A stretch of DNA of 64,000 nucleotides from an uncultured Balneolaceae bacterium (GTDB lineage Bacteria > Bacteroidota > Rhodothermia > Balneolales > Balneolaceae), in the NCBI GenBank assembly GCA_964449075.1, contig CAYVBJ010000013.1, positions 12,436 through 76,435 of the forward strand, in the 5' to 3' direction. The notes under the pieces were generated by a model. It saw only the letters and a program-made list of their open reading frames with translations. It searched no databases and was not told the DNA's origin. The translations under genes were made by a program, and so were the position numbers. Below are positions 1-64,000 of this stretch, piece after piece (the stretch's first letter is position 1; each line of letters begins with the position of its first letter).

Positions 1-18
1 CTGACGTATACTATTGAT

Positions 19-1068
19 CTAACTTGTCACCGGATAGGATGACTTCTTCATATTTGCAAATTTTACCAGTGAAAGCATCACCGGCACTTCAATCAATACT
101 CCTACAACAGTTACAAGTGCGGCACCCGATTCAATTCCAAAAAGCATAATCGCAACAGCAACGGCAAGTTCAAAAAAATTGCTTGCACCGATCATGGAGC
201 CCGGGGCACAAGTTTGATAGTTCAGGTTCAGCCATTGGCCGCCATACCATGCGATAAAAAAAATAAAATATGTTTGAATGATCAATGGAACTGCTATCAG
301 AAGGATAACCACCGGCTCACTTAAAATTCGATCACCCTGGTAGGCAAAAAGTAAAACAAGCGTGAGCAGCAAAGCGGTAATTGAGACAGGTTTAAATTTG
401 GGCAAAAATCGGATAGTATACCATTCCAGTCCTTTTTTATTGACAAGGATTTTGTATGTAATGTATCCGGCGGTTAAGGGGATAACCACAAAAGCTACAA
501 CAGAGGTTACAAGTGTATTGTATGGAATTGAAATATTAGTTATTCCCAGCAAAAAAGCGACAATTGGGATAAAGAGTATCAGGATCAAAATGTCATTTAC
601 TGACACCTGAACCAATGTATAGGTTGGGTCACCGTCGGATAGATAAGACCACACAAATACCATAGCCGTACAGGGTGCGGCTCCAAGAAGTATGGCTCCC
701 GCTATATATTCTTGTGCCATTGAGGGCTCAATCCAGGCACTGTAGATATTGGAAAAGAATATCCAGGCAAAAAAAGCCATGGTAAAGGGTTTAATGGCCC
801 AGTTAATTATGACTGTCCATACCACACCTTTTGGTGATTTACCGACATCTTTGAGTGCACCAAAGTCAATTTGCAGCATCATTGGATAAATCATAGCCCA
901 GATGAGAATCGCAATAGGGATATTAACTTCGTAGAGATTAAAATCGCTCAGTACCGCAATGGAGTCACCGGCTGTGTAACCAACCAATATGCCGGCAACA
1001 ATACAGAGTAAAACCCAGACGGTGAGATATTTTTCAAAAAAGTTGATTGATTTTTCAGATTCAGCCAC
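19..1068 (-). CDS. acr3: ACR3-family arsenite efflux permease
   Basis: 349-aa polytopic membrane ORF whose sequence resembles ACR3 family members. It is the last gene of a same-strand ars string (arsM-arsR-MPE-arsD-arsA-usp-acr3). Confidence 0.9.
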   Translation of the reverse strand: MAESEKSINFFEKYLTVWVLLCIVAGILVGYTAGDSIAVLSDFNLYEVNIPIAILIWAMIYPMMLQIDFGALKDVGKSPKGVVWTVIINWAIKPFTMAFFAWIFFSNIYSAWIEPSMAQEYIAGAILLGAAPCTAMVFVWSYLSDGDPTYTLVQVSVNDILILILFIPIVAFLLGITNISIPYNTLVTSVVAFVVIPLTAGYITYKILVNKKGLEWYTIRFLPKFKPVSITALLLTLVLLFAYQGDRILSEPVVILLIAVPLIIQTYFIFFIAWYGGQWLNLNYQTCAPGSMIGASNFFELAVAVAIMLFGIESGAALVTVVGVLIEVPVMLSLVKFANMKKSSYPVTS

Positions 1069-1109
1069 AGTGATCGTAATTAGTTTTAGATGATATTTTC
1101 TGTTTTTAT

Positions 1110-1955
1110 TTAATTTCGTGCGGGGATAAGCAGTAAAGGTTTTGATGTTAATCGTGCAACCCTCAAGCTGTTACTCCCTATAAATAATTGTTCAACGAAC
1201 CCTTTTCCCTGGGCTCCCATAATGATTAGTGTGTTATTATTTTTATTCGCAAAGTTTTCGATTTGTAGAGCCACGTGACCTTCCAATATTTTAGTATCAA
1301 TTTTATCCACTCCCTTTTTCCGGAGTTTATCTGCCCGGTTTTCAAGTTTTTCGCTTTCATTTTTCACGGCAGAACTGGTTCTTACGTATAAAAGTGTCAC
1401 ATTTGAACTTTTCAGCTGCTGATTTTCAAACAGGGATAACATTTTGTCTGCATTATCTGAGAAGTCTGTTGCTATGAGAAAATTTTTCGTCAAACTCTTG
1501 CAAATTGAAACAGCATTATTGCCGGGTTGATCTGATATTCTCAACAGTAAAACCGGCATATTTGCCCGCTGAAGTATTTCTGAAGCCACACTTCCCAGTA
1601 TCAATTCAGCCATTCGATTATGTCCGCGATGGCCCAGAATGAGCAGATCGGCAGAAAGATTTTTAGCCTCTTTCAAAATTGTAACAGGAGCGTATGTGCC
1701 GGATTCTATTTTTAATTTGTAATCTGTCTGAAACCCCTGGTTTTTCACCTTAGATGCATAATTTTTGAGCTTTTCTTCCATCGAAGATGTGTCAAATTTT
1801 TCGGGTCCGCCTGGGTATGGATTCGAAATCACTGTCAAAAGAGTCACTTGTTCAATTCCCAGATCTTTTAAATCGCCCACACAGTGAACCAAGTCATCAC
1901 TCGATTCAGACAAATCAAGAGCCAGGAGGGCATGGTTAAATTTCATAGGATTCAT
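1110..1955 (-). CDS. Universal stress protein, tandem UspA domains
   Basis: 281 aa with two Usp-like halves. Each ends in the ATP-binding-type motif G-x2-G-x9-GS (ILGHRGHNRMAELILGSVASEI and IMGAQGKGFVEQLFIGSNSLRV). It lies between arsA and acr3. Confidence 0.85.
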   Translation of the reverse strand: MNPMKFNHALLALDLSESSDDLVHCVGDLKDLGIEQVTLLTVISNPYPGGPEKFDTSSMEEKLKNYASKVKNQGFQTDYKLKIESGTYAPVTILKEAKNLSADLLILGHRGHNRMAELILGSVASEILQRANMPVLLLRISDQPGNNAVSICKSLTKNFLIATDFSDNADKMLSLFENQQLKSSNVTLLYVRTSSAVKNESEKLENRADKLRKKGVDKIDTKILEGHVALQIENFANKNNNTLIIMGAQGKGFVEQLFIGSNSLRVARLTSKPLLLIPARN

Positions 1956-1982
1956 CAGGTTTAAATTTTGTTGTTTACAACA

Positions 1983-3761
1983 CTAATGAGTTACGGTTTG
2001 CTTGTCCTCTTGCGCCATTGTTTTCAAAACATGATCCTGCGAAATCCAGGGAATAGCATAGAGTCGTTGGGCATGATCTTCTCTCATTTTTTTCAGCAGT
2101 GGTTTTTCTGCAGCAGCCCGCTGCTTCAAAAGCGGATCGTTTACCGTAGCCGCCGACATACTCTGATTCGCGATCCATCCGAAAGGCTCAATACCCGATC
2201 GTTTTAAATCGTCCTGCAGTTTTGCAGCTTCCGAAACAGGCGTGGTTTCGGGAAGCGATACGATTAAAAGTTTTGAATAGTCAGGATCTTTGAGATACAT
2301 GTAAGGTGTTCTGAGTTTATCTGCATCCACAATCGTATTTCTGAGCACTTCTCTGTGATAACCGCCGGTCGTATCCAAAAGCAGCAGGGTATGGCCTGTT
2401 GGAGCTGTATCAATCACTACAAACTTCTGTCTGGCCTTGTGAATGGCTTTAGAAAAAGCCTGAAATACAGCTACCTCTTCGGTACAGGGCGATTCAAGAT
2501 CCTCGCGCAGAAGCTTCAGTTCCTCTTCGGATCTGTTTTTGCCCTTTTGTTTCAGAACTTTTTCGATGTAAGCCTCTTTCTCCACATCCGGATCAATGCG
2601 GTCAACTTCCAGATTTTCAGGTAGTTTCAGTTCATCGACTTGATCCATCAGGTGAGCCGCAGGATCGGTTGTTGTTAAATGAACCGGATACCCTTTATCT
2701 GCCAGTTTCAAAGCCAGGGCCACAGCAATGGTTGTTTTGCCCACACCGCCTTTTCCCATAGTCAGGATCAGTCCGTGATCTTTTCTGTCTGTAAGTTCGT
2801 TTATCAGTTGATCAAGCCCCGTAAGATTACTTTCATGCTCTTCCGTTAAGATGGATTGGCTGTTTTGCCTGATCTCTTTTTTGTCAAGTGGTTCAAACAC
2901 TTTACGCAGTTTTTCGATTCCCAGAAGATTGTAGGGACGAAGAGGGAAGACCACACGGCTCATCACTTTCAAACGATCCGGCATATTTTCTAATGTCTTA
3001 TCCGCCATCTCTTTCATTTTTTGTGCGAAAGGGTCCGATTCATCTACCGGTTCAAAATAGCCGTTGATCAGTAAAAACTGGTTGGAAAGCCCCATTTCTT
3101 CCAGTTCCCTGCCTGAACGGTCTGCCTCTCTCAGTGCGGATTCATCGGGACGGCTCACCAGGTAGATTGCAGTTGCATCTTCATCTTTCAGTCTTTCCAC
3201 CACTTTCTGATACCGTTTCTGGCTGGTTTTCAAGGCTGAAGAGGGGCCAATACACGATGCACCATCCGGATTGGATTTGATATAATCGCTCCAGGCTGCC
3301 GGTAATTCAAGCAACCGAAGTGTATGTCCGGTGGGAGCTGTATCAAATATAATTACATCATAAGGCTGGTCATCACCATCGCCTGCAACATAACGGGCAA
3401 ATTCATCAAAGGCTGCAATCTCTGTTGTACAGGCGCCTGACAGTTCCTCCCTGATTTTTTCGATTTCATGACCGGGCAGGATCTCTTCCAAAGGTGAGAT
3501 CACACGTTGACGATACTCTTCAGCCGACTGTTCGGGGTCAATATTTACAGCATGGAGATTTTCGACGCCTTTAACAGGGTTGATTTTTTCAGTGATATCG
3601 GTTTCAAGCACTTCCTTAAGGTTGGAAGCGGGATCCGTACTGATCAGCAGAACAGATTTACCTTCATCGGCCAGTTTAACAGCGGTGGCACTTGCAAGTG
3701 AAGTTTTACCAACACCCCCCTTACCTGTGAAAAAGATATATGGAGTGATTTCAGGTAACAT
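1983..3761 (-). CDS. arsA: Arsenite-stimulated ATPase ArsA
   Basis: 592 aa with two homologous halves. Each has a P-loop GKGGVGKT(S/T) and the ArsA signature DTAPTGHTLRLL / DTAPTGHTLLLL. Confidence 0.95.
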   Translation of the reverse strand: MLPEITPYIFFTGKGGVGKTSLASATAVKLADEGKSVLLISTDPASNLKEVLETDITEKINPVKGVENLHAVNIDPEQSAEEYRQRVISPLEEILPGHEIEKIREELSGACTTEIAAFDEFARYVAGDGDDQPYDVIIFDTAPTGHTLRLLELPAAWSDYIKSNPDGASCIGPSSALKTSQKRYQKVVERLKDEDATAIYLVSRPDESALREADRSGRELEEMGLSNQFLLINGYFEPVDESDPFAQKMKEMADKTLENMPDRLKVMSRVVFPLRPYNLLGIEKLRKVFEPLDKKEIRQNSQSILTEEHESNLTGLDQLINELTDRKDHGLILTMGKGGVGKTTIAVALALKLADKGYPVHLTTTDPAAHLMDQVDELKLPENLEVDRIDPDVEKEAYIEKVLKQKGKNRSEEELKLLREDLESPCTEEVAVFQAFSKAIHKARQKFVVIDTAPTGHTLLLLDTTGGYHREVLRNTIVDADKLRTPYMYLKDPDYSKLLIVSLPETTPVSEAAKLQDDLKRSGIEPFGWIANQSMSAATVNDPLLKQRAAAEKPLLKKMREDHAQRLYAIPWISQDHVLKTMAQEDKQTVTH

Positions 3762-3832
3762 GATTTTTAATTATGAATGGTAAATTTTTAATGATGAACT
3801 GTCCTTGGATATGCTGAAAAAATTGTAAGGTA

Positions 3833-4261
3833 TTAACAACACCCTCTTTCCGGGGCACAACCCTTAGACTGCTCAACGGGTAATTCATCTGCCGCCATCG
3901 TTTTATTTTCCTGATCTACAGCAGTACCGTTTTTCCGGTCAAGATCTATCCAGTTGGTTAGTGCTGTCCGGCCGGGGTAGCCGCCTTCTGAAACCATCTT
4001 TCCATTTATGAAAATAAGAGGCAGTACTTTGGCGCCATCTTTTTTTAAACGTTCTAAAACATGAGGATTCATTTTAAAGGTTTCAGGTTCCTGTCCCAGG
4101 TTGTAACGTTTCACATCAACTTCCTGTGATTTCAGCCATTTTACATCATTGGCAAAATCCGCGAGGGAATCATCCACGTCAGACCCGCAGACACCGGTAC
4201 TGCAACACATGGCGGGATCGTATACTTCAATCAAAGTTTTTGTCTCTATTTTATCAGCCAT
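3833..4261 (-). CDS. arsD: Arsenic metallochaperone / repressor ArsD
   Basis: 142 aa. It has the N-terminal MCCSTGVCG motif (Cys12/13/18 equivalents), a thioredoxin-like body and a C-terminal CC pair. It sits immediately upstream of arsA. Confidence 0.9.
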   Translation of the reverse strand: MADKIETKTLIEVYDPAMCCSTGVCGSDVDDSLADFANDVKWLKSQEVDVKRYNLGQEPETFKMNPHVLERLKKDGAKVLPLIFINGKMVSEGGYPGRTALTNWIDLDRKNGTAVDQENKTMAADELPVEQSKGCAPERGCC

Positions 4262-4354
4262 TTCAATTCTTTTGTTTGTTATATTTAATTCATCGTAAAA
4301 ATACGATTAAATAAACTGAACTCCAACACCGGTTTTAGTCTTTAGAAAGAATGT

Positions 4355-5119
4355 TTAGCCTCCTTTCCTAAGCATATCCGCAAACGGATCTGGCAGGGGA
4401 CTCTCTTCAACAGCTTTCGCAGCTTTATCGATATCGTACTCAATGCGAATAAATTCAACACCAAGCGCGTCAGGATTCGAGAGATCAAGGTCGCCTTCCC
4501 AATCCAGCATTACATAACAGGCTCGCGGGTCACCGTCTTTTGGTTTTCCGACCGATCCGATATTTATGGCATGCCGAAAATTTCCATCATTATCTTTCAA
4601 TTTTTTGTGATACGGTTTATGCGTATGGCCAAAAGCCATGGTATGAGCATTTGAATTTTCCATCATACGTATCAGGCTTTTATCTTCACGGTCTTCGAAG
4701 AGGTACTCATTGATTTTTCGCGGGCTGCCATGTACGAGCAAAAGATGATACGGATCTGTATTGACTCCATATTCAACACGAATATGCGCCGGAAGAGAGC
4801 GGAGATAGGCACGGTTTTCATCCGAGATAATTTCATTGGTAAAAGCAATCGATTCAGCACCACGGGCTTTGTCTTCGTCTGTTTTATAGGCACATCCGCA
4901 GTCATCACTGTTCAGGCCAACACCCTGGTCGTAATTACCGGCAATAACCGGTATTCCCTTTTTTCGGATGGTTTCAATCACTTCATTGGGAAACGGTGCG
5001 TATCCTACAAGGTCTCCCAGGCAGTAGACCGCATCCGGAGATCGTGAGTAGATATCATCAAGTACTGGTGTAAGCGCGTCGATATTGGCATGTATGTCAC
5101 TAAATAAGGCAATTTTCAT
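4355..5119 (-). CDS. Calcineurin-like metallophosphoesterase (YfcE/MJ0936-like)
   Basis: 254 aa with ordered phosphoesterase motifs SDIHAN, GDLVGY, GNYD, VHGSP and GHTH. It is 6 bp downstream of arsR. Confidence 0.8.
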   Translation of the reverse strand: MKIALFSDIHANIDALTPVLDDIYSRSPDAVYCLGDLVGYAPFPNEVIETIRKKGIPVIAGNYDQGVGLNSDDCGCAYKTDEDKARGAESIAFTNEIISDENRAYLRSLPAHIRVEYGVNTDPYHLLLVHGSPRKINEYLFEDREDKSLIRMMENSNAHTMAFGHTHKPYHKKLKDNDGNFRHAINIGSVGKPKDGDPRACYVMLDWEGDLDLSNPDALGVEFIRIEYDIDKAAKAVEESPLPDPFADMLRKGG

Positions 5120-5124
5120 ATCGG

Positions 5125-5481
5125 TTAGCAGCAGGTTTTGATAAGTTCATCGGAAAGTTCAGAAAGGAGTATCTGTAGCTCCCGAATTCCATCCGGATTA
5201 AGACAGTAGCATGTACGTACACCTTCTACTTCGCCCTTTATGAGTCCGGCAGATTTCAGTGCTTTGAGGTGCTGTGATACTGTTGATTGAGCCAGCGGAA
5301 GGATTTCCGTGATGTCTCCGCAAAAGCAGGTGCTGCGGTCTGCAAGTATTTTTAATATGGCTATCCTTGCCGGGTGTCCGAGTGCTTTAGCAATAACCGC
5401 GGATCGTTCAATCGACGGATCTCCAATTTCTATGGATTTAACACTGCTCATAAGTTTTGATTTATTGAGTTGAAATTTCAA
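5125..5481 (-). CDS. arsR: ArsR/SmtB-family metalloregulator
   Basis: 118 aa with a winged HTH (ARIAILKIL...QSTVSQHLKALKSAGLI). It has the CFCGD motif at the alpha3 metalloid-site position plus a C-terminal CC. Confidence 0.85.
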   Translation of the reverse strand: MKFQLNKSKLMSSVKSIEIGDPSIERSAVIAKALGHPARIAILKILADRSTCFCGDITEILPLAQSTVSQHLKALKSAGLIKGEVEGVRTCYCLNPDGIRELQILLSELSDELIKTCC

Positions 5482-5513
5482 GGCGGATCAGAATGAAAAT
5501 CATTGGATTCACC

Positions 5514-6407
5514 TCATTTTTCTGCATAGAGTGTTATGCTGAAAATCCCTGTGTCCGAATTCCGGAATGCATCTTTTTCTTCGGGTGACAGATATTTAGA
5601 AAGCATTTCATCCGGAAGCTGAATCTCCTTTATTTTTTGAACTTTGATATTTTTAAACCCGGAGTCTTTTACAATTTCCAGGTAGAGGTCCTTGTCAATG
5701 GCTCCTGCCACGCAGCCTGCATACATTTCAGCATCTTCACGAATTTTGCCTGGCAGATCACCGGAGAGAACCACATCTGAGATGCTGAAATGCCCGCTGT
5801 TTTTAAGAATTCTGAATGTTTCGGAGAATGCTTTTCTTTTGTCGGGTACAAGATTCAGCACACAATTACTTATCACTACATCGGCAACGGAATCGTCAAG
5901 CGGAAGTTCTTCTATATCACCTGCAAAAAATTTCACATTTTCATAGTTGAGTTTTTCAGCATTATCCCTCGCTTTATCAACCATCGATTCAGTCATATCA
6001 ATACCAATCACCTGTCCGGTATTTCCCGTGAGCTGACGTGCCACAAAACAGTCATTACCGGCTCCGGAGCCCAGGTCAACAACAGTGTCGCCGGGTTTAA
6101 TTCCTGCAAATTCAGTTGGTAACCCGCAGCCAAGTCCGAGATCGGCATCAGGATTATATCCTTCCAGATGAGAGTAGTCGTCAGAAAAAATCGTGTAATC
6201 CGATTTTTCACTGGAACCGCAACAGCTGCCTGGTCCGCAACAAGCTGAATTTTTCGCATTCTGGCTGATCTCAGCATATTTTTCTTTCACCGATAGTTTA
6301 ATTTCATCCGGGGTTTGGATATGTTGTTTCATTTTTTTCTGGTTGTAAAGATCTGATTGATATATATTCATCGTATTACAACGATTAATATATTCTTTTG
6401 ACTCCAC
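5514..6407 (-). CDS. arsM: Arsenite S-adenosylmethionine methyltransferase
   Basis: SAM-MTase motif I VVDLGSGAGND, an N-terminal Cys cluster CCGPGSCCG, and further Cys in GCGLP and YAGCVAGA as in ArsM. The true start is probably the internal ATG at 6332 (MKQHIQTPDEIK...). Confidence 0.85.
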   Translation of the reverse strand: MESKEYINRCNTMNIYQSDLYNQKKMKQHIQTPDEIKLSVKEKYAEISQNAKNSACCGPGSCCGSSEKSDYTIFSDDYSHLEGYNPDADLGLGCGLPTEFAGIKPGDTVVDLGSGAGNDCFVARQLTGNTGQVIGIDMTESMVDKARDNAEKLNYENVKFFAGDIEELPLDDSVADVVISNCVLNLVPDKRKAFSETFRILKNSGHFSISDVVLSGDLPGKIREDAEMYAGCVAGAIDKDLYLEIVKDSGFKNIKVQKIKEIQLPDEMLSKYLSPEEKDAFRNSDTGIFSITLYAEK

Positions 6408-6760
6408 TAATACAACTTAATGGGGAAAGGTTGTTGAAACAGGTATTCTTTCGGGTATTATAGACATGTTACTCTAAATGCGGGAATGGACTCCGGGTCT
6501 GTGTAAAAAATGTACAAAATTCGATCTATCGCTCGATACTTTGGTTTCAGCCTGTGTTTTCGGATTAAAAACTGAAACTCGCAATCAAAGAGGCAAACGT
6601 TGTAAGCTCATAGGGTATAAGAAATAACAGCGATACGAGGTAAATGATCCATAGTTTGGTTTTTAATAACAAATGACTCCATATAAATTTTATATGCTCT
6701 TTTATCTTGTAAATAAATACAGCATCATTGCTGCTAATTTTTATTTAAAAAAATTGAAGA

Positions 6761-7528
6761 TTATTGAAGCAGTAGAAAAAGGCCGGCGGCAAGAAAAGCA
6801 CCAGCAATCGGTCCAAAAACCGGTACCCATGAATATGCCCAGTCACTACTGCCTTTGTGCGGAAAGGGAAGAAGTGCATGAGCAATACGTGGTCCCAGAT
6901 CCCGGGCAGGATTTATCGCATATCCCGTGGGTCCTCCCAGCGACAGACCAATCCCAAGTACAAGGAGTCCAACAGGCAGGGCAGATAATGCACCGAGACC
7001 AAACCCGATTTGTTCGCCGTTCAGGTTTATGGTTTCCAAGAACTCACCGTTCGGACCTATAAAACCCGGAGAGACCATGTACATCACACCAAATACAAGT
7101 ATAAAGGTCCCTATTACTTCCGTCATAAAGTTGGATGGATAATTTCTGATTTCGGGTGCTGTTGAAAAAATTGCAAGCTTAACCCCTTCATCTTCGGTTG
7201 CTGAAAAATGATCTTTATATGCAAGCCAAACGACTACAGCACCTAAAAAGCCACCCAGTGTTTGAGCGATTATATAGGGCACTACCATAATCCAATCGAA
7301 AAGACCTGCGGCTGCAAGGCCTATGGTTACAGCCGGATTGATATGAGCTCCGCTGAACTGGCCTACAGTAAAAACAGCGACAAAAACGCCCATACCCCAT
7401 CCCCACGTTATAACAATCCAGCCGCTGTTATTGCCCTTGGTTTTATTCAGAACAACATTTGCTACAACACCACCCCCAAAGATTATTAAAATAGCGGTGC
7501 CAATAATTTCAGCTATAAAAGGATACAT
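6761..7528 (-). CDS. glpF: Aquaglyceroporin / glycerol uptake facilitator (MIP family)
   Basis: 255 aa, 6 TM helices, two NPA boxes (HINPAVT and AINPARD). It is adjacent to glpD and glpK. Confidence 0.85.
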   Translation of the reverse strand: MYPFIAEIIGTAILIIFGGGVVANVVLNKTKGNNSGWIVITWGWGMGVFVAVFTVGQFSGAHINPAVTIGLAAAGLFDWIMVVPYIIAQTLGGFLGAVVVWLAYKDHFSATEDEGVKLAIFSTAPEIRNYPSNFMTEVIGTFILVFGVMYMVSPGFIGPNGEFLETINLNGEQIGFGLGALSALPVGLLVLGIGLSLGGPTGYAINPARDLGPRIAHALLPFPHKGSSDWAYSWVPVFGPIAGAFLAAGLFLLLQ

Positions 7529-7566
7529 ATTAGTTAGATTTAGAGTTAAGAATTCAAAACTTCCGG

Positions 7567-9141
7567 TTAGTTTTGTTCAGATAGTACGTAATTTTCAGCA
7601 ATTGCTGTATACTCTTTCACTTGTTCTTCCTGCCATTTTTTGTCGTGGCCGGCTTCTTCCGCCATGAGGCGGGCAACTTCAGGGGCCATTTCAATGCTGG
7701 CAGGTGCATCCAGTAAAATTGCCCTTGTTCTTCTTGCCAGTATGTCTTCTACAGTAACTGCAAGTTCCTTCCGTACTCCCCACACCACTTCCGCTTTCAG
7801 ATAAGGAAGACGTTCATGAAGTTTTTCGCCCAGTTCCGGACGTTTTTCAATCATTTTTTCAAGTGATACCTTATCCGAGCCGTAGTAATAAAGAGGATCT
7901 TTTTTATCAACGTTTTTTAGCCATCCGTGAATACGCAGATTTTCAGTAGTGCATTCCCTGATATTCAAACCAGCTACTGTTGCTGCCTGGTCGATCGTAT
8001 CCTGGGCCATTTTGCGATAGGTTGTCCATTTTCCGCCTGCAATCGTCACAAGACCTGATGGAGAAACAATTAGCGTATGATCACGTGATAACGAAGCTGT
8101 ATCTTTCGAATCTCCTGATTTTACGAGAGGTCGCAAGCCTGCAAACACACTTCTAACATCTTTCCTGGTCGGGTTGCCGGTGAGATACTGAGAAGCATGT
8201 TTCAGAATAAATTCAATCTCTGACTCCATAGCCACCGGCTCCAGTAATGGACTTTCAACAGGTGTATCAGTTGTTCCAAGTACAATTTTATCATGCCAGG
8301 GCACAGCAAAAAGTACGCGCCCGTCTTCCGTGTGCGGAACCATGATTGCACTCTCGCCCGGTAGGAATTTTTTATCAATGATAATATGGACTCCCTGGCT
8401 CGGAGCAATAATATTGTTGGCATCTTTGTTATCCATTTTCAGGATATCATCGGTAAATACGCCGGTGGCATTTATTACAACCCGGCCGTTTACTTCAAAT
8501 GATTCACCCGAAACCTGATCAGTAACTGTAACACCATTTGTGGTATCATTTGATTTCAGAAGTCCGGTTACTTTGGCGTAATTGAGAATGGTTGCATCAT
8601 GATCGAGTGCAGTTTGAACAAGGTTAATCGCAAGCCTGGAGTCATCGAATTGTCCGTCATAATAGATAACACCGCCTTTCAATCCTTCCGACTCAATTGT
8701 TGGCAGCAGCTCAAGAGTTTTTTCCCGGGAGAGATTTTTTGATGGTCCAAGACCAAGTTTACCGGCCAGCATGTCGTATACTTTCATCCCGATTCCGTAA
8801 AACGGGCCTTCCCACCAGTCATAATTAGGTACAATAAAAGATTGGTTGCGAACCAGGTGCGGGGCATTCTGAATTAGAAGTCCGCGTTCGCGCAAGGCTT
8901 CAAGTACAAGAGTTACATTTCCCTGCTGCAGATAGCGAACTCCACCATGCACCAATTTCGTAGATCTGCTGGATGTGCCTTTCGAAAAGTCATGCTGCTC
9001 CAGAAGCAGTGTTTTATATCCCCGTGATGCAGAATCAACAGCTGCTCCAAGTCCGGTTGCGCCTCCTCCGACAATTATGACATCCCAGTATTTTGCTTCG
9101 GATTTTACTCCGTCTAACATTTCATTTCTGTTTGGTTTCAT
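7567..9141 (-). CDS. glpD: FAD-dependent glycerol-3-phosphate dehydrogenase
   Basis: 524 aa with an N-terminal dinucleotide fold VIIVGGGATGLGAAVD and a DAO-type body plus C-terminal GlpD-type domain. It lies in a glp gene string. Confidence 0.9.
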   Translation of the reverse strand: MKPNRNEMLDGVKSEAKYWDVIIVGGGATGLGAAVDSASRGYKTLLLEQHDFSKGTSSRSTKLVHGGVRYLQQGNVTLVLEALRERGLLIQNAPHLVRNQSFIVPNYDWWEGPFYGIGMKVYDMLAGKLGLGPSKNLSREKTLELLPTIESEGLKGGVIYYDGQFDDSRLAINLVQTALDHDATILNYAKVTGLLKSNDTTNGVTVTDQVSGESFEVNGRVVINATGVFTDDILKMDNKDANNIIAPSQGVHIIIDKKFLPGESAIMVPHTEDGRVLFAVPWHDKIVLGTTDTPVESPLLEPVAMESEIEFILKHASQYLTGNPTRKDVRSVFAGLRPLVKSGDSKDTASLSRDHTLIVSPSGLVTIAGGKWTTYRKMAQDTIDQAATVAGLNIRECTTENLRIHGWLKNVDKKDPLYYYGSDKVSLEKMIEKRPELGEKLHERLPYLKAEVVWGVRKELAVTVEDILARRTRAILLDAPASIEMAPEVARLMAEEAGHDKKWQEEQVKEYTAIAENYVLSEQN

Positions 9142-9200
9142 TGTCTCTGATATTTTCTTGATAGATTTAAATTATTTTTAAAATAGATAGTTGCTGAATC

Positions 9201-10697
9201 TTATTTTTTAGACCACTCATTAGCAGCATTTAAAGCACGATTCCACCCATTAATTAAAACTTTTGAGTGTTTCTCTTCCATTTCGGGTGTAAACTGCCGG
9301 TCTTCCTGCCACTGTTCATTTATTTCATCGTGATCTGCCCAGTAACCGACAGCAAGACCCGCCAGGTACGCGGCACCCAGAGCGGTGGTTTCTAACACCT
9401 TTGGCCGGATGACAGGAGCCTGCAGGATATCGGACTGAAACTGCATCAGAAGATTATTGGCAGCTGCTCCGCCATCCACACGTAGTTCACGGATATCAAT
9501 CCCGGAGTCGGCCTGCATTGCATTCAGCACATCCATTGCCTGGTAGGCAATTCCTTCAAGGGCGGCCCGGGCAATATGTCCGGCGTTTGATCCTCTCGAC
9601 AATCCCACAATTGTACCGCGCGCATGCTGATTCCAGTGTGGTGCACCGAGACCTGCAAAAGCCGGAACCAGGTAAACTCCGTCGTTGTCGGGAACCGACT
9701 TTGCCAGTGCTTCTACGTCATATGAGTTGCGTATGATCCCCAGTTCATCCCGCAGCCACTGAACAACGGCTCCTGCAATAAAGATGCTTCCTTCAAGAGC
9801 GTACTCAACTTTTCCATTTACTTCCCACGCAATGGTTGTAAGTAAATTATTCTTGGATTCAATAGGTTTTTCACCGGTATTCATCACCATAAAACAGCCG
9901 GTGCCATACGTATTTTTAACCATGCCCGATTTGATGCAACGCTGGCCAAAGAGAGCGGCCTGCTGATCACCTGCAATTCCGGCAATAGGTACTTTTGAAG
10001 CAAAAATAGTGGTTTTAGTTCTTCCGTATATTTCACTTGAGGGCTTCACATCCGGTAGCAGGCTCTGCGGGATATCGAGAATCTCAAGAATATCCTGATC
10101 CCATTCACAGTCATGAATGTTATAGAGCATTGTACGCGAGGCATTGGTTACATCGGTGATATGGAGTTCTCCGCGGGTAAAATTCCAGATCAGCCAGCTG
10201 TCCATCGTACCGAAAGCAAGCTCTCCGTTTTTAGCTCTTTTGCGCACTCCGTCAATGTTGTCAAGAATCCACTTGATTTTTGTAGCTGAGAAATAGGAAT
10301 CAAGTATAAGCCCGGTTTTTTCCCGGAATGTTTCGGTTAGCCCGTCCTTTTTTAGCTTATCACAGAAATCGGATGTGCGGCGATCCTGCCATACGATGGC
10401 ATTGTAGACCGGTTTCCCGGTTTTTCTGTCCCAGATCAGCGTAGTTTCCCGCTGATTGGTAATGCCAATAGCAGCCATGTTGTTTCCATTTAAACCGGAC
10501 TTTGCGATAGCTTCAGCTGCAACACCGGCCTGGGTTGACCATATCTCATTTCCATCGTGTTCCACCCATCCGGCTTTTGGATAAATCTGTTTAAACTCTT
10601 TTTGAGCCGTAGAAATGATGGATCCTTTTTTATCAAAAATGATGGCTCTTGAACTTGTGGTTCCCTGGTCGAGTGCTAAGATATATTTTTCAGGCAT
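9201..10697 (-). CDS. glpK: Glycerol kinase
   Basis: FGGY kinase with N-terminus [17 protein letters not shown] and high similarity to GlpK throughout. I moved the start from the ORF-track 10769 to the ATG at 10697, verified in the sequence. Confidence 0.95.
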
Positions 10698-11060
10698 TAG
10701 ATTAGTTTTTGTGTTCTTGTTTAGTTGTCTATACAAGCTGCTTTCATCAATATCAGAAACCGCTTCCAAATAGTCAACAAAATTCGTTTGATTTTAGCAA
10801 CTTTTTTTTGAATTCGCCTGACAAGTGCAACCATTCCATTCCAGCCGGCTGGCATTGCACCGAACTCTACCAACCATCATAAACACCAGCCGAATTGAAA
10901 CTGACCTGCGACAGGCCTTCAGCCTGTGAAGACCGATTCGCAAAGATCTCCTCGGCTGGCAAATAATGATGGCGGGAAGTGAGCATCATTTGAGTATATT
11001 TTGCTGGGTGTAACCGCGGAGAACGCAGAGGAACGTGAAGGGTCATTTCCCGGTTGTGGT

Positions 11061-11843
11061 CTACCAATCCTGGTCAATCAAATCGAGAGGCAGGCCGGCC
11101 ATATTGTGATCATCTTCATAGGGGACCGTTTTTGTGGTGAAATTAATGCGGTCACTTCTGTATACATCTTCAGAATATTGAAAATAATCTCCATCTTTCG
11201 TTTGTATCAGTCTCTTTATTAGGAGAAGTGGGGTGCCAAGTGATACATTTAACATCTCGTGTTCAGATTTGCCTGCACTGATGGCTTCAATCCGCTGCGT
11301 TGCTTCACCCAGCCTCGTATCTGTATGATTATACAGGAGGTTAAAAATAGAATTTTTCTCTAAATCTTTGGAAAAGATAGGCTCAAAATATTTGTAACTG
11401 AAAAATGATCTCTCAATAATTAACGGCTGGTCGTTTCCAAAGCGAATCCGAACCAGCCTTACCAGTTTTTCATCTTGCTGCAGGTGCATCAGGTTTTTAA
11501 GATAACTGGAAGGTTCGATAATCTCTTTTTCGACAACTCTGGCATCAGGTTTGATGTCGTGTTTTTTCATCAATTCACTGAATCCAATCAGTTTGTCGGG
11601 ATTTTGTTCAATTTTTTTGTATGTAACAAATGTACCTTTTCCCTGTTCCCTGATCAGGTATCCCTGCTGAAGCAGAAGTTTCAGTGCTTCGCGCACCGTC
11701 CCCCGGCTTACGTTAAACGTTTTTACGAGCTCGGTATCGCTTGGGAAGCGGTCATTTTCTTCGAATTTACCATTTCGAATCTGATCGAGCAGCTCTTCAT
11801 AAATTCTGTAGTATTTCGGAATTGGTTGTTTGTAAGAATTCAT
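11061..11843 (-). CDS. GntR-family transcriptional regulator (HutC-like, UTRA effector domain)
   Basis: 260 aa with an N-terminal GntR wHTH (FPSDTELVKTFNVSRGTVREALKLLLQQGYL) and a C-terminal UTRA-like domain. It is upstream of the glp genes on the same strand. Confidence 0.85.
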   Translation of the reverse strand: MNSYKQPIPKYYRIYEELLDQIRNGKFEENDRFPSDTELVKTFNVSRGTVREALKLLLQQGYLIREQGKGTFVTYKKIEQNPDKLIGFSELMKKHDIKPDARVVEKEIIEPSSYLKNLMHLQQDEKLVRLVRIRFGNDQPLIIERSFFSYKYFEPIFSKDLEKNSIFNLLYNHTDTRLGEATQRIEAISAGKSEHEMLNVSLGTPLLLIKRLIQTKDGDYFQYSEDVYRSDRINFTTKTVPYEDDHNMAGLPLDLIDQDW

Positions 11844-11942
11844 TACGGAATATGTATTTATAACTGGTGTAAGTTAACCCGTTTTAAATTCAAGTACCAC
11901 AATTGCAGCTGAAGTATAAAAATGCAGATACCGGGCCAGATA

Positions 11943-12965
11943 TTAAAATTGTTGCAATCCGTAACCGAATTCACTCAGTATATCCCTGTTTCGTTCCAGG
12001 AAAATTCTTATCTGGTTAATACTCACAGCATGAGTAATCCCGTAGTTAATCCTGTTTTTACGCTCAACATAGATAGTATTTGTATATGGAATCTCTGGCC
12101 TGTAATCATTCATATTTATTTGTTCAGGAACTAAAACATACTCTATACTGGATGTAGATGACGAGAGCATCCCTACCCATTCCGGCAAAGAGGTTTCACT
12201 GTTAATAGCCAGGATCATTCCGCCGCTGAATCCGCGGTTGAACGAAGCATCTGTTGAAAATCCATTGCCACGCATTCGGTCTGTTTTACTTACGATTCCA
12301 CTGGTTATCATTTTTACTCCTTTGGGATATCCTATGGCATATACAAAGTCAGCCCACTCCAGTCGGTCCGAATCACCGGCTCTGATTGATCCTCTAACCA
12401 ATTCTTCGTCAATTTCAAACCGGGTGGATAAAACTGCTAAATCCAGGCTTCTGTTATTGATGATAACATCAGCCGGACCAAAATTATCACCGATAAATAC
12501 AGAATAGCTGCTGCGGGCTTTTACGGATACCGCTTCTACAACCTGGTTATTTGGAAAAGGTGAATTCTCAGAATAGTGCCAAACCGTATCCGGGTAATTT
12601 ACGATATGATCGGCAGTAAGCAGTGCTGCATTGCCATTGGATTCGGACAATACAACAGCTGTTCCGGCTCTTGATTCATTTTGTGTGATAATACCTAAGG
12701 AACGGCCTTCAAAGCCTGTATCAGAAAAATCTGCTTTTGTCAGTTGCTGATTAGGATCAAATTGATATGTGCGGTAAAAGACGGTTCCCTGAACTCTTGC
12801 AACCAAGTCCATATTTTCGCGGCTCCACTCCCCGATACGGGTCTGACTTGCGTCTTTCTTGTAATATCCTGAACGAATTGGTTGTTCAGCTGTCTTATTA
12901 TTGCTTGCGCAACTGCTTACCAGGAAAAGAAGTGCGATTGCGGAAATCAGGTATAATATTTTCAT
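11943..12965 (-). CDS. Lipoprotein with trypsin-like (S1) serine peptidase fold
   Basis: Signal peptide with lipobox LFLVSSC. Ordered His/Asp/Ser-type motifs: LLTADHIV, LDLAVL, GFSGGMIL. Confidence 0.55.
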   Translation of the reverse strand: MKILYLISAIALLFLVSSCASNNKTAEQPIRSGYYKKDASQTRIGEWSRENMDLVARVQGTVFYRTYQFDPNQQLTKADFSDTGFEGRSLGIITQNESRAGTAVVLSESNGNAALLTADHIVNYPDTVWHYSENSPFPNNQVVEAVSVKARSSYSVFIGDNFGPADVIINNRSLDLAVLSTRFEIDEELVRGSIRAGDSDRLEWADFVYAIGYPKGVKMITSGIVSKTDRMRGNGFSTDASFNRGFSGGMILAINSETSLPEWVGMLSSSTSSIEYVLVPEQINMNDYRPEIPYTNTIYVERKNRINYGITHAVSINQIRIFLERNRDILSEFGYGLQQF

Positions 12966-13766
12966 TATTCAATTTGTAATCTATGCCGACTTATTATCAA
13001 TAACGATACGAAAAAACAAATCATGTGCCAAAAAGCTATATGATTTAAGTAATGCGATCTGTTTTTAGATTCCAGAGTAAATTTTTTTGATATAGAGTCT
13101 TCTTTTGATTGTGGTTTGCTTACTACCTGCCCTTGTCAAAATTGTCCGGGAAGTAACCGCAATGGGCGCGGAGAAATTATCAATATAAAGGACCGGGCAG
13201 AAAAAACTGGCTGCTCGCGGCGATGGCCGGGAATTTAGCTAAAGAAATTCATCTATATGTGATCTCATTTCTGCGAAAATCAGTGGCTCACACGGCGTAA
13301 AACAGCGAGAAATAGACACGGGTCGATGTTTCTCGCAGAGTTTCGCGGAGCAGGTGGCTCCGATGGAGCCTGGTCAATGGGCACCCTTTTCATTTTCTAT
13401 GAACAGGAGGCTCCTTACGGAGCCGGTATACCGGGCAGTAATTCCATCATGATTCATTTTCAGTAAATCTCTACAGTTCAGAAAATTAACAGTTCTTCGA
13501 TTCAACAGTTCTACAGTTCAACAATTTTTAATCACCAACTAAAGTGCCAAAAATGAGATGATTAAGGGACCATTCAGCAAGGAAATTTCAGAGAATTCAG
13601 GCTTTTAAGTGTCAATAAGCGCAACGGAATCGGAGAACCGCGATGTTTGTCTTGGTAAATGTTTATGAATACTTTTTTTATTTAATATTATTTTGTACTC
13701 TGATTTAGTAAATGAGTATTTAATAAAATTGAATGAAAGAGATGTATATCGATTAAAAACAACATC

Positions 13767-14227
13767 ATGAAGAATACCAACCAACCAACCAACCTATTTC
13801 AAGTTATAAAGCCTTTGGAATTTCAGATTACCTTCTTGAGACATATAAAAATCAGTATTTTACGAAACCTGAGAAAAGTTGGAATGGTGATATTAAACGG
13901 GGAATTGAGCTTTTCAACAAAAAACTGTTTCAGCCGGAATGCAGTGTAAAAATAATTAAAGAGTTGAATAAAACTCCACAGAAGAATTATTCCGGTCGAT
14001 TTAAACGGCAAGTTGGTTTATCGCCAAGGGAGTATATAACTCACCACCGAATTGGTGCAGCTAAATTGTTGCTAATGGACAAACGCTTAAAAATATTATC
14101 GCTGGGCGATATTGGTTATGCAGTTGGCTATGAACGGTTGCACTCATTTTCGATGACATTTAAAAACAAAACGGCCAAATGGCCCGGAGAATGGAGAGAG
14201 GGGTATCTAATGGATGGAGAAAATTGA
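13767..14227 (+). pseudogene. AraC-family HTH-only regulator, out of frame with its only ATG (frameshifted or phase-variable)
   Basis: The frame beginning at 13757 is open to 14227 and encodes a complete double-HTH AraC DNA-binding domain (IKRGIELFNKKLFQPECSVKIIKELNKTPQKNYSGRFKRQVGLSPREYITHHRIGAAKLLL...IGYAVGYERLHSFSMTFKNKTAKWPGEWR). Its only upstream ATG (13767) is in another frame, and the two frames are joined across the CCAA tract. Confidence 0.6.
13776..13794 (+). repeat. Tetranucleotide simple-sequence repeat (ACCA/CCAA) of about 4.75 units
   Basis: The sequence reads accaaccaaccaaccaacc. It starts 9 nt after the ATG at 13767. Confidence 0.95.
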
Positions 14228-14315
14228 AGTAAATTTTGAAGTAGTTTTTGATGTAGTTTAAAAAAATTATGTTTTATTTGAGTTCAGTTTTAATAGGATT
14301 TTTTAAATCCTTTAA

Positions 14316-14570
14316 ATGAAAAATCAAATAAATCCTAATATTATGTTTAAAATAATAAGTAGCATATTTGTTACAATTGCATTAATACTTTTCTCACTGA
14401 ATATTAATCAAACCAATGATTCTGTTATAGAAGTCGGAGTAAGTGAGGCATTAGCCGGAGGTTGCACAGAATGCCATATGAGTGTAATTGAATGTCACCG
14501 AATTATACAAGGCAATGAAGTTCATATTTTTTACGGAGAAGCAGAGGATTGTAGTTCAACTTTCCAATAA
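14316..14570 (+). CDS. Small (84 aa) membrane-anchored or secreted Cys/His-rich peptide, function unknown
   Basis: N-terminal hydrophobic segment FKIISSIFVTIALILFSL, then SEALAGG followed by CTECHMSVIECH...DC. A strong intrinsic terminator follows directly. Confidence 0.5.
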   Translation: MKNQINPNIMFKIISSIFVTIALILFSLNINQTNDSVIEVGVSEALAGGCTECHMSVIECHRIIQGNEVHIFYGEAEDCSSTFQ

Positions 14571-14590
14571 TCAAAATCTTTAATTTTTAT

Positions 14591-14614
14591 AAACGGGCAT
14601 GTAATTGCCCGTTT
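14591..14614 (+). terminator. Rho-independent terminator after the small peptide gene
   Basis: Perfect 9-bp stem aaacgggca / tgcccgttt with a 6-nt loop, followed by the T-rich atttta. Confidence 0.7.
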
Positions 14615-14624
14615 ATTTTAAAAC

Positions 14625-15713
14625 ATGAATATTTTATACATACATTTAATTCTCATTGGATCAGCATTTTTAATTTCGTGTTCCTCTCCGTCAGAATCAT
14701 TTCACGAGCCAACGATATTGTTCCAGGATCTGCAAGAGAACAGAAGAAGCGCAGGTTCTTTTGAGAATATTCAATTAAGTACTCCACTACAGATCATGGT
14801 CTTTGATTCACTTTTATTAATTCATGATCAGTTTGAACATAATGGTGAATCATTTTTCTTTTCCTTTATAAATAGATTTTCAGGAAAAGAGGTTAAATTA
14901 TTTGGCAGAGAAGGCAGAGGGCCGGATGAGTTTCTATTTCCAGGTTACATAAGCAGAATACCGGGCAGAAATGATGTAATTGGAATGAATAATCGTAAGT
15001 TATTTTCCTTTGTGGAAGTATCCGTAAAAAAGGTTTTAGATGATTCTCTTCCTGCAACAGTCTCACAAATTGATGAACTGCATACAGACTATTCAATGGT
15101 TGGCAGGGTAGAAAATGACAGGATAATTGGGACCGGTTTTTTTGATGACGGAAGATATGCGGTCTCAAATCAGGAAAGTGAAATGATTGAGGTCGGGATT
15201 AGCTATCCATTCGAGGAAAAATTTGAAAATACTATAAGAAAACAACTGGGAATGCCCTACCAGTCCAATTTCAGATTGCATCCGGAAAAACCGATGCTTG
15301 TATCGGCAACGGTTTCTGCTGCTAATTTGGATGTAATTTCTTTTTATAATGATAAATTAAAAATTGAAAAACAGATTCATACCAACTATCCGTTGTTTGA
15401 GAATGAGTCAAATTCACAAATGTTATCGGCTAAGATTTTACCGGAAAACCTGGGAGGATATAGAGATTTAGATGTTTCAAAAGCATTTATTTATACATTG
15501 TATTCAGGGGTGAAACGCAAAGAGGGATTATCAAAATATTCATCGGGGAATAGGGTTTTAATTTTTGATTGGGAAGGAAATGCTTATAAACAATTAAATT
15601 TAGATAAAACCGCCATTAAACTGGCGGTTTCGCCCGATGATCAATACATGTATACGATTTCTTTAAACGAGGAGGATACATACGAAATCAATGTTTATGA
15701 ATTAAAATTATGA
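14625..15713 (+). CDS. Lipoprotein, 6-bladed beta-propeller (TolB-like / BF3164-type) family, function unknown
   Basis: 362 aa with lipobox AFLISCSS. Length and composition resemble Bacteroidota 6-bladed beta-propeller lipoproteins. The family assignment comes from recall, not a search. Confidence 0.55.
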   Translation: MNILYIHLILIGSAFLISCSSPSESFHEPTILFQDLQENRRSAGSFENIQLSTPLQIMVFDSLLLIHDQFEHNGESFFFSFINRFSGKEVKLFGREGRGPDEFLFPGYISRIPGRNDVIGMNNRKLFSFVEVSVKKVLDDSLPATVSQIDELHTDYSMVGRVENDRIIGTGFFDDGRYAVSNQESEMIEVGISYPFEEKFENTIRKQLGMPYQSNFRLHPEKPMLVSATVSAANLDVISFYNDKLKIEKQIHTNYPLFENESNSQMLSAKILPENLGGYRDLDVSKAFIYTLYSGVKRKEGLSKYSSGNRVLIFDWEGNAYKQLNLDKTAIKLAVSPDDQYMYTISLNEEDTYEINVYELKL

Positions 15714-15871
15714 ACATGTTTTTCGAATTCCTTTACATGAATAAGGTCTTCTATTCCTTGTCTTAATATCAAGTATATAACTCCCTGATTTTTTTACCAC
15801 AGAGTTGCGCGGTGTTTGCGTAGCACGGGATTGGCATCCAGTGCCCTGTTCCTGGCTAATACAAAAGGATT

Positions 15872-18307
15872 CTAAGGAAACACTCTACTTGTAAATGGAC
15901 TGCCTTTGATGCCTTCACCATTTAATTGAATGATAATTTCATCCGGACCGAAGAACAAGAATGTAGGTGTTGTCGGTGTGTAACTTGTGGTATAAACTCC
16001 ATTGCCGTCATCGATTATAGGTTCAACCTCGGCATCTTCGTTTACCCCCGAAACGCTTACCGAAAGGTTATCAGCTGCCCCTTCAACCCGGTTACCAAAT
16101 TGATCTTCCACAGTAATAGTAATTCTTGTCGGCTCACCGACACTTCCATTCGGTACCCTGGCTGTAGTTTGCCCGGGCTCACCGTCAGCACTTGTCACTT
16201 CAAAAGGGTTGGAACTCACATCAAGCCCTGCACCATTAAACAGTAAGGAGTATCTGTCGGCTTTGTTGATCACGAGATCTTCAAACAGAGCTTGGCCGTC
16301 ATTTCCGGTAGTAACTGTCTGGTTGCCGCTGTCAAATCCGGTGCCGCTCCCCAAACTGACAGTGACATCTACTCCTTCGACGGGATTTTCAAATGAGTCC
16401 GTAATCTCTGTGGTTGGCGGGCCGGTAATCGGCTGACCGGCTGTACTCTGCCCCGGATGAGTAATGACTATGATCGACTCCGGCGGGCCTGCTTCCACAG
16501 TAAACCGGCCGGAAGTTCCATTGATAGAGCCGTTGTCCGCAGTTATCGTTTGTCCGGCTCCGGCTTGCGTAACGGAGACGTCCTGTGTAGCCACTCCATT
16601 AGAGAAGCTGACACTTTCCGGGGTTATTATACCTGCCGTAGTACTCAGATTTGCCGTTTCACTGAAACCGGTGGCTTCATTTCCCCCGGCGTCAAGAGCA
16701 TTGATAGTAATACTAAAGGATTCGCCGGCTGTTTGCGGACTGGAAATTGTGTTAAAAGTAAACTCAGCTGCGGGGCCCGGTTCCACCGTACTGTTAAATG
16801 GACTTCCATTAACCTGGGTTCCATTTAATCGTATGTTAATTTGATCCAAACCGGTTTTTTGGGGTGTATAACTGGCTGAATAAACTCCGTTGCCATCATC
16901 TTTGACCGGTGATACATTATTGATATCATTGGCACCGGAAACACTTATGGACAAGCCATCTGCTGCCTCTTCAACCCCGTTTCCAAACGGATCTTCTACT
17001 GTAATTGTAATCTCCGAGGGCTCACCAGCCGTACCGTTTTCCGGTACATCGGCAACCGTTTGTGAGGGATCACCATTTGCACTATTTATAGTAAAACGAT
17101 CGGATGTTATTTGTCCGGCTCCGTCTACGGAAAAGACCAGCCTATAGCTGCCTGAACGGTTGATAACGAGATCTTCAAACTCAGCCACGCCGTTTGAATT
17201 TGTGGTGACAGTAAGTGTACCAGAGTCAAAATCGAGACCTCCCAGTTCGCTGACGGTTACCTCGATCTCGCCAAGCGGGGTATTCTCAAACCCGGTGACT
17301 ACAACAGTTGGAGCAGGGGATATAACCTCACCTGCTGTTGTGTTTGTGGGTTGAACGGTTACATTTATGGAGAGATTTGAAGTCAGAGATTCAAAAACAG
17401 CAGTAACAGATTTATCGCTGTCCATAACTAATATTGCAGGGTTATCTGATCCGGTAAGATCTTCCTGCCATTCTGAAAAAGCCCATCCTTCAGCCGGTTC
17501 TGCCGTTAACGTCACTTCCTCAGCTTCTTCATACATTTCTTTATCAGGGTTAAGATCAACGGTCCCCTCTCCCTGAATTCCGGCAGACAGTGAAAAGGTA
17601 ATTGAGCCTTCTTGTTGAAAAACAGCAACAATTGTTTTGTCTCTGTCAATCTCTACTATAGCAGGATTCTCATTTCCGGTCAGGTCTTCCTCCCAGCGGA
17701 CAAATTCCCAGCCTTCCGACGGTTCTGCAATAAGTCTTACGGTTCTAACCGGTTTTACTAAATTATTACCGGCTTGCAGGGTGCTATTATGTGTACTGAA
17801 TTTTTCACTTGGGCCGTCATCATTAGTAAATAATTCAGAAGTATTTATATTTTCTGCAGTTGTATCGGGTATGGTGCCTGTTTTGTGATCATGCGCTTTG
17901 CCTGGAACATCGTTATCTGTTGTTTTAGAATTTTCCTGAATCTCTTCTACTCTTACACTTCCGTTACCGTTGACTTCTATATTTAAATTAAATTCACTTT
18001 CCAGGAAGCGCGAAGTGATAAATTTATCACTATCCATTAGTATTGATTCCGGATTTCTGCTGCTCTCCAGGTCGCCTTCCCATCCGATAAAAATCCATCC
18101 TTCTGATGGCAGTGCTTCTACCTCGATTTGTGTATCTGCCGGAAATGTATCATCGGATGGAATAACAGTACCTCCCTCATCCGGTGTAACGTTTGTGGTA
18201 AGCGTAAAAAATTGAGGAACAGTCTCATCAAAAGGGGAGGTTGTATCTTCACAACCAACCGTATATACAAAAATGATCAAAGCAATTATAAATAGTGTTT
18301 TTCTCAT
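15872..18307 (-). CDS. Large modular cell-surface lipoprotein (InlB-B-like repeats plus Ig/filamin-like modules)
   Basis: 811 aa with lipobox YTVGCED. Three EGW-x-F-x2-W-x2-DL repeats (PSEGWIFIGWEGDLESSRNPE, PSEGWEFVRWEEDLTGNENPA, PAEGWAFSEWQEDLTGSDNPA). Two paralogous modules of about 170 aa each end in DDGNGVY-x-(A/T)SYTP. Confidence 0.75.
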   Translation of the reverse strand: MRKTLFIIALIIFVYTVGCEDTTSPFDETVPQFFTLTTNVTPDEGGTVIPSDDTFPADTQIEVEALPSEGWIFIGWEGDLESSRNPESILMDSDKFITSRFLESEFNLNIEVNGNGSVRVEEIQENSKTTDNDVPGKAHDHKTGTIPDTTAENINTSELFTNDDGPSEKFSTHNSTLQAGNNLVKPVRTVRLIAEPSEGWEFVRWEEDLTGNENPAIVEIDRDKTIVAVFQQEGSITFSLSAGIQGEGTVDLNPDKEMYEEAEEVTLTAEPAEGWAFSEWQEDLTGSDNPAILVMDSDKSVTAVFESLTSNLSINVTVQPTNTTAGEVISPAPTVVVTGFENTPLGEIEVTVSELGGLDFDSGTLTVTTNSNGVAEFEDLVINRSGSYRLVFSVDGAGQITSDRFTINSANGDPSQTVADVPENGTAGEPSEITITVEDPFGNGVEEAADGLSISVSGANDINNVSPVKDDGNGVYSASYTPQKTGLDQINIRLNGTQVNGSPFNSTVEPGPAAEFTFNTISSPQTAGESFSITINALDAGGNEATGFSETANLSTTAGIITPESVSFSNGVATQDVSVTQAGAGQTITADNGSINGTSGRFTVEAGPPESIIVITHPGQSTAGQPITGPPTTEITDSFENPVEGVDVTVSLGSGTGFDSGNQTVTTGNDGQALFEDLVINKADRYSLLFNGAGLDVSSNPFEVTSADGEPGQTTARVPNGSVGEPTRITITVEDQFGNRVEGAADNLSVSVSGVNEDAEVEPIIDDGNGVYTTSYTPTTPTFLFFGPDEIIIQLNGEGIKGSPFTSRVFP

Positions 18308-18529
18308 CTCAGATTTTATTTGTAATAAGCCTGTATTTCTGAAAATCCAGAACGACGCCTGATGAATAATAGAATAGGTGGGGCTTTCTTTTTAAATACC
18401 TAACCGTTATTAATTTATATACTTAAAAGCAGAGTGATATTTAAATTAAATTATTATAATGAATGCTTTTTGGAGCATTGATATTATAAATGCGCGGCAA
18501 TTATGGCAATTCTTTTATCAGAGAACCAT

Positions 18530-19216
18530 TCAAAGCGATAAGGATAATGCTTCAATTCCCGAAGCAAAAGCATCCGGTTCAGGCAATTCATGTGTATAAC
18601 GACCGTCACCTCTTGAAATGAATACTGTCTGAAACCCAGCCCAGGCGGCTCCCATGATATCCCAGTCGTGGGTGGCAATCATCATACAGTTGTCAGGTTT
18701 AGTCCTGAGTTTTTTAGCTGCTTTTTCGTAGACCACCCGATGAGGTTTATAAATCCCGAACTCTTCCACACTCAGATGTTTGTCAAAAAGGTCGTGCAGG
18801 CCTGAATTTTTCATCTGCTGCTCAAGGGCGGATGATGAAGAGTTGGTCAGGGTAATCAGTCGGTAACCGGCTTTTCGCAGCGTCTGCAGTCCGGGGATGA
18901 CATCGTCATGAGGTTTACAAGAAAGAATTGGCCGGATAGCTGTTTCAGCATCTGAAATAGAAAGTTCGATTTTATGATTTACGGCAACAGATACAAGAGC
19001 ATCGGCAGCCAGCTGACCAAAGGGCTTAAATTTTCCGCCCGCACTGTAAACGAGAGACAGGTGCAAAAGAGATTGAAACCAGAGGGGGACAAGCTCTCTT
19101 TTCCCATTCAGAGCTTCTGCTACCGATTCGCGAACCGGCGTGAGATCGAGCAGTGTTTCGTTAACATCGAAAAAGAGTGTTTTGGGCAGCATGGGAAGTG
19201 ATTTGGTTGTTTTCAT
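18530..19216 (-). CDS. HAD-superfamily hydrolase (haloacid dehalogenase type II-like)
   Basis: 228 aa with motif I FFDVNETLLDL, motif II LTNSS, and a C-terminal K...HDWD region typical of the HAD fold. Confidence 0.7.
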   Translation of the reverse strand: MKTTKSLPMLPKTLFFDVNETLLDLTPVRESVAEALNGKRELVPLWFQSLLHLSLVYSAGGKFKPFGQLAADALVSVAVNHKIELSISDAETAIRPILSCKPHDDVIPGLQTLRKAGYRLITLTNSSSSALEQQMKNSGLHDLFDKHLSVEEFGIYKPHRVVYEKAAKKLRTKPDNCMMIATHDWDIMGAAWAGFQTVFISRGDGRYTHELPEPDAFASGIEALSLSL

Positions 19217-19893
19217 GTGTAAGTGAAGTTTAAGGATTTATTTTTATGTGAGAAAGGAGCGGGATTTTTGAGGCTGTTGCCTGTAGAATGGGATCAGTCA
19301 GGAGACAGTACTGTCCCTCGGTGCGCCTTCCCGCCAACTGACGAACCGGCTTACGGGATGACAGGACCATTTTAGGATACTGTGCGGCGTATAAAGACCA
19401 TTATTAGAACAACGATAATCTCACGACGTGAGGAAGCAACAATAATCCTGGCGGCGTATGAAATATTTGTACAATTCTGATTTTTATACGCCGCCCACCA
19501 CTTACTGCGATCCCTGTCACCCCGAGTGCAACCCCGACAATTTCTTGCTCAATATCTTACATAAATTCAATCCTGTCGGGGTGGAATCGAGGGGTCTCAT
19601 GCTACAAGCAACTGCTGTGAACAAAAAACTCCCTGTCAACCAGCCAAAAACAAACTTTTCCCACCGGAACCATCGGATTAACTATCCAAATGTTGGCAAA
19701 TTTCACAACCGATGGTTTTAGGTTGGCAGGCTTGCTGTTCCCCCCGGCTAAAGCCGAGGGAAATCGATTTAATTTTGGAAAAATTTCAAACCCTAATGCC
19801 ATTAGCAGAGCTATTTTCCGGGCAACATCACTCCGTCACTCAGTCTCCCTTTATCCTCTCACTCAGTCACCCCGTCTCCCCTCCGTAACGGAC

Positions 19894-20988
19894 TTAACCA
19901 GGAATTTTTAAGATATCCGAAAGCACTCCGGCAGCGGTTACTTCTTTGCCCGCACCGGGACCCTGGATGATCAGGGGCTGGTCGTAGTAACGATTGGTTT
20001 TGATCTGAATCAGGTTGTTGGTTCCGGACAATTGTCCGATGGGCGACTCTTTGTCTGTCTCCCGGATTCCAATCCGGATGGAATCATTCGTAAATCTGCC
20101 GGCATAACGTAAGGTTTTACCGGTATTCTGAGATTTTTCAAGCCGCTCTTTCCAATAGTTATCCACTTGGTGCAGTTGCTGTAAAAACGTAGTTGAGTCG
20201 GCATTCTGCAGAAAATCGGGGATGAGAGATTCGACGTGAATCTGGTTTCGTTCCAGTTTCTGCCCGCAAGTCCTGGCCAGGATCAGAAATTTACGTGCCA
20301 CATCTTCGCCTGAAAGATCATCCCTCGGATCTGGTTCAGCATAACCGAGAGCTCTCGCCTGCACTACTGCTTCACTGAACGAGGCGCCTTTTCCAAGTTC
20401 ATCAAAAAGATAGGTCATAGTCCCTGAAAGCACACCACTAATTTCAACAATTTCATCTCCCGATTCAATCAAGTTACGGATAGGTTCAAGAACCGGCAGT
20501 CCCGCACCTACAGTTGTTTCATAATGATACTGAATACCGTTGGAATTCGCAGCTTCCAAAAGTGAGTCGAAGTAAAGCTGACTTTTGGTATTGGCAATTT
20601 TACTGGGAGTTACGATGTGAATTCCGGATTTGAGAATCGTCTCGTAAAGCCCGGCTACTTCCTGGCTTCCTGTTGCATCCACAAAAACGAGATTCTGATC
20701 AGAAAGCAGGTCAAGAGTATCCAGAACAGAGTCCCACTTTTTTGTTTTACCTCTGTAAAGCGTATCCGACAATTCAGAGACAGATTCGCCCCCGGATCTC
20801 CAGTTCACTTTTTCCCGGTTGCAAATGCCAATGATATTCAACGAAATATCACGATGTTCCAGGCTTTCAATCTGGTGCAACAGCGTACCGCCTATGGCCC
20901 CCACACCGGCCAGGAATATATTTAATCTCTTTTTGCTGATACCTTTTTGTTCAGCATGTTTTTTCAGTGCCAGAATTTGTTTTGTCAT
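19894..20988 (-). CDS. hom: Homoserine dehydrogenase
   Basis: 364 aa with an N-terminal NAD fold LAGVGAIGGTL and the signature region GYAEPDPRDDLSGEDVARKFLILAR. It is directly downstream of metX. Confidence 0.85.
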   Translation of the reverse strand: MTKQILALKKHAEQKGISKKRLNIFLAGVGAIGGTLLHQIESLEHRDISLNIIGICNREKVNWRSGGESVSELSDTLYRGKTKKWDSVLDTLDLLSDQNLVFVDATGSQEVAGLYETILKSGIHIVTPSKIANTKSQLYFDSLLEAANSNGIQYHYETTVGAGLPVLEPIRNLIESGDEIVEISGVLSGTMTYLFDELGKGASFSEAVVQARALGYAEPDPRDDLSGEDVARKFLILARTCGQKLERNQIHVESLIPDFLQNADSTTFLQQLHQVDNYWKERLEKSQNTGKTLRYAGRFTNDSIRIGIRETDKESPIGQLSGTNNLIQIKTNRYYDQPLIIQGPGAGKEVTAAGVLSDILKIPG

Positions 20989-20990
20989 AA

Positions 20991-22043
20991 CTATTGAATG
21001 GCTGCAGATTTATTGGTTTTGGTAAATTGACGGATAATTTTGTTCAGTTGTTCGAATTCAATCAGAAAAGCATCGTGGCCATGGTAGGATGATATCTCCC
21101 GGTATGTTCCGTTGGCGAGCAGTTTGGCGAGCTCTTTCTGTTCTTCAACAGGGTAGAGGAAGTCGGAGTCCACCCCAACTACAAGAACCGGAATCTTAAC
21201 ACGGTTAAGAATGAATTCATCGGAACCTCTGCCGCGCGCCGCGTTGTGCGTATCCATTGCCTTTGTAAGATTGATATACGAATGCGCGTCGAACCGTTTA
21301 ACAAGCTTTTCTCCCTGGTAATTCAGATAGGATTCAATTTGAAACAGATTCCCGGTTTCGTCTTGTAGTTTTCTGCTGAACTTGCGTTCAAAGTCGGCAG
21401 GGGACCTGTAGGTGATCATTGCCATCATCCGGGCTGCCGATAGTCCCCGGGCAGGCTGCTGTTCCAGTTCATAGTTTCCGCCATTCCAGGCCGGATCAGC
21501 TTTGATTGCACTGCGCTGCGCATGGCTGATGCCAATAGCCCACGGTGTGTGCTCTTTCCCCATGGCTATGCAAACGGCCGACCCGGGGCGGTGATCCATG
21601 ATCGCAAATTCCAATGCCTGCATACCGCCGAGGGAGCCGCCGATTACAAATTCAATACCGCGGATATCAAGCTGATCGAGAAGGAGCTGCTGAAACCGTA
21701 CCAAATCGCGGATAGTCAGTTCCGGAAAATCATTTCTGTAAGGCTTGCTTGTTTTTGGATTCTCGGTCCACGGTCCCACAGATCCGTAACAGCTGCCCGG
21801 CACGTTGATACAGATTACAAAATGAGTTTCCGGGTTAAAAATTCCATCGGGAGCAAAAAATCCCCAGAACCACTCATCAGCTGCAGCATGCCCCGTGAGC
21901 GCATGACAGATAAGAATCACATTATCACGCGACTCATTCAGCTCCCCCCAGGTTTTAAAAGCCGCGTCCGCCTGTTCAAAACGATGACCCGATTCGGTGA
22001 TAAAGGGTTCCGTAAGTTTTGTTTTTGTGATGCCTTCGTTCAT
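20991..22043 (-). CDS. metX: Homoserine O-acetyltransferase
   Basis: 350 aa alpha/beta hydrolase with the nucleophile elbow GGSLGGMQALEF and a C-terminal HGHDAFL, typical of MetX. Confidence 0.9.
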   Translation of the reverse strand: MNEGITKTKLTEPFITESGHRFEQADAAFKTWGELNESRDNVILICHALTGHAAADEWFWGFFAPDGIFNPETHFVICINVPGSCYGSVGPWTENPKTSKPYRNDFPELTIRDLVRFQQLLLDQLDIRGIEFVIGGSLGGMQALEFAIMDHRPGSAVCIAMGKEHTPWAIGISHAQRSAIKADPAWNGGNYELEQQPARGLSAARMMAMITYRSPADFERKFSRKLQDETGNLFQIESYLNYQGEKLVKRFDAHSYINLTKAMDTHNAARGRGSDEFILNRVKIPVLVVGVDSDFLYPVEEQKELAKLLANGTYREISSYHGHDAFLIEFEQLNKIIRQFTKTNKSAAIQ

Positions 22044-22072
22044 AGTTGTTTGGTTTAATTTCGTTTTAACAA

Positions 22073-22225
22073 TTCATCTGACGACTGAGGCCCAGGTATT
22101 GCTATGACCACGATCCAACAAGTCGTCTGATGAATCTCTGTGACAGCAATCCAGCCACCGCCATTCGCCGGACGACCTGAAAAATCCTGCCACTGGGTTC
22201 ATCCAGCCCTCAGTCGTCAGGCGAA
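22073..22225. repeat. 153-bp double-hairpin repeat, copy A
   Basis: By hand alignment it is 138/153 identical, without indels, to 22816-22968 in direct orientation. It contains four arms built on GACGAC/GTCGTC. Confidence 0.9.
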
Positions 22226-22231
22226 ACCTTT

Positions 22232-22768
22232 CTATTGCACAAACTGAACTTCACCTTCAACAGGTACCGGGTTTTTGATAATATCTAACACCGGGCACCG
22301 GGCGAATGACAGCTCCCGGAGTTTATCAAGTTTTTTTTGATCGGTTTCGTTTGTTTTAATTTTGGTGATATAGTTAATATCAGTAAAACCGGAACGAGCG
22401 TCAGTCAGGTTTAAAAATCCGTGTAGATCGATATTTCCATCAACCTCTACCGTCACTTCCGTAACATCTATTCCAAGTGCAATCGCATTGGCTTTTACAA
22501 CAATTTCCTGGCAGGCAGCAAGTGCTCCTAAAACATATTCAACAGGATTTGGTCCCGCATCTGTACCGCCAAGGCCTTCCGGTTCATCAGATTTAAAATT
22601 GAAATTCCGCACCTGCACATCAGTTAAAAAACTGTGTTCAAGTTTTGATTTTGCACTGAATGTTGCTTTGGCGCTGGCGGGATTTTCCCCGATCTTTTTA
22701 ACAACTTGCGTTATTACCTGACCGATTTCCCGGTCAGTCCGTTTTTTTTCTATGGTTGTAGTGCTCAT
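22232..22768 (-). CDS. OsmC/Ohr-family protein (peroxiredoxin-like)
   Basis: 178 aa with an OsmC-like core (GGTDAGPNPVEYVLGALAACQ ... FARCPV) carrying the two conserved Cys. Confidence 0.85.
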   Translation of the reverse strand: MSTTTIEKKRTDREIGQVITQVVKKIGENPASAKATFSAKSKLEHSFLTDVQVRNFNFKSDEPEGLGGTDAGPNPVEYVLGALAACQEIVVKANAIALGIDVTEVTVEVDGNIDLHGFLNLTDARSGFTDINYITKIKTNETDQKKLDKLRELSFARCPVLDIIKNPVPVEGEVQFVQ

Positions 22769-22815
22769 GGTTGAGTGATTGATATTATGGTTTTTGTTAT
22801 CTGAAAATTCTTCTA

Positions 22816-22968
22816 TTCATCTGACGACCGAGACAGTGGTACTGCTAAGACCGCGATCCAACAAGTCGTCTGATGAATATTCGTGGCAGCAATCCAGCCA
22901 CCGCTATTCGCCGGACGACCTGAAAAATCCTGCCACTGGGTTTATCCAGCCATCAGTCGTCAGGCGAA
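22816..22968. repeat. 153-bp double-hairpin repeat, copy B
   Basis: Direct repeat of 22073-22225. The 15 differences cluster mostly in the hairpin loops. Confidence 0.9.
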
Positions 22969-23117
22969 TTATATATATGCCTCCCGTACACATCTGAAGG
23001 TGTTTAAGCCAGTTCCTTCCCCTCTCGAGAGGGGACAGAATACTGCAAAAAGGCGTAGCCTGATTTGCAGTATACAGGGGTGTGTTCGGGACGTGTTAAA
23101 GATCATCAAACCTCCGA

Positions 23118-24449
<1,332 letters not shown>

Positions 24450-24493
24450 TTATTAATGGTTAGCGTAAAGTAACTTTTAGAAAATATTTCTGT

Positions 24494-24973
24494 TCAGATT
24501 TTTCTTTTTGGACGTATCAGGAATTGATGATCTACTTTCATACACCTGCTTTGAATCAGTTTTTTCCCGGCTTTTTCGGCTCTTTCTTTCTGCTCCGGAT
24601 GTACTCCGGTGCCAAGTTGCAGCCAGATAGCTTTCGGATCAATTTCGAGAGCCTGGTTTACCACTTCGGGTATGTAATCGGGACGGATGAATACGTCCAC
24701 AACATCAACTTGTAAGGGAATGGATTTTAAATCCGGGTACGCTTTTTCACCGAGTATTTCATCCGCGCCCGGATTCACGGGGATAATTTTATAACCGGCA
24801 TTCTGCAGATAGCGGCCAACATAGTAACTGTCTTTATGCTGGTTGCGCGAAATACCGACAATGGCGATTGTCTCTGTTTCATCCAGCAGATGTTCGATTT
24901 CATCCGTTTCTTCTGAGAGCTCCGTTGTTGCCCTCATCTTTTTGTCGTACCAGTCGTTAAATGTTGATCTCAA
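24494..24973 (-). CDS. CoA-binding domain protein (YccU/YneT-like)
   Basis: 159 aa with a Rossmann-like IAIVGISRNQHKDSYYVGRYLQNAGYKIIPVNP. It is the first ORF after the SAM-I riboswitch. Confidence 0.8.
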   Translation of the reverse strand: MRSTFNDWYDKKMRATTELSEETDEIEHLLDETETIAIVGISRNQHKDSYYVGRYLQNAGYKIIPVNPGADEILGEKAYPDLKSIPLQVDVVDVFIRPDYIPEVVNQALEIDPKAIWLQLGTGVHPEQKERAEKAGKKLIQSRCMKVDHQFLIRPKRKI

Positions 24974-25005
24974 TTGTTGTTAATTGTGTTTGATTTATAT
25001 GATTC

Positions 25006-25070
25006 CAAAAAAAAACCTCTTCTGAATTTCTGTCCCGTAAGTGCCGGGAAAAGATTTCAGAAGAGGTTTT
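25006..25070 (-). terminator. Expression-platform terminator of the SAM-I riboswitch
   Basis: Minus strand: a long hairpin with arms AAACCUCUUCUGAAAU and AUUCAGAAGAGGUUU, followed by a U8-9 run. The 5' arm AACCUCU can alternatively pair with AGAGGUU from the 3' strand of aptamer helix P1, forming an antiterminator. Confidence 0.8.
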
Positions 25071-25092
25071 TGGATTTCAAAAATTACTCAAC

Positions 25093-25226
25093 CTCTCATC
25101 TTTCCCCAAAACGTGCCGGGGCAGGAAGTAGCACCTGACTCCCCGACAAATTTTTCAAAGAAAATTAGTCGGGGACGGTTGCCAAGGCTTCACAGGGCCT
25201 GATCCCTCCGCCTTTCTCTATAAGAG
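25093..25226 (-). promoter_or_regulatory. SAM-I (S-box) riboswitch aptamer
   Basis: The minus strand reads CUCUUAUAGAGAAAGGCGGAGGGAUCAGGCCCUGUGAAGCCUUGGCAACC...GGUGCUACUUCCUGCCCC...GGGGAAAGAUGAGAG. This matches the S-box consensus (P1 CUCUUAU/AGAUGAGAG, GGCGGAGGGA-xx-GGCCC, GCAACC, GGUGCUA). It is upstream of met genes. Confidence 0.9.
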
Positions 25227-25265
25227 TTCAAAAAAATTTTAAAAGAACATTTCTGAAAACCATAA

Positions 25266-25300
25266 ACGAAAAAAGCCCTGCGAATGAACGGAGGGCTTTT
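25266..25300 (-). terminator. Intrinsic terminator-like hairpin between the mini-ORF and the SAM-I aptamer
   Basis: Minus strand AAAAGCCCUCCG-UUCAUU-CGCAGGGCUUUUUU. It has a 5-bp GC core, then one C-C mismatch, then 2 bp, with an A/U extension and a U-run. Confidence 0.6.
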
Positions 25301-25328
25301 AGAATAAAAAAATCGTAAACCCGCCGCT

Positions 25329-25403
25329 TTATGTATGCATATACATACAACAAATCATTCCCATGATTTTACAGCAACAGATATGTACGATTTCGGTTTT
25401 CAT
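25329..25403 (-). CDS. 24-codon Cys/Met-rich mini-ORF (candidate leader peptide)
   Basis: Hand translation of the minus strand from ATG 25403 gives MKTEIVHICCCKIMGMICCMYMHT, with stop TAA at 25331-25329. The ORF is too short to appear in the ORF track. Confidence 0.5.
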   Translation of the reverse strand: MKTEIVHICCCKIMGMICCMYMHT

Positions 25404-25725
25404 AGCAATGAATGATAATGGTTTTCAGGATAAGAATAAAATCAAATTTTAAAGTGTTTCAAATCAGGCAGAAAAAAACTCAGCGGCACACTGCGCTGAA
25501 CACCGCGCGACACTTTGGTTCCCTTCTGCGATGCACTTCGCAAGGGTGGTAAATTGAAGGTAAAGCAGATCTCGAAATCATGAATTTCAGCCGATTGTTG
25601 GGCTTTCGAGGTTTGGAACCCCGGCGTAGCGCAGAGGTTTCGCAGAGTTACACAGAGTTGTGCGATGTTTATTTTTAAAAATGCTATTTTGTTTGGTATC
25701 AATTTCGATTTAAATACCAAATGAA

Positions 25726-27414
25726 ATGTCCGGAAAGCTGTTTTTACTGTTTATTCTGAATTTTCTCTATACCTTTTCGATATCTGCCCAGAACGGTCTT
25801 GTCTATGAATCGGGCGGGGAACTGATTTATGAACAGGCGGCCTATGATGTAAAACACTACAAACTTGATTTGAAGATTAACCCGGCTGACAGTACGATTT
25901 CGGGTCATACTGATCTGAGTGCAGAAATTGTGTCTCCCACAAACAGAATCGCTCTTGATTTGCATCCGGATATGAAAATATCCAGGATTGAATGGCTGAA
26001 CTGGAGTGATATTTCGGAGCTTCCATTTTCGAGGGCTGGTTCAGATAAAAAATTTATGATACATTTTCCGGCAACACTGCAGCCGGGAGAAAATATTTCT
26101 ATTCGGATATATTATGAGGGAAAACCACGGGTTGCACCGAATCCGCCGTGGGATGGCGGGTTTGTCTGGTCAGAAACATCCGCAGGCGAACCCTGGATTA
26201 GTGTGGCAAACCAGACTACAGGTGCCTGGCTCTGGTGGCCAAATAAGGATCATCCGTCCGATAAACCGGATTCTGTGAATCTGCATTTCACCTTACCGGA
26301 AGGTTTGAAAGTGGCCTCCAACGGCAGGCTGCAAGAGGTATCGGTTAAAGAGGATGGCTGGGTCCGGTGGAGCTGGCATGTATCAACGCCCATAAATAAT
26401 TACAATATCTCTGTAAATGCGGCACCTTATGAAATTCTTACGGATACCTACCAAAGCATTGCAGGGGATGAAATAGAAATGACATTCTGGGTATTGCCTG
26501 AGTTTTTAGAACAGGGGAAAGACCTCTTTCCACAATTTGCAGAACAATTGCGGTTTATGGAAGAGCTTGCAGGACCCTACCCGTTCCGGGCTGATAAATT
26601 CGGAGTGGTTCACACTCCCTACCTCGGAATGGAACATCAGACGATTATATCATACGGGGCGAATTTTGAAGATGATAATCTGTTCGGCCTGAACAATGAA
26701 TTTGACGACCTGTTTCAGCATGAGCTGGCACATGAGTGGTGGGGAAACCTGGTCAGTGTGTGGGACTGGAGTGATTTCTGGATTCATGAAGGGTTCGGAA
26801 CCTATATGCAGGCACTTTATGCTGAGCATCTGAATGGCAAACGGGAATATCAAAAAACAATGGAATTATTCAGGCAGCGGATTAATTCTTCTTCACCTGT
26901 GGCCCCCTTACGGAAAATGTCTACAGCTGAAATAACAGAAGGAAATCGCGGCGGAGATGTTTACTACAAAGGCGCATGGATTCTTCACACACTGCGTTAC
27001 CTGATCGGAGATGATCATTTTTTTGAATCGCTGCGCCGTTTTGCTTACCCCGACCCGGCAATGGAGGAGCAGATTGATGGTTCACAGGTTCGGTTTGTGA
27101 CGTCCGAAGATTATATAAAAATCACGGAGAAAATATCAGGAATAGAACTTGGCTGGTTCTTTGATCTCTATTTAAGAGAAAGTGAATTGCCTGAATTGGT
27201 ACATGAGGTAACGGATCAACAAAAATTAAAACTGAGATGGGAGCTGCCCGGAGACAGAAGATTTCCAATGCCTTTGGATGTGAGTATAAATGGCAAAACA
27301 GAAAGAATTATAATTGATGGCAAAACTGAAATCGCAATTAAGCAAAATGCTGAAGTAGATATAGACCCCGAAAACCGGGTGTTAAAAAAAGAAAAGTCAG
27401 CTTCCCAGCAGTGA
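25726..27414 (+). CDS. M1-family zinc metallopeptidase (aminopeptidase N-like), secreted
   Basis: 562 aa with a signal peptide, the HEXXH motif in HELAHEWWGN, and the downstream Glu ligand region WIHEGFGTY. Confidence 0.85.
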   Translation: MSGKLFLLFILNFLYTFSISAQNGLVYESGGELIYEQAAYDVKHYKLDLKINPADSTISGHTDLSAEIVSPTNRIALDLHPDMKISRIEWLNWSDISELPFSRAGSDKKFMIHFPATLQPGENISIRIYYEGKPRVAPNPPWDGGFVWSETSAGEPWISVANQTTGAWLWWPNKDHPSDKPDSVNLHFTLPEGLKVASNGRLQEVSVKEDGWVRWSWHVSTPINNYNISVNAAPYEILTDTYQSIAGDEIEMTFWVLPEFLEQGKDLFPQFAEQLRFMEELAGPYPFRADKFGVVHTPYLGMEHQTIISYGANFEDDNLFGLNNEFDDLFQHELAHEWWGNLVSVWDWSDFWIHEGFGTYMQALYAEHLNGKREYQKTMELFRQRINSSSPVAPLRKMSTAEITEGNRGGDVYYKGAWILHTLRYLIGDDHFFESLRRFAYPDPAMEEQIDGSQVRFVTSEDYIKITEKISGIELGWFFDLYLRESELPELVHEVTDQQKLKLRWELPGDRRFPMPLDVSINGKTERIIIDGKTEIAIKQNAEVDIDPENRVLKKEKSASQQ

Positions 27415-28308
27415 ATCAAGCATTCCCTTGTTTTTGGATTTGTCTTTATAGACGAGAAGCGGGACTCCAAAGCCATAGTTAACAATTTTGTCTGACAAAT
27501 CTTCGTGAAGGAATGAAGCCATAGTCCGCTTGCTTTTGGAACCGACAACAATCAGGTCTGCCTGGACCTGGATTGACTGATCATAGATTTTATTCTGGAT
27601 TCTATCCTGTTTATTCAGGGTAAATACTACTTCTGTATCCTCAGTAAATCCTTTCTCTTTTTTGAATTCATCATACTTTTCTTTCAGCTGCTTACTCATC
27701 TTTTCTTCAAATTCATTTGATGGTAAAAAAGGAAAAAATTGTGCCGGGTAATCGTATACATGCTGTAAAAGTACATTTGCATCCGTTCTGTTTGCCAAAT
27801 CTTCAGAAAAACGAATAGCGGCTGCCGAGTGATCATTGAAATTGAAAGGTGTTAAAATCTGGTGAAGCTGATATCGGGAGGATTCAGGAACAAACAGAAC
27901 CGAACCGGGAACGTAACGCACAATTTTTTTTGAAAGAATTCCTTCGCCCTTAAATTTCTCTTTCTTACCCAAAACAAGCAGGTCCGGGTTTTGTTTTTTT
28001 ATCTGCTTGATAATTGCATTGGTCGGATCACCCTCATCGAGTACAAGTTGAGTAGATTCAAAATTCTTAAATGCTGAAGATATCTTCTCTTCCAGTTCTT
28101 GTTTGATAACAGAACTCAAGTCTTCCGGATCTTCAATTTCCGGAAACAGTTCCTGCATCTCTTTCGAAATATTCGCAGATTCAAGAATATGCATAAACGT
28201 AATTTTTTCCGGGTTTAGCTTTGAAGCCAGGAAACTTGTATAACCCAACAGTAAATCGTCCATATTAGTAAGATCAAGACTAACCAGCCAGCTTTTAGAT
28301 GTTTCCAT
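27397..28308 (-). CDS. Universal stress protein, tandem UspA domains
   Basis: 303 aa with two Usp-like halves (LVLGKKEKFKGEGILSKKIVRYVPGSVLFVP and VVGSKSKRTMASFLHEDLSDKIVNYGFGVPLLV). Its start is 1 nt after the BCCT stop. Confidence 0.8.
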   Translation of the reverse strand: METSKSWLVSLDLTNMDDLLLGYTSFLASKLNPEKITFMHILESANISKEMQELFPEIEDPEDLSSVIKQELEEKISSAFKNFESTQLVLDEGDPTNAIIKQIKKQNPDLLVLGKKEKFKGEGILSKKIVRYVPGSVLFVPESSRYQLHQILTPFNFNDHSAAAIRFSEDLANRTDANVLLQHVYDYPAQFFPFLPSNEFEEKMSKQLKEKYDEFKKEKGFTEDTEVVFTLNKQDRIQNKIYDQSIQVQADLIVVGSKSKRTMASFLHEDLSDKIVNYGFGVPLLVYKDKSKNKGMLDSLLGS

Positions 28309-28309
28309 T

Positions 28310-29950
28310 TTACTTTTCAGTTTGAGATTCTTCTTTGGATTTCCTTCTTTTTTCGATGAGATGTACCACCGTATCGCGGTACGATTCGCGTTCGGCCTCT
28401 TTTTCCATTCTCAGTTTTTTTGCATGCTCTTCATTTAACCCGGTATAGAGGCTATAGCACATAATCAGCAGTATAAGTGCGAAAGGCAAACCTGACGTAA
28501 TCGCAGCTGTCTGAAGAGCACCCAATCCTCCGCCTATCAGTAAAACAGCGGCGACAATTCCCTCGGTTTGTGCCCAGAAAATACGCTGACCTACCGGTGC
28601 GTCGAGCTTTCCTCCGCTCGTCAATCCGTCGATGACCAGAGACCCTGAATCAGATGATGTTACAAAAAAGCTGATGACAAGCACAATCGCGATCATGGAG
28701 GTTATGGAAACAAGTGGAAATTGCTCCAGCAGCACATACAGTGCTGTTGCAACGTTTTCCTGAACGGCAGCCCCGATCGTGCCAATTCCTTCCAGTTCAA
28801 GGCTGATTGCCGTTCCGCCAAAAGCAGATAACCATAAAAATGTAATGATACTCGGCACAATCAGTACTCCCAGTACAAACTCTTTTACTGTTCTTCCTTT
28901 TGATATTCTTGCTATAAACATACCAACATAAGGTGACCAGGAGATCCACCATGCCCAGTAGAATACTGTCCAGCTGTTCTGCCAGTCGGTGCCCTGGTAG
29001 CTCTCTGTCCAAAAACTGTAATTGGGAATATTGGTGATATAGTGGCCAACATTCTGTACAAATGAGTCAAAAATATAGATCGTTGGACCCACAAAGATCA
29101 TGAATATCAGAAATATAGCGGCAACACGAACATTAAATTCACTCAGTACTCTAACGCCTTTATCGAGGCCAAGTACAACCGAAACTGTTGCAATCATCGT
29201 AATTCCGAGAATCAATCCAACCTGCATCCAGACGGTATCGGGTGTTCCAAACAGGTAGTTAAGACCTGCACTAACCTGTGCCACACCGAGTCCGAGTGAA
29301 GTTGCAAGTCCGAAAAGTGTTGCAAGTACGGCAAGAATATCGATCAAATCACCAATCCATCCATTAATTCGATCACCAAGAAGCGGGTAGAAAACAGAAC
29401 GAAAAGAGAGCGGCAGCTTTCGGTTGAAAGCAAAAAAGGCAAGTGCTAAACCAACAACGGCATAAATGGCCCATGCATGAAATCCCCAGTGAAGAAATGT
29501 AAGTCCCATTGCTTCTCTTGCCGCTTCAACAGTACCACCTTCTCCCATAGGAGGCCCGGTAAAATGGAAGACGGGTTCGGCAACACTCCAGAACATGATT
29601 CCAATTCCCATTCCGGCGCTGAAGAGCATGGCAAACCACGCAAGGTTACTGAATTCAGGTTTTGCATCGTTACCACCAAGCCGTATCGAACCAACTTTAC
29701 TAAAAGCGATAAAGAGAGAGAACACCAAAAATATATTTACGGAAAGAACAAAGAACCAGCCTCCCATATTGGAAATGGTAGCTTGAGCAGCCGAAAACAT
29801 GGCATCCGCCTGATCGCCCAGTGCCAGGGTTGTAACTATCATGATTATGATCAAAATAGAAGCCGGCCAGAATACAGGTTTATGGATATCAAAATATCGA
29901 TTGATACCTGTGCGGGGCTTTGTTTCTTCATCTACATTTCGAAGTGCCAT
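28310..29950 (-). CDS. BCCT-family betaine/choline/carnitine transporter
   Basis: 546 aa, about 12 TM helices, with the BCCT signature WTVFYWAWWISWSPYVGMFIARISKGRT. Confidence 0.9.
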   Translation of the reverse strand: MALRNVDEETKPRTGINRYFDIHKPVFWPASILIIIMIVTTLALGDQADAMFSAAQATISNMGGWFFVLSVNIFLVFSLFIAFSKVGSIRLGGNDAKPEFSNLAWFAMLFSAGMGIGIMFWSVAEPVFHFTGPPMGEGGTVEAAREAMGLTFLHWGFHAWAIYAVVGLALAFFAFNRKLPLSFRSVFYPLLGDRINGWIGDLIDILAVLATLFGLATSLGLGVAQVSAGLNYLFGTPDTVWMQVGLILGITMIATVSVVLGLDKGVRVLSEFNVRVAAIFLIFMIFVGPTIYIFDSFVQNVGHYITNIPNYSFWTESYQGTDWQNSWTVFYWAWWISWSPYVGMFIARISKGRTVKEFVLGVLIVPSIITFLWLSAFGGTAISLELEGIGTIGAAVQENVATALYVLLEQFPLVSITSMIAIVLVISFFVTSSDSGSLVIDGLTSGGKLDAPVGQRIFWAQTEGIVAAVLLIGGGLGALQTAAITSGLPFALILLIMCYSLYTGLNEEHAKKLRMEKEAERESYRDTVVHLIEKRRKSKEESQTEK

Positions 29951-29984
29951 AAAAAGCAGTTTGTTAAGTTTATTAATTTAGATT

Positions 29985-31184
29985 TTAAAAGTAATAACCA
30001 ATATTGATATTAAATCTGCTGTTAAAGCGAGGGTCTTCTACTCCCTCATCCATGCCCACTCCAAAATCACTTGTGAGCCAGGGATGGTTCAGGCCTGATG
30101 CAAGATCAAAATAGATGAACATATTGCCTACTGTTGCAAGCATACCCAGTACATTTTGATGTGACTCGTTAAATGAAGAATTGGCTTTATCCATGAAGGT
30201 ATAATCATCATAGAAGGTTAAATTTGATACCGGGCCAAAGTCAACATCCCAGGAGTAAGCAATCCCTAAAGAGTACATGGCAGCTTCAGATGCAATATCA
30301 TAAGGAATTCCGTACGCACCAACATTTATGAGTTCAGCGCTGCTTCCATCATCATTCAGTGCATTAAAATTATAGTACGTAAACTGGCCTAAAATATTCC
30401 AGTTCCCATAATTGCCGTCTAAATGGAATGCCAGTGCAGAACGGTCGCTGAAGTCATCAAGCACTGAATTATAGATTCCGCCATACATCACGGAGCCCCC
30501 GATTTCAGTACTCCCGTTTCCGTGGGTCAGCAATCTTGAATAGCGGATATTTCCCTGTTGCTTTTCCTGGTTTGAAAATCCTTCAGTCGGAATCATGTCA
30601 TACGAGTACCTTCCGGATCCGCCAATGCCAAAAGAAGCTTCGCCATTTGCAGGACCGGACGGCTCCGGCTGGATAAAATAGGCGACCATCAAATCCCATT
30701 TTTTTTCTTTATGGATCACCTTTATACCCATATCGTGATCATCTTCAAGACCTACATAATAGGGACCCTGGAACCACCAGTTGTGAGAGTTGTATTGCAG
30801 GTTACCGAATGGTACCTGGGTAACTCCGAGCTGAACAGTGGTTTTATCGGTTATACCGTGTTCAAACCAGCCCTGTTTAATAAAATGTGTATTAAAAGTA
30901 GGGTAAAACCGGTATTCGAAATTGATACCCACTCCGGAATGCTCAGCGAGGATATTGATTCTCCAGGTGTCAAATGTGAACTGGGTTGAATTTGGATCTG
31001 TACCTCCCTCAAAATCGCGGTGAAGCAGATTAAAGCGAAGTGCACCCCCCACTTTCAGAAAATCTTCACTCTCGTCTTCATCTGACTGGGCATAAGCATT
31101 TGAAGCACCTGTAAACAGCAAGATTGAAGAGACGGCTACAAATATAGTAAAAGAATAAATGAATATTTTTAGCAATTTTTTCAT
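29985..31184 (-). CDS. Outer-membrane porin-like beta-barrel protein
   Basis: 399 aa with a signal peptide ending AYAQ, alternating beta-strand pattern, aromatic girdle residues and a C-terminal ...NIGYYF. It lies directly upstream of the BCCT gene. Confidence 0.55.
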   Translation of the reverse strand: MKKLLKIFIYSFTIFVAVSSILLFTGASNAYAQSDEDESEDFLKVGGALRFNLLHRDFEGGTDPNSTQFTFDTWRINILAEHSGVGINFEYRFYPTFNTHFIKQGWFEHGITDKTTVQLGVTQVPFGNLQYNSHNWWFQGPYYVGLEDDHDMGIKVIHKEKKWDLMVAYFIQPEPSGPANGEASFGIGGSGRYSYDMIPTEGFSNQEKQQGNIRYSRLLTHGNGSTEIGGSVMYGGIYNSVLDDFSDRSALAFHLDGNYGNWNILGQFTYYNFNALNDDGSSAELINVGAYGIPYDIASEAAMYSLGIAYSWDVDFGPVSNLTFYDDYTFMDKANSSFNESHQNVLGMLATVGNMFIYFDLASGLNHPWLTSDFGVGMDEGVEDPRFNSRFNINIGYYF

Positions 31185-31460
31185 AAAAAAATCCCTGAAA
31201 TTTTAGCAGGTTAGTAAATTGAGAATTTTAAGATTACATCTAAAATAGTAAACTTTTTTTCATCACGAAAATATATCTCATATAATATAAGAACATATTG
31301 CAAAAATTTATACTTTTACAAACGATTTCTCTCTTTTCTTATAAAAGAAAGATGAGCAGAGCAGTTTATGCATCTACATGGCAGAAAGCTGTTTAAGCAG
31401 ATTTGAATTAGCTTTAATTTTATTATATTCATCCGAAATCAAACTTTACGTAACAAAAAA

Positions 31461-32747
31461 ATGAAATTGAAAATATTCTTAATACTGACAGGTCTGCTTC
31501 TCTTTAATTTTTCTGAAGTTTATTCTCAGCGTACAATTTTACATGCCGGAAAGTTATTTGATGGCAGATCTGATGATATCATGTATGAAATGAGTATTAT
31601 CATTGAGGAGGGAAGGATTCTGAAGGTCAGTGACGGATATGAGCAGCCGGATCCGGAAGACACTGTAATCGATTTGAAGAATAAAACTGTAATGCCGGGC
31701 CTTATTGATTTGCATGTTCACCTGGAGGGTGAGACAAGTCCCACAAGATATATGGATGCATTTACTCTCAATGATGCAGATAAAGCTTATCGGTCAACAC
31801 TCTACGCAAAACGAACACTGTTGGCCGGATTCACCACTGTTCGTGAACTTGGGGGTACAGGGGTGAATATATCTTTGAGAAATGCAATCAACGAAGGTTT
31901 TGTCGATGGCCCGAGAATTATAACTGTAGGAAAATCGATTGCCACTACCGGTGGTCATGCAGACCCCACCAATGGCTGGAAGCATGATTTAATGGGTGAT
32001 CCGGGCCCGTCTCTGGGTGTTGCAAATGGTGTAGATGAGGCCAGAAAAGCGGTCCGCCAGAGATATAAAAATGGAGCTGATCATATAAAAATAACAGCTA
32101 CCGGTGGTGTTTTAAGTGTGGCAAAATCGGGTGACGCTCCCCAGTTTTTTGATGATGAATTGAAAGCAATCGTGGAAACAGCACGCGATTACGGGATGCA
32201 CGTTGCAGCTCATGCACATGGAGCAGAAGGAATGAAACGCGCTGTTGAAGCCGGCGTGCTTACCATCGAACACGGCACCAAAATGACAACCGAAGTGATG
32301 GATTTAATGATCGAAAAAGGAGCGTACTATGTACCAACGATCACGGCTGGAAAATGGGTTGCCGAAAAAGCTAAAGAGGATGGCTATTACCCGGCACTTG
32401 TGGTGCCCAAAGCACTGGAAATTGGCCCGATGATACAGAATACTTTTGCGGAGGCATACAGCCGCGGTGTGAAAATTGCCTTTGGAACTGATGCAGGTGT
32501 ATTTCCTCATGGTTTAAACGGACAAGAGTTTGCATATATGGCGGAAGCAGGAATGCCTGTTCTTGAATCGATCAAAAGTGCCACCATTATTGCAGCTGAG
32601 GTTCTTGGTCTTCAGGACGAAATTGGAAGTATAGAGGCCGGAAAAGAGGCTGATATTATAGCTGTTGATCAGAATCCTGTTGAAAATATTGAGACGATGA
32701 CCAGGGTATCCTTTGTGATGAAAGGCGGCAAGGTTTACAAACAGTAA
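31461..32747 (+). CDS. Amidohydrolase-family metallohydrolase, secreted
   Basis: 428 aa with a signal peptide and metal ligands in LIDLHVHLEG, AAHAHG and FGTDAGV, characteristic of the amidohydrolase superfamily. Confidence 0.85.
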   Translation: MKLKIFLILTGLLLFNFSEVYSQRTILHAGKLFDGRSDDIMYEMSIIIEEGRILKVSDGYEQPDPEDTVIDLKNKTVMPGLIDLHVHLEGETSPTRYMDAFTLNDADKAYRSTLYAKRTLLAGFTTVRELGGTGVNISLRNAINEGFVDGPRIITVGKSIATTGGHADPTNGWKHDLMGDPGPSLGVANGVDEARKAVRQRYKNGADHIKITATGGVLSVAKSGDAPQFFDDELKAIVETARDYGMHVAAHAHGAEGMKRAVEAGVLTIEHGTKMTTEVMDLMIEKGAYYVPTITAGKWVAEKAKEDGYYPALVVPKALEIGPMIQNTFAEAYSRGVKIAFGTDAGVFPHGLNGQEFAYMAEAGMPVLESIKSATIIAAEVLGLQDEIGSIEAGKEADIIAVDQNPVENIETMTRVSFVMKGGKVYKQ

Positions 32748-32768
32748 AAATTTTGAAACGAATCTCAC

Positions 32769-32805
32769 AAAAAAAGCCGGATAAGTAATTTACCCGGCTT
32801 TTTTA
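32769..32805. terminator. Bidirectional intrinsic terminator
   Basis: aaaaaagccgg-(13 nt)-ccggctttttt lies between convergent genes (amidohydrolase on plus, OMP on minus), with A/T runs on both sides. Confidence 0.7.
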
Positions 32806-32823
32806 TCAATCGAGGTAATTACT

Positions 32824-33558
32824 TTAGAAGTTCAGAACCATGCTGAATTCAAAATCTGTATTATAGGTTTTGCTGGTTTGATTATACTTCATAATCAATG
32901 CCGGAACTGCAGTTAGCGTTGTGTTGCCGGAAATATGTATTGATGTATCAAATCCAACTTTAGGACCGAACTGAAATCCGTTAAAAGCCTGTGTCGGGTT
33001 CGTTGAAGTATGAGAAGTTGTTGGCAACTGGTAGTCTCCATAACCCATATATGTACCGATATTGGGTCTGACCGTTATATTTTCAGCTGCTTCCATCTCG
33101 TAATAAACAGAAGAGAGAGCAACAGCAGAAACTGTACTTGGCGTATCACTTCCGGTGTCGGAGCTGAACAGAAATCCGCGGTAAGCTCTGAGTTCAACTC
33201 TGCCGGTAAAAGGTGAATTATTACTTAATTTATCAGTATAACCTGCAAGAATACCAATATTCATCATCGAAAAATTAAAACTCTGTTCTGTAAGTGATTT
33301 TGACTCATTTGAAAAAAATTCAGCATGCAGTGCGATATCGAAATTTTCATTAAAACGATATCCCGCCATCGGGCCTATTTTCTGAGTAGACTCTACAATA
33401 TTGCTTCTGATAAAAAATGAAGAGAGTACAGGTGAGAAAAAACCTTCATTTTGAGTATAAATAGTTTGTGCTTTTACTCCGGGTGCAGCAGTTAACATAA
33501 AACTGCTTAGAACAATAGCTGCTAATAAATAATGTGAAAATCGAAATGTCCCTTTCAT
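32824..33558 (-). CDS. Small outer-membrane beta-barrel protein
   Basis: 244 aa with a signal peptide (AAPGVKAQ), alternating hydrophobic pattern and a C-terminal ...SMVLNF. Confidence 0.5.
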   Translation of the reverse strand: MKGTFRFSHYLLAAIVLSSFMLTAAPGVKAQTIYTQNEGFFSPVLSSFFIRSNIVESTQKIGPMAGYRFNENFDIALHAEFFSNESKSLTEQSFNFSMMNIGILAGYTDKLSNNSPFTGRVELRAYRGFLFSSDTGSDTPSTVSAVALSSVYYEMEAAENITVRPNIGTYMGYGDYQLPTTSHTSTNPTQAFNGFQFGPKVGFDTSIHISGNTTLTAVPALIMKYNQTSKTYNTDFEFSMVLNF

Positions 33559-34057
33559 AATAAATTTCCCAATAAATTAAAACATGTTGAATAAATCCCG
33601 GGATCCGTATATGATATTTTTCTTTTTATTTAAATGATCCCATTCAACAGTTTGTTTAAATGTCTGATTCAATATACCCGTAGCTCTGTCACGTTTCAAA
33701 ATTAGCAAGATTAGAAAACGCTAATATTCAGAGTTCATTTGTAACAATTGTTCAGCTGCTTTGTCTCCCCGATTTGTAGATTTGGAATATATGCTGCATT
33801 AACTAAAAACCATTCTTATACAGTGTATAAAGCCACTTTCAGGAAATTTATTCTAATGAGAGTGCTCTTGTTTTTCTGGGATTATTGCACAAGAAACAGG
33901 CGATAAACGGAGAAGGGTTGTTTTCTTAGAGTTTTATTATAAACAGGTTGAATCTGAAAAATTCAGGAAAGCCAGTAGTTCAAAAGGAATCTATTTGTTT
34001 ATAAAAAGCACACGTAGTCTATAATACTTATAAATAATCTCAGAGAGAGATCAATAC

Positions 34058-35311
34058 TCAATACCCGATAATCCCGTAGGATACCGCACTGTGCCGGTCG
34101 CTCTCATCCCACCATTGATAATCCAGGATTTTTCCGTTGACTTTCGGAAACGTTTTTAAGAAGGTTAAAATAGGTGGAAATCCGCAAACTCTGAATGGAT
34201 CGTATCCGGTGCTGATATGTTCAAGCAGATCTTCTGATCTGTTTTTTGATGCCAGCTCAAGAAAAGCTTTATCAAATACGCTTACGCGGTTTCGCATATT
34301 GGAAGCGGGCCTGTCATCTCCGAATTTCATTCCGATATGGGAAAGGTCTCCGCTGATCAGATAGAAAGTATCAGGATCATCGAGGGATTTAATTAGATCA
34401 GAAAAGTTGTTTATATAGTTGTTAAGAGCGCCGTCTTTTTTGTAGAAAAGTTCTTCGAAGCTCCCTACAAGAATGGGAACAATTTTAAAATCATGGTTCC
34501 AAACGTGATTGGCAAAAAGCAGGTGGAGCTCAATGCTATGTTCTGTGCGATGTGCACGGTCTTTTTCGGTGTATCCTATTGATTCAGAGTTTTTTTTCAG
34601 CTGATCCAGGTACTCTTCATCAACTTTCAAATTTCCGGCGGCAGATAAATGTGTTTTACGTGACCCAATAAAGGGTTTGTTTTCATATAACCCGGGATAA
34701 TAACCTGAATAGTGGGAAGTGGCTAAAATAACCACCCTTTTCGGAGTGAGTGATTTTATAGTGGAAAAAGCTTTAGCATAACTGCTGCCACCGATATCCG
34801 TATCTATATGGGGTGCAAACAGCGCTTTCTGTGGTTTATAAGGTGAAGATGAACTTTCAGAATCAAGTAAACTTCGAACATATTCATACTGTTCTTCTTT
34901 CTCCGCAGGATATGAACTGCCGGCAAGTAAAGGCTGACGAACAGACTGCTTTTCATAATTTTCTTCAACAGATCGAGAATAATTTTTAAATTGATCTGTT
35001 TCAAGAAGCATTTCCTGATCCAGCATCTGTATAAATTTGAGCAGATCTTCCTTTTCAATACTTCCACCCAGCATCTCCCGGATTTGCTCTATACTCAGCC
35101 GTCCGTTAATCAGAGAAAGTACAGGTTCAACCTGCCTGTTCAGGGCAAATTCCGGGTTTGTATACTTCAGGGCGTCGTAAAAATAAAAGTAAAAATCGCC
35201 ATTGCTCTGGACAGGTATCATTTGAATATCCCGCCTGACAGGCGGAACAGGTTTTGTGACTGAATTAAAATAAACAGTATGATCCATAATCAGTTTCTCA
35301 TCTTTTGGCAT
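34058..35311 (-). CDS. MEMO1-family protein (AmmeMemoRadiSam system protein B-like) with an N-terminal extension of about 110 aa
   Basis: Memo motifs appear in order: AGSSYPAE, FAPHIDTDIGGSSYAKAF, ILATSHY, EHSIELHLLF, IVPILVG, ISGDLSHIG, VCGFPP, AVSYGIIGY. An alternative start at ATG 35287 lies 2 nt after the nth stop. Confidence 0.75.
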   Translation of the reverse strand: MPKDEKLIMDHTVYFNSVTKPVPPVRRDIQMIPVQSNGDFYFYFYDALKYTNPEFALNRQVEPVLSLINGRLSIEQIREMLGGSIEKEDLLKFIQMLDQEMLLETDQFKNYSRSVEENYEKQSVRQPLLAGSSYPAEKEEQYEYVRSLLDSESSSSPYKPQKALFAPHIDTDIGGSSYAKAFSTIKSLTPKRVVILATSHYSGYYPGLYENKPFIGSRKTHLSAAGNLKVDEEYLDQLKKNSESIGYTEKDRAHRTEHSIELHLLFANHVWNHDFKIVPILVGSFEELFYKKDGALNNYINNFSDLIKSLDDPDTFYLISGDLSHIGMKFGDDRPASNMRNRVSVFDKAFLELASKNRSEDLLEHISTGYDPFRVCGFPPILTFLKTFPKVNGKILDYQWWDESDRHSAVSYGIIGY

Positions 35312-35982
35312 TTACATTTTTTGCCATAATTTACACAGAGCGGGTGATCCGGAGGAGAAGATATTCTCGCCTTACAGGCATTACGGCCATGATGGATCAG
35401 TAAGTGAGATAGATTTGTCCAGTGTTCACGGGGAAATAGTGCCATCAGGTCTTTTTCAATTTTTGCAGTATTCTTTTTTTCTCTGGTTAAGCCGAAGCGA
35501 TTGGATAATCTTTTTACATGAGTATCAACTACGACTCCTGCATTAATACCATATGCGTTGCCAAGTACTACATTTGCTGTTTTCCGCGCTGCTCCGCGAA
35601 GAGATAACAAATCATCCATATTATCCGGCACCTTGCCATCAAACTCTTCAACTATTTTCTGAGATGCCTCCTTTAATGCTTTTGCTTTATTCCTGTAAAA
35701 TCCTGTCGTTCTGATCAGCTCCTCCAATTCCGGAAGGGGGGCTTCAGACATTGCTTCAGGCGTAGGATATTCCTTAAAAAGTTGCGGAGTAACTTTATTC
35801 ACTCTTACATCTGTGCACTGGGCACTAAGAATCGTTGCAATTAAAAGTTCAAACGGGTTACTGTGATTCAGCTCGCACCTCGGATTCGGGTAAAATTCAT
35901 ACAACTGATCCAGGATCTCTCTGGCTCTCTCTTTTTGTTTTTTTGATTTTCGGGGAAGTGATGGAATGTCGTGCTGATTCAT
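35290..35982 (-). CDS. nth: Endonuclease III (DNA-(apurinic/apyrimidinic site) lyase / glycosylase)
   Basis: 230 aa HhH-GPD protein with ELLIATILSAQCTD, LRGAARKTANVVL, VVVDTHVKRLSNRFGL and four C-terminal Cys. Confidence 0.9.
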   Translation of the reverse strand: MNQHDIPSLPRKSKKQKERAREILDQLYEFYPNPRCELNHSNPFELLIATILSAQCTDVRVNKVTPQLFKEYPTPEAMSEAPLPELEELIRTTGFYRNKAKALKEASQKIVEEFDGKVPDNMDDLLSLRGAARKTANVVLGNAYGINAGVVVDTHVKRLSNRFGLTREKKNTAKIEKDLMALFPREHWTNLSHLLIHHGRNACKARISSPPDHPLCVNYGKKCKCQKMRN

Positions 35983-36239
35983 TTCTGATCGTCGGGATAA
36001 AAAAATTAAAATGTATTCTCAAACATCGCTATAAAGATAACTCAAAGCAAAATTTTCTAAATATCAGTGAGTAATGAAGTATATGCTGATAACGTAATTT
36101 TTTATTTTTTACTGTTAACTGTTTCATGATGCAGTTATAGACTGAAGAAATAATATTTCTATATTATTTACAGAGTCTGGTTCCAATATATAAGCGAATC
36201 CTCGATATTTAATGCTTAAAATTAATTAACCTGTTTAAA

Positions 36240-37904
36240 ATGCCTTACAGAGCCTCAGAGCAGACGCTAAAAATACTAAAAAAAGGTCTCCAAAGGGAAG
36301 CTGAACCCTTTAGATTTTTAATGAGATGTATTGAAGTTATTACAATCACTTTTATTCTTGCCGGTTTCGCAATGATTTATTTTAATCTTGAGCTGGCAGG
36401 TATATTAATGATTACAGGAGGTTTGATACTCTATGGTTTTGAAGAACTTTTCCTCCAAAAAAGGAGTACTATTGTTCGAATATACGGGCCTCTCGGAAGA
36501 ATGAGGTATGTATTTGAACAGGAATTCCGCGACAAGTTTCTTCAGTATTTTAACGAGAGAAATACTGACGGCCGCCCGATACCCAGAATTGTAAGAGACT
36601 ATATCTATCAACGTTCGAAGGATGTACCGGCTTTGTCAAGTTTCGGAACTGAACTGGACAATTTTGATATCGAAAATACGGTTAATGCCCGCCTGCTTCA
36701 CAATAATTTCGGACAGCCTTCCAGATGCCATGAATTCAGAGTTACAGTTGGTGCACACCGAAAGGAAGTGGCGTCATTTGATGTTATCAATACAATGAAT
36801 GTTTCGGCAATGAGTTACGGTGCAATAAACTGGAAATCAGCGGAATCGCTTAGCAACGGCGCGGCAGGAGTCGCTTTCGTCAACACAGGAGAAGGAGGGT
36901 TCGGACCGCACGGTGTTGGAGGAAATGATACGGTATTCCAGCTTGGAACAGGTAAATTTGGTGCCGGTGACAGTGTAAAACTTGACGACGGAACAGAAAC
37001 ACGAAAACTGAATGAAGAGCTGTTATGTGAACTTGTGAGAGAGCATGACAATATCAAAATGATTCAGTTAAAAATTTCGCAGGGAGCTAAACCAGGAATT
37101 GGCGGTCACCTCCCCGGCTGCAAAGTTAATGAAGAGATTGCGTCAGTAAGAAAAATTCCCGTTGGTGTGTCGGCGATCAGTCCGCCTCAGCACTATGAAC
37201 TTATGTCCCGAAATCCTAAAGAAGCCATTTTGAAATTGATGGATTTTACCAAACAGATCAGGAAACTGACAGAGCTGCCGGTTAGTATTAAACTGACAGT
37301 TGGAAAGCTCAGCGAATTAAATCTGCTCGTGGATGCTATGAAAGAAACCGGGGAAGGGCCGGATGATATTCAGCTTGACGGAGCAGATGGCGGAACGGGG
37401 GCCGGGCCTAATTTATATCTCAATTATATCGGGTATGGCGGAGCTGTTGAACCGCTTTCCTATCTTCACAATAAATTGAAGAAAGCCGGATTGCGTGATA
37501 AAGTTACACTCAATACGTCCGGACGATTTTTTACACCGGCTCACGCTGTGGTTGCATTTGCACTGGGAGCCGATTACGTTCAGTCAGCCCGTGGCCCGAT
37601 GCTGGCACTCGGCTGTATTCAGTCGTTACGATGTCATACCAATAAATGTCCCGCAGGTATTACTACAAATAATGCATGGCGAATGCGAGGAATTGATATA
37701 CCTGATAAATCGGTTCGGGTAAATTGTTACTTGCGAGGATTTCATCATGATATGATGGAGATTACACGCACTCTCGGCCATGAAGATCCGAGAGATATCA
37801 ACCCTGAAGATATACGGCTAATGTCGAAAGACATGCCATTTGAAGAGTATTTTGCCGACGATCCTGATGGTATTGTATATCCGCCTCGTGCAATTCTTCA
37901 GTAA
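36240..37904 (+). CDS. FMN-binding glutamate synthase-family protein (GltB central-domain-like), membrane-anchored
   Basis: 554 aa with an N-terminal TM pair. Motifs KISQGAKPGIGGHLPG and LDGADGGTGAGP parallel the GltS FMN domain (QGAKPGEGGQLPG / GHDGGTGA). Confidence 0.85.
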   Translation: MPYRASEQTLKILKKGLQREAEPFRFLMRCIEVITITFILAGFAMIYFNLELAGILMITGGLILYGFEELFLQKRSTIVRIYGPLGRMRYVFEQEFRDKFLQYFNERNTDGRPIPRIVRDYIYQRSKDVPALSSFGTELDNFDIENTVNARLLHNNFGQPSRCHEFRVTVGAHRKEVASFDVINTMNVSAMSYGAINWKSAESLSNGAAGVAFVNTGEGGFGPHGVGGNDTVFQLGTGKFGAGDSVKLDDGTETRKLNEELLCELVREHDNIKMIQLKISQGAKPGIGGHLPGCKVNEEIASVRKIPVGVSAISPPQHYELMSRNPKEAILKLMDFTKQIRKLTELPVSIKLTVGKLSELNLLVDAMKETGEGPDDIQLDGADGGTGAGPNLYLNYIGYGGAVEPLSYLHNKLKKAGLRDKVTLNTSGRFFTPAHAVVAFALGADYVQSARGPMLALGCIQSLRCHTNKCPAGITTNNAWRMRGIDIPDKSVRVNCYLRGFHHDMMEITRTLGHEDPRDINPEDIRLMSKDMPFEEYFADDPDGIVYPPRAILQ

Positions 37905-37950
37905 ACAGAGGTGTTAAAACATTTTTATGAGCGAACCGTGCATTCTGAAA

Positions 37951-38787
37951 TCAAACATCCTTGTTTAAGTAAAAGCGTGATGGCAGGTTGATATCAAGTG
38001 CACCCAGGCCAAAAAGCCCGTAGTCATATTTGACCGGGTCTTCGGGATCCAGAATTCTGAGTACTGAGGTCAGTTCAAGTACAGATTGCCAGTCGCTGGC
38101 TCTGCGCGTGAGTAGCCCAAGCTGCCGCGACTGACGGGCTACGTGAACATCAAGCGGAATTTTCAGATCATAAGGATTGATAAAATTCCATATACCAGGG
38201 TCAACAGGGCTATCTTTCCTTATACACCATCGAAGATACATATAAAGTCTTTTACAGGAACCGTTCTTTTCAGGAGTTGAAATGTGCTTGTATGTTCTCT
38301 TTTTAAAACGGGGATAATGAGAAAAAAAACGATTGTGAAACACAGTCATAAGTGGGAGGCCTGATTTTGATGAAATTTCATCACAGCTTTCCCAGAATTT
38401 TTCAAAATCAGTGTAACTCAGATAAATCGCCTGAAGTGCCAGTGTTAACCCGTGTAAATCTACCGGTTTGAAAGTGCGATGCTTAAAAAAACGGAATAGT
38501 GGAAAGTCGGATTCAGTATAACCCGTGATAAATTGAAAAGGCTTGTAATTCATGATTCCGATCAGCTCTTCAACTTTTCTGCATACAACATCCCGCCGGC
38601 CCCACGCCATTAATGCAGCAAAAAAACCGGCAATTTCTCTATCTTTTTTTGAGTCAAAAGCATGCATAAACTGTACGGGATCACTATTGATATAGTCTGG
38701 CGTTTCCACTCTTTGATTCAGGTCATCCAGGTAAGGTTTCAGCTCAAACAGTAACTTTTTGCTTCTTTTACGAAGGCGTTTCTTCAT
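37951..38787 (-). CDS. DUF2400 / TIGR02757-like protein, function unknown, with an HhH-like motif
   Basis: 278 aa. The family call is from recall (FFAALMAWGRRD..., PLDVHVARQSRQLGLL). It lies 54 bp downstream of mutY on the same strand. Confidence 0.55.
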   Translation of the reverse strand: MKKRLRKRSKKLLFELKPYLDDLNQRVETPDYINSDPVQFMHAFDSKKDREIAGFFAALMAWGRRDVVCRKVEELIGIMNYKPFQFITGYTESDFPLFRFFKHRTFKPVDLHGLTLALQAIYLSYTDFEKFWESCDEISSKSGLPLMTVFHNRFFSHYPRFKKRTYKHISTPEKNGSCKRLYMYLRWCIRKDSPVDPGIWNFINPYDLKIPLDVHVARQSRQLGLLTRRASDWQSVLELTSVLRILDPEDPVKYDYGLFGLGALDINLPSRFYLNKDV

Positions 38788-38841
38788 ATTTTTTTATGTA
38801 ATGAACAGAAAAACAACTTTTGAATCGATAGTTTAAAATAT

Positions 38842-39924
38842 TTATTTATCTGCAGGATAATTCTGTTTCAATCGCTGAACCAAATCTTTGTTCGCTTTCG
38901 GAAAAGGATAGCGGTCAATATCTGTAAGGTCTATCCATTTGATTTCCTGGCTGCTAACGGGTTCAGGTTTACCCTTCCTGATTTTACAAATATAAGATTT
39001 GAGTGTAATTCTGAAGTGGGAGTATGCATGTTTAACGGTCATAAACTCTTCCAGTATTTCTGCTTCCACTCCCAGCTCTTCTTGCAGCTCCCTGCGTACA
39101 GTATCACGAATATCTTCGTCTTTTTTTCGTTTTCCGCCGGGGAATTCCCATAAACCGCCAAGCATTACATCTTCAGGTCTCAGTGCGATCAGAACCTGGT
39201 TTTTGTTGTTAAACAGAATGCCGACACCAATATCGTAGTGAGGAATTTTTTTAGAAGGTGATTTATATGGGATTTTTTCAGTCATAGCTGATTTGAAAGC
39301 ATTACATGCAGCAGATATCGGACAGGATTCACATAGCGGGTTAGAAGGCAGGCAAATAGTTGCACCGAGTTCCATCACTGCCTGGTTGAAATCACCGGGG
39401 TTCGAATGTGGAATCACCTCACTGGCAAGCTGCTGAATACCGTTTTTGGTTTGTTGATTTCTGATATCATCGATAATTCCAAAATAACGGCTTAATACAC
39501 GAAGCACATTCCCATCGACCACAGCATGTGGTTTTTGAAATGCAATGCTGAGTATGGCAGCTGCCGTATAGGGACCGATTCCTTTGAGGGTTTTTATTTC
39601 GGACAGGGTATCCGGCAGATTTCCATCATACTTGTCTATAACCATCCGGGCTGCATCCTGAAGGTTCCTTGCACGGCTGTAGTAACCAAGGCCTTCCCAT
39701 AATTTTAAAACACGCTGGCGGTCTGCCAGTGCCAGATCATATACAGTCGGGAACTCGTTTAAAAACCTTTGATAGTATGGAATAGCGGTGCTGACCCTGG
39801 TTTGCTGGAGCATGATTTCAGACACCCAGATTTTATACGGGTCTGAAGTCTCCCGCCATGGGAGGTTACGCTTATTCTCAGAGTACCAGTTCAAAATATT
39901 CTCAACAGGAAAAAATTGCTGCAC
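38842..39924 (-). CDS. mutY: A/G-specific adenine DNA glycosylase
   Basis: 360 aa with an HhH-GPD domain (WVSEIMLQQTRV, GIGPYTAAAILSIAF, VVDGNVLRVLSRYFG). It has a canonical 4Fe-4S loop C-x6-C-x2-C-x5-C (CLPSNPLCESCPISAAC) and a C-terminal NUDIX-like domain (GGLWEFPGGKRKKDE). Confidence 0.9.
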   Translation of the reverse strand: MQQFFPVENILNWYSENKRNLPWRETSDPYKIWVSEIMLQQTRVSTAIPYYQRFLNEFPTVYDLALADRQRVLKLWEGLGYYSRARNLQDAARMVIDKYDGNLPDTLSEIKTLKGIGPYTAAAILSIAFQKPHAVVDGNVLRVLSRYFGIIDDIRNQQTKNGIQQLASEVIPHSNPGDFNQAVMELGATICLPSNPLCESCPISAACNAFKSAMTEKIPYKSPSKKIPHYDIGVGILFNNKNQVLIALRPEDVMLGGLWEFPGGKRKKDEDIRDTVRRELQEELGVEAEILEEFMTVKHAYSHFRITLKSYICKIRKGKPEPVSSQEIKWIDLTDIDRYPFPKANKDLVQRLKQNYPADK

Positions 39925-39925
39925 G

Positions 39926-41479
39926 TTAATTCAAATTTCCGGTTTCGCCTGTTGTCATTTCGATCACATTGATTTCAATATTTTGCGAAGAGGCTGCGCC
40001 GAACTGATCGGTGGCAATAACCTTGAATTCCCATGTACGTACCTGGCGCAAAGTAGGGGTCCATCGGAAAAGGCCGGTTTGTTCATCAAGAGAAGCACCA
40101 TCAGGGAGATCTACACCCAGATATCTGAGAAGGTCAGGATTCACACCGTCTGGGTCAACAGCCTGAATTTCAAGTTCAAACGGCTCATTAGCAGGAATAG
40201 TTATCGGTCTCCGGGGGGTAAATCGAGGCGGAGCGTTGAATGACTTAAGATCAATCCAAAATGATGTACTGTCTTTCAGACCTTTTGAAGTTTGGGCAAT
40301 AATATTTACCATGTGGCGTCCTGTTTGAGTTGCCATCGGCTGCCAGTAGAACGATTGCCCCTTAATTTTTGCATTGCTTATGGAAGATTGATAATAAAAT
40401 TCAACATCGGCTGCATCATAATTTTCTTCTATTTCAAGCGGGATTAACACAGTTTTTGGAAATGGTATTGTGATATCCGAAACCTCTTTTAGTGTAACGG
40501 AGTTTGGCACATCAATGCTTTCTGGCTTCTGGTTCTCTACAGAGACCTGCCTTACAGGAAAAACCTGGTTGAATTCTGAAATCCAGAGAGATCCGCTTGT
40601 TACTGTAAAATAATTTCCGGAGCGCTGATCATCTTTCCAGTTTTCAGTCTCATCTTCATTTCTGACAATCCATAATAACCCGTTCTCAGTTCGGATTATG
40701 ACATTCTCATTCCAGGTATCCAGTTTGGTAACAGAGCTGCTGAGAGTTGCAATCACATTACTTTCGCCATTCGCCCCAACTTTGAAAACTGTTCCCGCAC
40801 TGTCAGAAGCATAAATGTTGTCATTAGTAAAAAAGAGTTTTGAAGCTGATCTGTCTATTTGCACGGATCGCTGATAGGCCGGCGGGGTGGCGCTGCTTTC
40901 ATGACGAAATAACTCAATAGTATTTTGATCAGTTAAAACATAGAGGTTATTGCTTCGATCAGCAGTTATATCAATAATATTTTTTCCAGAGAATGCATCA
41001 GAAGTTATAACTTCAGCCTCAGTATCCACTGCTTCAGGAGAATCGAGTGCAATTCTGGCCAGTTGAAGATTATTCAGTACGATATACAAACTGTTGCCTA
41101 TTCGTTTCACAGTCATAGGTTGTTCAGGTAAAACAGTGGCTGAGTAGACTCCCAGAACTGATGTAGGTTCAATAACAGTTAATCTGCGGCCATCGCCGTA
41201 CAGATAGGCGAAACGAGTATCCGCCTGCAATTTATTTCCACGCCGCTGCATTCCTGTTGATGAATAGAGCCATTGCAATGAATCGGCATGCGCACGGAAT
41301 ACGATTAATCCTTCAGTGTCAGAAAGAACATAGAGGTGAGTAGCAGAACTTTCAAGTGATTTGATTTGAGGTATCTCCATTAACTGAGAATAATCCTGCA
41401 TCATAACCGGTTGGGCAGAAAGGTCAATTGCACAGTTATATATAGTAAAAAGTAAAAATATTGATATCGCTTGCTTCAT
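39926..41479 (-). CDS. Secreted protein with a C-terminal cadherin-like / Ig-like (He_PIG-type) domain
   Basis: I trimmed the start to ATG 41479 (MKQAISIFLLFTIYNCAIDLSAQ signal peptide). The longer ORF-track start would overlap the upstream SDR gene by about 190 bp. C-terminal region: PPRFTP...AVDPDG...LPDGASLDEQTGLFRWTP. Confidence 0.6.
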   Translation of the reverse strand: MKQAISIFLLFTIYNCAIDLSAQPVMMQDYSQLMEIPQIKSLESSATHLYVLSDTEGLIVFRAHADSLQWLYSSTGMQRRGNKLQADTRFAYLYGDGRRLTVIEPTSVLGVYSATVLPEQPMTVKRIGNSLYIVLNNLQLARIALDSPEAVDTEAEVITSDAFSGKNIIDITADRSNNLYVLTDQNTIELFRHESSATPPAYQRSVQIDRSASKLFFTNDNIYASDSAGTVFKVGANGESNVIATLSSSVTKLDTWNENVIIRTENGLLWIVRNEDETENWKDDQRSGNYFTVTSGSLWISEFNQVFPVRQVSVENQKPESIDVPNSVTLKEVSDITIPFPKTVLIPLEIEENYDAADVEFYYQSSISNAKIKGQSFYWQPMATQTGRHMVNIIAQTSKGLKDSTSFWIDLKSFNAPPRFTPRRPITIPANEPFELEIQAVDPDGVNPDLLRYLGVDLPDGASLDEQTGLFRWTPTLRQVRTWEFKVIATDQFGAASSQNIEINVIEMTTGETGNLN

Positions 41480-41498
41480 CTTCGCAATCCTGTTTTTT

Positions 41499-42473
41499 TC
41501 ATAACCAATGATGTTTTTTATACCAGGCAATCGTTTTTTGCAATCCATCTTCAAGTGAATACCCGGGTTTGTAATCAATTTCCTCAACTGCTTTTTCATT
41601 TGAACAAGTCCATTCGTGAACCATCTCATTCGCCTTTTCTTTATTAAATACAGGATACTTACCAAAAAAAGAAGCCGAAGTTTCAACAACTGAAGATAAT
41701 TTTTTTACAAGTTTCGGTTTGATTCGAATCGGCAGCGTTTTTTTTCCGAGGGCTTTACCTGCTGCGCGCCGTATCTGATTCCAGTTATATATTTCAGGAC
41801 CAGATACAAAATAGGTGTGAACACCCGGATTTTCCAGGGCTGCGGCTTTTGAGATTCCCTGAATTACATCATCTACATAAACCATCGAAATCTCTGGCTT
41901 TTCACCATCCCCGACAATCGGACAGAGTCCGTAATTCATAATCTTAAAGAAAGAGTAGATCTGATCTTCACGTGGCCCGTACACTGCAGGCGGACGCAAA
42001 ACAGAAACAGTCATGTCGCCCAGCGCAGCCTGGTGAATCATCTCCTCCATCTTCTTTTTAGACTTGCCGTATCTGCTTACAGGATTCATCGGGTCAGATT
42101 CAGTGAGTGGTTTTCCATTAGCAGGTCCGGCTGCCGCAAGCGAAGATAAAATCACCATTTTTTTAACACCCGCTTTTTTCGCAACAAGTAACATATTTTC
42201 TGTTGCTTCAACATTTGCACGGTCAAACTCTTTTTGTGACTTTGCCATTACAAGTCCGGCAAGATGAAAAACAACATCTATATTTTCCATGGCTTTATGA
42301 AGCAGGGAGATACTGTACAAATCACCGGAAATTCGTACATAATCTTTTCCCCGGAGCCATTTTTCCCGGTTTCTGACAAGACATCTTACCTCAGAAATAT
42401 TTCCGGATTCAAGCAAACAATCAACAAGATGACTTCCGATAAAACCGGTGCCGCCGGTAACAAAAGTGTTCAT
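41499..42473 (-). CDS. NAD(P)-dependent epimerase/dehydratase-family (extended SDR) oxidoreductase
   Basis: 324 aa with the Rossmann motif VTGGTGFIGSHL and a catalytic YGKSK (YxxxK). Confidence 0.85.
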   Translation of the reverse strand: MNTFVTGGTGFIGSHLVDCLLESGNISEVRCLVRNREKWLRGKDYVRISGDLYSISLLHKAMENIDVVFHLAGLVMAKSQKEFDRANVEATENMLLVAKKAGVKKMVILSSLAAAGPANGKPLTESDPMNPVSRYGKSKKKMEEMIHQAALGDMTVSVLRPPAVYGPREDQIYSFFKIMNYGLCPIVGDGEKPEISMVYVDDVIQGISKAAALENPGVHTYFVSGPEIYNWNQIRRAAGKALGKKTLPIRIKPKLVKKLSSVVETSASFFGKYPVFNKEKANEMVHEWTCSNEKAVEEIDYKPGYSLEDGLQKTIAWYKKHHWL

Positions 42474-42554
42474 ATAATTATTATATTGATAAGCTTATTT
42501 AAACAGATACTGCAAAGCAACAAGATACGGGTTTGCAGTCTGCATTAAAAAATT

Positions 42555-43700
42555 ATGAGCAAATTTCGAGTAGCTATTTTTACGGGCAATTACAATCACA
42601 TCCGGGACGGTGTTTCGTTGACATTGAATCGTCTCGTCAGTTTTTTAATTCAGAATGATGTTGAGGTTGTTGTATTTGGTCCTACTACCGAAAATCCTGA
42701 GGTAGACCATGTGGGTGAATTTATACCGGTTCCCTCTAAGCCGGCACCGGGCAGACCTGAATACCGTCTTTCAACAGGCCTGTCGAAAGAGGCTAAAAAC
42801 CGGCTGGAAGAGTTCGATCCGGATATTATTCACATTGCAACTCCTGATCTGTTGGGATACCGTGCTTTAAAATGGGCAAAAAAACAGAGAAAAGTGATTG
42901 TAGCTTCCTATCATACCCATTTCCCAAGTTATTTGAAATACTATGGATTTCAATGGCTTGAACCGGCCGGCTGGAAATATCTGCGGTGGTTTTACAGCCA
43001 CTGTTCTCAGATTTATGTACCAACTCCTTCGATGGCAGCAGAGCTAAAAGAAAATAACATATCAAACGGCCTGATTGTCTGGGCGAGAGGAGTAGATACA
43101 AATCTGTTTAATCCGGAGAGAAGATCGGAAGAGTGGAGAAGCAAATTGGGTATTTTACCTGGTGATATTGTGGTCACGTTTGTTTCAAGGCTTGTTTGGG
43201 AGAAGAATTTGAAGATGTATGCAGATGTGCTGCGAACTCTGCAGAAAGATCATGTAAACGTGAAAGCTGTTGTAGTTGGAAGCGGGCCGGCAGGTGATGA
43301 ATTTAAATCTTTACTTCCATCTGCAATTATGACCGGGTTTCTTGAGGGCGAAGAATTGGCCAGATCGTATGCCAGCAGTGATATATTCTTTTTCCCGTCT
43401 GATACAGAAACCTTTGGCAGTGTCACTCTCGAAGCAATGGCAAGCGGATTACCGTGTGTGGTTGCAGATGCTGCCGGCAGTAAATCATTGGTTGAAAATA
43501 GTGTTAATGGCTACAGAGCTGAAGCAGAAGACTTTGGAGCATTTTTAGATGATACAGAGTCTCTGATTAAATATCCGGAATTACGTAAAGAGATGGGAAC
43601 TAATTCTTTGGAAAAGGCTAAAGAGTACAGCTGGGAAAATATCAACAGGAAACTGTTATCCTGTTACAGAGAAATGTTGTCAAATAAGCAGGAAGAGTAA
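42555..43700 (+). CDS. Glycosyltransferase family 4 (GT-B, group 1)
   Basis: 381 aa with a C-terminal donor-binding region FFFPSDTETFGSVTLEAMASGLPCVVAD (EX7E-type). Confidence 0.85.
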   Translation: MSKFRVAIFTGNYNHIRDGVSLTLNRLVSFLIQNDVEVVVFGPTTENPEVDHVGEFIPVPSKPAPGRPEYRLSTGLSKEAKNRLEEFDPDIIHIATPDLLGYRALKWAKKQRKVIVASYHTHFPSYLKYYGFQWLEPAGWKYLRWFYSHCSQIYVPTPSMAAELKENNISNGLIVWARGVDTNLFNPERRSEEWRSKLGILPGDIVVTFVSRLVWEKNLKMYADVLRTLQKDHVNVKAVVVGSGPAGDEFKSLLPSAIMTGFLEGEELARSYASSDIFFFPSDTETFGSVTLEAMASGLPCVVADAAGSKSLVENSVNGYRAEAEDFGAFLDDTESLIKYPELRKEMGTNSLEKAKEYSWENINRKLLSCYREMLSNKQEE

Positions 43701-43954
43701 GACAGTTTAATTACAGGGAGAATATAAAACCGTATATCGGTAATTTTCCTGAAACAAAAGAAAGGATTTGTCAGTAGTAATATACCCCTGAAAATTTAAA
43801 TAATATATCTAAGGGAATGCAGTTTATACCAGCTATGTTACTAAGCTGAATCAGAAAAACGGGAAACAAAATAGAATAGCGGCAAATCAATAATTTGATA
43901 GAATTTTAATACTGCCTATATTCCAACGATAATGTAAATTATAAGCACCTCGCG

Positions 43955-45196
43955 ATGGGCGAATTCAGAGCCGAAATTAAACGAGCAGACATTTTTACGA
44001 AAGCCTTTGAATTTACAAAGGCAGATGAAATTAAAGAAGCTGGTCTGTACCCTTACTTTAAACCGCTGCAAGCCACTGATGGAACGACCGTTCAGATTGA
44101 AGGTCGTGATGTGATCATGGCAGGTTCAAATAATTATTTGGGTTTGACAAATGATCCCAGAACCATGAAAGCAGCTCAGGATGTGATTAAGGTTTATGGA
44201 ACCGGCTGTACAGGTTCAAGGTATTTAAACGGAACCCTCGATTTGCATCTTGAGCTTGAAGAGAAACTTGCTGAATTCATGAATAAGGAGGCCTGTGTTC
44301 TGTTTAGCACAGGATATCAGACGAATGAAGGAAGTATACAGACAATTGCAGGCAGAAATGACATAATTTTTTCTGATAAGGACAATCATGCCTGTATTGT
44401 TGTCGGAACACAGGTATCGAATGCAAAAACTGTGCGCTACAAACACAATGATATTACACATCTCCGAAGACTTCTGGAGAACGCTGATCCTGAAGCGGGA
44501 AAAATTATCATCAGTGATGGTGTCTTTTCAATGTCCGGAACCATTGCCAGGATTCCGGAATTGCTGGAGCTTGCAAAAGAATACGGCGCACGATTGTATC
44601 TCGATGACGCTCATGCTATCGGAGTAATCGGTGATGGCGGCAGGGGCTCTGCCTCTGTATTTGGTCTGCTTGACCAGGTTGATCTTATCAGCGGAACATT
44701 TTCCAAATCTTTCGCGTCACTTGGTGGGTTTATTGTTGGTGAGAGACCTGTTATTGAATATATTCGTCATAATTCCCCCGCTCACATCTTTAGTGCGAGT
44801 ATGCCGCCTGCCAATGTCGCCACAGTATTAAAAGCTCTTGAAATACTGCAGGAGGAGCCCTGGAGACTCGAAAGGCTGGAAGAAATTTCTAATTATATGC
44901 GCACAGAGCTTCGGAAACTTGGCTTTAATGTATGGACAAGCCAAACTCCAATTATTCCTGTGGTAATCGGGGGTATGAATGAATGTTTCAGTTTTTGGAA
45001 AGATCTCTTTGAGGAAGGGGTTTACGTAAATGCAGTCGTCCCCCCTGGTGTTCCTGCTGGTCAGTCACTGGTTCGTACAAGCTATATGGCAACTCATACC
45101 AATGAACAGCTCGATCGTATTCTAAGTGCATTTCAGATTGTTGGAATAAAACATGGTATCATTGATAAGAATGGCCATTCTCTAATTGATATTTAA
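43955..45196 (+). CDS. spt: Alpha-oxoamine synthase, serine palmitoyltransferase-like
   Basis: 413 aa with the PLP lysine in GTFSKSF. Long stretches parallel Sphingomonas SPT as I recall it (GSRYLNGTLDLHLELEEKLAEF..., FSTGYQTN, YVNAVVPPGVPAG). BioF or Kbl cannot be excluded without a tree. Confidence 0.65.
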   Translation: MGEFRAEIKRADIFTKAFEFTKADEIKEAGLYPYFKPLQATDGTTVQIEGRDVIMAGSNNYLGLTNDPRTMKAAQDVIKVYGTGCTGSRYLNGTLDLHLELEEKLAEFMNKEACVLFSTGYQTNEGSIQTIAGRNDIIFSDKDNHACIVVGTQVSNAKTVRYKHNDITHLRRLLENADPEAGKIIISDGVFSMSGTIARIPELLELAKEYGARLYLDDAHAIGVIGDGGRGSASVFGLLDQVDLISGTFSKSFASLGGFIVGERPVIEYIRHNSPAHIFSASMPPANVATVLKALEILQEEPWRLERLEEISNYMRTELRKLGFNVWTSQTPIIPVVIGGMNECFSFWKDLFEEGVYVNAVVPPGVPAGQSLVRTSYMATHTNEQLDRILSAFQIVGIKHGIIDKNGHSLIDI

Positions 45197-45199
45197 AAA

Positions 45200-46333
45200 A
45201 TGCCCGATACTGAAACGAACGGGGTAACATTTGTAACCACCAAAGCGGAGAAAAAAGAGTTTCTCGAGTTTCCCTACTCGCACTATGCAGATGACAAGTA
45301 CTGGGTGCCGCCTCTTAAAATTGAGCAAAAAAAGCTTCTCGATACAAAAAAGAATCCTTTCTTTGAAAACGCTGAGATATCACTTTTTGTAGCATTCCAC
45401 AATGATAAACCTGCTGGCCGGATAGCTGCGATCATTGATCACAGATACAATGAATTTTATGAAAGCAAAACCGGTTTTTTTGGCTTTTTTGAGGTAATTG
45501 ATAATCAAAGCACGGCCGATTTGCTCTTCAGAGTTGCTGAAGACTGGCTGAAAGACAAAGGTATGGAAAATGTACTGGGGCCGGCAAGTCCCGGAATGAT
45601 GGATATGATAGGTGTTCTCGTTGAGGGGTTTGATAAATATCCGGCAATTATGATGCCCTACAATAAGCCTTACTACGATACATTGATAAAAAAATCCGGA
45701 TATGAAAAGTCTGTGGACCTGTTTACCTATATCGTATCTCAAGAATCTGTTGACAGGGACCGTATAAACAGAGCTGAGGCAATCGTTAAAAGACGTCTTC
45801 CAAATTTGGAAATCAGACCACTCGATCTGAAAAATCTTGAAAAAGAGGTAGAGATTGTTCGGGGTATCTTTAATGAAGCCTGGCAAGATAACTGGGGATT
45901 TATTCCCATTAGTGAAGAGGAGTTCAGGCATTTTGCTAATGATCTGAAAATGATCGTGGATACAGATTTTGCTCATATTGCTGAAGTGGATGGTGAACCG
46001 GTTGCCTTTTCGATTGCACTGCCTGACTATAACCAGGTCTTTAAAGAGATGAATGGCACACTTTTTCCGGTTGGAATACTAAAACTCTTATGGTATCGCA
46101 GAAAAATAGATAAGCTTCGAACCGCACTGATGGGAGTGAAAAAGGAGTACCAGGGAAAAGGAATTGATGTACTTTTACACAGAGAGACGATTCAAAATGG
46201 ACTTTACCGGGGCATGAATAGTTCTGAGATAGGATGGATTCTTGAGAATAATGTTAACATGATTCGTGTTGCCGAAAAAATTGGCGGACACTTTGAAAAG
46301 CGTTACCGGATGTATCAAAAAAGATTGATTTGA
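45200..46333 (+). CDS. GNAT-like N-acyltransferase family protein (about 377 aa)
   Basis: It starts 4 bp after spt. The C-terminal half has an acyl-CoA-binding motif-A-like LMGVKKEYQGKGIDVLL. Confidence 0.5.
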   Translation: MPDTETNGVTFVTTKAEKKEFLEFPYSHYADDKYWVPPLKIEQKKLLDTKKNPFFENAEISLFVAFHNDKPAGRIAAIIDHRYNEFYESKTGFFGFFEVIDNQSTADLLFRVAEDWLKDKGMENVLGPASPGMMDMIGVLVEGFDKYPAIMMPYNKPYYDTLIKKSGYEKSVDLFTYIVSQESVDRDRINRAEAIVKRRLPNLEIRPLDLKNLEKEVEIVRGIFNEAWQDNWGFIPISEEEFRHFANDLKMIVDTDFAHIAEVDGEPVAFSIALPDYNQVFKEMNGTLFPVGILKLLWYRRKIDKLRTALMGVKKEYQGKGIDVLLHRETIQNGLYRGMNSSEIGWILENNVNMIRVAEKIGGHFEKRYRMYQKRLI

Positions 46334-46377
46334 ACGAACAATTTTCTTTTAATCTTTGAAATAATCGAAAAAAGGTA

Positions 46378-47412
46378 TCATAATCGGTCAAGATTCCTGA
46401 AAATCTCAACTTCATTTTCATCCAGGATATAAACATTGTCAAGCTGCTCAATGTGATAAACTGGTATCTCATCCATTTTTATCTTTGATTCGGGATCGAC
46501 AACCAGGATTCTGTTCAGGTGATACCCCCCGCTTGGTATCACCTTCAGATAACGTTTTCTTGTGGCAGAGAGGCCAATATAAACCCGATTCTTTTTTAAT
46601 GAGAAATCCACACCACGACCGAATCCACCATTTTCAATTTCAGTAATGAGCTCCCAGTTACTATTATAAATCTTTGTAGAGAAGTCACCACTGTCCTGAA
46701 TCCAGTAATCTCCATCGATCATTCTCAGTGAATGAGGGCTTTGCAGTTTCAATGGAACCACAGTTTCTTTATCAAGATTGATCACACCACCATCTCCCTG
46801 GTTTTTAACCAGTTTTTCGAGCAGTATCCTGTAATATTGCCATCCGCTGACATGATGAATCAGTACGCACAAATTGCCTTCGTAATTCCTGAAAACCTGG
46901 TTGCAGTGAAACCGGTCTCTTACCTTTTCTTCGCTTGCCTTTTGAAGCTCCTTTTGAGTTCTGAATTTATCAAGGGAAATACGCCTGATGATGTTCTCTT
47001 GTTTGGTATTGTACTCAATTACCTCATCGAATTCGGTGTTTGAAATCCAGAGAGAATCTCCTAAGTAATGGATGTCGTGCAGATCATAAATACGGGGAAT
47101 ATCCAGTTTTGTAAATTTGCCTGTTTTGGTATCGAGTTTTCTCAGCTCATCATTGATGGATACAATCAGCTGATTCCTATTATGTTTTTTCCAGGCAATA
47201 GAACTGACCCCGACTTTTCCCCAGTTATTAAAAAAATTCACAGGTTCTGAATGTGCGTCCCGGTGCAGAATCTGAACCGGACGGATCTCATCTCTGTCCA
47301 GGTTTTGATCAGCCGGATTGTTGTTCTGCGATCCCAGTATTAAAAGATTATGCTTTAAAGACATTTGATCGATAATATTCAAAGTGTCTAATATGCGGCA
47401 TATTTTGATCAA
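46378..47412 (-). CDS. Hypothetical protein (beta-rich, possibly propeller-like)
   Basis: 344-aa ORF with no strong competing ORF. I recognised no motif. The start is uncertain (alternative MSLKHN...). Confidence 0.4.
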   Translation of the reverse strand: MIKICRILDTLNIIDQMSLKHNLLILGSQNNNPADQNLDRDEIRPVQILHRDAHSEPVNFFNNWGKVGVSSIAWKKHNRNQLIVSINDELRKLDTKTGKFTKLDIPRIYDLHDIHYLGDSLWISNTEFDEVIEYNTKQENIIRRISLDKFRTQKELQKASEEKVRDRFHCNQVFRNYEGNLCVLIHHVSGWQYYRILLEKLVKNQGDGGVINLDKETVVPLKLQSPHSLRMIDGDYWIQDSGDFSTKIYNSNWELITEIENGGFGRGVDFSLKKNRVYIGLSATRKRYLKVIPSGGYHLNRILVVDPESKIKMDEIPVYHIEQLDNVYILDENEVEIFRNLDRL

Positions 47413-47477
47413 ATTGAATCAAAAGTGGTTTTTTTTATTCAAGCAGGTTATCATTCATCTTCATATTATCTTACCCT

Positions 47478-49826
47478 ATGCTTAGCAATCTGAAATTCAT
47501 TTATCTTTTGCTGTTATTTATGCTTTCTGCCGGAGGACAGATCTCAGCACAGCAGCTGGGAACCTGGAGAGCCAGCACTTCTTTCAACAGCATTACAGAT
47601 ATTACAGCCTCTGATAACAGTACCATTTGGGCAGCTACTACGGGCGGACTTATGTCGGTCGAAAACGGGGAGGTTTCCGGTACATTTACCACAGTGAACG
47701 GGATGCATCGCCTGAGTCCGGATGTTATTGAATTTGATTCTGGTAATAACAGGTTATTCCTTGGATATGTTGATGGAATGATTGATATATTTGATATCGA
47801 TACTCAAGAGTTTACCAGGCTAGAGGATATCTTCAGAGCTTCATCATTTACTACAAGGTCTGTTAACCAGATGAAGGTTCGTGATCAGCAGCTTTTTGTT
47901 GCCACGTCGTTTGGGATTGTTGTTTTCAATCTGAATACTCTGTTTGTGGAAGATACATTTTCAAAACTTGGAGAGTTTGATCGTGCGATTAATATCAATG
48001 CGATAACATTTGTAAACAATAATTTATGGGCTGCCACCCAGCAGGGAGTGGCCACCGGTTCCCTGGATACCAATCTTGCAACAGATGAGAACTGGATTAA
48101 TTTTGATAGTTCCGGCGGATTTGTCGATTTACCCGTTCGGGCGATCGAATCGCTCGGCGGACGTATCTTTGCCTCAACGGATGACCGCAACTTCGAATTT
48201 AATGGTCTGGAGTGGTCTGAGAGTACTCTCTTTACGGGAACAAATGTTATTAAATTTAAAAAAGGTACAAGTTCAGAAAGTATAATCGGAATCCAGGAGC
48301 GCCGGCTGATTCTTGTGGATGAAACGTTTGAACGGGAGATCCGGAACGTGAATACGTCCCGCCTGACATCCGGATTTTTGATCGATGACAATTTCCGGTT
48401 TCAGCTTTTTGCAGGATCTGCAATAGATGGCCTGGGGGTATCTGCAAATTCTGATACCGGTTTTCGGTTTATCTCGCCTGAAGGGCCAAGTGTAAATCTG
48501 ATCGATGGAATGACTTTCGATGAAAATACTCTGATCTCCGGCACCTCCCGTTTTTCTGACAGGGATGCCACAATTGATAATACGAAAGGGTACCTGATAA
48601 GAAGGGAAGGAGAGTGGAATGCGTTTAATATCAATAACACCAGTACGCTTGCAGAAAACCGGTTTGATCTTGTTTTTACAACTGCTGTAACCGACTCTTT
48701 TTACTATTTTGGAAGCTGGGGAAGAGGAATTGCGAGGCACGAGAAAGAGACGGATGAAATCAGAATTTTCAATAATGAAAATTCCACACTGGAAGGCTGG
48801 GTTGCCGATGATCCGGGTTTTCCGGTTATCAGTGGATTGCAGGCAGACAGTGAAGGACGCGTATGGGCGGTAAGCCGTTTTGGTTCCACCCCGCTCTACA
48901 ACCAGCTGCCAGGTGACGAAGACTGGGTTAATTTTGCACCGCTTGGTGGATTGTCCTCTTCAGATTTATACGTAGGCCTCTTTATTGATTCGAGAGACTG
49001 GAAGTGGGTATCTCTGCAGTCAAACAGAAGAATTGGCCAGGGGATGGTGATTATTGATACAGGTGATCCGAATGATGAATCGGACCAGAGAGGTATAAAG
49101 CTGGTTGATGATTTCAACCAGGGGAATTTGCCAAACAACCAGGTCACCGCAATTATTGAAGATTTAAATGGTGAAGTGTGGATCGGGACTGAGCGTGGCA
49201 TCGCAAAATTTGTGATACCCCAATTTATACTGGATGGATCACCCAATGATATCAGGGCACAATGGCTTATCAATGCAGATACAACTGCGGCTTCTCCTTT
49301 TCTGCTAAGAGATATTCAGGTAACAGCGATGGCTGTTAACGGGGCCAATCAAAAGTGGGTTGGCACATCCAATGAAGGTGTTTTCCTGTTAAATGAACAG
49401 GGAAACAGAATACTGAATCAATTTACAACTGAAAATAGTCCGCTGCTTTCCAACGATATTCAGTCAATGGCTGTAAATCCTGAAAACGGCGAACTTTTTA
49501 TTTCCACCAGTGTGGGGCTGATCTCTTTCCTGGATGTTCCGCGAATTGCAGAAACCAGTATGGACAAGCTAAAAGTATTTCCAAATCCATTTGTCTATGA
49601 CCGGCACGACAGAATATTTATAGACGGAATGTCTCAGGAAACAAAAGTGAGAATTCTTGCATCCAACGGATCACTTATTCAGACGATTGAGGCAAGAGGG
49701 GGCAGAATTGAATGGAATGCAAGAGACTTTGAGGGAAAACGGGTAGGGTCTGGTGTATATCTTGTTGTTGCAATTGATGAAAACAACAGTGAAAGGGGTG
49801 TAGGAAAAGTGGTAATCATACGCTAA
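47478..49826 (+). CDS. Two-propeller secreted protein with a T9SS C-terminal sorting domain (PorZ-like)
   Basis: 782 aa with a signal peptide and repeated two-component-regulator-propeller-like blades (WAATxxGL, WIGTERGI, WVGTSNEGV). The C-terminus KVFPNPFVYDR...GSGVYLVVAIDENN...GKVVIIR is typical of type-A T9SS CTDs. Size and architecture match PorZ (recall). Confidence 0.55.
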   Translation: MLSNLKFIYLLLLFMLSAGGQISAQQLGTWRASTSFNSITDITASDNSTIWAATTGGLMSVENGEVSGTFTTVNGMHRLSPDVIEFDSGNNRLFLGYVDGMIDIFDIDTQEFTRLEDIFRASSFTTRSVNQMKVRDQQLFVATSFGIVVFNLNTLFVEDTFSKLGEFDRAININAITFVNNNLWAATQQGVATGSLDTNLATDENWINFDSSGGFVDLPVRAIESLGGRIFASTDDRNFEFNGLEWSESTLFTGTNVIKFKKGTSSESIIGIQERRLILVDETFEREIRNVNTSRLTSGFLIDDNFRFQLFAGSAIDGLGVSANSDTGFRFISPEGPSVNLIDGMTFDENTLISGTSRFSDRDATIDNTKGYLIRREGEWNAFNINNTSTLAENRFDLVFTTAVTDSFYYFGSWGRGIARHEKETDEIRIFNNENSTLEGWVADDPGFPVISGLQADSEGRVWAVSRFGSTPLYNQLPGDEDWVNFAPLGGLSSSDLYVGLFIDSRDWKWVSLQSNRRIGQGMVIIDTGDPNDESDQRGIKLVDDFNQGNLPNNQVTAIIEDLNGEVWIGTERGIAKFVIPQFILDGSPNDIRAQWLINADTTAASPFLLRDIQVTAMAVNGANQKWVGTSNEGVFLLNEQGNRILNQFTTENSPLLSNDIQSMAVNPENGELFISTSVGLISFLDVPRIAETSMDKLKVFPNPFVYDRHDRIFIDGMSQETKVRILASNGSLIQTIEARGGRIEWNARDFEGKRVGSGVYLVVAIDENNSERGVGKVVIIR

Positions 49827-49830
49827 GATC

Positions 49831-51942
49831 ATGAGTAAACCGGCCGGGTATGACATTACGATTATCATCGTCAACTACAATGTAAAAGAGTTCCTGGCTA
49901 ACTGCCTGCGATCGGTTGAAAATGCATCCCGGGGATTGAATACAGAGTGTATTGTAGTAGATAACGCCTCAAAAGATGGCTCCCTGGAATTTCTCAAAAA
50001 TCGCTTCAAAGACGTTCGGTATATTGAAAATTCTGAAAATTATGGATTTGGAAAAGCAAATAATCAGGCAATACGTGAAGCAAAAGGGAAATACACACTT
50101 CTTCTGAATCCTGATACACTTCTCCAGGAAGATACACTCAGAGTTCTGATCCGTCATATGGACGAAAACAGTGACTGTGGGGCATGTGGTTGCAAAATTG
50201 TAAATCCGGATGGTACGTTTGCCCCGGAATCGAGAAGGACTGTCCCGACAATATCAACAGCACTTTTCAAGGCATCAGGACTCACTGCCCTGTTTCCGGA
50301 AAGCCGGTTATTTGGCAGGTACTATGAAAGCTGGAAAAATGAGAATGAACCGGGAGAGATTGAAGTATTATCGGGTTCTTTTATGTTTTTTCGCAGCAGT
50401 GCATTAAAGGAAGCAGGCGGTTTTGATGAACGTTTTTTTATGTATGCGGAGGATATTGATCTCTGTTACCGTGTCAGGAAAAATGGCTGGAGAATCGACT
50501 ATGTACCCGAAACTTCCATTATTCACTACAAGGGAGAGAGCTCAAAACAGAATAACATGCAGTATGTACGTCATTTTAACCGGTCTCTTTACCTCTTCTT
50601 CGAAAAGCATTATTCATCCAGGTATTCGTCCTTTTTCAGACTCATGGTTTTTATTGCCATTTTTATCAGATCGATTGTCTCAATGAGTTCAGTATTCATC
50701 AAAAAACATCGCTTTGTGATTGTTGATCTGCTGATCCTTAACCTGGCACTTCTGATCAGCTACGCAGCGAGGTTTAACTTTGATCCGGTTGAAATTTCAA
50801 ACCGGGTTCGATTTGAATTTTTGTCACTGAATCTCATTTTGTCAATATTCTATCTTATCTACGGTCAGCTATTTGGTATCGTCAGCAAGCACAGGTACTC
50901 TGTGATTGGCAGTCTGAAAGCTGTGGTGATGAGTTTTGCAACGCTGGCCGTGATTGCCTTTTTTGCAAGGGAACTTGCTTTTTCTCGTATAATATTTGCA
51001 GTAAGCGGAGTTTTGGGTTTTTTCTCAGTTGCCCTGGTACGTATACTGCGCCTGAATTTTTCCAAAGATTCGGTATCTGCCAGGGGGCGTTTCAAAACGC
51101 CGGGAATACTGATAGCGGGGGTAAGTGAAAAGACTGCAGACCTGGTAAGGAAGATTTCTGCTAATGCCGGCAGACAAAAAAAGATACTTGGAATTATTCA
51201 CCAGGAAAAGTGGGACGGTAAAACCGAGATTGAAGGTGTATCGGTAATCGGGTCCATTCAACAACTGCCGGAGCTGATCAGGGCTACAGAAGCTGATCAA
51301 ATATACTACCTTACAGATGCTCTTTCGTTCAGTGAAATCCTGAAATCGCTTGAAAAAATCAAATACCTGGATGCTGAATCGAAAATTGTCTCATCAGATA
51401 TCAACTTTTTACTTGGGAAAGCTAATGTTGAATACCTGGATGATATTGCTGTTATAGAGGCTGATATGTCGTTTTTAAATCCGCTGCAACGCTTTTTGAA
51501 AAGAGCTTTTGATATCGTATTTAGTTTTACAGCGATTCTGCTGCTGACCCCCTTTGTCTTTTTCGGCTGGCTGATGCACAAAAACAAATCCGGAAAAATT
51601 CCTTGCTACGATGGCAAGAAAATGACATCAATGACTCTTCTGAAACCTGTTCGTGATCATAAGTGGGTGAACCGGTGGCTCTGCTGTTTGCACGTATTGA
51701 CCGGTAAGATCAGCTTCACAGGTTCGGATTTAATCCTGGCGGGCGGTAACGGATATAATTACAAATATAAAAGCGGTCTCACAGGTTACTGGCAACTGCA
51801 TAAGAATGATAATTATATCTCTGAGAACCGGCAGAGATTTGATTTGTACTATCTTCAGAACTATTCGGTATGGTTTGATGTGGATATTCTGATTAAATCG
51901 TTTTTAAACGGATCGATCCTGGATCAGTTCTCAGAGCTATAA
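49831..51942 (+). CDS. Fusion protein: N-terminal GT2 glycosyltransferase, polytopic middle, C-terminal degenerate sugar-phosphotransferase (PGT)-like domain
   Basis: 703 aa. GT2 motifs ITIIIVNYN, VVDNASKDGS and YAEDIDLCYR. The C-terminus aligns with the bacterial sugar transferase family (LKRAFDIVFSFTAILLLTPF..., KSGLTGYWQL, DLYYLQNYSVWFDVDILIKS) but lacks the KFRTM and DELPQ motifs. Confidence 0.75.
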   Translation: MSKPAGYDITIIIVNYNVKEFLANCLRSVENASRGLNTECIVVDNASKDGSLEFLKNRFKDVRYIENSENYGFGKANNQAIREAKGKYTLLLNPDTLLQEDTLRVLIRHMDENSDCGACGCKIVNPDGTFAPESRRTVPTISTALFKASGLTALFPESRLFGRYYESWKNENEPGEIEVLSGSFMFFRSSALKEAGGFDERFFMYAEDIDLCYRVRKNGWRIDYVPETSIIHYKGESSKQNNMQYVRHFNRSLYLFFEKHYSSRYSSFFRLMVFIAIFIRSIVSMSSVFIKKHRFVIVDLLILNLALLISYAARFNFDPVEISNRVRFEFLSLNLILSIFYLIYGQLFGIVSKHRYSVIGSLKAVVMSFATLAVIAFFARELAFSRIIFAVSGVLGFFSVALVRILRLNFSKDSVSARGRFKTPGILIAGVSEKTADLVRKISANAGRQKKILGIIHQEKWDGKTEIEGVSVIGSIQQLPELIRATEADQIYYLTDALSFSEILKSLEKIKYLDAESKIVSSDINFLLGKANVEYLDDIAVIEADMSFLNPLQRFLKRAFDIVFSFTAILLLTPFVFFGWLMHKNKSGKIPCYDGKKMTSMTLLKPVRDHKWVNRWLCCLHVLTGKISFTGSDLILAGGNGYNYKYKSGLTGYWQLHKNDNYISENRQRFDLYYLQNYSVWFDVDILIKSFLNGSILDQFSEL

Positions 51943-52160
51943 ATTGCTTTCTAAGACTTGTCTCTGATAGCTTTTTGATACAATCCCGGTGATTTCTCTC
52001 GTTGAGTCTCGCAGATAAATCCGCAGTGTTGCGCTGATGTTTTATTTTGCCACGAGGGCACGATGACACAAGGTTTCACGAGGATTTATTGATTGCTTTC
52101 TGCATACTGTTAACTGTCTGTTTTTACAATTCCATAAATCCGTGCAAACCGGTTAATTGT

Positions 52161-53288
52161 TCAAATTCTTGAATCAACTGTCTTTGACATATCATCATAC
52201 CAGCCGGCAAATGAATTGTCTTTGATCCGGTTCCTGATCTCCTGCATCAGCCAAAGATAAAATGTGAGATTGTGCAAAGAGGCGAGCTCAAGCCCCAGGA
52301 TCTCATTACACCGGAAGAGATGGTGCATGTAACTCATATTGTATTTGCTGCAGAGATCAGTCGGGAAATCAGTATCAAACGGTTTGTGATGGTGTTTCCA
52401 TTTGGCATTCCGGATATTGATGGTACCGTGCTTTGTGAAAAGCATGCCGTTGCGGGCATTCCTGGTTGGCATCACGCAATCAAACATGTCGATACCGAGC
52501 GCCACACACTGCAGCAGGTTGGCCGGTGTTCCAACACCCATAAGATAACGCGGTTTGTCGGCAGGAAGGACGTCAGTGTTCAGGTTTGTCATCTCGTACA
52601 TCAGTTCGGCAGGCTCGCCCACGCTGAGTCCGCCAATCGCGAGACCCTCAAAATCCAGGGAGGCCATATATTCAGAGGATTCTTTCCGAAGATCGGGAAA
52701 GGTTCCGCCCTGAACAATCCCAAACTGAAACTGACTGTGGCTGTAAAGTGATGTTGTCCGGTTAAAAGCATTTCGCCCGCGTTTAGCCCATCGGTGGGTG
52801 AGTTCCATGGAGTTTTTCACGTACCCGTAATCGGCAGGGTAGGGAGGACATTCGTCCAGGATCATGATAATATCTGAACCGAGGGTTCGCTGAATATCAA
52901 CAATATTTTCTGCTGTAAAGAGATGTTTCGATCCATCAAGGTGGCTTTTAAAGTGAGCCCCCTCCTCAGTCAGCTCACGATTATCAGAGAGTGAGAATAT
53001 CTGGTACCCACCCGAATCGGTAAGAATGGGCTTCTCCCAGTTTATGAATTTATGCAGTCCGCCGGCATCCTTCATGATATCAAGGCCGGGACGAAGGTAA
53101 AGATGGTAGGTGTTTCCCAGTATGATTTGAGCTTTCACTTTGTTTACCAGCTCGTCCTGTTTTACCGCTTTTACTGAGCCGACAGTTCCCACAGGCATAA
53201 AAATCGGAGTTTCAATTTTGCCGTGATCTGTATCAAGAATTCCCAGGCGGGCTTTGGTTTTTCCGGAGGTTTTTAAATGAGTAAACAA
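52161..53288 (-). CDS. tgt: tRNA-guanine transglycosylase (queuine tRNA-ribosyltransferase)
   Basis: 375 aa with LTDSGGYQIFSL, YLMGVGTP, GIDMFDCVMPTRNARNG and SYMHHLFRCNEILG, all canonical Tgt blocks. Confidence 0.95.
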   Translation of the reverse strand: MFTHLKTSGKTKARLGILDTDHGKIETPIFMPVGTVGSVKAVKQDELVNKVKAQIILGNTYHLYLRPGLDIMKDAGGLHKFINWEKPILTDSGGYQIFSLSDNRELTEEGAHFKSHLDGSKHLFTAENIVDIQRTLGSDIIMILDECPPYPADYGYVKNSMELTHRWAKRGRNAFNRTTSLYSHSQFQFGIVQGGTFPDLRKESSEYMASLDFEGLAIGGLSVGEPAELMYEMTNLNTDVLPADKPRYLMGVGTPANLLQCVALGIDMFDCVMPTRNARNGMLFTKHGTINIRNAKWKHHHKPFDTDFPTDLCSKYNMSYMHHLFRCNEILGLELASLHNLTFYLWLMQEIRNRIKDNSFAGWYDDMSKTVDSRI

Positions 53289-53379
53289 GTGAGTTATGGA
53301 AATTAATTATAAATTTGTTTTAGGATGCTGAAAAATCGTTATTTTCATTGTCCATTAATAATAATTTTCGAAAAATAGT

Positions 53380-54789
53380 TTGCCAAGAATAAATCGTTTC
53401 AGAGAAATCACGTTTACTTTTCTTCTGGATGCCTTGATTCTGTGTCTTGCCTGGTTTCTGTTTTATATCACGGAGACCCGCATGCTGGATCAATTTATAG
53501 AAAGAAGTAGTTTTACCCCGCTTACATTGGGTTTTGTGCATGTGGCTTTCTGGCTCACAGTTACTTCAGGAATGGGACTTTATAAAAAGTTATACCTCAT
53601 TTCCAGGTTCGACGAGTTCCTGAAGGTATTGAAGGCCACGATTACAGGTACATTAATTTTGTATTTTGTTTCCACACTCGATCCCAGAATTAACTTCCAG
53701 GACGCAATAAGCACAACGGCTATTTATTTCTTTTATGTAGGATTTTGTCTTTCTGTTAACCGGTTTGTAATCCGAACTGTTCAGCGAATGTATGCAGTGA
53801 GGGGAAAAGGACTGCACAGGGCCATTATTGTAGGTACGGGAAAATCAGCCCAAACGGTTTTTGAAGATCTTCAAAGAAATAAAACTCTTGGTATGCAGGT
53901 GTTGGGTTTTATTCATCTTAACGGCAAAGCAGGGGAATCGGAACCGCTGGTTAATGAAAAAGAGATTTTAGGTGAATTATCGGAAATCGGATCGGTGATC
54001 AGCAATCTAGAGATACAGGAGGTGATTGTTGCCCTGGAACCGGAACGAAGAGAAGACCTGGTACGTGTTATCAGCAGTGTGGATTATCCCGACATATCAC
54101 TGAAACTTCTGCCCGACTTTTTTCAGCTTGTGAACGGTCTCAATAAAACCAATCAAATTTTTGGACTTCCTCTTGTTGACGTATCACCTGCGCCTCTTTC
54201 TTACCATGAACGATTTTTAAAACGAATGCTTGATGTAATCGTTTCCCTGGTTGTGCTCCTGTTATCGATACCACTTATAATTATTATATCGATTTTGATT
54301 AAGACTACTTCAGAAGGCCCGGTTATTTATCGTCAAAAGAGGGTTGGGCGTAACGGCAGAAATTTCACGATGTATAAATTCAGAACAATGATAGATAATG
54401 CCGAAGCAAAGAGCGGGCCAACATGGGCCAGTGACAACGATCCGAGAATTACAAATGTTGGCCAGTGGCTTCGAAAATTACGACTGGATGAGTTACCACA
54501 ATTTATAAATGTATTGAAAGGTGATATGAGTCTGGTAGGTCCTCGTCCGGAAAGGCCGCATTTTGTCGAAAAATTTCAGAAACAGATTCCTCTGTACACA
54601 AGACGCCTTCGGGTTAAGCCCGGAATTACAGGCTGGGCACAGGTTAAGTGGAAATATGACACCTCTCTCGATGATGTCATTGAAAAAACAAAATACGATC
54701 TTTTTTATGTAGAAAATATGTCTTTGAGAATGGATTTCAAGATCTTGATAAATACAATTTTTACTGTTGTAAGAGCCAAGGGGAAGTAA
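53380..54789 (+). CDS. Polyprenyl-phosphate glycosyl-1-phosphate transferase (WbaP-like PGT)
   Basis: 469 aa with N-terminal TM helices, a CoA-binding-like middle domain, and an intact C-terminal catalytic domain (YKFRTM, LDELPQFINVLKGDMSLVGPRPERP, KPGITGWAQV). The ORF-track start is a TTG, so the true start is uncertain. Confidence 0.85.
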   Translation: MPRINRFREITFTFLLDALILCLAWFLFYITETRMLDQFIERSSFTPLTLGFVHVAFWLTVTSGMGLYKKLYLISRFDEFLKVLKATITGTLILYFVSTLDPRINFQDAISTTAIYFFYVGFCLSVNRFVIRTVQRMYAVRGKGLHRAIIVGTGKSAQTVFEDLQRNKTLGMQVLGFIHLNGKAGESEPLVNEKEILGELSEIGSVISNLEIQEVIVALEPERREDLVRVISSVDYPDISLKLLPDFFQLVNGLNKTNQIFGLPLVDVSPAPLSYHERFLKRMLDVIVSLVVLLLSIPLIIIISILIKTTSEGPVIYRQKRVGRNGRNFTMYKFRTMIDNAEAKSGPTWASDNDPRITNVGQWLRKLRLDELPQFINVLKGDMSLVGPRPERPHFVEKFQKQIPLYTRRLRVKPGITGWAQVKWKYDTSLDDVIEKTKYDLFYVENMSLRMDFKILINTIFTVVRAKGK

Positions 54790-54790
54790 A

Positions 54791-55522
54791 GTGAAAAGCA
54801 GAAACTCATTAGTAATTATTCCCACTTTCAACGAAGCTCATAACATCAGCAAGATGATAGACAATATTATGAATTTGCCTGTCTGGGTTGATTTACTGAT
54901 TGTGGATGATAATTCGCCCGATGGAACAGCTGAAATTGTCCGGCAAAAACAGAAGTTATACGAAAACAGAATTCATTTAATAGAGCGACAGGAAAAGTGT
55001 GGTTTGGGAACAGCGTATGTAAGAGGGTTCAGGTTTGCTCTTGAACATGAATACCAGTTTATATGCGAAATGGATGCTGATTTTTCACACAACCCGGAAG
55101 ATCTTCCAAAACTTATTGAACCAGTCCAAAAAGGTGAAGCAGATGTCGCTATCGGGTCCAGATATTCTGATGGAATCAGTATTGTAAACTGGCCGCTGAG
55201 CCGGCTAATTTTATCGTACGGGGCAAACCTTTATGCCCGCTTTATTACAGGTCTCCCTATCAAGGATACCACTGCCGGGTTTAAATGCATAAGGCGGGAG
55301 GTACTTGAACACATCGATATTGATAAAATCAGATCGAATGGTTACGCATTTCAAATCGAAATACATTTCAGGGCCTGGAATGCAGGTTTCAAACTGAAAG
55401 AAGTTTCAATCATATTCAGGGAAAGGGAAGAAGGAGAATCCAAGATGAGTAAATCGATTGTGCGTGAAGCGGTTTGGAGGGTCTGGGCTCTGAAGTTCAG
55501 AAGCCTTACAGGATCTCTCTGA
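54791..55522 (+). CDS. Polyprenol-phosphate mannosyl/glycosyl transferase (GT2, Dpm1/Ppm1-like)
   Basis: 243 aa with LVIIPTFNEAHNI, IVDDNSPDGT and EMDADFSH. The GTG start is 1 nt after the PGT stop. Confidence 0.85.
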   Translation: MKSRNSLVIIPTFNEAHNISKMIDNIMNLPVWVDLLIVDDNSPDGTAEIVRQKQKLYENRIHLIERQEKCGLGTAYVRGFRFALEHEYQFICEMDADFSHNPEDLPKLIEPVQKGEADVAIGSRYSDGISIVNWPLSRLILSYGANLYARFITGLPIKDTTAGFKCIRREVLEHIDIDKIRSNGYAFQIEIHFRAWNAGFKLKEVSIIFREREEGESKMSKSIVREAVWRVWALKFRSLTGSL

Positions 55523-55540
55523 ACCTGAACAGAAAGATAT

Positions 55541-55960
55541 CTAACGCCGGCGCTTTCGTTTTAATTTCTGATCCATACTGTAGCGACCCGGTCCCGTAAG
55601 AAGTAGAGCTGCAAATGCAATGGCAGCTTTGAGCGGATGCGCAATTTGAGAAAAAGAATCACCCTGGGCCACATGATGCAAAGATGCCACCGCCATTGTG
55701 ATTATTAACAGCAGAAGTGCGGGCATCATATAGAGACCGAAAATGAGCAGTATTCCGCCGAAGAATTCTGCAAAAGCCGCCATAAAACCAAAAAATACAG
55801 GCGCAAAATCAATGCCAATACTCTGCATTGCCATTCCAACCCGGCCCCACATTTCAGGACCTCCAAAAAGTTTGGGAAACCCGTGAAGTATAAACAGAAC
55901 ACCCAGTCCTACGCGGAGAAGAAGGAGTCCGAAATCGGTATATTTTCCTGAGAGATACAC
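55541..55960 (-). CDS. DoxX-family membrane protein
   Basis: 139 aa, 4 TM helices, N-terminus LLLLRVGLGVLFILHGFPKLFGG typical of DoxX. Confidence 0.8.
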   Translation of the reverse strand: MYLSGKYTDFGLLLLRVGLGVLFILHGFPKLFGGPEMWGRVGMAMQSIGIDFAPVFFGFMAAFAEFFGGILLIFGLYMMPALLLLIITMAVASLHHVAQGDSFSQIAHPLKAAIAFAALLLTGPGRYSMDQKLKRKRRR

Positions 55961-55976
55961 GCTATTTTTTTATCTT

Positions 55977-57128
55977 TTATGCGTTCTGGTTATACTTGTT
56001 ATATGATATTCTGTAGATTTTGTTCCGGTGATCATCTGATACAAGCAGAGACCCGTCGCGTAACTGGACAAGGTCAACCGGTCTTCCCAATACGGTTTCA
56101 TCCTCCTGCAGCCATCCGTCTACAAAAGGTTCGTAAGAAACTGCCTCACCTCCTTCAAGTCGAACGAGAGTTACCCTGTATCCGATTTTTTCACTTCTGT
56201 TCCAGCTTCCGTGTTCAGCAATCAGAATTTGATTCCTATATTCGTCAGGAAACATTTCGCCTTTGTAAAACAGCATTCCAAGTGCTGCAACATGCGGTCC
56301 AAGATTCTGTACCGGGGTTGTGAAATTGATATCAAGCTCTTTTCCTTTTTCTCCAAATTCGGGATCCCAAATATCATTTCCATGCAGGTAGGGATACCCG
56401 AAATGCTGTCCGGGTTCTTCAAGCCGGTTCAGTTCATCAGGAGGTATGTTATCACCCATCATATCCCGGCCATTTTCTGTAAACCATAACTCACCGGTTT
56501 CGGGATGCCAGTCGAATCCGACTGAATTTCTGACTCCTTGTGCAACTATTTCCATCTCTGAGCCATCCGGATTGATCCGGGTAATGGTGGAGAAAATCTC
56601 CTCTTCCCGTTCACAGATGTTACAGGGTGCGCCAACCGGAACATAGAGTTTATCATCCGGACCAAACGCAATATATTTCCATCCGTGATGCGTTTCTGTC
56701 GGGTATTGATCTGTTACCACTACCGGGTCAGGCGGATTTTGAAGATTATTGTCAATATCCTCAATCCGAAGAATCCTGTCGACAGCCGACACGTAGAGAT
56801 CTCCGTCTTTCCAATCTACTCCCACAGGCATATTCAGGTCGGATGCGATCGTTATCAGAGAATCAGCACGGAAATCATTATTAAGATCCAGTATAGCATA
56901 AACATTTCCTGCACCCCGTGAACCGGCATAAATCACACCATTGGGACTTACTGCCATAGCGCGCACATTGGGTACATTCTCTGCAAAAAGCTCAACCTTA
57001 AAACCTTCGGGGTACGAGAGATAATCAACCTGTCCCGGTTCAGGTGTTACAGAACCTGATCCCGTCCCGGAAGTGCACGAAAGTAAAAAACAGAGAGAAA
57101 GTAAAAGAATGCCTGCAGATGGTTTCAT
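55977..57128 (-). CDS. PQQ-dependent sugar (glucose/sorbosone) dehydrogenase-family lipoprotein
   Basis: 383 aa with lipobox FLLSCTS. Beta-propeller GSDH-like blocks (HHGWKYIAFGPDDKLYVPVGAPCN, WFTENGRDMMGDNIPPDELN, GQHFGYPY). Confidence 0.8.
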   Translation of the reverse strand: MKPSAGILLLSLCFLLSCTSGTGSGSVTPEPGQVDYLSYPEGFKVELFAENVPNVRAMAVSPNGVIYAGSRGAGNVYAILDLNNDFRADSLITIASDLNMPVGVDWKDGDLYVSAVDRILRIEDIDNNLQNPPDPVVVTDQYPTETHHGWKYIAFGPDDKLYVPVGAPCNICEREEEIFSTITRINPDGSEMEIVAQGVRNSVGFDWHPETGELWFTENGRDMMGDNIPPDELNRLEEPGQHFGYPYLHGNDIWDPEFGEKGKELDINFTTPVQNLGPHVAALGMLFYKGEMFPDEYRNQILIAEHGSWNRSEKIGYRVTLVRLEGGEAVSYEPFVDGWLQEDETVLGRPVDLVQLRDGSLLVSDDHRNKIYRISYNKYNQNA

Positions 57129-57258
57129 TAGTCAGATTAAATTAGCAGCTTTATTTATATAAAAAATTATGAACAGATTACATAATCAAACTTTTTAAAA
57201 GTTGTGAATGTTGTAAAATCACTTTAAACAGATCTGCAAAACAGTAATTATACCCGGC

Positions 57259-58647
57259 ATGATTCAACTTGTATGGTTCAGGAATAATCTAAGACTTCAC
57301 GATAACACGGTATTGAGAGCTGCGTCTGAGAATGGCCCCGTCATCTGCTTTTACTGTTTTGATGAGAGACACTTTTTAAAAAACAGGTATGGATTCTTAA
57401 AAACCGGAGAGATCCGGACACAGTTTTTAATAGAATCGGTATCAGACCTTAAGCATAATCTGGCTGAAAGAGGCGGAGATTTAATTGTTTCTGTCGGCAA
57501 GCCTGAAGTTGAAATTCCAAAACTGCTGAATAATTACCCGGTTAGCCGAATATTTGCACCTAAAGAGGTGACGAGTGAAGAGATAAATGTTGAAAAATCA
57601 CTTGAGAAAAATAGCGCGGTGCCTGTTACCTGGATTTGGGACTCTACATTATACCATCTGAATGATCTTCCTTTTGATGCTGATGCGATTCCCGATGTTT
57701 TTACATCATTCAGAAAAAAAATTGAAAAGCAAGTTGAATTGCGAAAACAGGCAGATTATCAGAACAAATTGGTATTTGCCCGGATTCAGAATGCCGGAAA
57801 GATACCTGCCTGTGAAGATTTGTTAATGGAGAATGCCAAAATAGATAAACGGTCTGTACTTCAGTTTAAAGGCGGAGAGAGAAGCGGATTGAAAAGATTG
57901 TCGGAATATATTTGGGAAGGCAACCATCTTAAAAATTACAAAAAGACGAGAAACCAGCTTTTAGGTGCTGATTATTCATCAAAATTTTCAGCCTGGCTTG
58001 CGAACGGATCATTATCTCCGCGTAAAGTTTATGATGAGGTGAAAGCGTATGAAAATGAACGGGAAAAAAACAGTTCAACTTACTGGCTGATATTTGAATT
58101 GATGTGGCGGGATTATTTTCGGTTTTCAGCTTTGAAACATGGAAACAAGATTTTTAAACCGGGTGGAATCCAGGGAAAAAAGATGAATCCGCAGGCAAAC
58201 GAATACCTGTTTGAGGCATGGGCGAAAGGAGAGACAGGCATCCCTTTTATTGATGCAAATATGCGTGAACTCAACTCTTCAGGATATATGAGCAACAGGG
58301 GCAGGCAAAATGCAGCCAGCTTTTTGTCCCAGGATCTGAATATTGACTGGCGAATGGGTGCATCATGGTTCGAAGAGAAACTGATCGATTACGATGTGTG
58401 CAGCAACTGGGGTAACTGGGCTTACAATGCTACTGTAGGACTTGATCCCCGAAACCGCCGGTTTAATGTCATCCATCAGGGTAAAAAATATGATAAAAAA
58501 GGGGAGTATATCCGTCACTGGATTCCGGAATTAAAATTGGTTCCTTCTGAATTTATCCATGAGCCCTGGAAGATGACGCCGGACCAGCAGGTACTGTTCG
58601 GTATGGAAATCGGGAAAACCTATCCCGGGCCAGTCATCAGCCTTTAA
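57259..58647 (+). CDS. Cryptochrome/photolyase family protein, DASH type
   Basis: 462 aa with the N-terminal photolyase alpha/beta domain (LVWFRNNLRLHDN). The C-terminal FAD domain has WRDYFRF, GIPFIDANMREL, GYMSNRGRQNAASFL, DWRMGASWFE and NWGNWAY. Confidence 0.85.
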   Translation: MIQLVWFRNNLRLHDNTVLRAASENGPVICFYCFDERHFLKNRYGFLKTGEIRTQFLIESVSDLKHNLAERGGDLIVSVGKPEVEIPKLLNNYPVSRIFAPKEVTSEEINVEKSLEKNSAVPVTWIWDSTLYHLNDLPFDADAIPDVFTSFRKKIEKQVELRKQADYQNKLVFARIQNAGKIPACEDLLMENAKIDKRSVLQFKGGERSGLKRLSEYIWEGNHLKNYKKTRNQLLGADYSSKFSAWLANGSLSPRKVYDEVKAYENEREKNSSTYWLIFELMWRDYFRFSALKHGNKIFKPGGIQGKKMNPQANEYLFEAWAKGETGIPFIDANMRELNSSGYMSNRGRQNAASFLSQDLNIDWRMGASWFEEKLIDYDVCSNWGNWAYNATVGLDPRNRRFNVIHQGKKYDKKGEYIRHWIPELKLVPSEFIHEPWKMTPDQQVLFGMEIGKTYPGPVISL

Positions 58648-59033
58648 TAGCATGAGATCCTTGTTACTCCCACACCAATGCAAGCCTGCACCGGGAGATG
58701 TCTCGACTCCATTCGTCGCTCTGCTCCTCATTACGCTCGACACGACAATGACCGCGGGAGTGAGTCCGGGCGGCGCAACTCCAAACCCTATACTAATTTT
58801 ACAAGCCGTATGCGCCGCCGGATGAATATGAACGATCCTGTCACTGGTAACGGAAACCTGCGAACCGGCAGCGAGGACGGTTGGAGTCGAGAGATCCTGC
58901 TGAGAATGTTGAACTGTTTAATTGCAGATTTGTTGAGAATAAGTAACGGTAAAATCAAAAGAGCAAAATAACGGACAGAACTGAAATTCTATATCGGGTT
59001 AAACTGATAATTTATTTACATTTCATAGTATAA

Positions 59034-60830
59034 ATGTTTTCGAAATCAGGCTTAAAAATAAACAAAATGAAATTTTTCTCTGTTATTCTGTTTCCCTTAC
59101 TGCTGCTTTTAATGAGCTGCGGCTATCCCGAAGAGGATCTTCAGGAGCTTTTTGATGATCACTATGAGTATCGGCTTCAAGCCGATCCGCTGTTTGCTAC
59201 CGACCAGGGAGTGCACAAATTTAATGACAAGCTCCCGGATACATCACTCGATGCACTTGAAGAGAGGTATAATCAAAATAAAAATTTTCTTGACAGGCTT
59301 GAGTCAATTTCATACCAGCGGCTTTCACGCGAGGATCAAATCAATTACGATATATTTAAGCTGCAGCTCGAAAATGATATCACAAATTATGAGTTGAACG
59401 GGCATCTTCTGCCGCTGAACGGATGGTGGGATTATCATGCAACGTTTGCGGATCTGTCCAACCGGGTTCCTCTCAATAACAGGAAAGATTATGAGAACTA
59501 TTTGAAGCGGCTTGAAGCGTTCCCATCATACAATGATGGATTTATTGAACGAATGGAAAAGGGAATTGAAGAAAACTGGGTACGGCCAAAAGTTGTGTTC
59601 GATAACTATGTGGAGTCAGTTGAATCTCACATTACGGATGATCCTTCTGAAAGTGTTCTGTTTGAACCATTTACAAATTTCCCGGTCTCAGTTGAGCCGG
59701 AAGAACAGGAACTGTTGATCTCACGGGCGGAAGAGGTGATTCGGAATGTTATTGTTCCTGAATATGAGAGACTTCGGGATTTTCTCACAGAAACCTATAT
59801 CCCAAATGGATCGGAATCTATAGGTATCACAGACCTGGAAGGCGGCAGTGAATATTATGATTTTTTGATTAGCAGGTATACGACACTGGATCTTGCACCG
59901 GAAGAGGTGCATCAGGAAGGATTGCGCGAAGTGAAAAGAATCCGTGAGGAGATGATGAAAATCGTTGAAGAAGAAGATTTTGAGGATGATTTTGATACCT
60001 TTGTCGAGTTCCTGAGATCAAATCCGCGATTCTATGCAAATAGTCCGGAAGAACTTTTAAAAGAGACTGCGCTTGTTTTAAAAAAGATGGATGGAAAATT
60101 GCCAGAACTTTTTAAAACACTTCCCAGGCTGCCCTATGGCATACGGGAAGTGCCATCTTACCTTGCACCACGAACTACTACCGCCTATTACAGCCGGGGA
60201 GCTGCTGATGGAACCCGAGCAGGTTACTATGCTGTGAATACTCATAATTTGAACAGCCGGCCACTATATGAAATAGAGGCACTATCTTTTCACGAAGCAG
60301 TTCCGGGTCATCATTTGCAAATTGCTCTGCAGCAAGAGCTGCAAAATCTTCCGGTTTTCCGAACGGCTTCCGGCTTTACTGCCTTTACAGAAGGATGGGC
60401 ACTCTATTCTGAGAGGCTGGGTCTTGAAGTTGGATTTTACGAAGATCCGTACAGTAATTTTGGCCGGCTGAGTTACGAGATGTGGCGTGCACTTCGGCTT
60501 GTTGTAGATACTGGAATTCATTCAATGGGCTGGGAAAGACAGCAGTCTATTGATTATATGGCACAGAACTCAGCTCTCTCATTGCATAATATCCGATCTG
60601 AAGTTGATCGCTATATTTTCTGGCCGGGACAGGCACTTGCCTACAAAATGGGAGAGATAAAAATTCGTGAGTTAAGAGATTTAACCGAACTCGAACTTAA
60701 GGAGGAATTTGACATCCGTGAATTTCATGATGTGGTTTTGCTGAGTGGCAGTGTACCGCTTTATGTATTGGAAGAGAATGTGAATCGGTATATTGATGAG
60801 AAAGCAGAAAGTTCAGGGCAAAACAGGTAA
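59034..60830 (+). CDS. DUF885-family protein (lipoprotein)
   Basis: The HEAVPGHHLQ motif and overall length fit DUF885. The likely true start is ATG 59067 (MKFFSVILFPLLLLLMSCGY lipobox). Confidence 0.8.
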   Translation: MFSKSGLKINKMKFFSVILFPLLLLLMSCGYPEEDLQELFDDHYEYRLQADPLFATDQGVHKFNDKLPDTSLDALEERYNQNKNFLDRLESISYQRLSREDQINYDIFKLQLENDITNYELNGHLLPLNGWWDYHATFADLSNRVPLNNRKDYENYLKRLEAFPSYNDGFIERMEKGIEENWVRPKVVFDNYVESVESHITDDPSESVLFEPFTNFPVSVEPEEQELLISRAEEVIRNVIVPEYERLRDFLTETYIPNGSESIGITDLEGGSEYYDFLISRYTTLDLAPEEVHQEGLREVKRIREEMMKIVEEEDFEDDFDTFVEFLRSNPRFYANSPEELLKETALVLKKMDGKLPELFKTLPRLPYGIREVPSYLAPRTTTAYYSRGAADGTRAGYYAVNTHNLNSRPLYEIEALSFHEAVPGHHLQIALQQELQNLPVFRTASGFTAFTEGWALYSERLGLEVGFYEDPYSNFGRLSYEMWRALRLVVDTGIHSMGWERQQSIDYMAQNSALSLHNIRSEVDRYIFWPGQALAYKMGEIKIRELRDLTELELKEEFDIREFHDVVLLSGSVPLYVLEENVNRYIDEKAESSGQNR

Positions 60831-60864
60831 ACAGATTTGCTGCCTCTTCCCGGATTAAAATATA

Positions 60865-60895
60865 CCGGGACTTCACTTGAAATGTAAAGTCCCGG
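60865..60895. terminator. Hairpin between convergent genes (possible terminator)
   Basis: 9-bp stem ccgggactt / aagtcccgg with a 13-nt loop, between DUF885 (plus) and the betaine-binding protein gene (minus). There is no clear U-run. Confidence 0.4.
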
Positions 60896-60921
60896 CAGTA
60901 GATTCGTCTTTAAAACAGATT

Positions 60922-61827
60922 TCAGTTTGCAGCCATTTCACCGGTTTCTTCCGGTATCCAGCTATTTACAAGCTCTTCGTGTTCATTCATCCATTGTTTG
61001 GTAACCGTTGCCACATCCTGGTCAGATTCATTTACTTTAACCATCAAGTCTGCGAGTTGCTCTTCATTGAAAAACATATTTTTGAGAAACTGAGCCAGTA
61101 CCGGCTTATCTTCTTCGATATTTTTACGGCCCATGATATGAATGTTCCCGGTTTCCCATAGCGTTTTATTTTCATCCTGTTTCAGAAACTTCAGATCCCA
61201 CCGGCCAAACTTCCAGTGTGGCTGCCAGCCGGTTACCACGATCCACTCCTCATTCTCGATTGCGCTGCTGAGTGCGGCTGTCATGGCCGGCCCGCTTGAT
61301 GTCAGTAAGTCATAATCCAGGTTATACTCTTGAATCAGTTCCTCGGTTGTCTGCATAATCCCGGCACCGGCATCTATCCCGACTATTTCACCGTCAAATT
61401 CATCCCTGTATTCATTCATTTGAGAAATACTGTCAATCTCAACATATTCGGGTACAACAAGACCACTTTGAGTTCCCTCATATACATGTCCTAGATCTAC
61501 GATATCCTCCTCAAATCTCTGCATATAGTTCCGGTGCAGAACGGGCAGCCATGTCTCCATAAAAGCATCCTGGTCGCCGTTGGCAATAGCTGTATAGGCA
61601 GGACCGACATCCGCCGAAGTAATTGAAACTGTATATCCCATCTTTTCTTCAAGAACGTTTTTTGCAAGATTTGTGTAAGCTATTCCTTCAGCCCAGTTTA
61701 CATAGACAAGATCAGCGGTTTTCGTGGTATCATCCTCAGGTGCACAGGATGTGGCATAAAGTCCGAAACTGACTAAGATTGCCAAAAAATAACCTGTGCA
61801 GGTTTTTAATGTATTCTGTGTATTCAT
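60922..61827 (-). CDS. proX: Glycine betaine/proline ABC transporter substrate-binding lipoprotein
   Basis: 301 aa with a lipobox (LYATSC) and an OpuAC-type fold (VNWAEGIAYT..., WLPVLH, TGWQPHWKF). It is downstream of proV and proW. Confidence 0.85.
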   Translation of the reverse strand: MNTQNTLKTCTGYFLAILVSFGLYATSCAPEDDTTKTADLVYVNWAEGIAYTNLAKNVLEEKMGYTVSITSADVGPAYTAIANGDQDAFMETWLPVLHRNYMQRFEEDIVDLGHVYEGTQSGLVVPEYVEIDSISQMNEYRDEFDGEIVGIDAGAGIMQTTEELIQEYNLDYDLLTSSGPAMTAALSSAIENEEWIVVTGWQPHWKFGRWDLKFLKQDENKTLWETGNIHIMGRKNIEEDKPVLAQFLKNMFFNEEQLADLMVKVNESDQDVATVTKQWMNEHEELVNSWIPEETGEMAAN

Positions 61828-61876
61828 AATAAAACCTCTTATTATTTGATTTGAATGTTAGTTTGTTTGATTAGAA

Positions 61877-62707
61877 TTAAGTTTTTTGCGTAGCTGTTCC
61901 CAGCGACTGGGTAACTCTGTCAAGGAAAATGGCAAGAATAACTATGGCAATCCCGCCTTCAAAGCCCAGTCCAATGTTTAATTGCTGGATTCCAACCAGA
62001 ACAGGTTGGCCCAGTCCGCCGGCGCCTATAAGAGAAGCAATAACAACCATTGAAAGAGCAAGCATAATCGTTTGATTTACACCAGCCAGGATGGTTGGCA
62101 ATGCAACAGGGAGTTCAACTTTATAAAGCATCTGCCTGGAGTTTGACCCAAATGCCAGTGCTGCCTCTTTAATCTCTTCGGGAACCTGCCTGATTCCAAG
62201 ATTGGTAAGCCGCACGGCCGGAGGAGTGGCAAAGACAAGAGTTGCTACCACTCCTGGTACTTTTCCAAGCTGAAAAAACAGAACAGCAGGTATCAGGTAG
62301 ACAAATGCAGGCATTGTCTGCATAAAATCGAGTATGGGCCTGACAATTTTTTCAACTGTGTCATTTTTAGAAGCCCAAATACCTACGGGAATGCCAATAA
62401 TCAAAGCGATAATCACAGCAGTGAATATGAGCGCCAGGGTATCCATGGTCTGAGGCCATAAATTCATGCCTTCAATGACGAACATTCCAGCAAGCGTAAA
62501 AGCAGCAACACCGTAGCCGGATATATACCAGGCAATGGCAGAGAAAAGAAAGATCATAATGAGCGGATGAGGAAACATCAAAACTGACTCAAATGCTGTC
62601 AGGGTTGCACTTACAGTTGCCGTAATAAGATCAAAAAATCCACTCAGGTTATCGATCAGCCATTGTATAATAAATTCAAAAAACTCTCCAACAGGAATAT
62701 CAATCAT
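61877..62707 (-). CDS. proW: Glycine betaine/proline ABC transporter permease
   Basis: 276 aa polytopic protein with the BPD-transporter EAA-type loop (EEIKEAALAFGSNSRQMLYKVELP). It overlaps proV by 4 nt. Confidence 0.9.
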   Translation of the reverse strand: MIDIPVGEFFEFIIQWLIDNLSGFFDLITATVSATLTAFESVLMFPHPLIMIFLFSAIAWYISGYGVAAFTLAGMFVIEGMNLWPQTMDTLALIFTAVIIALIIGIPVGIWASKNDTVEKIVRPILDFMQTMPAFVYLIPAVLFFQLGKVPGVVATLVFATPPAVRLTNLGIRQVPEEIKEAALAFGSNSRQMLYKVELPVALPTILAGVNQTIMLALSMVVIASLIGAGGLGQPVLVGIQQLNIGLGFEGGIAIVILAIFLDRVTQSLGTATQKT

Positions 62708-63954
62708 TTGAGCACCTCTTCTTTATTATCGGCTATGTCTGCTTTTTCATTTTCATCCACATAGTCAGGATCGTTCAAATTGACTTCACTGATAATCGAA
62801 GCACGGTCAACGGCACCCAGAAATTTTCCCTGTTCGTCAATCACTGCAATGGGATGACTGGTTTCGATCGCAGTCCCAATAAGTTGCTTGATGGGAGTGT
62901 CAGGTGAGGTTGATTTGGCATCAGTTTGTATAATTGTATCGAGGCTTTTGATTTTCTTTTTGTGCAGTTCTACGGCATCTTCAATCGAAACAATTCCTTT
63001 GAATTTGCGATCGCCATCAATAACGAAGGTAGTGGATACACCATGCTGCTCCATCTCTCTGACAGCAACTCCTGGTCCGTCCTTTTTTATATTGACAAAC
63101 GGAGCCTTTCGCATAATGCTGCCGGCGGTTATAATCTTTGTCCGATCAACATTCTGTACAAACGCTTTTACGTAATCTGTTTCGGGCTCGGTTAAAATCT
63201 GTTCAGGCGTGCCTATTTGCACAATCATCCCATCTTTCATAATCGCAATTCTGTCACCAATTTTCAGAGCTTCATCCAGGTCGTGAGTAATGAATACAAT
63301 TGTTTTATGCATCCGGTCCTGTATCTGCAGCAACTCTTCCTGCATATCGGCACGTATAAGCGGGTCAAGTGCACTAAAAGCCTCATCCATCAATAGAACT
63401 TCGGGTTCGTTAGCGAGTGCCCGTGCAAGACCAACCCGCTGCTGCATTCCGCCACTTAATTCCGATGGCTTCATATTTTCATAACCTTTAAGGCCAACAA
63501 GATCGATTGCTTTCATTGCTTTATCTTCTCTTTCCGGCTTAGCCATACCACCTATTTCAAGTCCGTAAGCCACATTATTCAAAACCGATCTGTGGGGAAA
63601 GAGTCCGAAATTCTGAAAAACCATCGACATTCTTTTGCGTCGCAAATCAAGCAATCGTTCATGGTCAACATTGAGTATATCTTCATTGTCTTCGCCGATG
63701 TAAATTTCTCCATCCGTAGGTTCAATTAATCGGTTCAGGCAACGCAGTACAGTTGACTTGCCGCTTCCGGAGAGCCCCATGATAACAAAGGTTTCAGATT
63801 GGTGGATTTCGAAAGAAGCGTTATTAATTGCTACTGTACATCCTGTTTGTTCCAGAATTTCAGGCTTTGAAACACCATCTTGAAGCATTGGAATTGCCTG
63901 TTCAGGTTTTTTTCCAAAAATTTTATAAAGATTATTAACGGTTATTGCACTCAT
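62704..63954 (-). CDS. proV: Glycine betaine/proline ABC transporter ATPase with C-terminal CBS pair
   Basis: 416 aa with Walker A GLSGSGKST, signature LSGGMQQRV and Walker B LLMDEAFSALD, then tandem CBS-like domains. Confidence 0.9.
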   Translation of the reverse strand: MSAITVNNLYKIFGKKPEQAIPMLQDGVSKPEILEQTGCTVAINNASFEIHQSETFVIMGLSGSGKSTVLRCLNRLIEPTDGEIYIGEDNEDILNVDHERLLDLRRKRMSMVFQNFGLFPHRSVLNNVAYGLEIGGMAKPEREDKAMKAIDLVGLKGYENMKPSELSGGMQQRVGLARALANEPEVLLMDEAFSALDPLIRADMQEELLQIQDRMHKTIVFITHDLDEALKIGDRIAIMKDGMIVQIGTPEQILTEPETDYVKAFVQNVDRTKIITAGSIMRKAPFVNIKKDGPGVAVREMEQHGVSTTFVIDGDRKFKGIVSIEDAVELHKKKIKSLDTIIQTDAKSTSPDTPIKQLIGTAIETSHPIAVIDEQGKFLGAVDRASIISEVNLNDPDYVDENEKADIADNKEEVLK

Positions 63955-64000
63955 TCATAAATTATTGAGACATGGTTTTAAAATTTTTCCCGAAATATTT

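Follow-up and report, generated by a model that had tools for sequence, protein, structure and literature searches.

Four genes in a 64,000-nucleotide stretch of DNA from an uncultured Balneolaceae bacterium (hereafter, the window) raise the question of whether this organism can make ceramides and, if so, whether it adds a sugar to them. The original prediction, made from the sequence alone, described a serine palmitoyltransferase (Spt)-like alpha-oxoamine synthase (AOS), a GNAT-like acyltransferase, an extended SDR and a GT4 glycosyltransferase as a candidate sphingolipid cluster. All four open reading frames are present at the positions and on the strands given in Table 1, and Pfam and NCBIfam profiles return the domain classes that were predicted. 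We consider it probable, with good confidence, that this is a dihydroceramide cluster of the type known from Caulobacter, E. coli B and Sphingobacterium, with a head-group glycosyltransferase attached. Judging from gene content, a sphingolipid capped with a sugar is very probably among the lipids of this cell.

Table 1. Features of the candidate ceramide locus, in window coordinates.
Feature	Position	Strand	Assignment
cerR-like extended SDR, 324 aa	41499..42473	-	Pfam Epimerase/3Beta_HSD; predicted NAD(P)H-dependent 3-keto reductase
Divergent intergenic region SDR/GT4, 81 bp	42474..42554	.	
GT4a, 381 aa	42555..43700	+	Glyco_transf_4 + Glycos_transf_1; retaining GT-B glycosyltransferase
AT-rich spacer GT4a/spt, about 255 bp	43701..43954	.	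GT4b site in most relatives
spt, 413 aa	43955..45196	+	serine-palmitoyltransferase-type alpha-oxoamine synthase (AOS)
bcerS, 377 aa	45200..46333	+	YghO-family tandem-GNAT; predicted bacterial ceramide synthase

Conservation of the gene block

A gap of 3 nt lies between the AOS stop and the GNAT start, and the divergent orientation of the SDR and GT4 genes is common to all Balneolales loci examined. The block as a whole (SDR, then GT4, an optional second glycosyltransferase gene termed GT4b, Spt and GNAT) is kept in 12 of 12 sampled Balneolales genomes and in 13 further Balneolales-type loci, and thus the arrangement is not due to chance. A scan for sigma-70 promoters and terminators gave no promoter evidence at the locus, although the sigma-70 model is uninformative for Bacteroidota. 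Also present are a He_PIG beta-propeller gene (39926-41689), which is syntenic in Balneolales, and a DUF4915-like gene (46378-47412). Both were left out of the cluster because neither is linked to the pathway outside this order.

Synteny beyond the order was assessed in 80 species loci with a GNAT homologue, from about 10 phyla and including Sphingobacterium (a sphingolipid genus), Pedobacter and Chitinophaga. Spt lies within 3 kb of the GNAT homologue in 57 of the 80 (52 of the 66 with room on both sides), an SDR gene lies beside spt or bcerS in 51, and both Spt and SDR are found in 45. Spt and GNAT are neighbours in all 20 sampled Rhodothermia genomes, and the spt-GNAT-SDR triad occurs in many other Bacteroidota families. 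The implication in the original prediction that this compact set is the one defined in Bacteroidota needs qualification. The genes lie dispersed in those Bacteroidales that have been studied, unlike those of the window (PMC11334938; bioRxiv 10.1101/2023.05.23.541633), whereas outside Bacteroidales the three ceramide genes are usually clustered in Bacteroidota.

Assignment of the three ceramide genes

The AOS matches Pfam Aminotran_1_2 (200 bits). Its best NCBIfam model is 'serine palmitoyltransferase, CFB' (SerpalmtaseCFB, 501.8 bits), compared to 386 bits or less for the BioF and Kbl models. Among SPT, BioF, Kbl, HemA, CqsA and CFAT (the cysteate acyltransferase of sulfonolipid synthesis), SPT is closest: in the PDB, the Sphingobacterium multivorum enzyme scores 417 bits and all other AOS-family structures reach at most 293 (Kbl about 290, CFAT 235 and BioF about 200 bits). 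The alignment with this crystallised SPT (PDB 3A2B/8GUH) is ungapped over 377 residues at 49.6% identity, and catalytic and serine-pocket motifs are shared. Kept are GTGCTGSR, FSTGYQTN and GTFSKS (with the PLP lysine); the DDAH and HxC/HAS motifs align with those of 8guh, and the catalytic His/Asp motifs are present. In a tree, the AOS groups with Bacteroidota enzymes that are linked to bCerS, and the clade they form is separate from BioF and Kbl.

Strong cross-matches are a feature of the AOS families, and the BioF and Kbl models do reach about 385 bits, as would be expected if the AOS were a BioF or Kbl paralogue that came to lie beside unrelated genes by chance. We regard this as very improbable. 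The margin in favour of the Spt model and the SPT structure is about 115-130 bits, the genome encodes a separate BioF beside BioC, and Spt-GNAT adjacency is kept across phyla, extending in one locus (L045) to an Spt-bCerS fusion in a single 821-aa ORF. Given the profile and PDB scores, the tree and the separate BioF, a BioF or Kbl identity was rejected, and the grouping with Spt that was originally predicted holds. The AOS is not a lone bioF, since the genome has its own BioF and also a separate cysteate acyltransferase.

The choice of amino acid deserves separate consideration. The AOS score is below the NCBIfam equivalog cut-off (NF047600; 501.8 vs 640 bits), and the entire Rhodothermia/Ignavibacteria-type Spt clade scores 475-518 bits with this model, versus 670-722 bits for Sphingobacteriia-type neighbours. 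Canonical CFB Spt forms the sister group of this clade. Thus, a different amino-acid substrate is possible, and the AOS and GNAT might together make a non-serine lipid, either with a 1-deoxy base (from alanine or glycine) or a sulfonolipid, with the GNAT acylating capnine. The distribution of N-acyltransferases is consistent with the latter: CFAT is encoded in 49 of 49 sampled Balneolaceae, 39 of which show no p2-type N-acyltransferase, so the spt-linked GNAT may serve sulfonolipids. As most Balneolaceae have CFAT and only one YghO-like gene, the spt-linked enzyme may acylate capnine in addition to its predicted substrate. A non-serine product is nevertheless improbable for this cluster. Alignment with SPT and CFAT indicates a serine-type pocket (the Asn117 equivalent, GTGCxGSR, and FSASM rather than FAKS), and at the positions that discriminate serine from cysteate pockets (PMC13692747) the motifs match S. 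multivorum SPT, not CFAT. A dedicated CFAT is encoded elsewhere in the genome (494 bits to PDB 28eh) and differs from the AOS at the serine-pocket motifs; on these two grounds, a cysteate acyltransferase identity for the AOS was ruled out. Bacteroides Spt yields deoxy bases as side products, and such side products here would leave the family assignment unchanged. The sulfonolipid (capnine) pathway, which comprises cysteate synthase, CFAT (CapB/SulA) and ketocapnine reductase, is parallel in its chemistry, but its CFAT has a cysteate-type pocket, unlike the AOS of the window.

The GNAT-like protein matches Pfam Acetyltransf_1 weakly. It is 38% identical to E. coli YghO over its full length (374 residues, E 9e-85), and YghO is its only match in BL21. 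In the reverse search YghO finds the GNAT-like protein as the best match in the genome (251 bits), ahead of two paralogues (143 and 105 bits). YghO is the homologue of Caulobacter CC_1154 (44% identity, 98% coverage; Padilla-Gomez et al., 2022, PMC9386255, Suppl. Table 2). A sequence search of the PDB gave one marginal match (7q3a, E 0.004). The AF2 model (pLDDT 89.7, pTM 0.88) has tandem GNATs as its best Foldseek matches, namely 7q3a (TM 0.63-0.70), 2wpw, MshD and FemX; these matches point to a tandem-GNAT fold and to nothing more specific. A QGKG motif is present in the C-terminal GNAT domain.

At 30% identity (E 1e-39), the SDR aligns over its full length with the E. coli BL21 protein ECD_02852, the homologue of Caulobacter CC_1164 (34% identity; Padilla-Gomez et al., 2022, PMC9386255). 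The two are reciprocal best hits, both in the window's own genome (E 2.6e-31, next best 1.7e-8) and in BL21 (E 2.6e-30, next best 7.4e-15). The Rossmann motif GxxGxxG reads GGTGFIG at residues 7-13 of the translation, and the catalytic YxxxK motif is YGKSK, which aligns with YAKSK of E. coli. A role as a sugar-nucleotide epimerase that supplies the GT4 was judged unlikely, as the SDR accompanies spt or bcerS in many loci without GT4, and in E. coli the CerR homologue, rather than GalE, is what it matches best. These reciprocal best hits, and synteny with Spt in many phyla, place the GNAT-like protein and the SDR as the bCerS and CerR orthologues that had been proposed from domain class and adjacency.

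Comparison with known ceramide systems places the locus within an established type. The same three families are found in Caulobacter crescentus (Spt CC_1162/CCNA_01220, bCerS CC_1154/CCNA_01212 and CerR CC_1164/CCNA_01222), where, as here, a PLP-dependent AOS, a YghO-type tandem-GNAT and an extended SDR are clustered; a dihydroceramide is predicted here. The comparison of the GNAT and SDR with their Caulobacter and B. fragilis counterparts runs only via E. coli homologues. Unlike in Caulobacter, the Spt is of the Bacteroidota rather than the Rhodobacteria type, the dedicated ACP AcpR has no match in the genome, and a match resembling the acyl-ACP synthetase AasR is weak, partial and on another contig. 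Neither AcpR nor AasR was found in the relatives' loci examined. A periplasmic location is reported for Caulobacter CerR (PMC11087976), whereas in the translation of the SDR no N-terminal signal peptide is seen and the Rossmann motif begins at residue 7; the E. coli homologue is alike. Each of the three proteins has its reciprocal best hit in the E. coli B/BL21(DE3) cluster (yghO - aasR - epi - acpR - spt, ECD_02850 to ECD_02854), at 38% identity for YghO, 30% for epi and 39% for Spt. That cluster also contains AasR, AcpR and paralogues of LptF/G, but no GT4. Sphingobacterium, Pedobacter and Chitinophaga carry the three genes in a single co-directional operon whose Spt passes the NCBIfam cut-off and whose GNAT and SDR are 38-41% and 30-34% identical to those of the window. 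The window differs in its divergent SDR, its sister-clade Spt and the inserted GT4 genes.

The glycosyltransferase and the predicted product

GT4a has two Pfam domains, Glyco_transf_4 (105 bits) and Glycos_transf_1 (107 bits). A sequence search of the PDB returned only generic GT4 enzymes. In NCBIfam it scores highest against models of lipid glycosyltransferases (GlcNAc-PG synthase, 151.7 bits; Mgs, 85.5; IagA/BgsA, 84.2), all far below cut-off.

Most relatives have the gene order GT4a-GT4b-spt-bcerS, as in one locus (L015) where these genes occupy 6090-7250, 7256-8386, 8475-9710 and 9723-10844. GT4b thus sits where the spacer stands in the window. GT4b is absent from this genome, in which the best GT4b-like match anywhere is 26-28% identical, and another Balneolaceae MAG (L084) likewise lacks it. 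Orthologues of GT4a lie within the spt operon in 25 of 25 Balneolales loci. In Gemmatimonadales the orthologue is rare (3 of 61 sampled genomes), and in the GT4a-positive genomes GT4a lies with GT4b directly beside spt-bcerS-cerR in four of four cases. Elsewhere in Rhodothermia, beyond Balneolales, the GT4a-GT4b pair does not adjoin spt, and some of these genomes have it next to an MMPL transporter and DUF3047. In one family (designated f19), more distant homologues of GT4a occur universally, but without linkage to bcerS.

These distributions bear on the acceptor. Since the pair is unlinked to spt in other Rhodothermia, and the distant homologues are unlinked elsewhere, the acceptor could be diacylglycerol. 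GT4a would then make glycoglycerolipids from diacylglycerol or phosphatidylglycerol, co-located with a real ceramide triad in an operon for membrane-lipid remodelling, and the cluster would yield plain ceramide or ceramide with another head group. The nature of the best NCBIfam matches, which are glycosyltransferases of diacylglycerol and phosphatidylglycerol, agrees with this, as does the spacer of about 255 bp, which leaves co-transcription of GT4a with spt unproven. We consider a glycoglycerolipid role unlikely, if still the strongest competitor among those weighed here. The matches in question are all far from their cut-offs, and the class cannot decide the acceptor: AgcT, the alpha-galactosylceramide synthase of Bacteroides fragilis, shares the GT4_UGDG-like class and KEGG orthology with diacylglycerol glucosyltransferases (bioRxiv 10.1101/2023.05.23.541633). 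The linkage to spt-bcerS-cerR in every Balneolales locus and every GT4a-positive Gemmatimonadales case also argues against it. This conserved neighbourhood supports a link between GT4a and ceramide, and we predict, with reasonable support, that GT4a adds the first hexose to (dihydro)ceramide. The glycosphingolipid product that was originally suggested thus gains from a GT4 neighbourhood kept in two phyla, and is itself still a prediction. In its logic the locus resembles the system of B. fragilis, which has bCerS and CerR homologues (CerS BF9343_4218, CerR BF9343_4240) and a GT4 that glycosylates ceramide (AgcT BF9343_3149). GT4a may be a recruitment independent of AgcT.

With ceramide as the acceptor, the predicted substrates, order of steps and product would be as follows. 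Spt, a PLP enzyme, would condense L-serine with a fatty acyl thioester to form 3-ketodihydrosphingosine. bCerS, the YghO-family tandem-GNAT, would carry out acyl-CoA-dependent N-acylation of this long-chain base, and CerR, the divergent extended SDR, would use NAD(P)H to reduce the 3-keto group, giving dihydroceramide; the placement of bCerS before CerR is taken from the Caulobacter model. GT4a, a retaining enzyme, would then attach a hexose, donated by a nucleotide sugar, at the 1-OH, producing a monoglycosyl-ceramide. GT4b of most relatives would give a diglycosyl form.

The locus adds a clean example to a known pathway and is not a novel type of system. With it, the bacterial ceramide pathway that was defined in 2021-22 reaches Balneolaceae and the class Rhodothermia as a whole, with its halophilic and marine lineages; our literature search found no report of sphingolipids for Balneolaceae or Rhodothermia. 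If the reading of the GT4 module is true, Balneolales would be producers of mono- or di-glycosyl dihydroceramides. The GT4 pair is a testable candidate for a glycosyl-ceramide synthase module, and close relatives offer a contrast between one-gene and two-gene forms.

Possible mobility of the GT4 module and a sulfonolipid lead

The GT4a/GT4b module may be horizontally mobile and common to Rhodothermia and a few Gemmatimonadales. The genome's second YghO-like paralogue, which is of the p2 type, may in turn be the enzyme that N-acylates capnine in sulfonolipid synthesis and that still has no name; it is a testable candidate for this missing enzyme. The joint proposal, that GT4a (with or without GT4b) is an uncharacterised mobile glycosyl-ceramide module and that the p2-type paralogue acylates capnine, is tentative, and we place it slightly short of even. 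The genome itself encodes extra YghO-like paralogues besides the spt-linked GNAT. In another Bacteroidota family, a p2-type paralogue lies within 1 kb of CFAT in 10 of 20 genomes.

Gene layout and the Spt-like enzyme

The original prediction read four neighboring genes in the window as a ceramide biosynthesis cluster, and this reading is supported, the triad of Spt, GNAT-like and SDR genes being backed by family membership and synteny. All four ORFs are present exactly as described, judged by coordinates and translations, and the domain classes of their proteins are as expected (Pfam, NCBIfam). The core triad is an additional member of an already known pathway; some novelty lies only in the GT4 module and in a paralogue lead. 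The window lies on contig C13 of a 3.94-Mb genome (158 contigs, estimated 97.6% complete). Its nearest named relatives, uncultured Balneolaceae MAGs and Balneola, mark the organism as an uncultured Balneolaceae bacterium (GTDB Bacteroidota, class Rhodothermia).

Features of the cluster, its surroundings and related loci (unprefixed positions are those of the window; G000 is the genome that contains it; L-numbers are loci in other genomes)
Feature	Position	Strand	Remark
Secreted beta-propeller/He_PIG Ig-domain gene	39926-41689	-	directly downstream of SDR
Extended SDR, 324 aa	41499-42473	-	Pfam/NCBIfam class as expected
GT4 glycosyltransferase (GT4a), 381 aa	42555-43700	+	start 81 bp from SDR start, divergent
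255-bp spacer in place of GT4b	43701-43954		sequence read
Alpha-oxoamine synthase (AOS), 413 aa	43955-45196	+	preceded by 255-bp AT-rich spacer
GNAT-like gene, 377 aa	45200-46333	+	begins 3 nt past AOS stop
T9SS PorZ gene	47478-49826	+	
PorZ plus 703-aa protein gene	47478-51942	+	second gene 4 nt after PorZ
Complete Bac_transf gene	53380-54789	+	
YghO-like paralogue p2	G000:C12:68694-69818	+	31% identity to window's GNAT
Own CFAT	G000:C2:85201-86427	+	different contig from p2
Third YghO-like paralogue	G000:C33:7-1140	-	cut by contig end; 29-31% identity
GT4b of a Balneolales relative	L015:7256-8386		
Spt-GNAT fusion, 821 aa	L045:9663-12128	-	genome G049
GT4a-GT4b and transporter, other Rhodothermia	L059:10209-13477		
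GT4a-GT4b and transporter, other Rhodothermia	L061:9082-12437		

The He_PIG gene is syntenic with the SDR throughout Balneolales. Its listed TTG start creates a 190-nt overlap with the SDR; the true start probably lies at about 41449, at an internal Met that precedes MKQAISIFLLF, a signal-peptide-like sequence. On the other side of the cluster, the 703-aa protein carries a GT2 domain along with the greater part of a polyprenyl-phosphate sugar transferase; farther along follows another Bac_transf gene, this one complete. These genes and PorZ may be A-LPS related.

The AOS had been called serine palmitoyltransferase-like, and its best NCBIfam model, structure match, pocket motifs and tree position all agree. 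The top NCBIfam model is "serine palmitoyltransferase, CFB" (501.8 bits, below the curated cut-off of 640), with BioF, Kbl and related models at 386 or less. Against solved structures, Sphingobacterium multivorum SPT (3A2B/8GUH) scores 417 bits, Kbl-type enzymes ~290, cysteate-C-fatty acyltransferase (CFAT, of the sulfonolipid route) 235 and BioF ~200; the alignment to 8GUH has 49.6% identity over 377 residues with no gaps. The motifs GTFSKS (including the PLP lysine), DDAH, GTGCTGSR and FSTGYQTN are kept. Also present is the serine-pocket Asn, a named SPT feature absent from CFAT (2026 structural paper, PMC13692747), and the alignment shows other residues at these pocket positions in the CFAT that this genome encodes. 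This genome encodes three AOS genes: the Spt of the window, CFAT on contig C2 (494 bits to PDB 28eh) and BioF on contig C1, adjoining BioC. Given these separate BioF and CFAT genes, the alternative that the window's AOS is the genome's only bioF is ruled out. In a maximum-likelihood tree the enzyme falls into a Balneolales clade with good support, itself nested in a broader group of Bacteroidota enzymes whose genes adjoin GNAT homologues; BioF and Kbl branch elsewhere. Members of this broader group score 475-518 bits on the NCBIfam Spt model, compared with 670-722 for Sphingobacteriia/Chitinophagia-type neighbors; thus, the window's AOS belongs to a sister group of canonical CFB Spt. On these sequence comparisons we assign it to the Spt type.

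The acyltransferase and reductase candidates

Membership of the GNAT-like protein in the bacterial ceramide synthase (bCerS) family and of the SDR in the ceramide reductase (CerR) family had been proposed from domain class and adjacency. Reciprocal best hits with E. coli proteins now bear out both. The GNAT-like protein has just a weak Acetyltransf_1 match in Pfam and no match in NCBIfam. It aligns over its full length with K-12 YghO (38% identity, E 9e-85), and YghO is its sole match in BL21(DE3). Strain K-12 has yghO but neither spt nor cerR. Conversely, the best YghO match in the Balneolaceae genome is the window's GNAT gene (251 bits, two paralogues scoring 143 and 105). The yghO gene (ECD_02850) is a homologue of Caulobacter CC_1154 (44% identity, 98% coverage, E 1e-107), an N-acyltransferase required for dihydroceramide in Caulobacter (Padilla-Gomez et al. 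2022, PMC9386255). AlphaFold2, given 33 homologues, models the protein as a tandem GNAT (pLDDT 89.7, pTM 0.88), with MAB_4324, the clavulanate tandem GNAT, MshD and FemX as nearest folds. Thus, we infer that the protein belongs to the bCerS family, the link to Caulobacter running via YghO.

The BL21(DE3) cluster has the order yghO / fatty acyl-AMP ligase - epimerase/dehydratase-family protein - ACP - spt. Its epimerase-family protein, ECD_02852, matches the window's SDR over the full length (30% identity, E 1e-39). The two are mutual best hits (2.6e-31 against 1.7e-8 for the next protein in the Balneolaceae genome; 2.6e-30 against 7.4e-15 in BL21), and ECD_02852 is a listed homologue of CC_1164 (CerR; 34% identity, PMC9386255). 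The SDR carries GxxGxxG and YxxxK. It lacks a signal peptide, whereas a periplasmic location is reported for Caulobacter CerR (PMC11087976). Via ECD_02852, its sequence assigns it to the CerR family.

The block DUF2400-MutY-He_PIG-SDR / GT4a-GT4b-Spt-GNAT is kept in 12/12 Balneolales genomes sampled, and the Spt-GNAT pair in 8/8 genomes of other Rhodothermia orders. Elsewhere in Bacteroidota, the arrangements SDR / Spt-GNAT and Spt-GNAT-SDR recur in many families. In one large family, whose genomes are small and host-type, the GNAT stands by itself, in agreement with the published dispersal of these genes in sphingolipid-producing Bacteroidota studied so far (PMC11334938). GNAT homologues occur in 287 of the 301 Bacteroidota genomes sampled. 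A wider scan, with one genome per GTDB species, yielded 80 loci with a GNAT homologue, from Balneolaceae, Rhodothermales, Ignavibacteria, Sphingobacterium, Pedobacter, Parapedobacter, Chitinophaga, Reichenbachiella, Gemmatimonadales, Zixibacteria, WOR-3, Spirochaetia, Planctomycetota and others. An Spt-type gene lies within 3 kb in 57 of these, an SDR within 4.5 kb in 51, and both in 45. One locus encodes a natural Spt-GNAT (bCerS-like) fusion as a single ORF.

Glycosyltransferases and the predicted product

The top family matches of GT4a are glycolipid synthases (GlcNAc-phosphatidylglycerol synthase, Mgs, IagA/BgsA), all far under cut-off, and by themselves these matches do not distinguish a ceramide from a diacylglycerol acceptor. 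All of the sampled Rhodothermia have a GT4a orthologue (47-63% identity). In most Balneolales relatives a second, distantly related GT4 gene, GT4b, lies directly downstream, as in the four-gene operon GT4a-GT4b-spt-bcerS of L015 (gaps of 6, 89 and 13 bp). A whole-genome search found no GT4b orthologue in the genome studied here, and GT4b is also missing from one other Balneolaceae MAG (L084). Rhodothermia from orders other than Balneolales carry the GT4a-GT4b pair away from spt. In at least two of these genomes (L059, L061) it adjoins an MMPL/RND-type transporter and a DUF3047 protein, possibly forming a glycolipid export unit.

The best support for a link between GT4a and ceramide comes from another phylum. 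GT4a orthologues (51-52% identity to the window's) were found in 3/61 Gemmatimonadales genomes sampled, a rarity suggesting that the GT4 pair has moved between lineages by horizontal transfer. In 4/4 GT4a-positive Gemmatimonadales genomes examined (L124, L139, L163, L164), GT4b-GT4a lies directly and divergently beside spt-GNAT-SDR. GT4a of these loci is 51-52% identical to that of the window, though Spt is just 48-51% and GNAT just 39-41% identical. Since GT4a is rare yet always spt-linked there, we consider it reasonably probable that it forms glycosyl-ceramide; most of the remaining probability falls to action on diacylglycerol instead, an acceptor that the family matches would equally allow.

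In the proposed pathway, Spt would condense serine with an acyl thioester (a search of the genome found no dedicated Rhodobacteria-type ACP or acyl-ACP synthetase), bCerS would N-acylate the base, CerR would reduce the 3-keto group and GT4a would add one hexose with retention of configuration. Acylation before reduction would apply here by analogy, this order being borrowed from Caulobacter and B. fragilis work (PMC11087976; bioRxiv 10.1101/2023.05.23.541633). From the distribution of GT4b, a monoglycosyl lipid is predicted here and for the other MAG that lacks the gene, and a diglycosyl lipid for GT4b-bearing relatives.

YghO-like paralogues and sulfonolipid synthesis

Two YghO-like paralogues occur in the genome in addition to the window's GNAT. 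The third YghO-like gene has a very long branch and its placement is unsure; p2 belongs to a separate long-branched clade. Orthologues of p2 lie tail-to-tail with CFAT, within 1 kb by coordinates, in 10/20 genomes of another Bacteroidota family, f21 (e.g., L071, L074, L075, L076). This adjacency makes p2 a candidate capnine N-acyltransferase of sulfonolipid synthesis, and it counts as a lead, as the reviews consulted name no enzyme for capnine N-acylation. CFAT is encoded in this genome and in 49/49 Balneolaceae sampled, and a p2-type gene in only 10 of the 49. In Balneolaceae without p2, the spt-linked GNAT may serve both routes.
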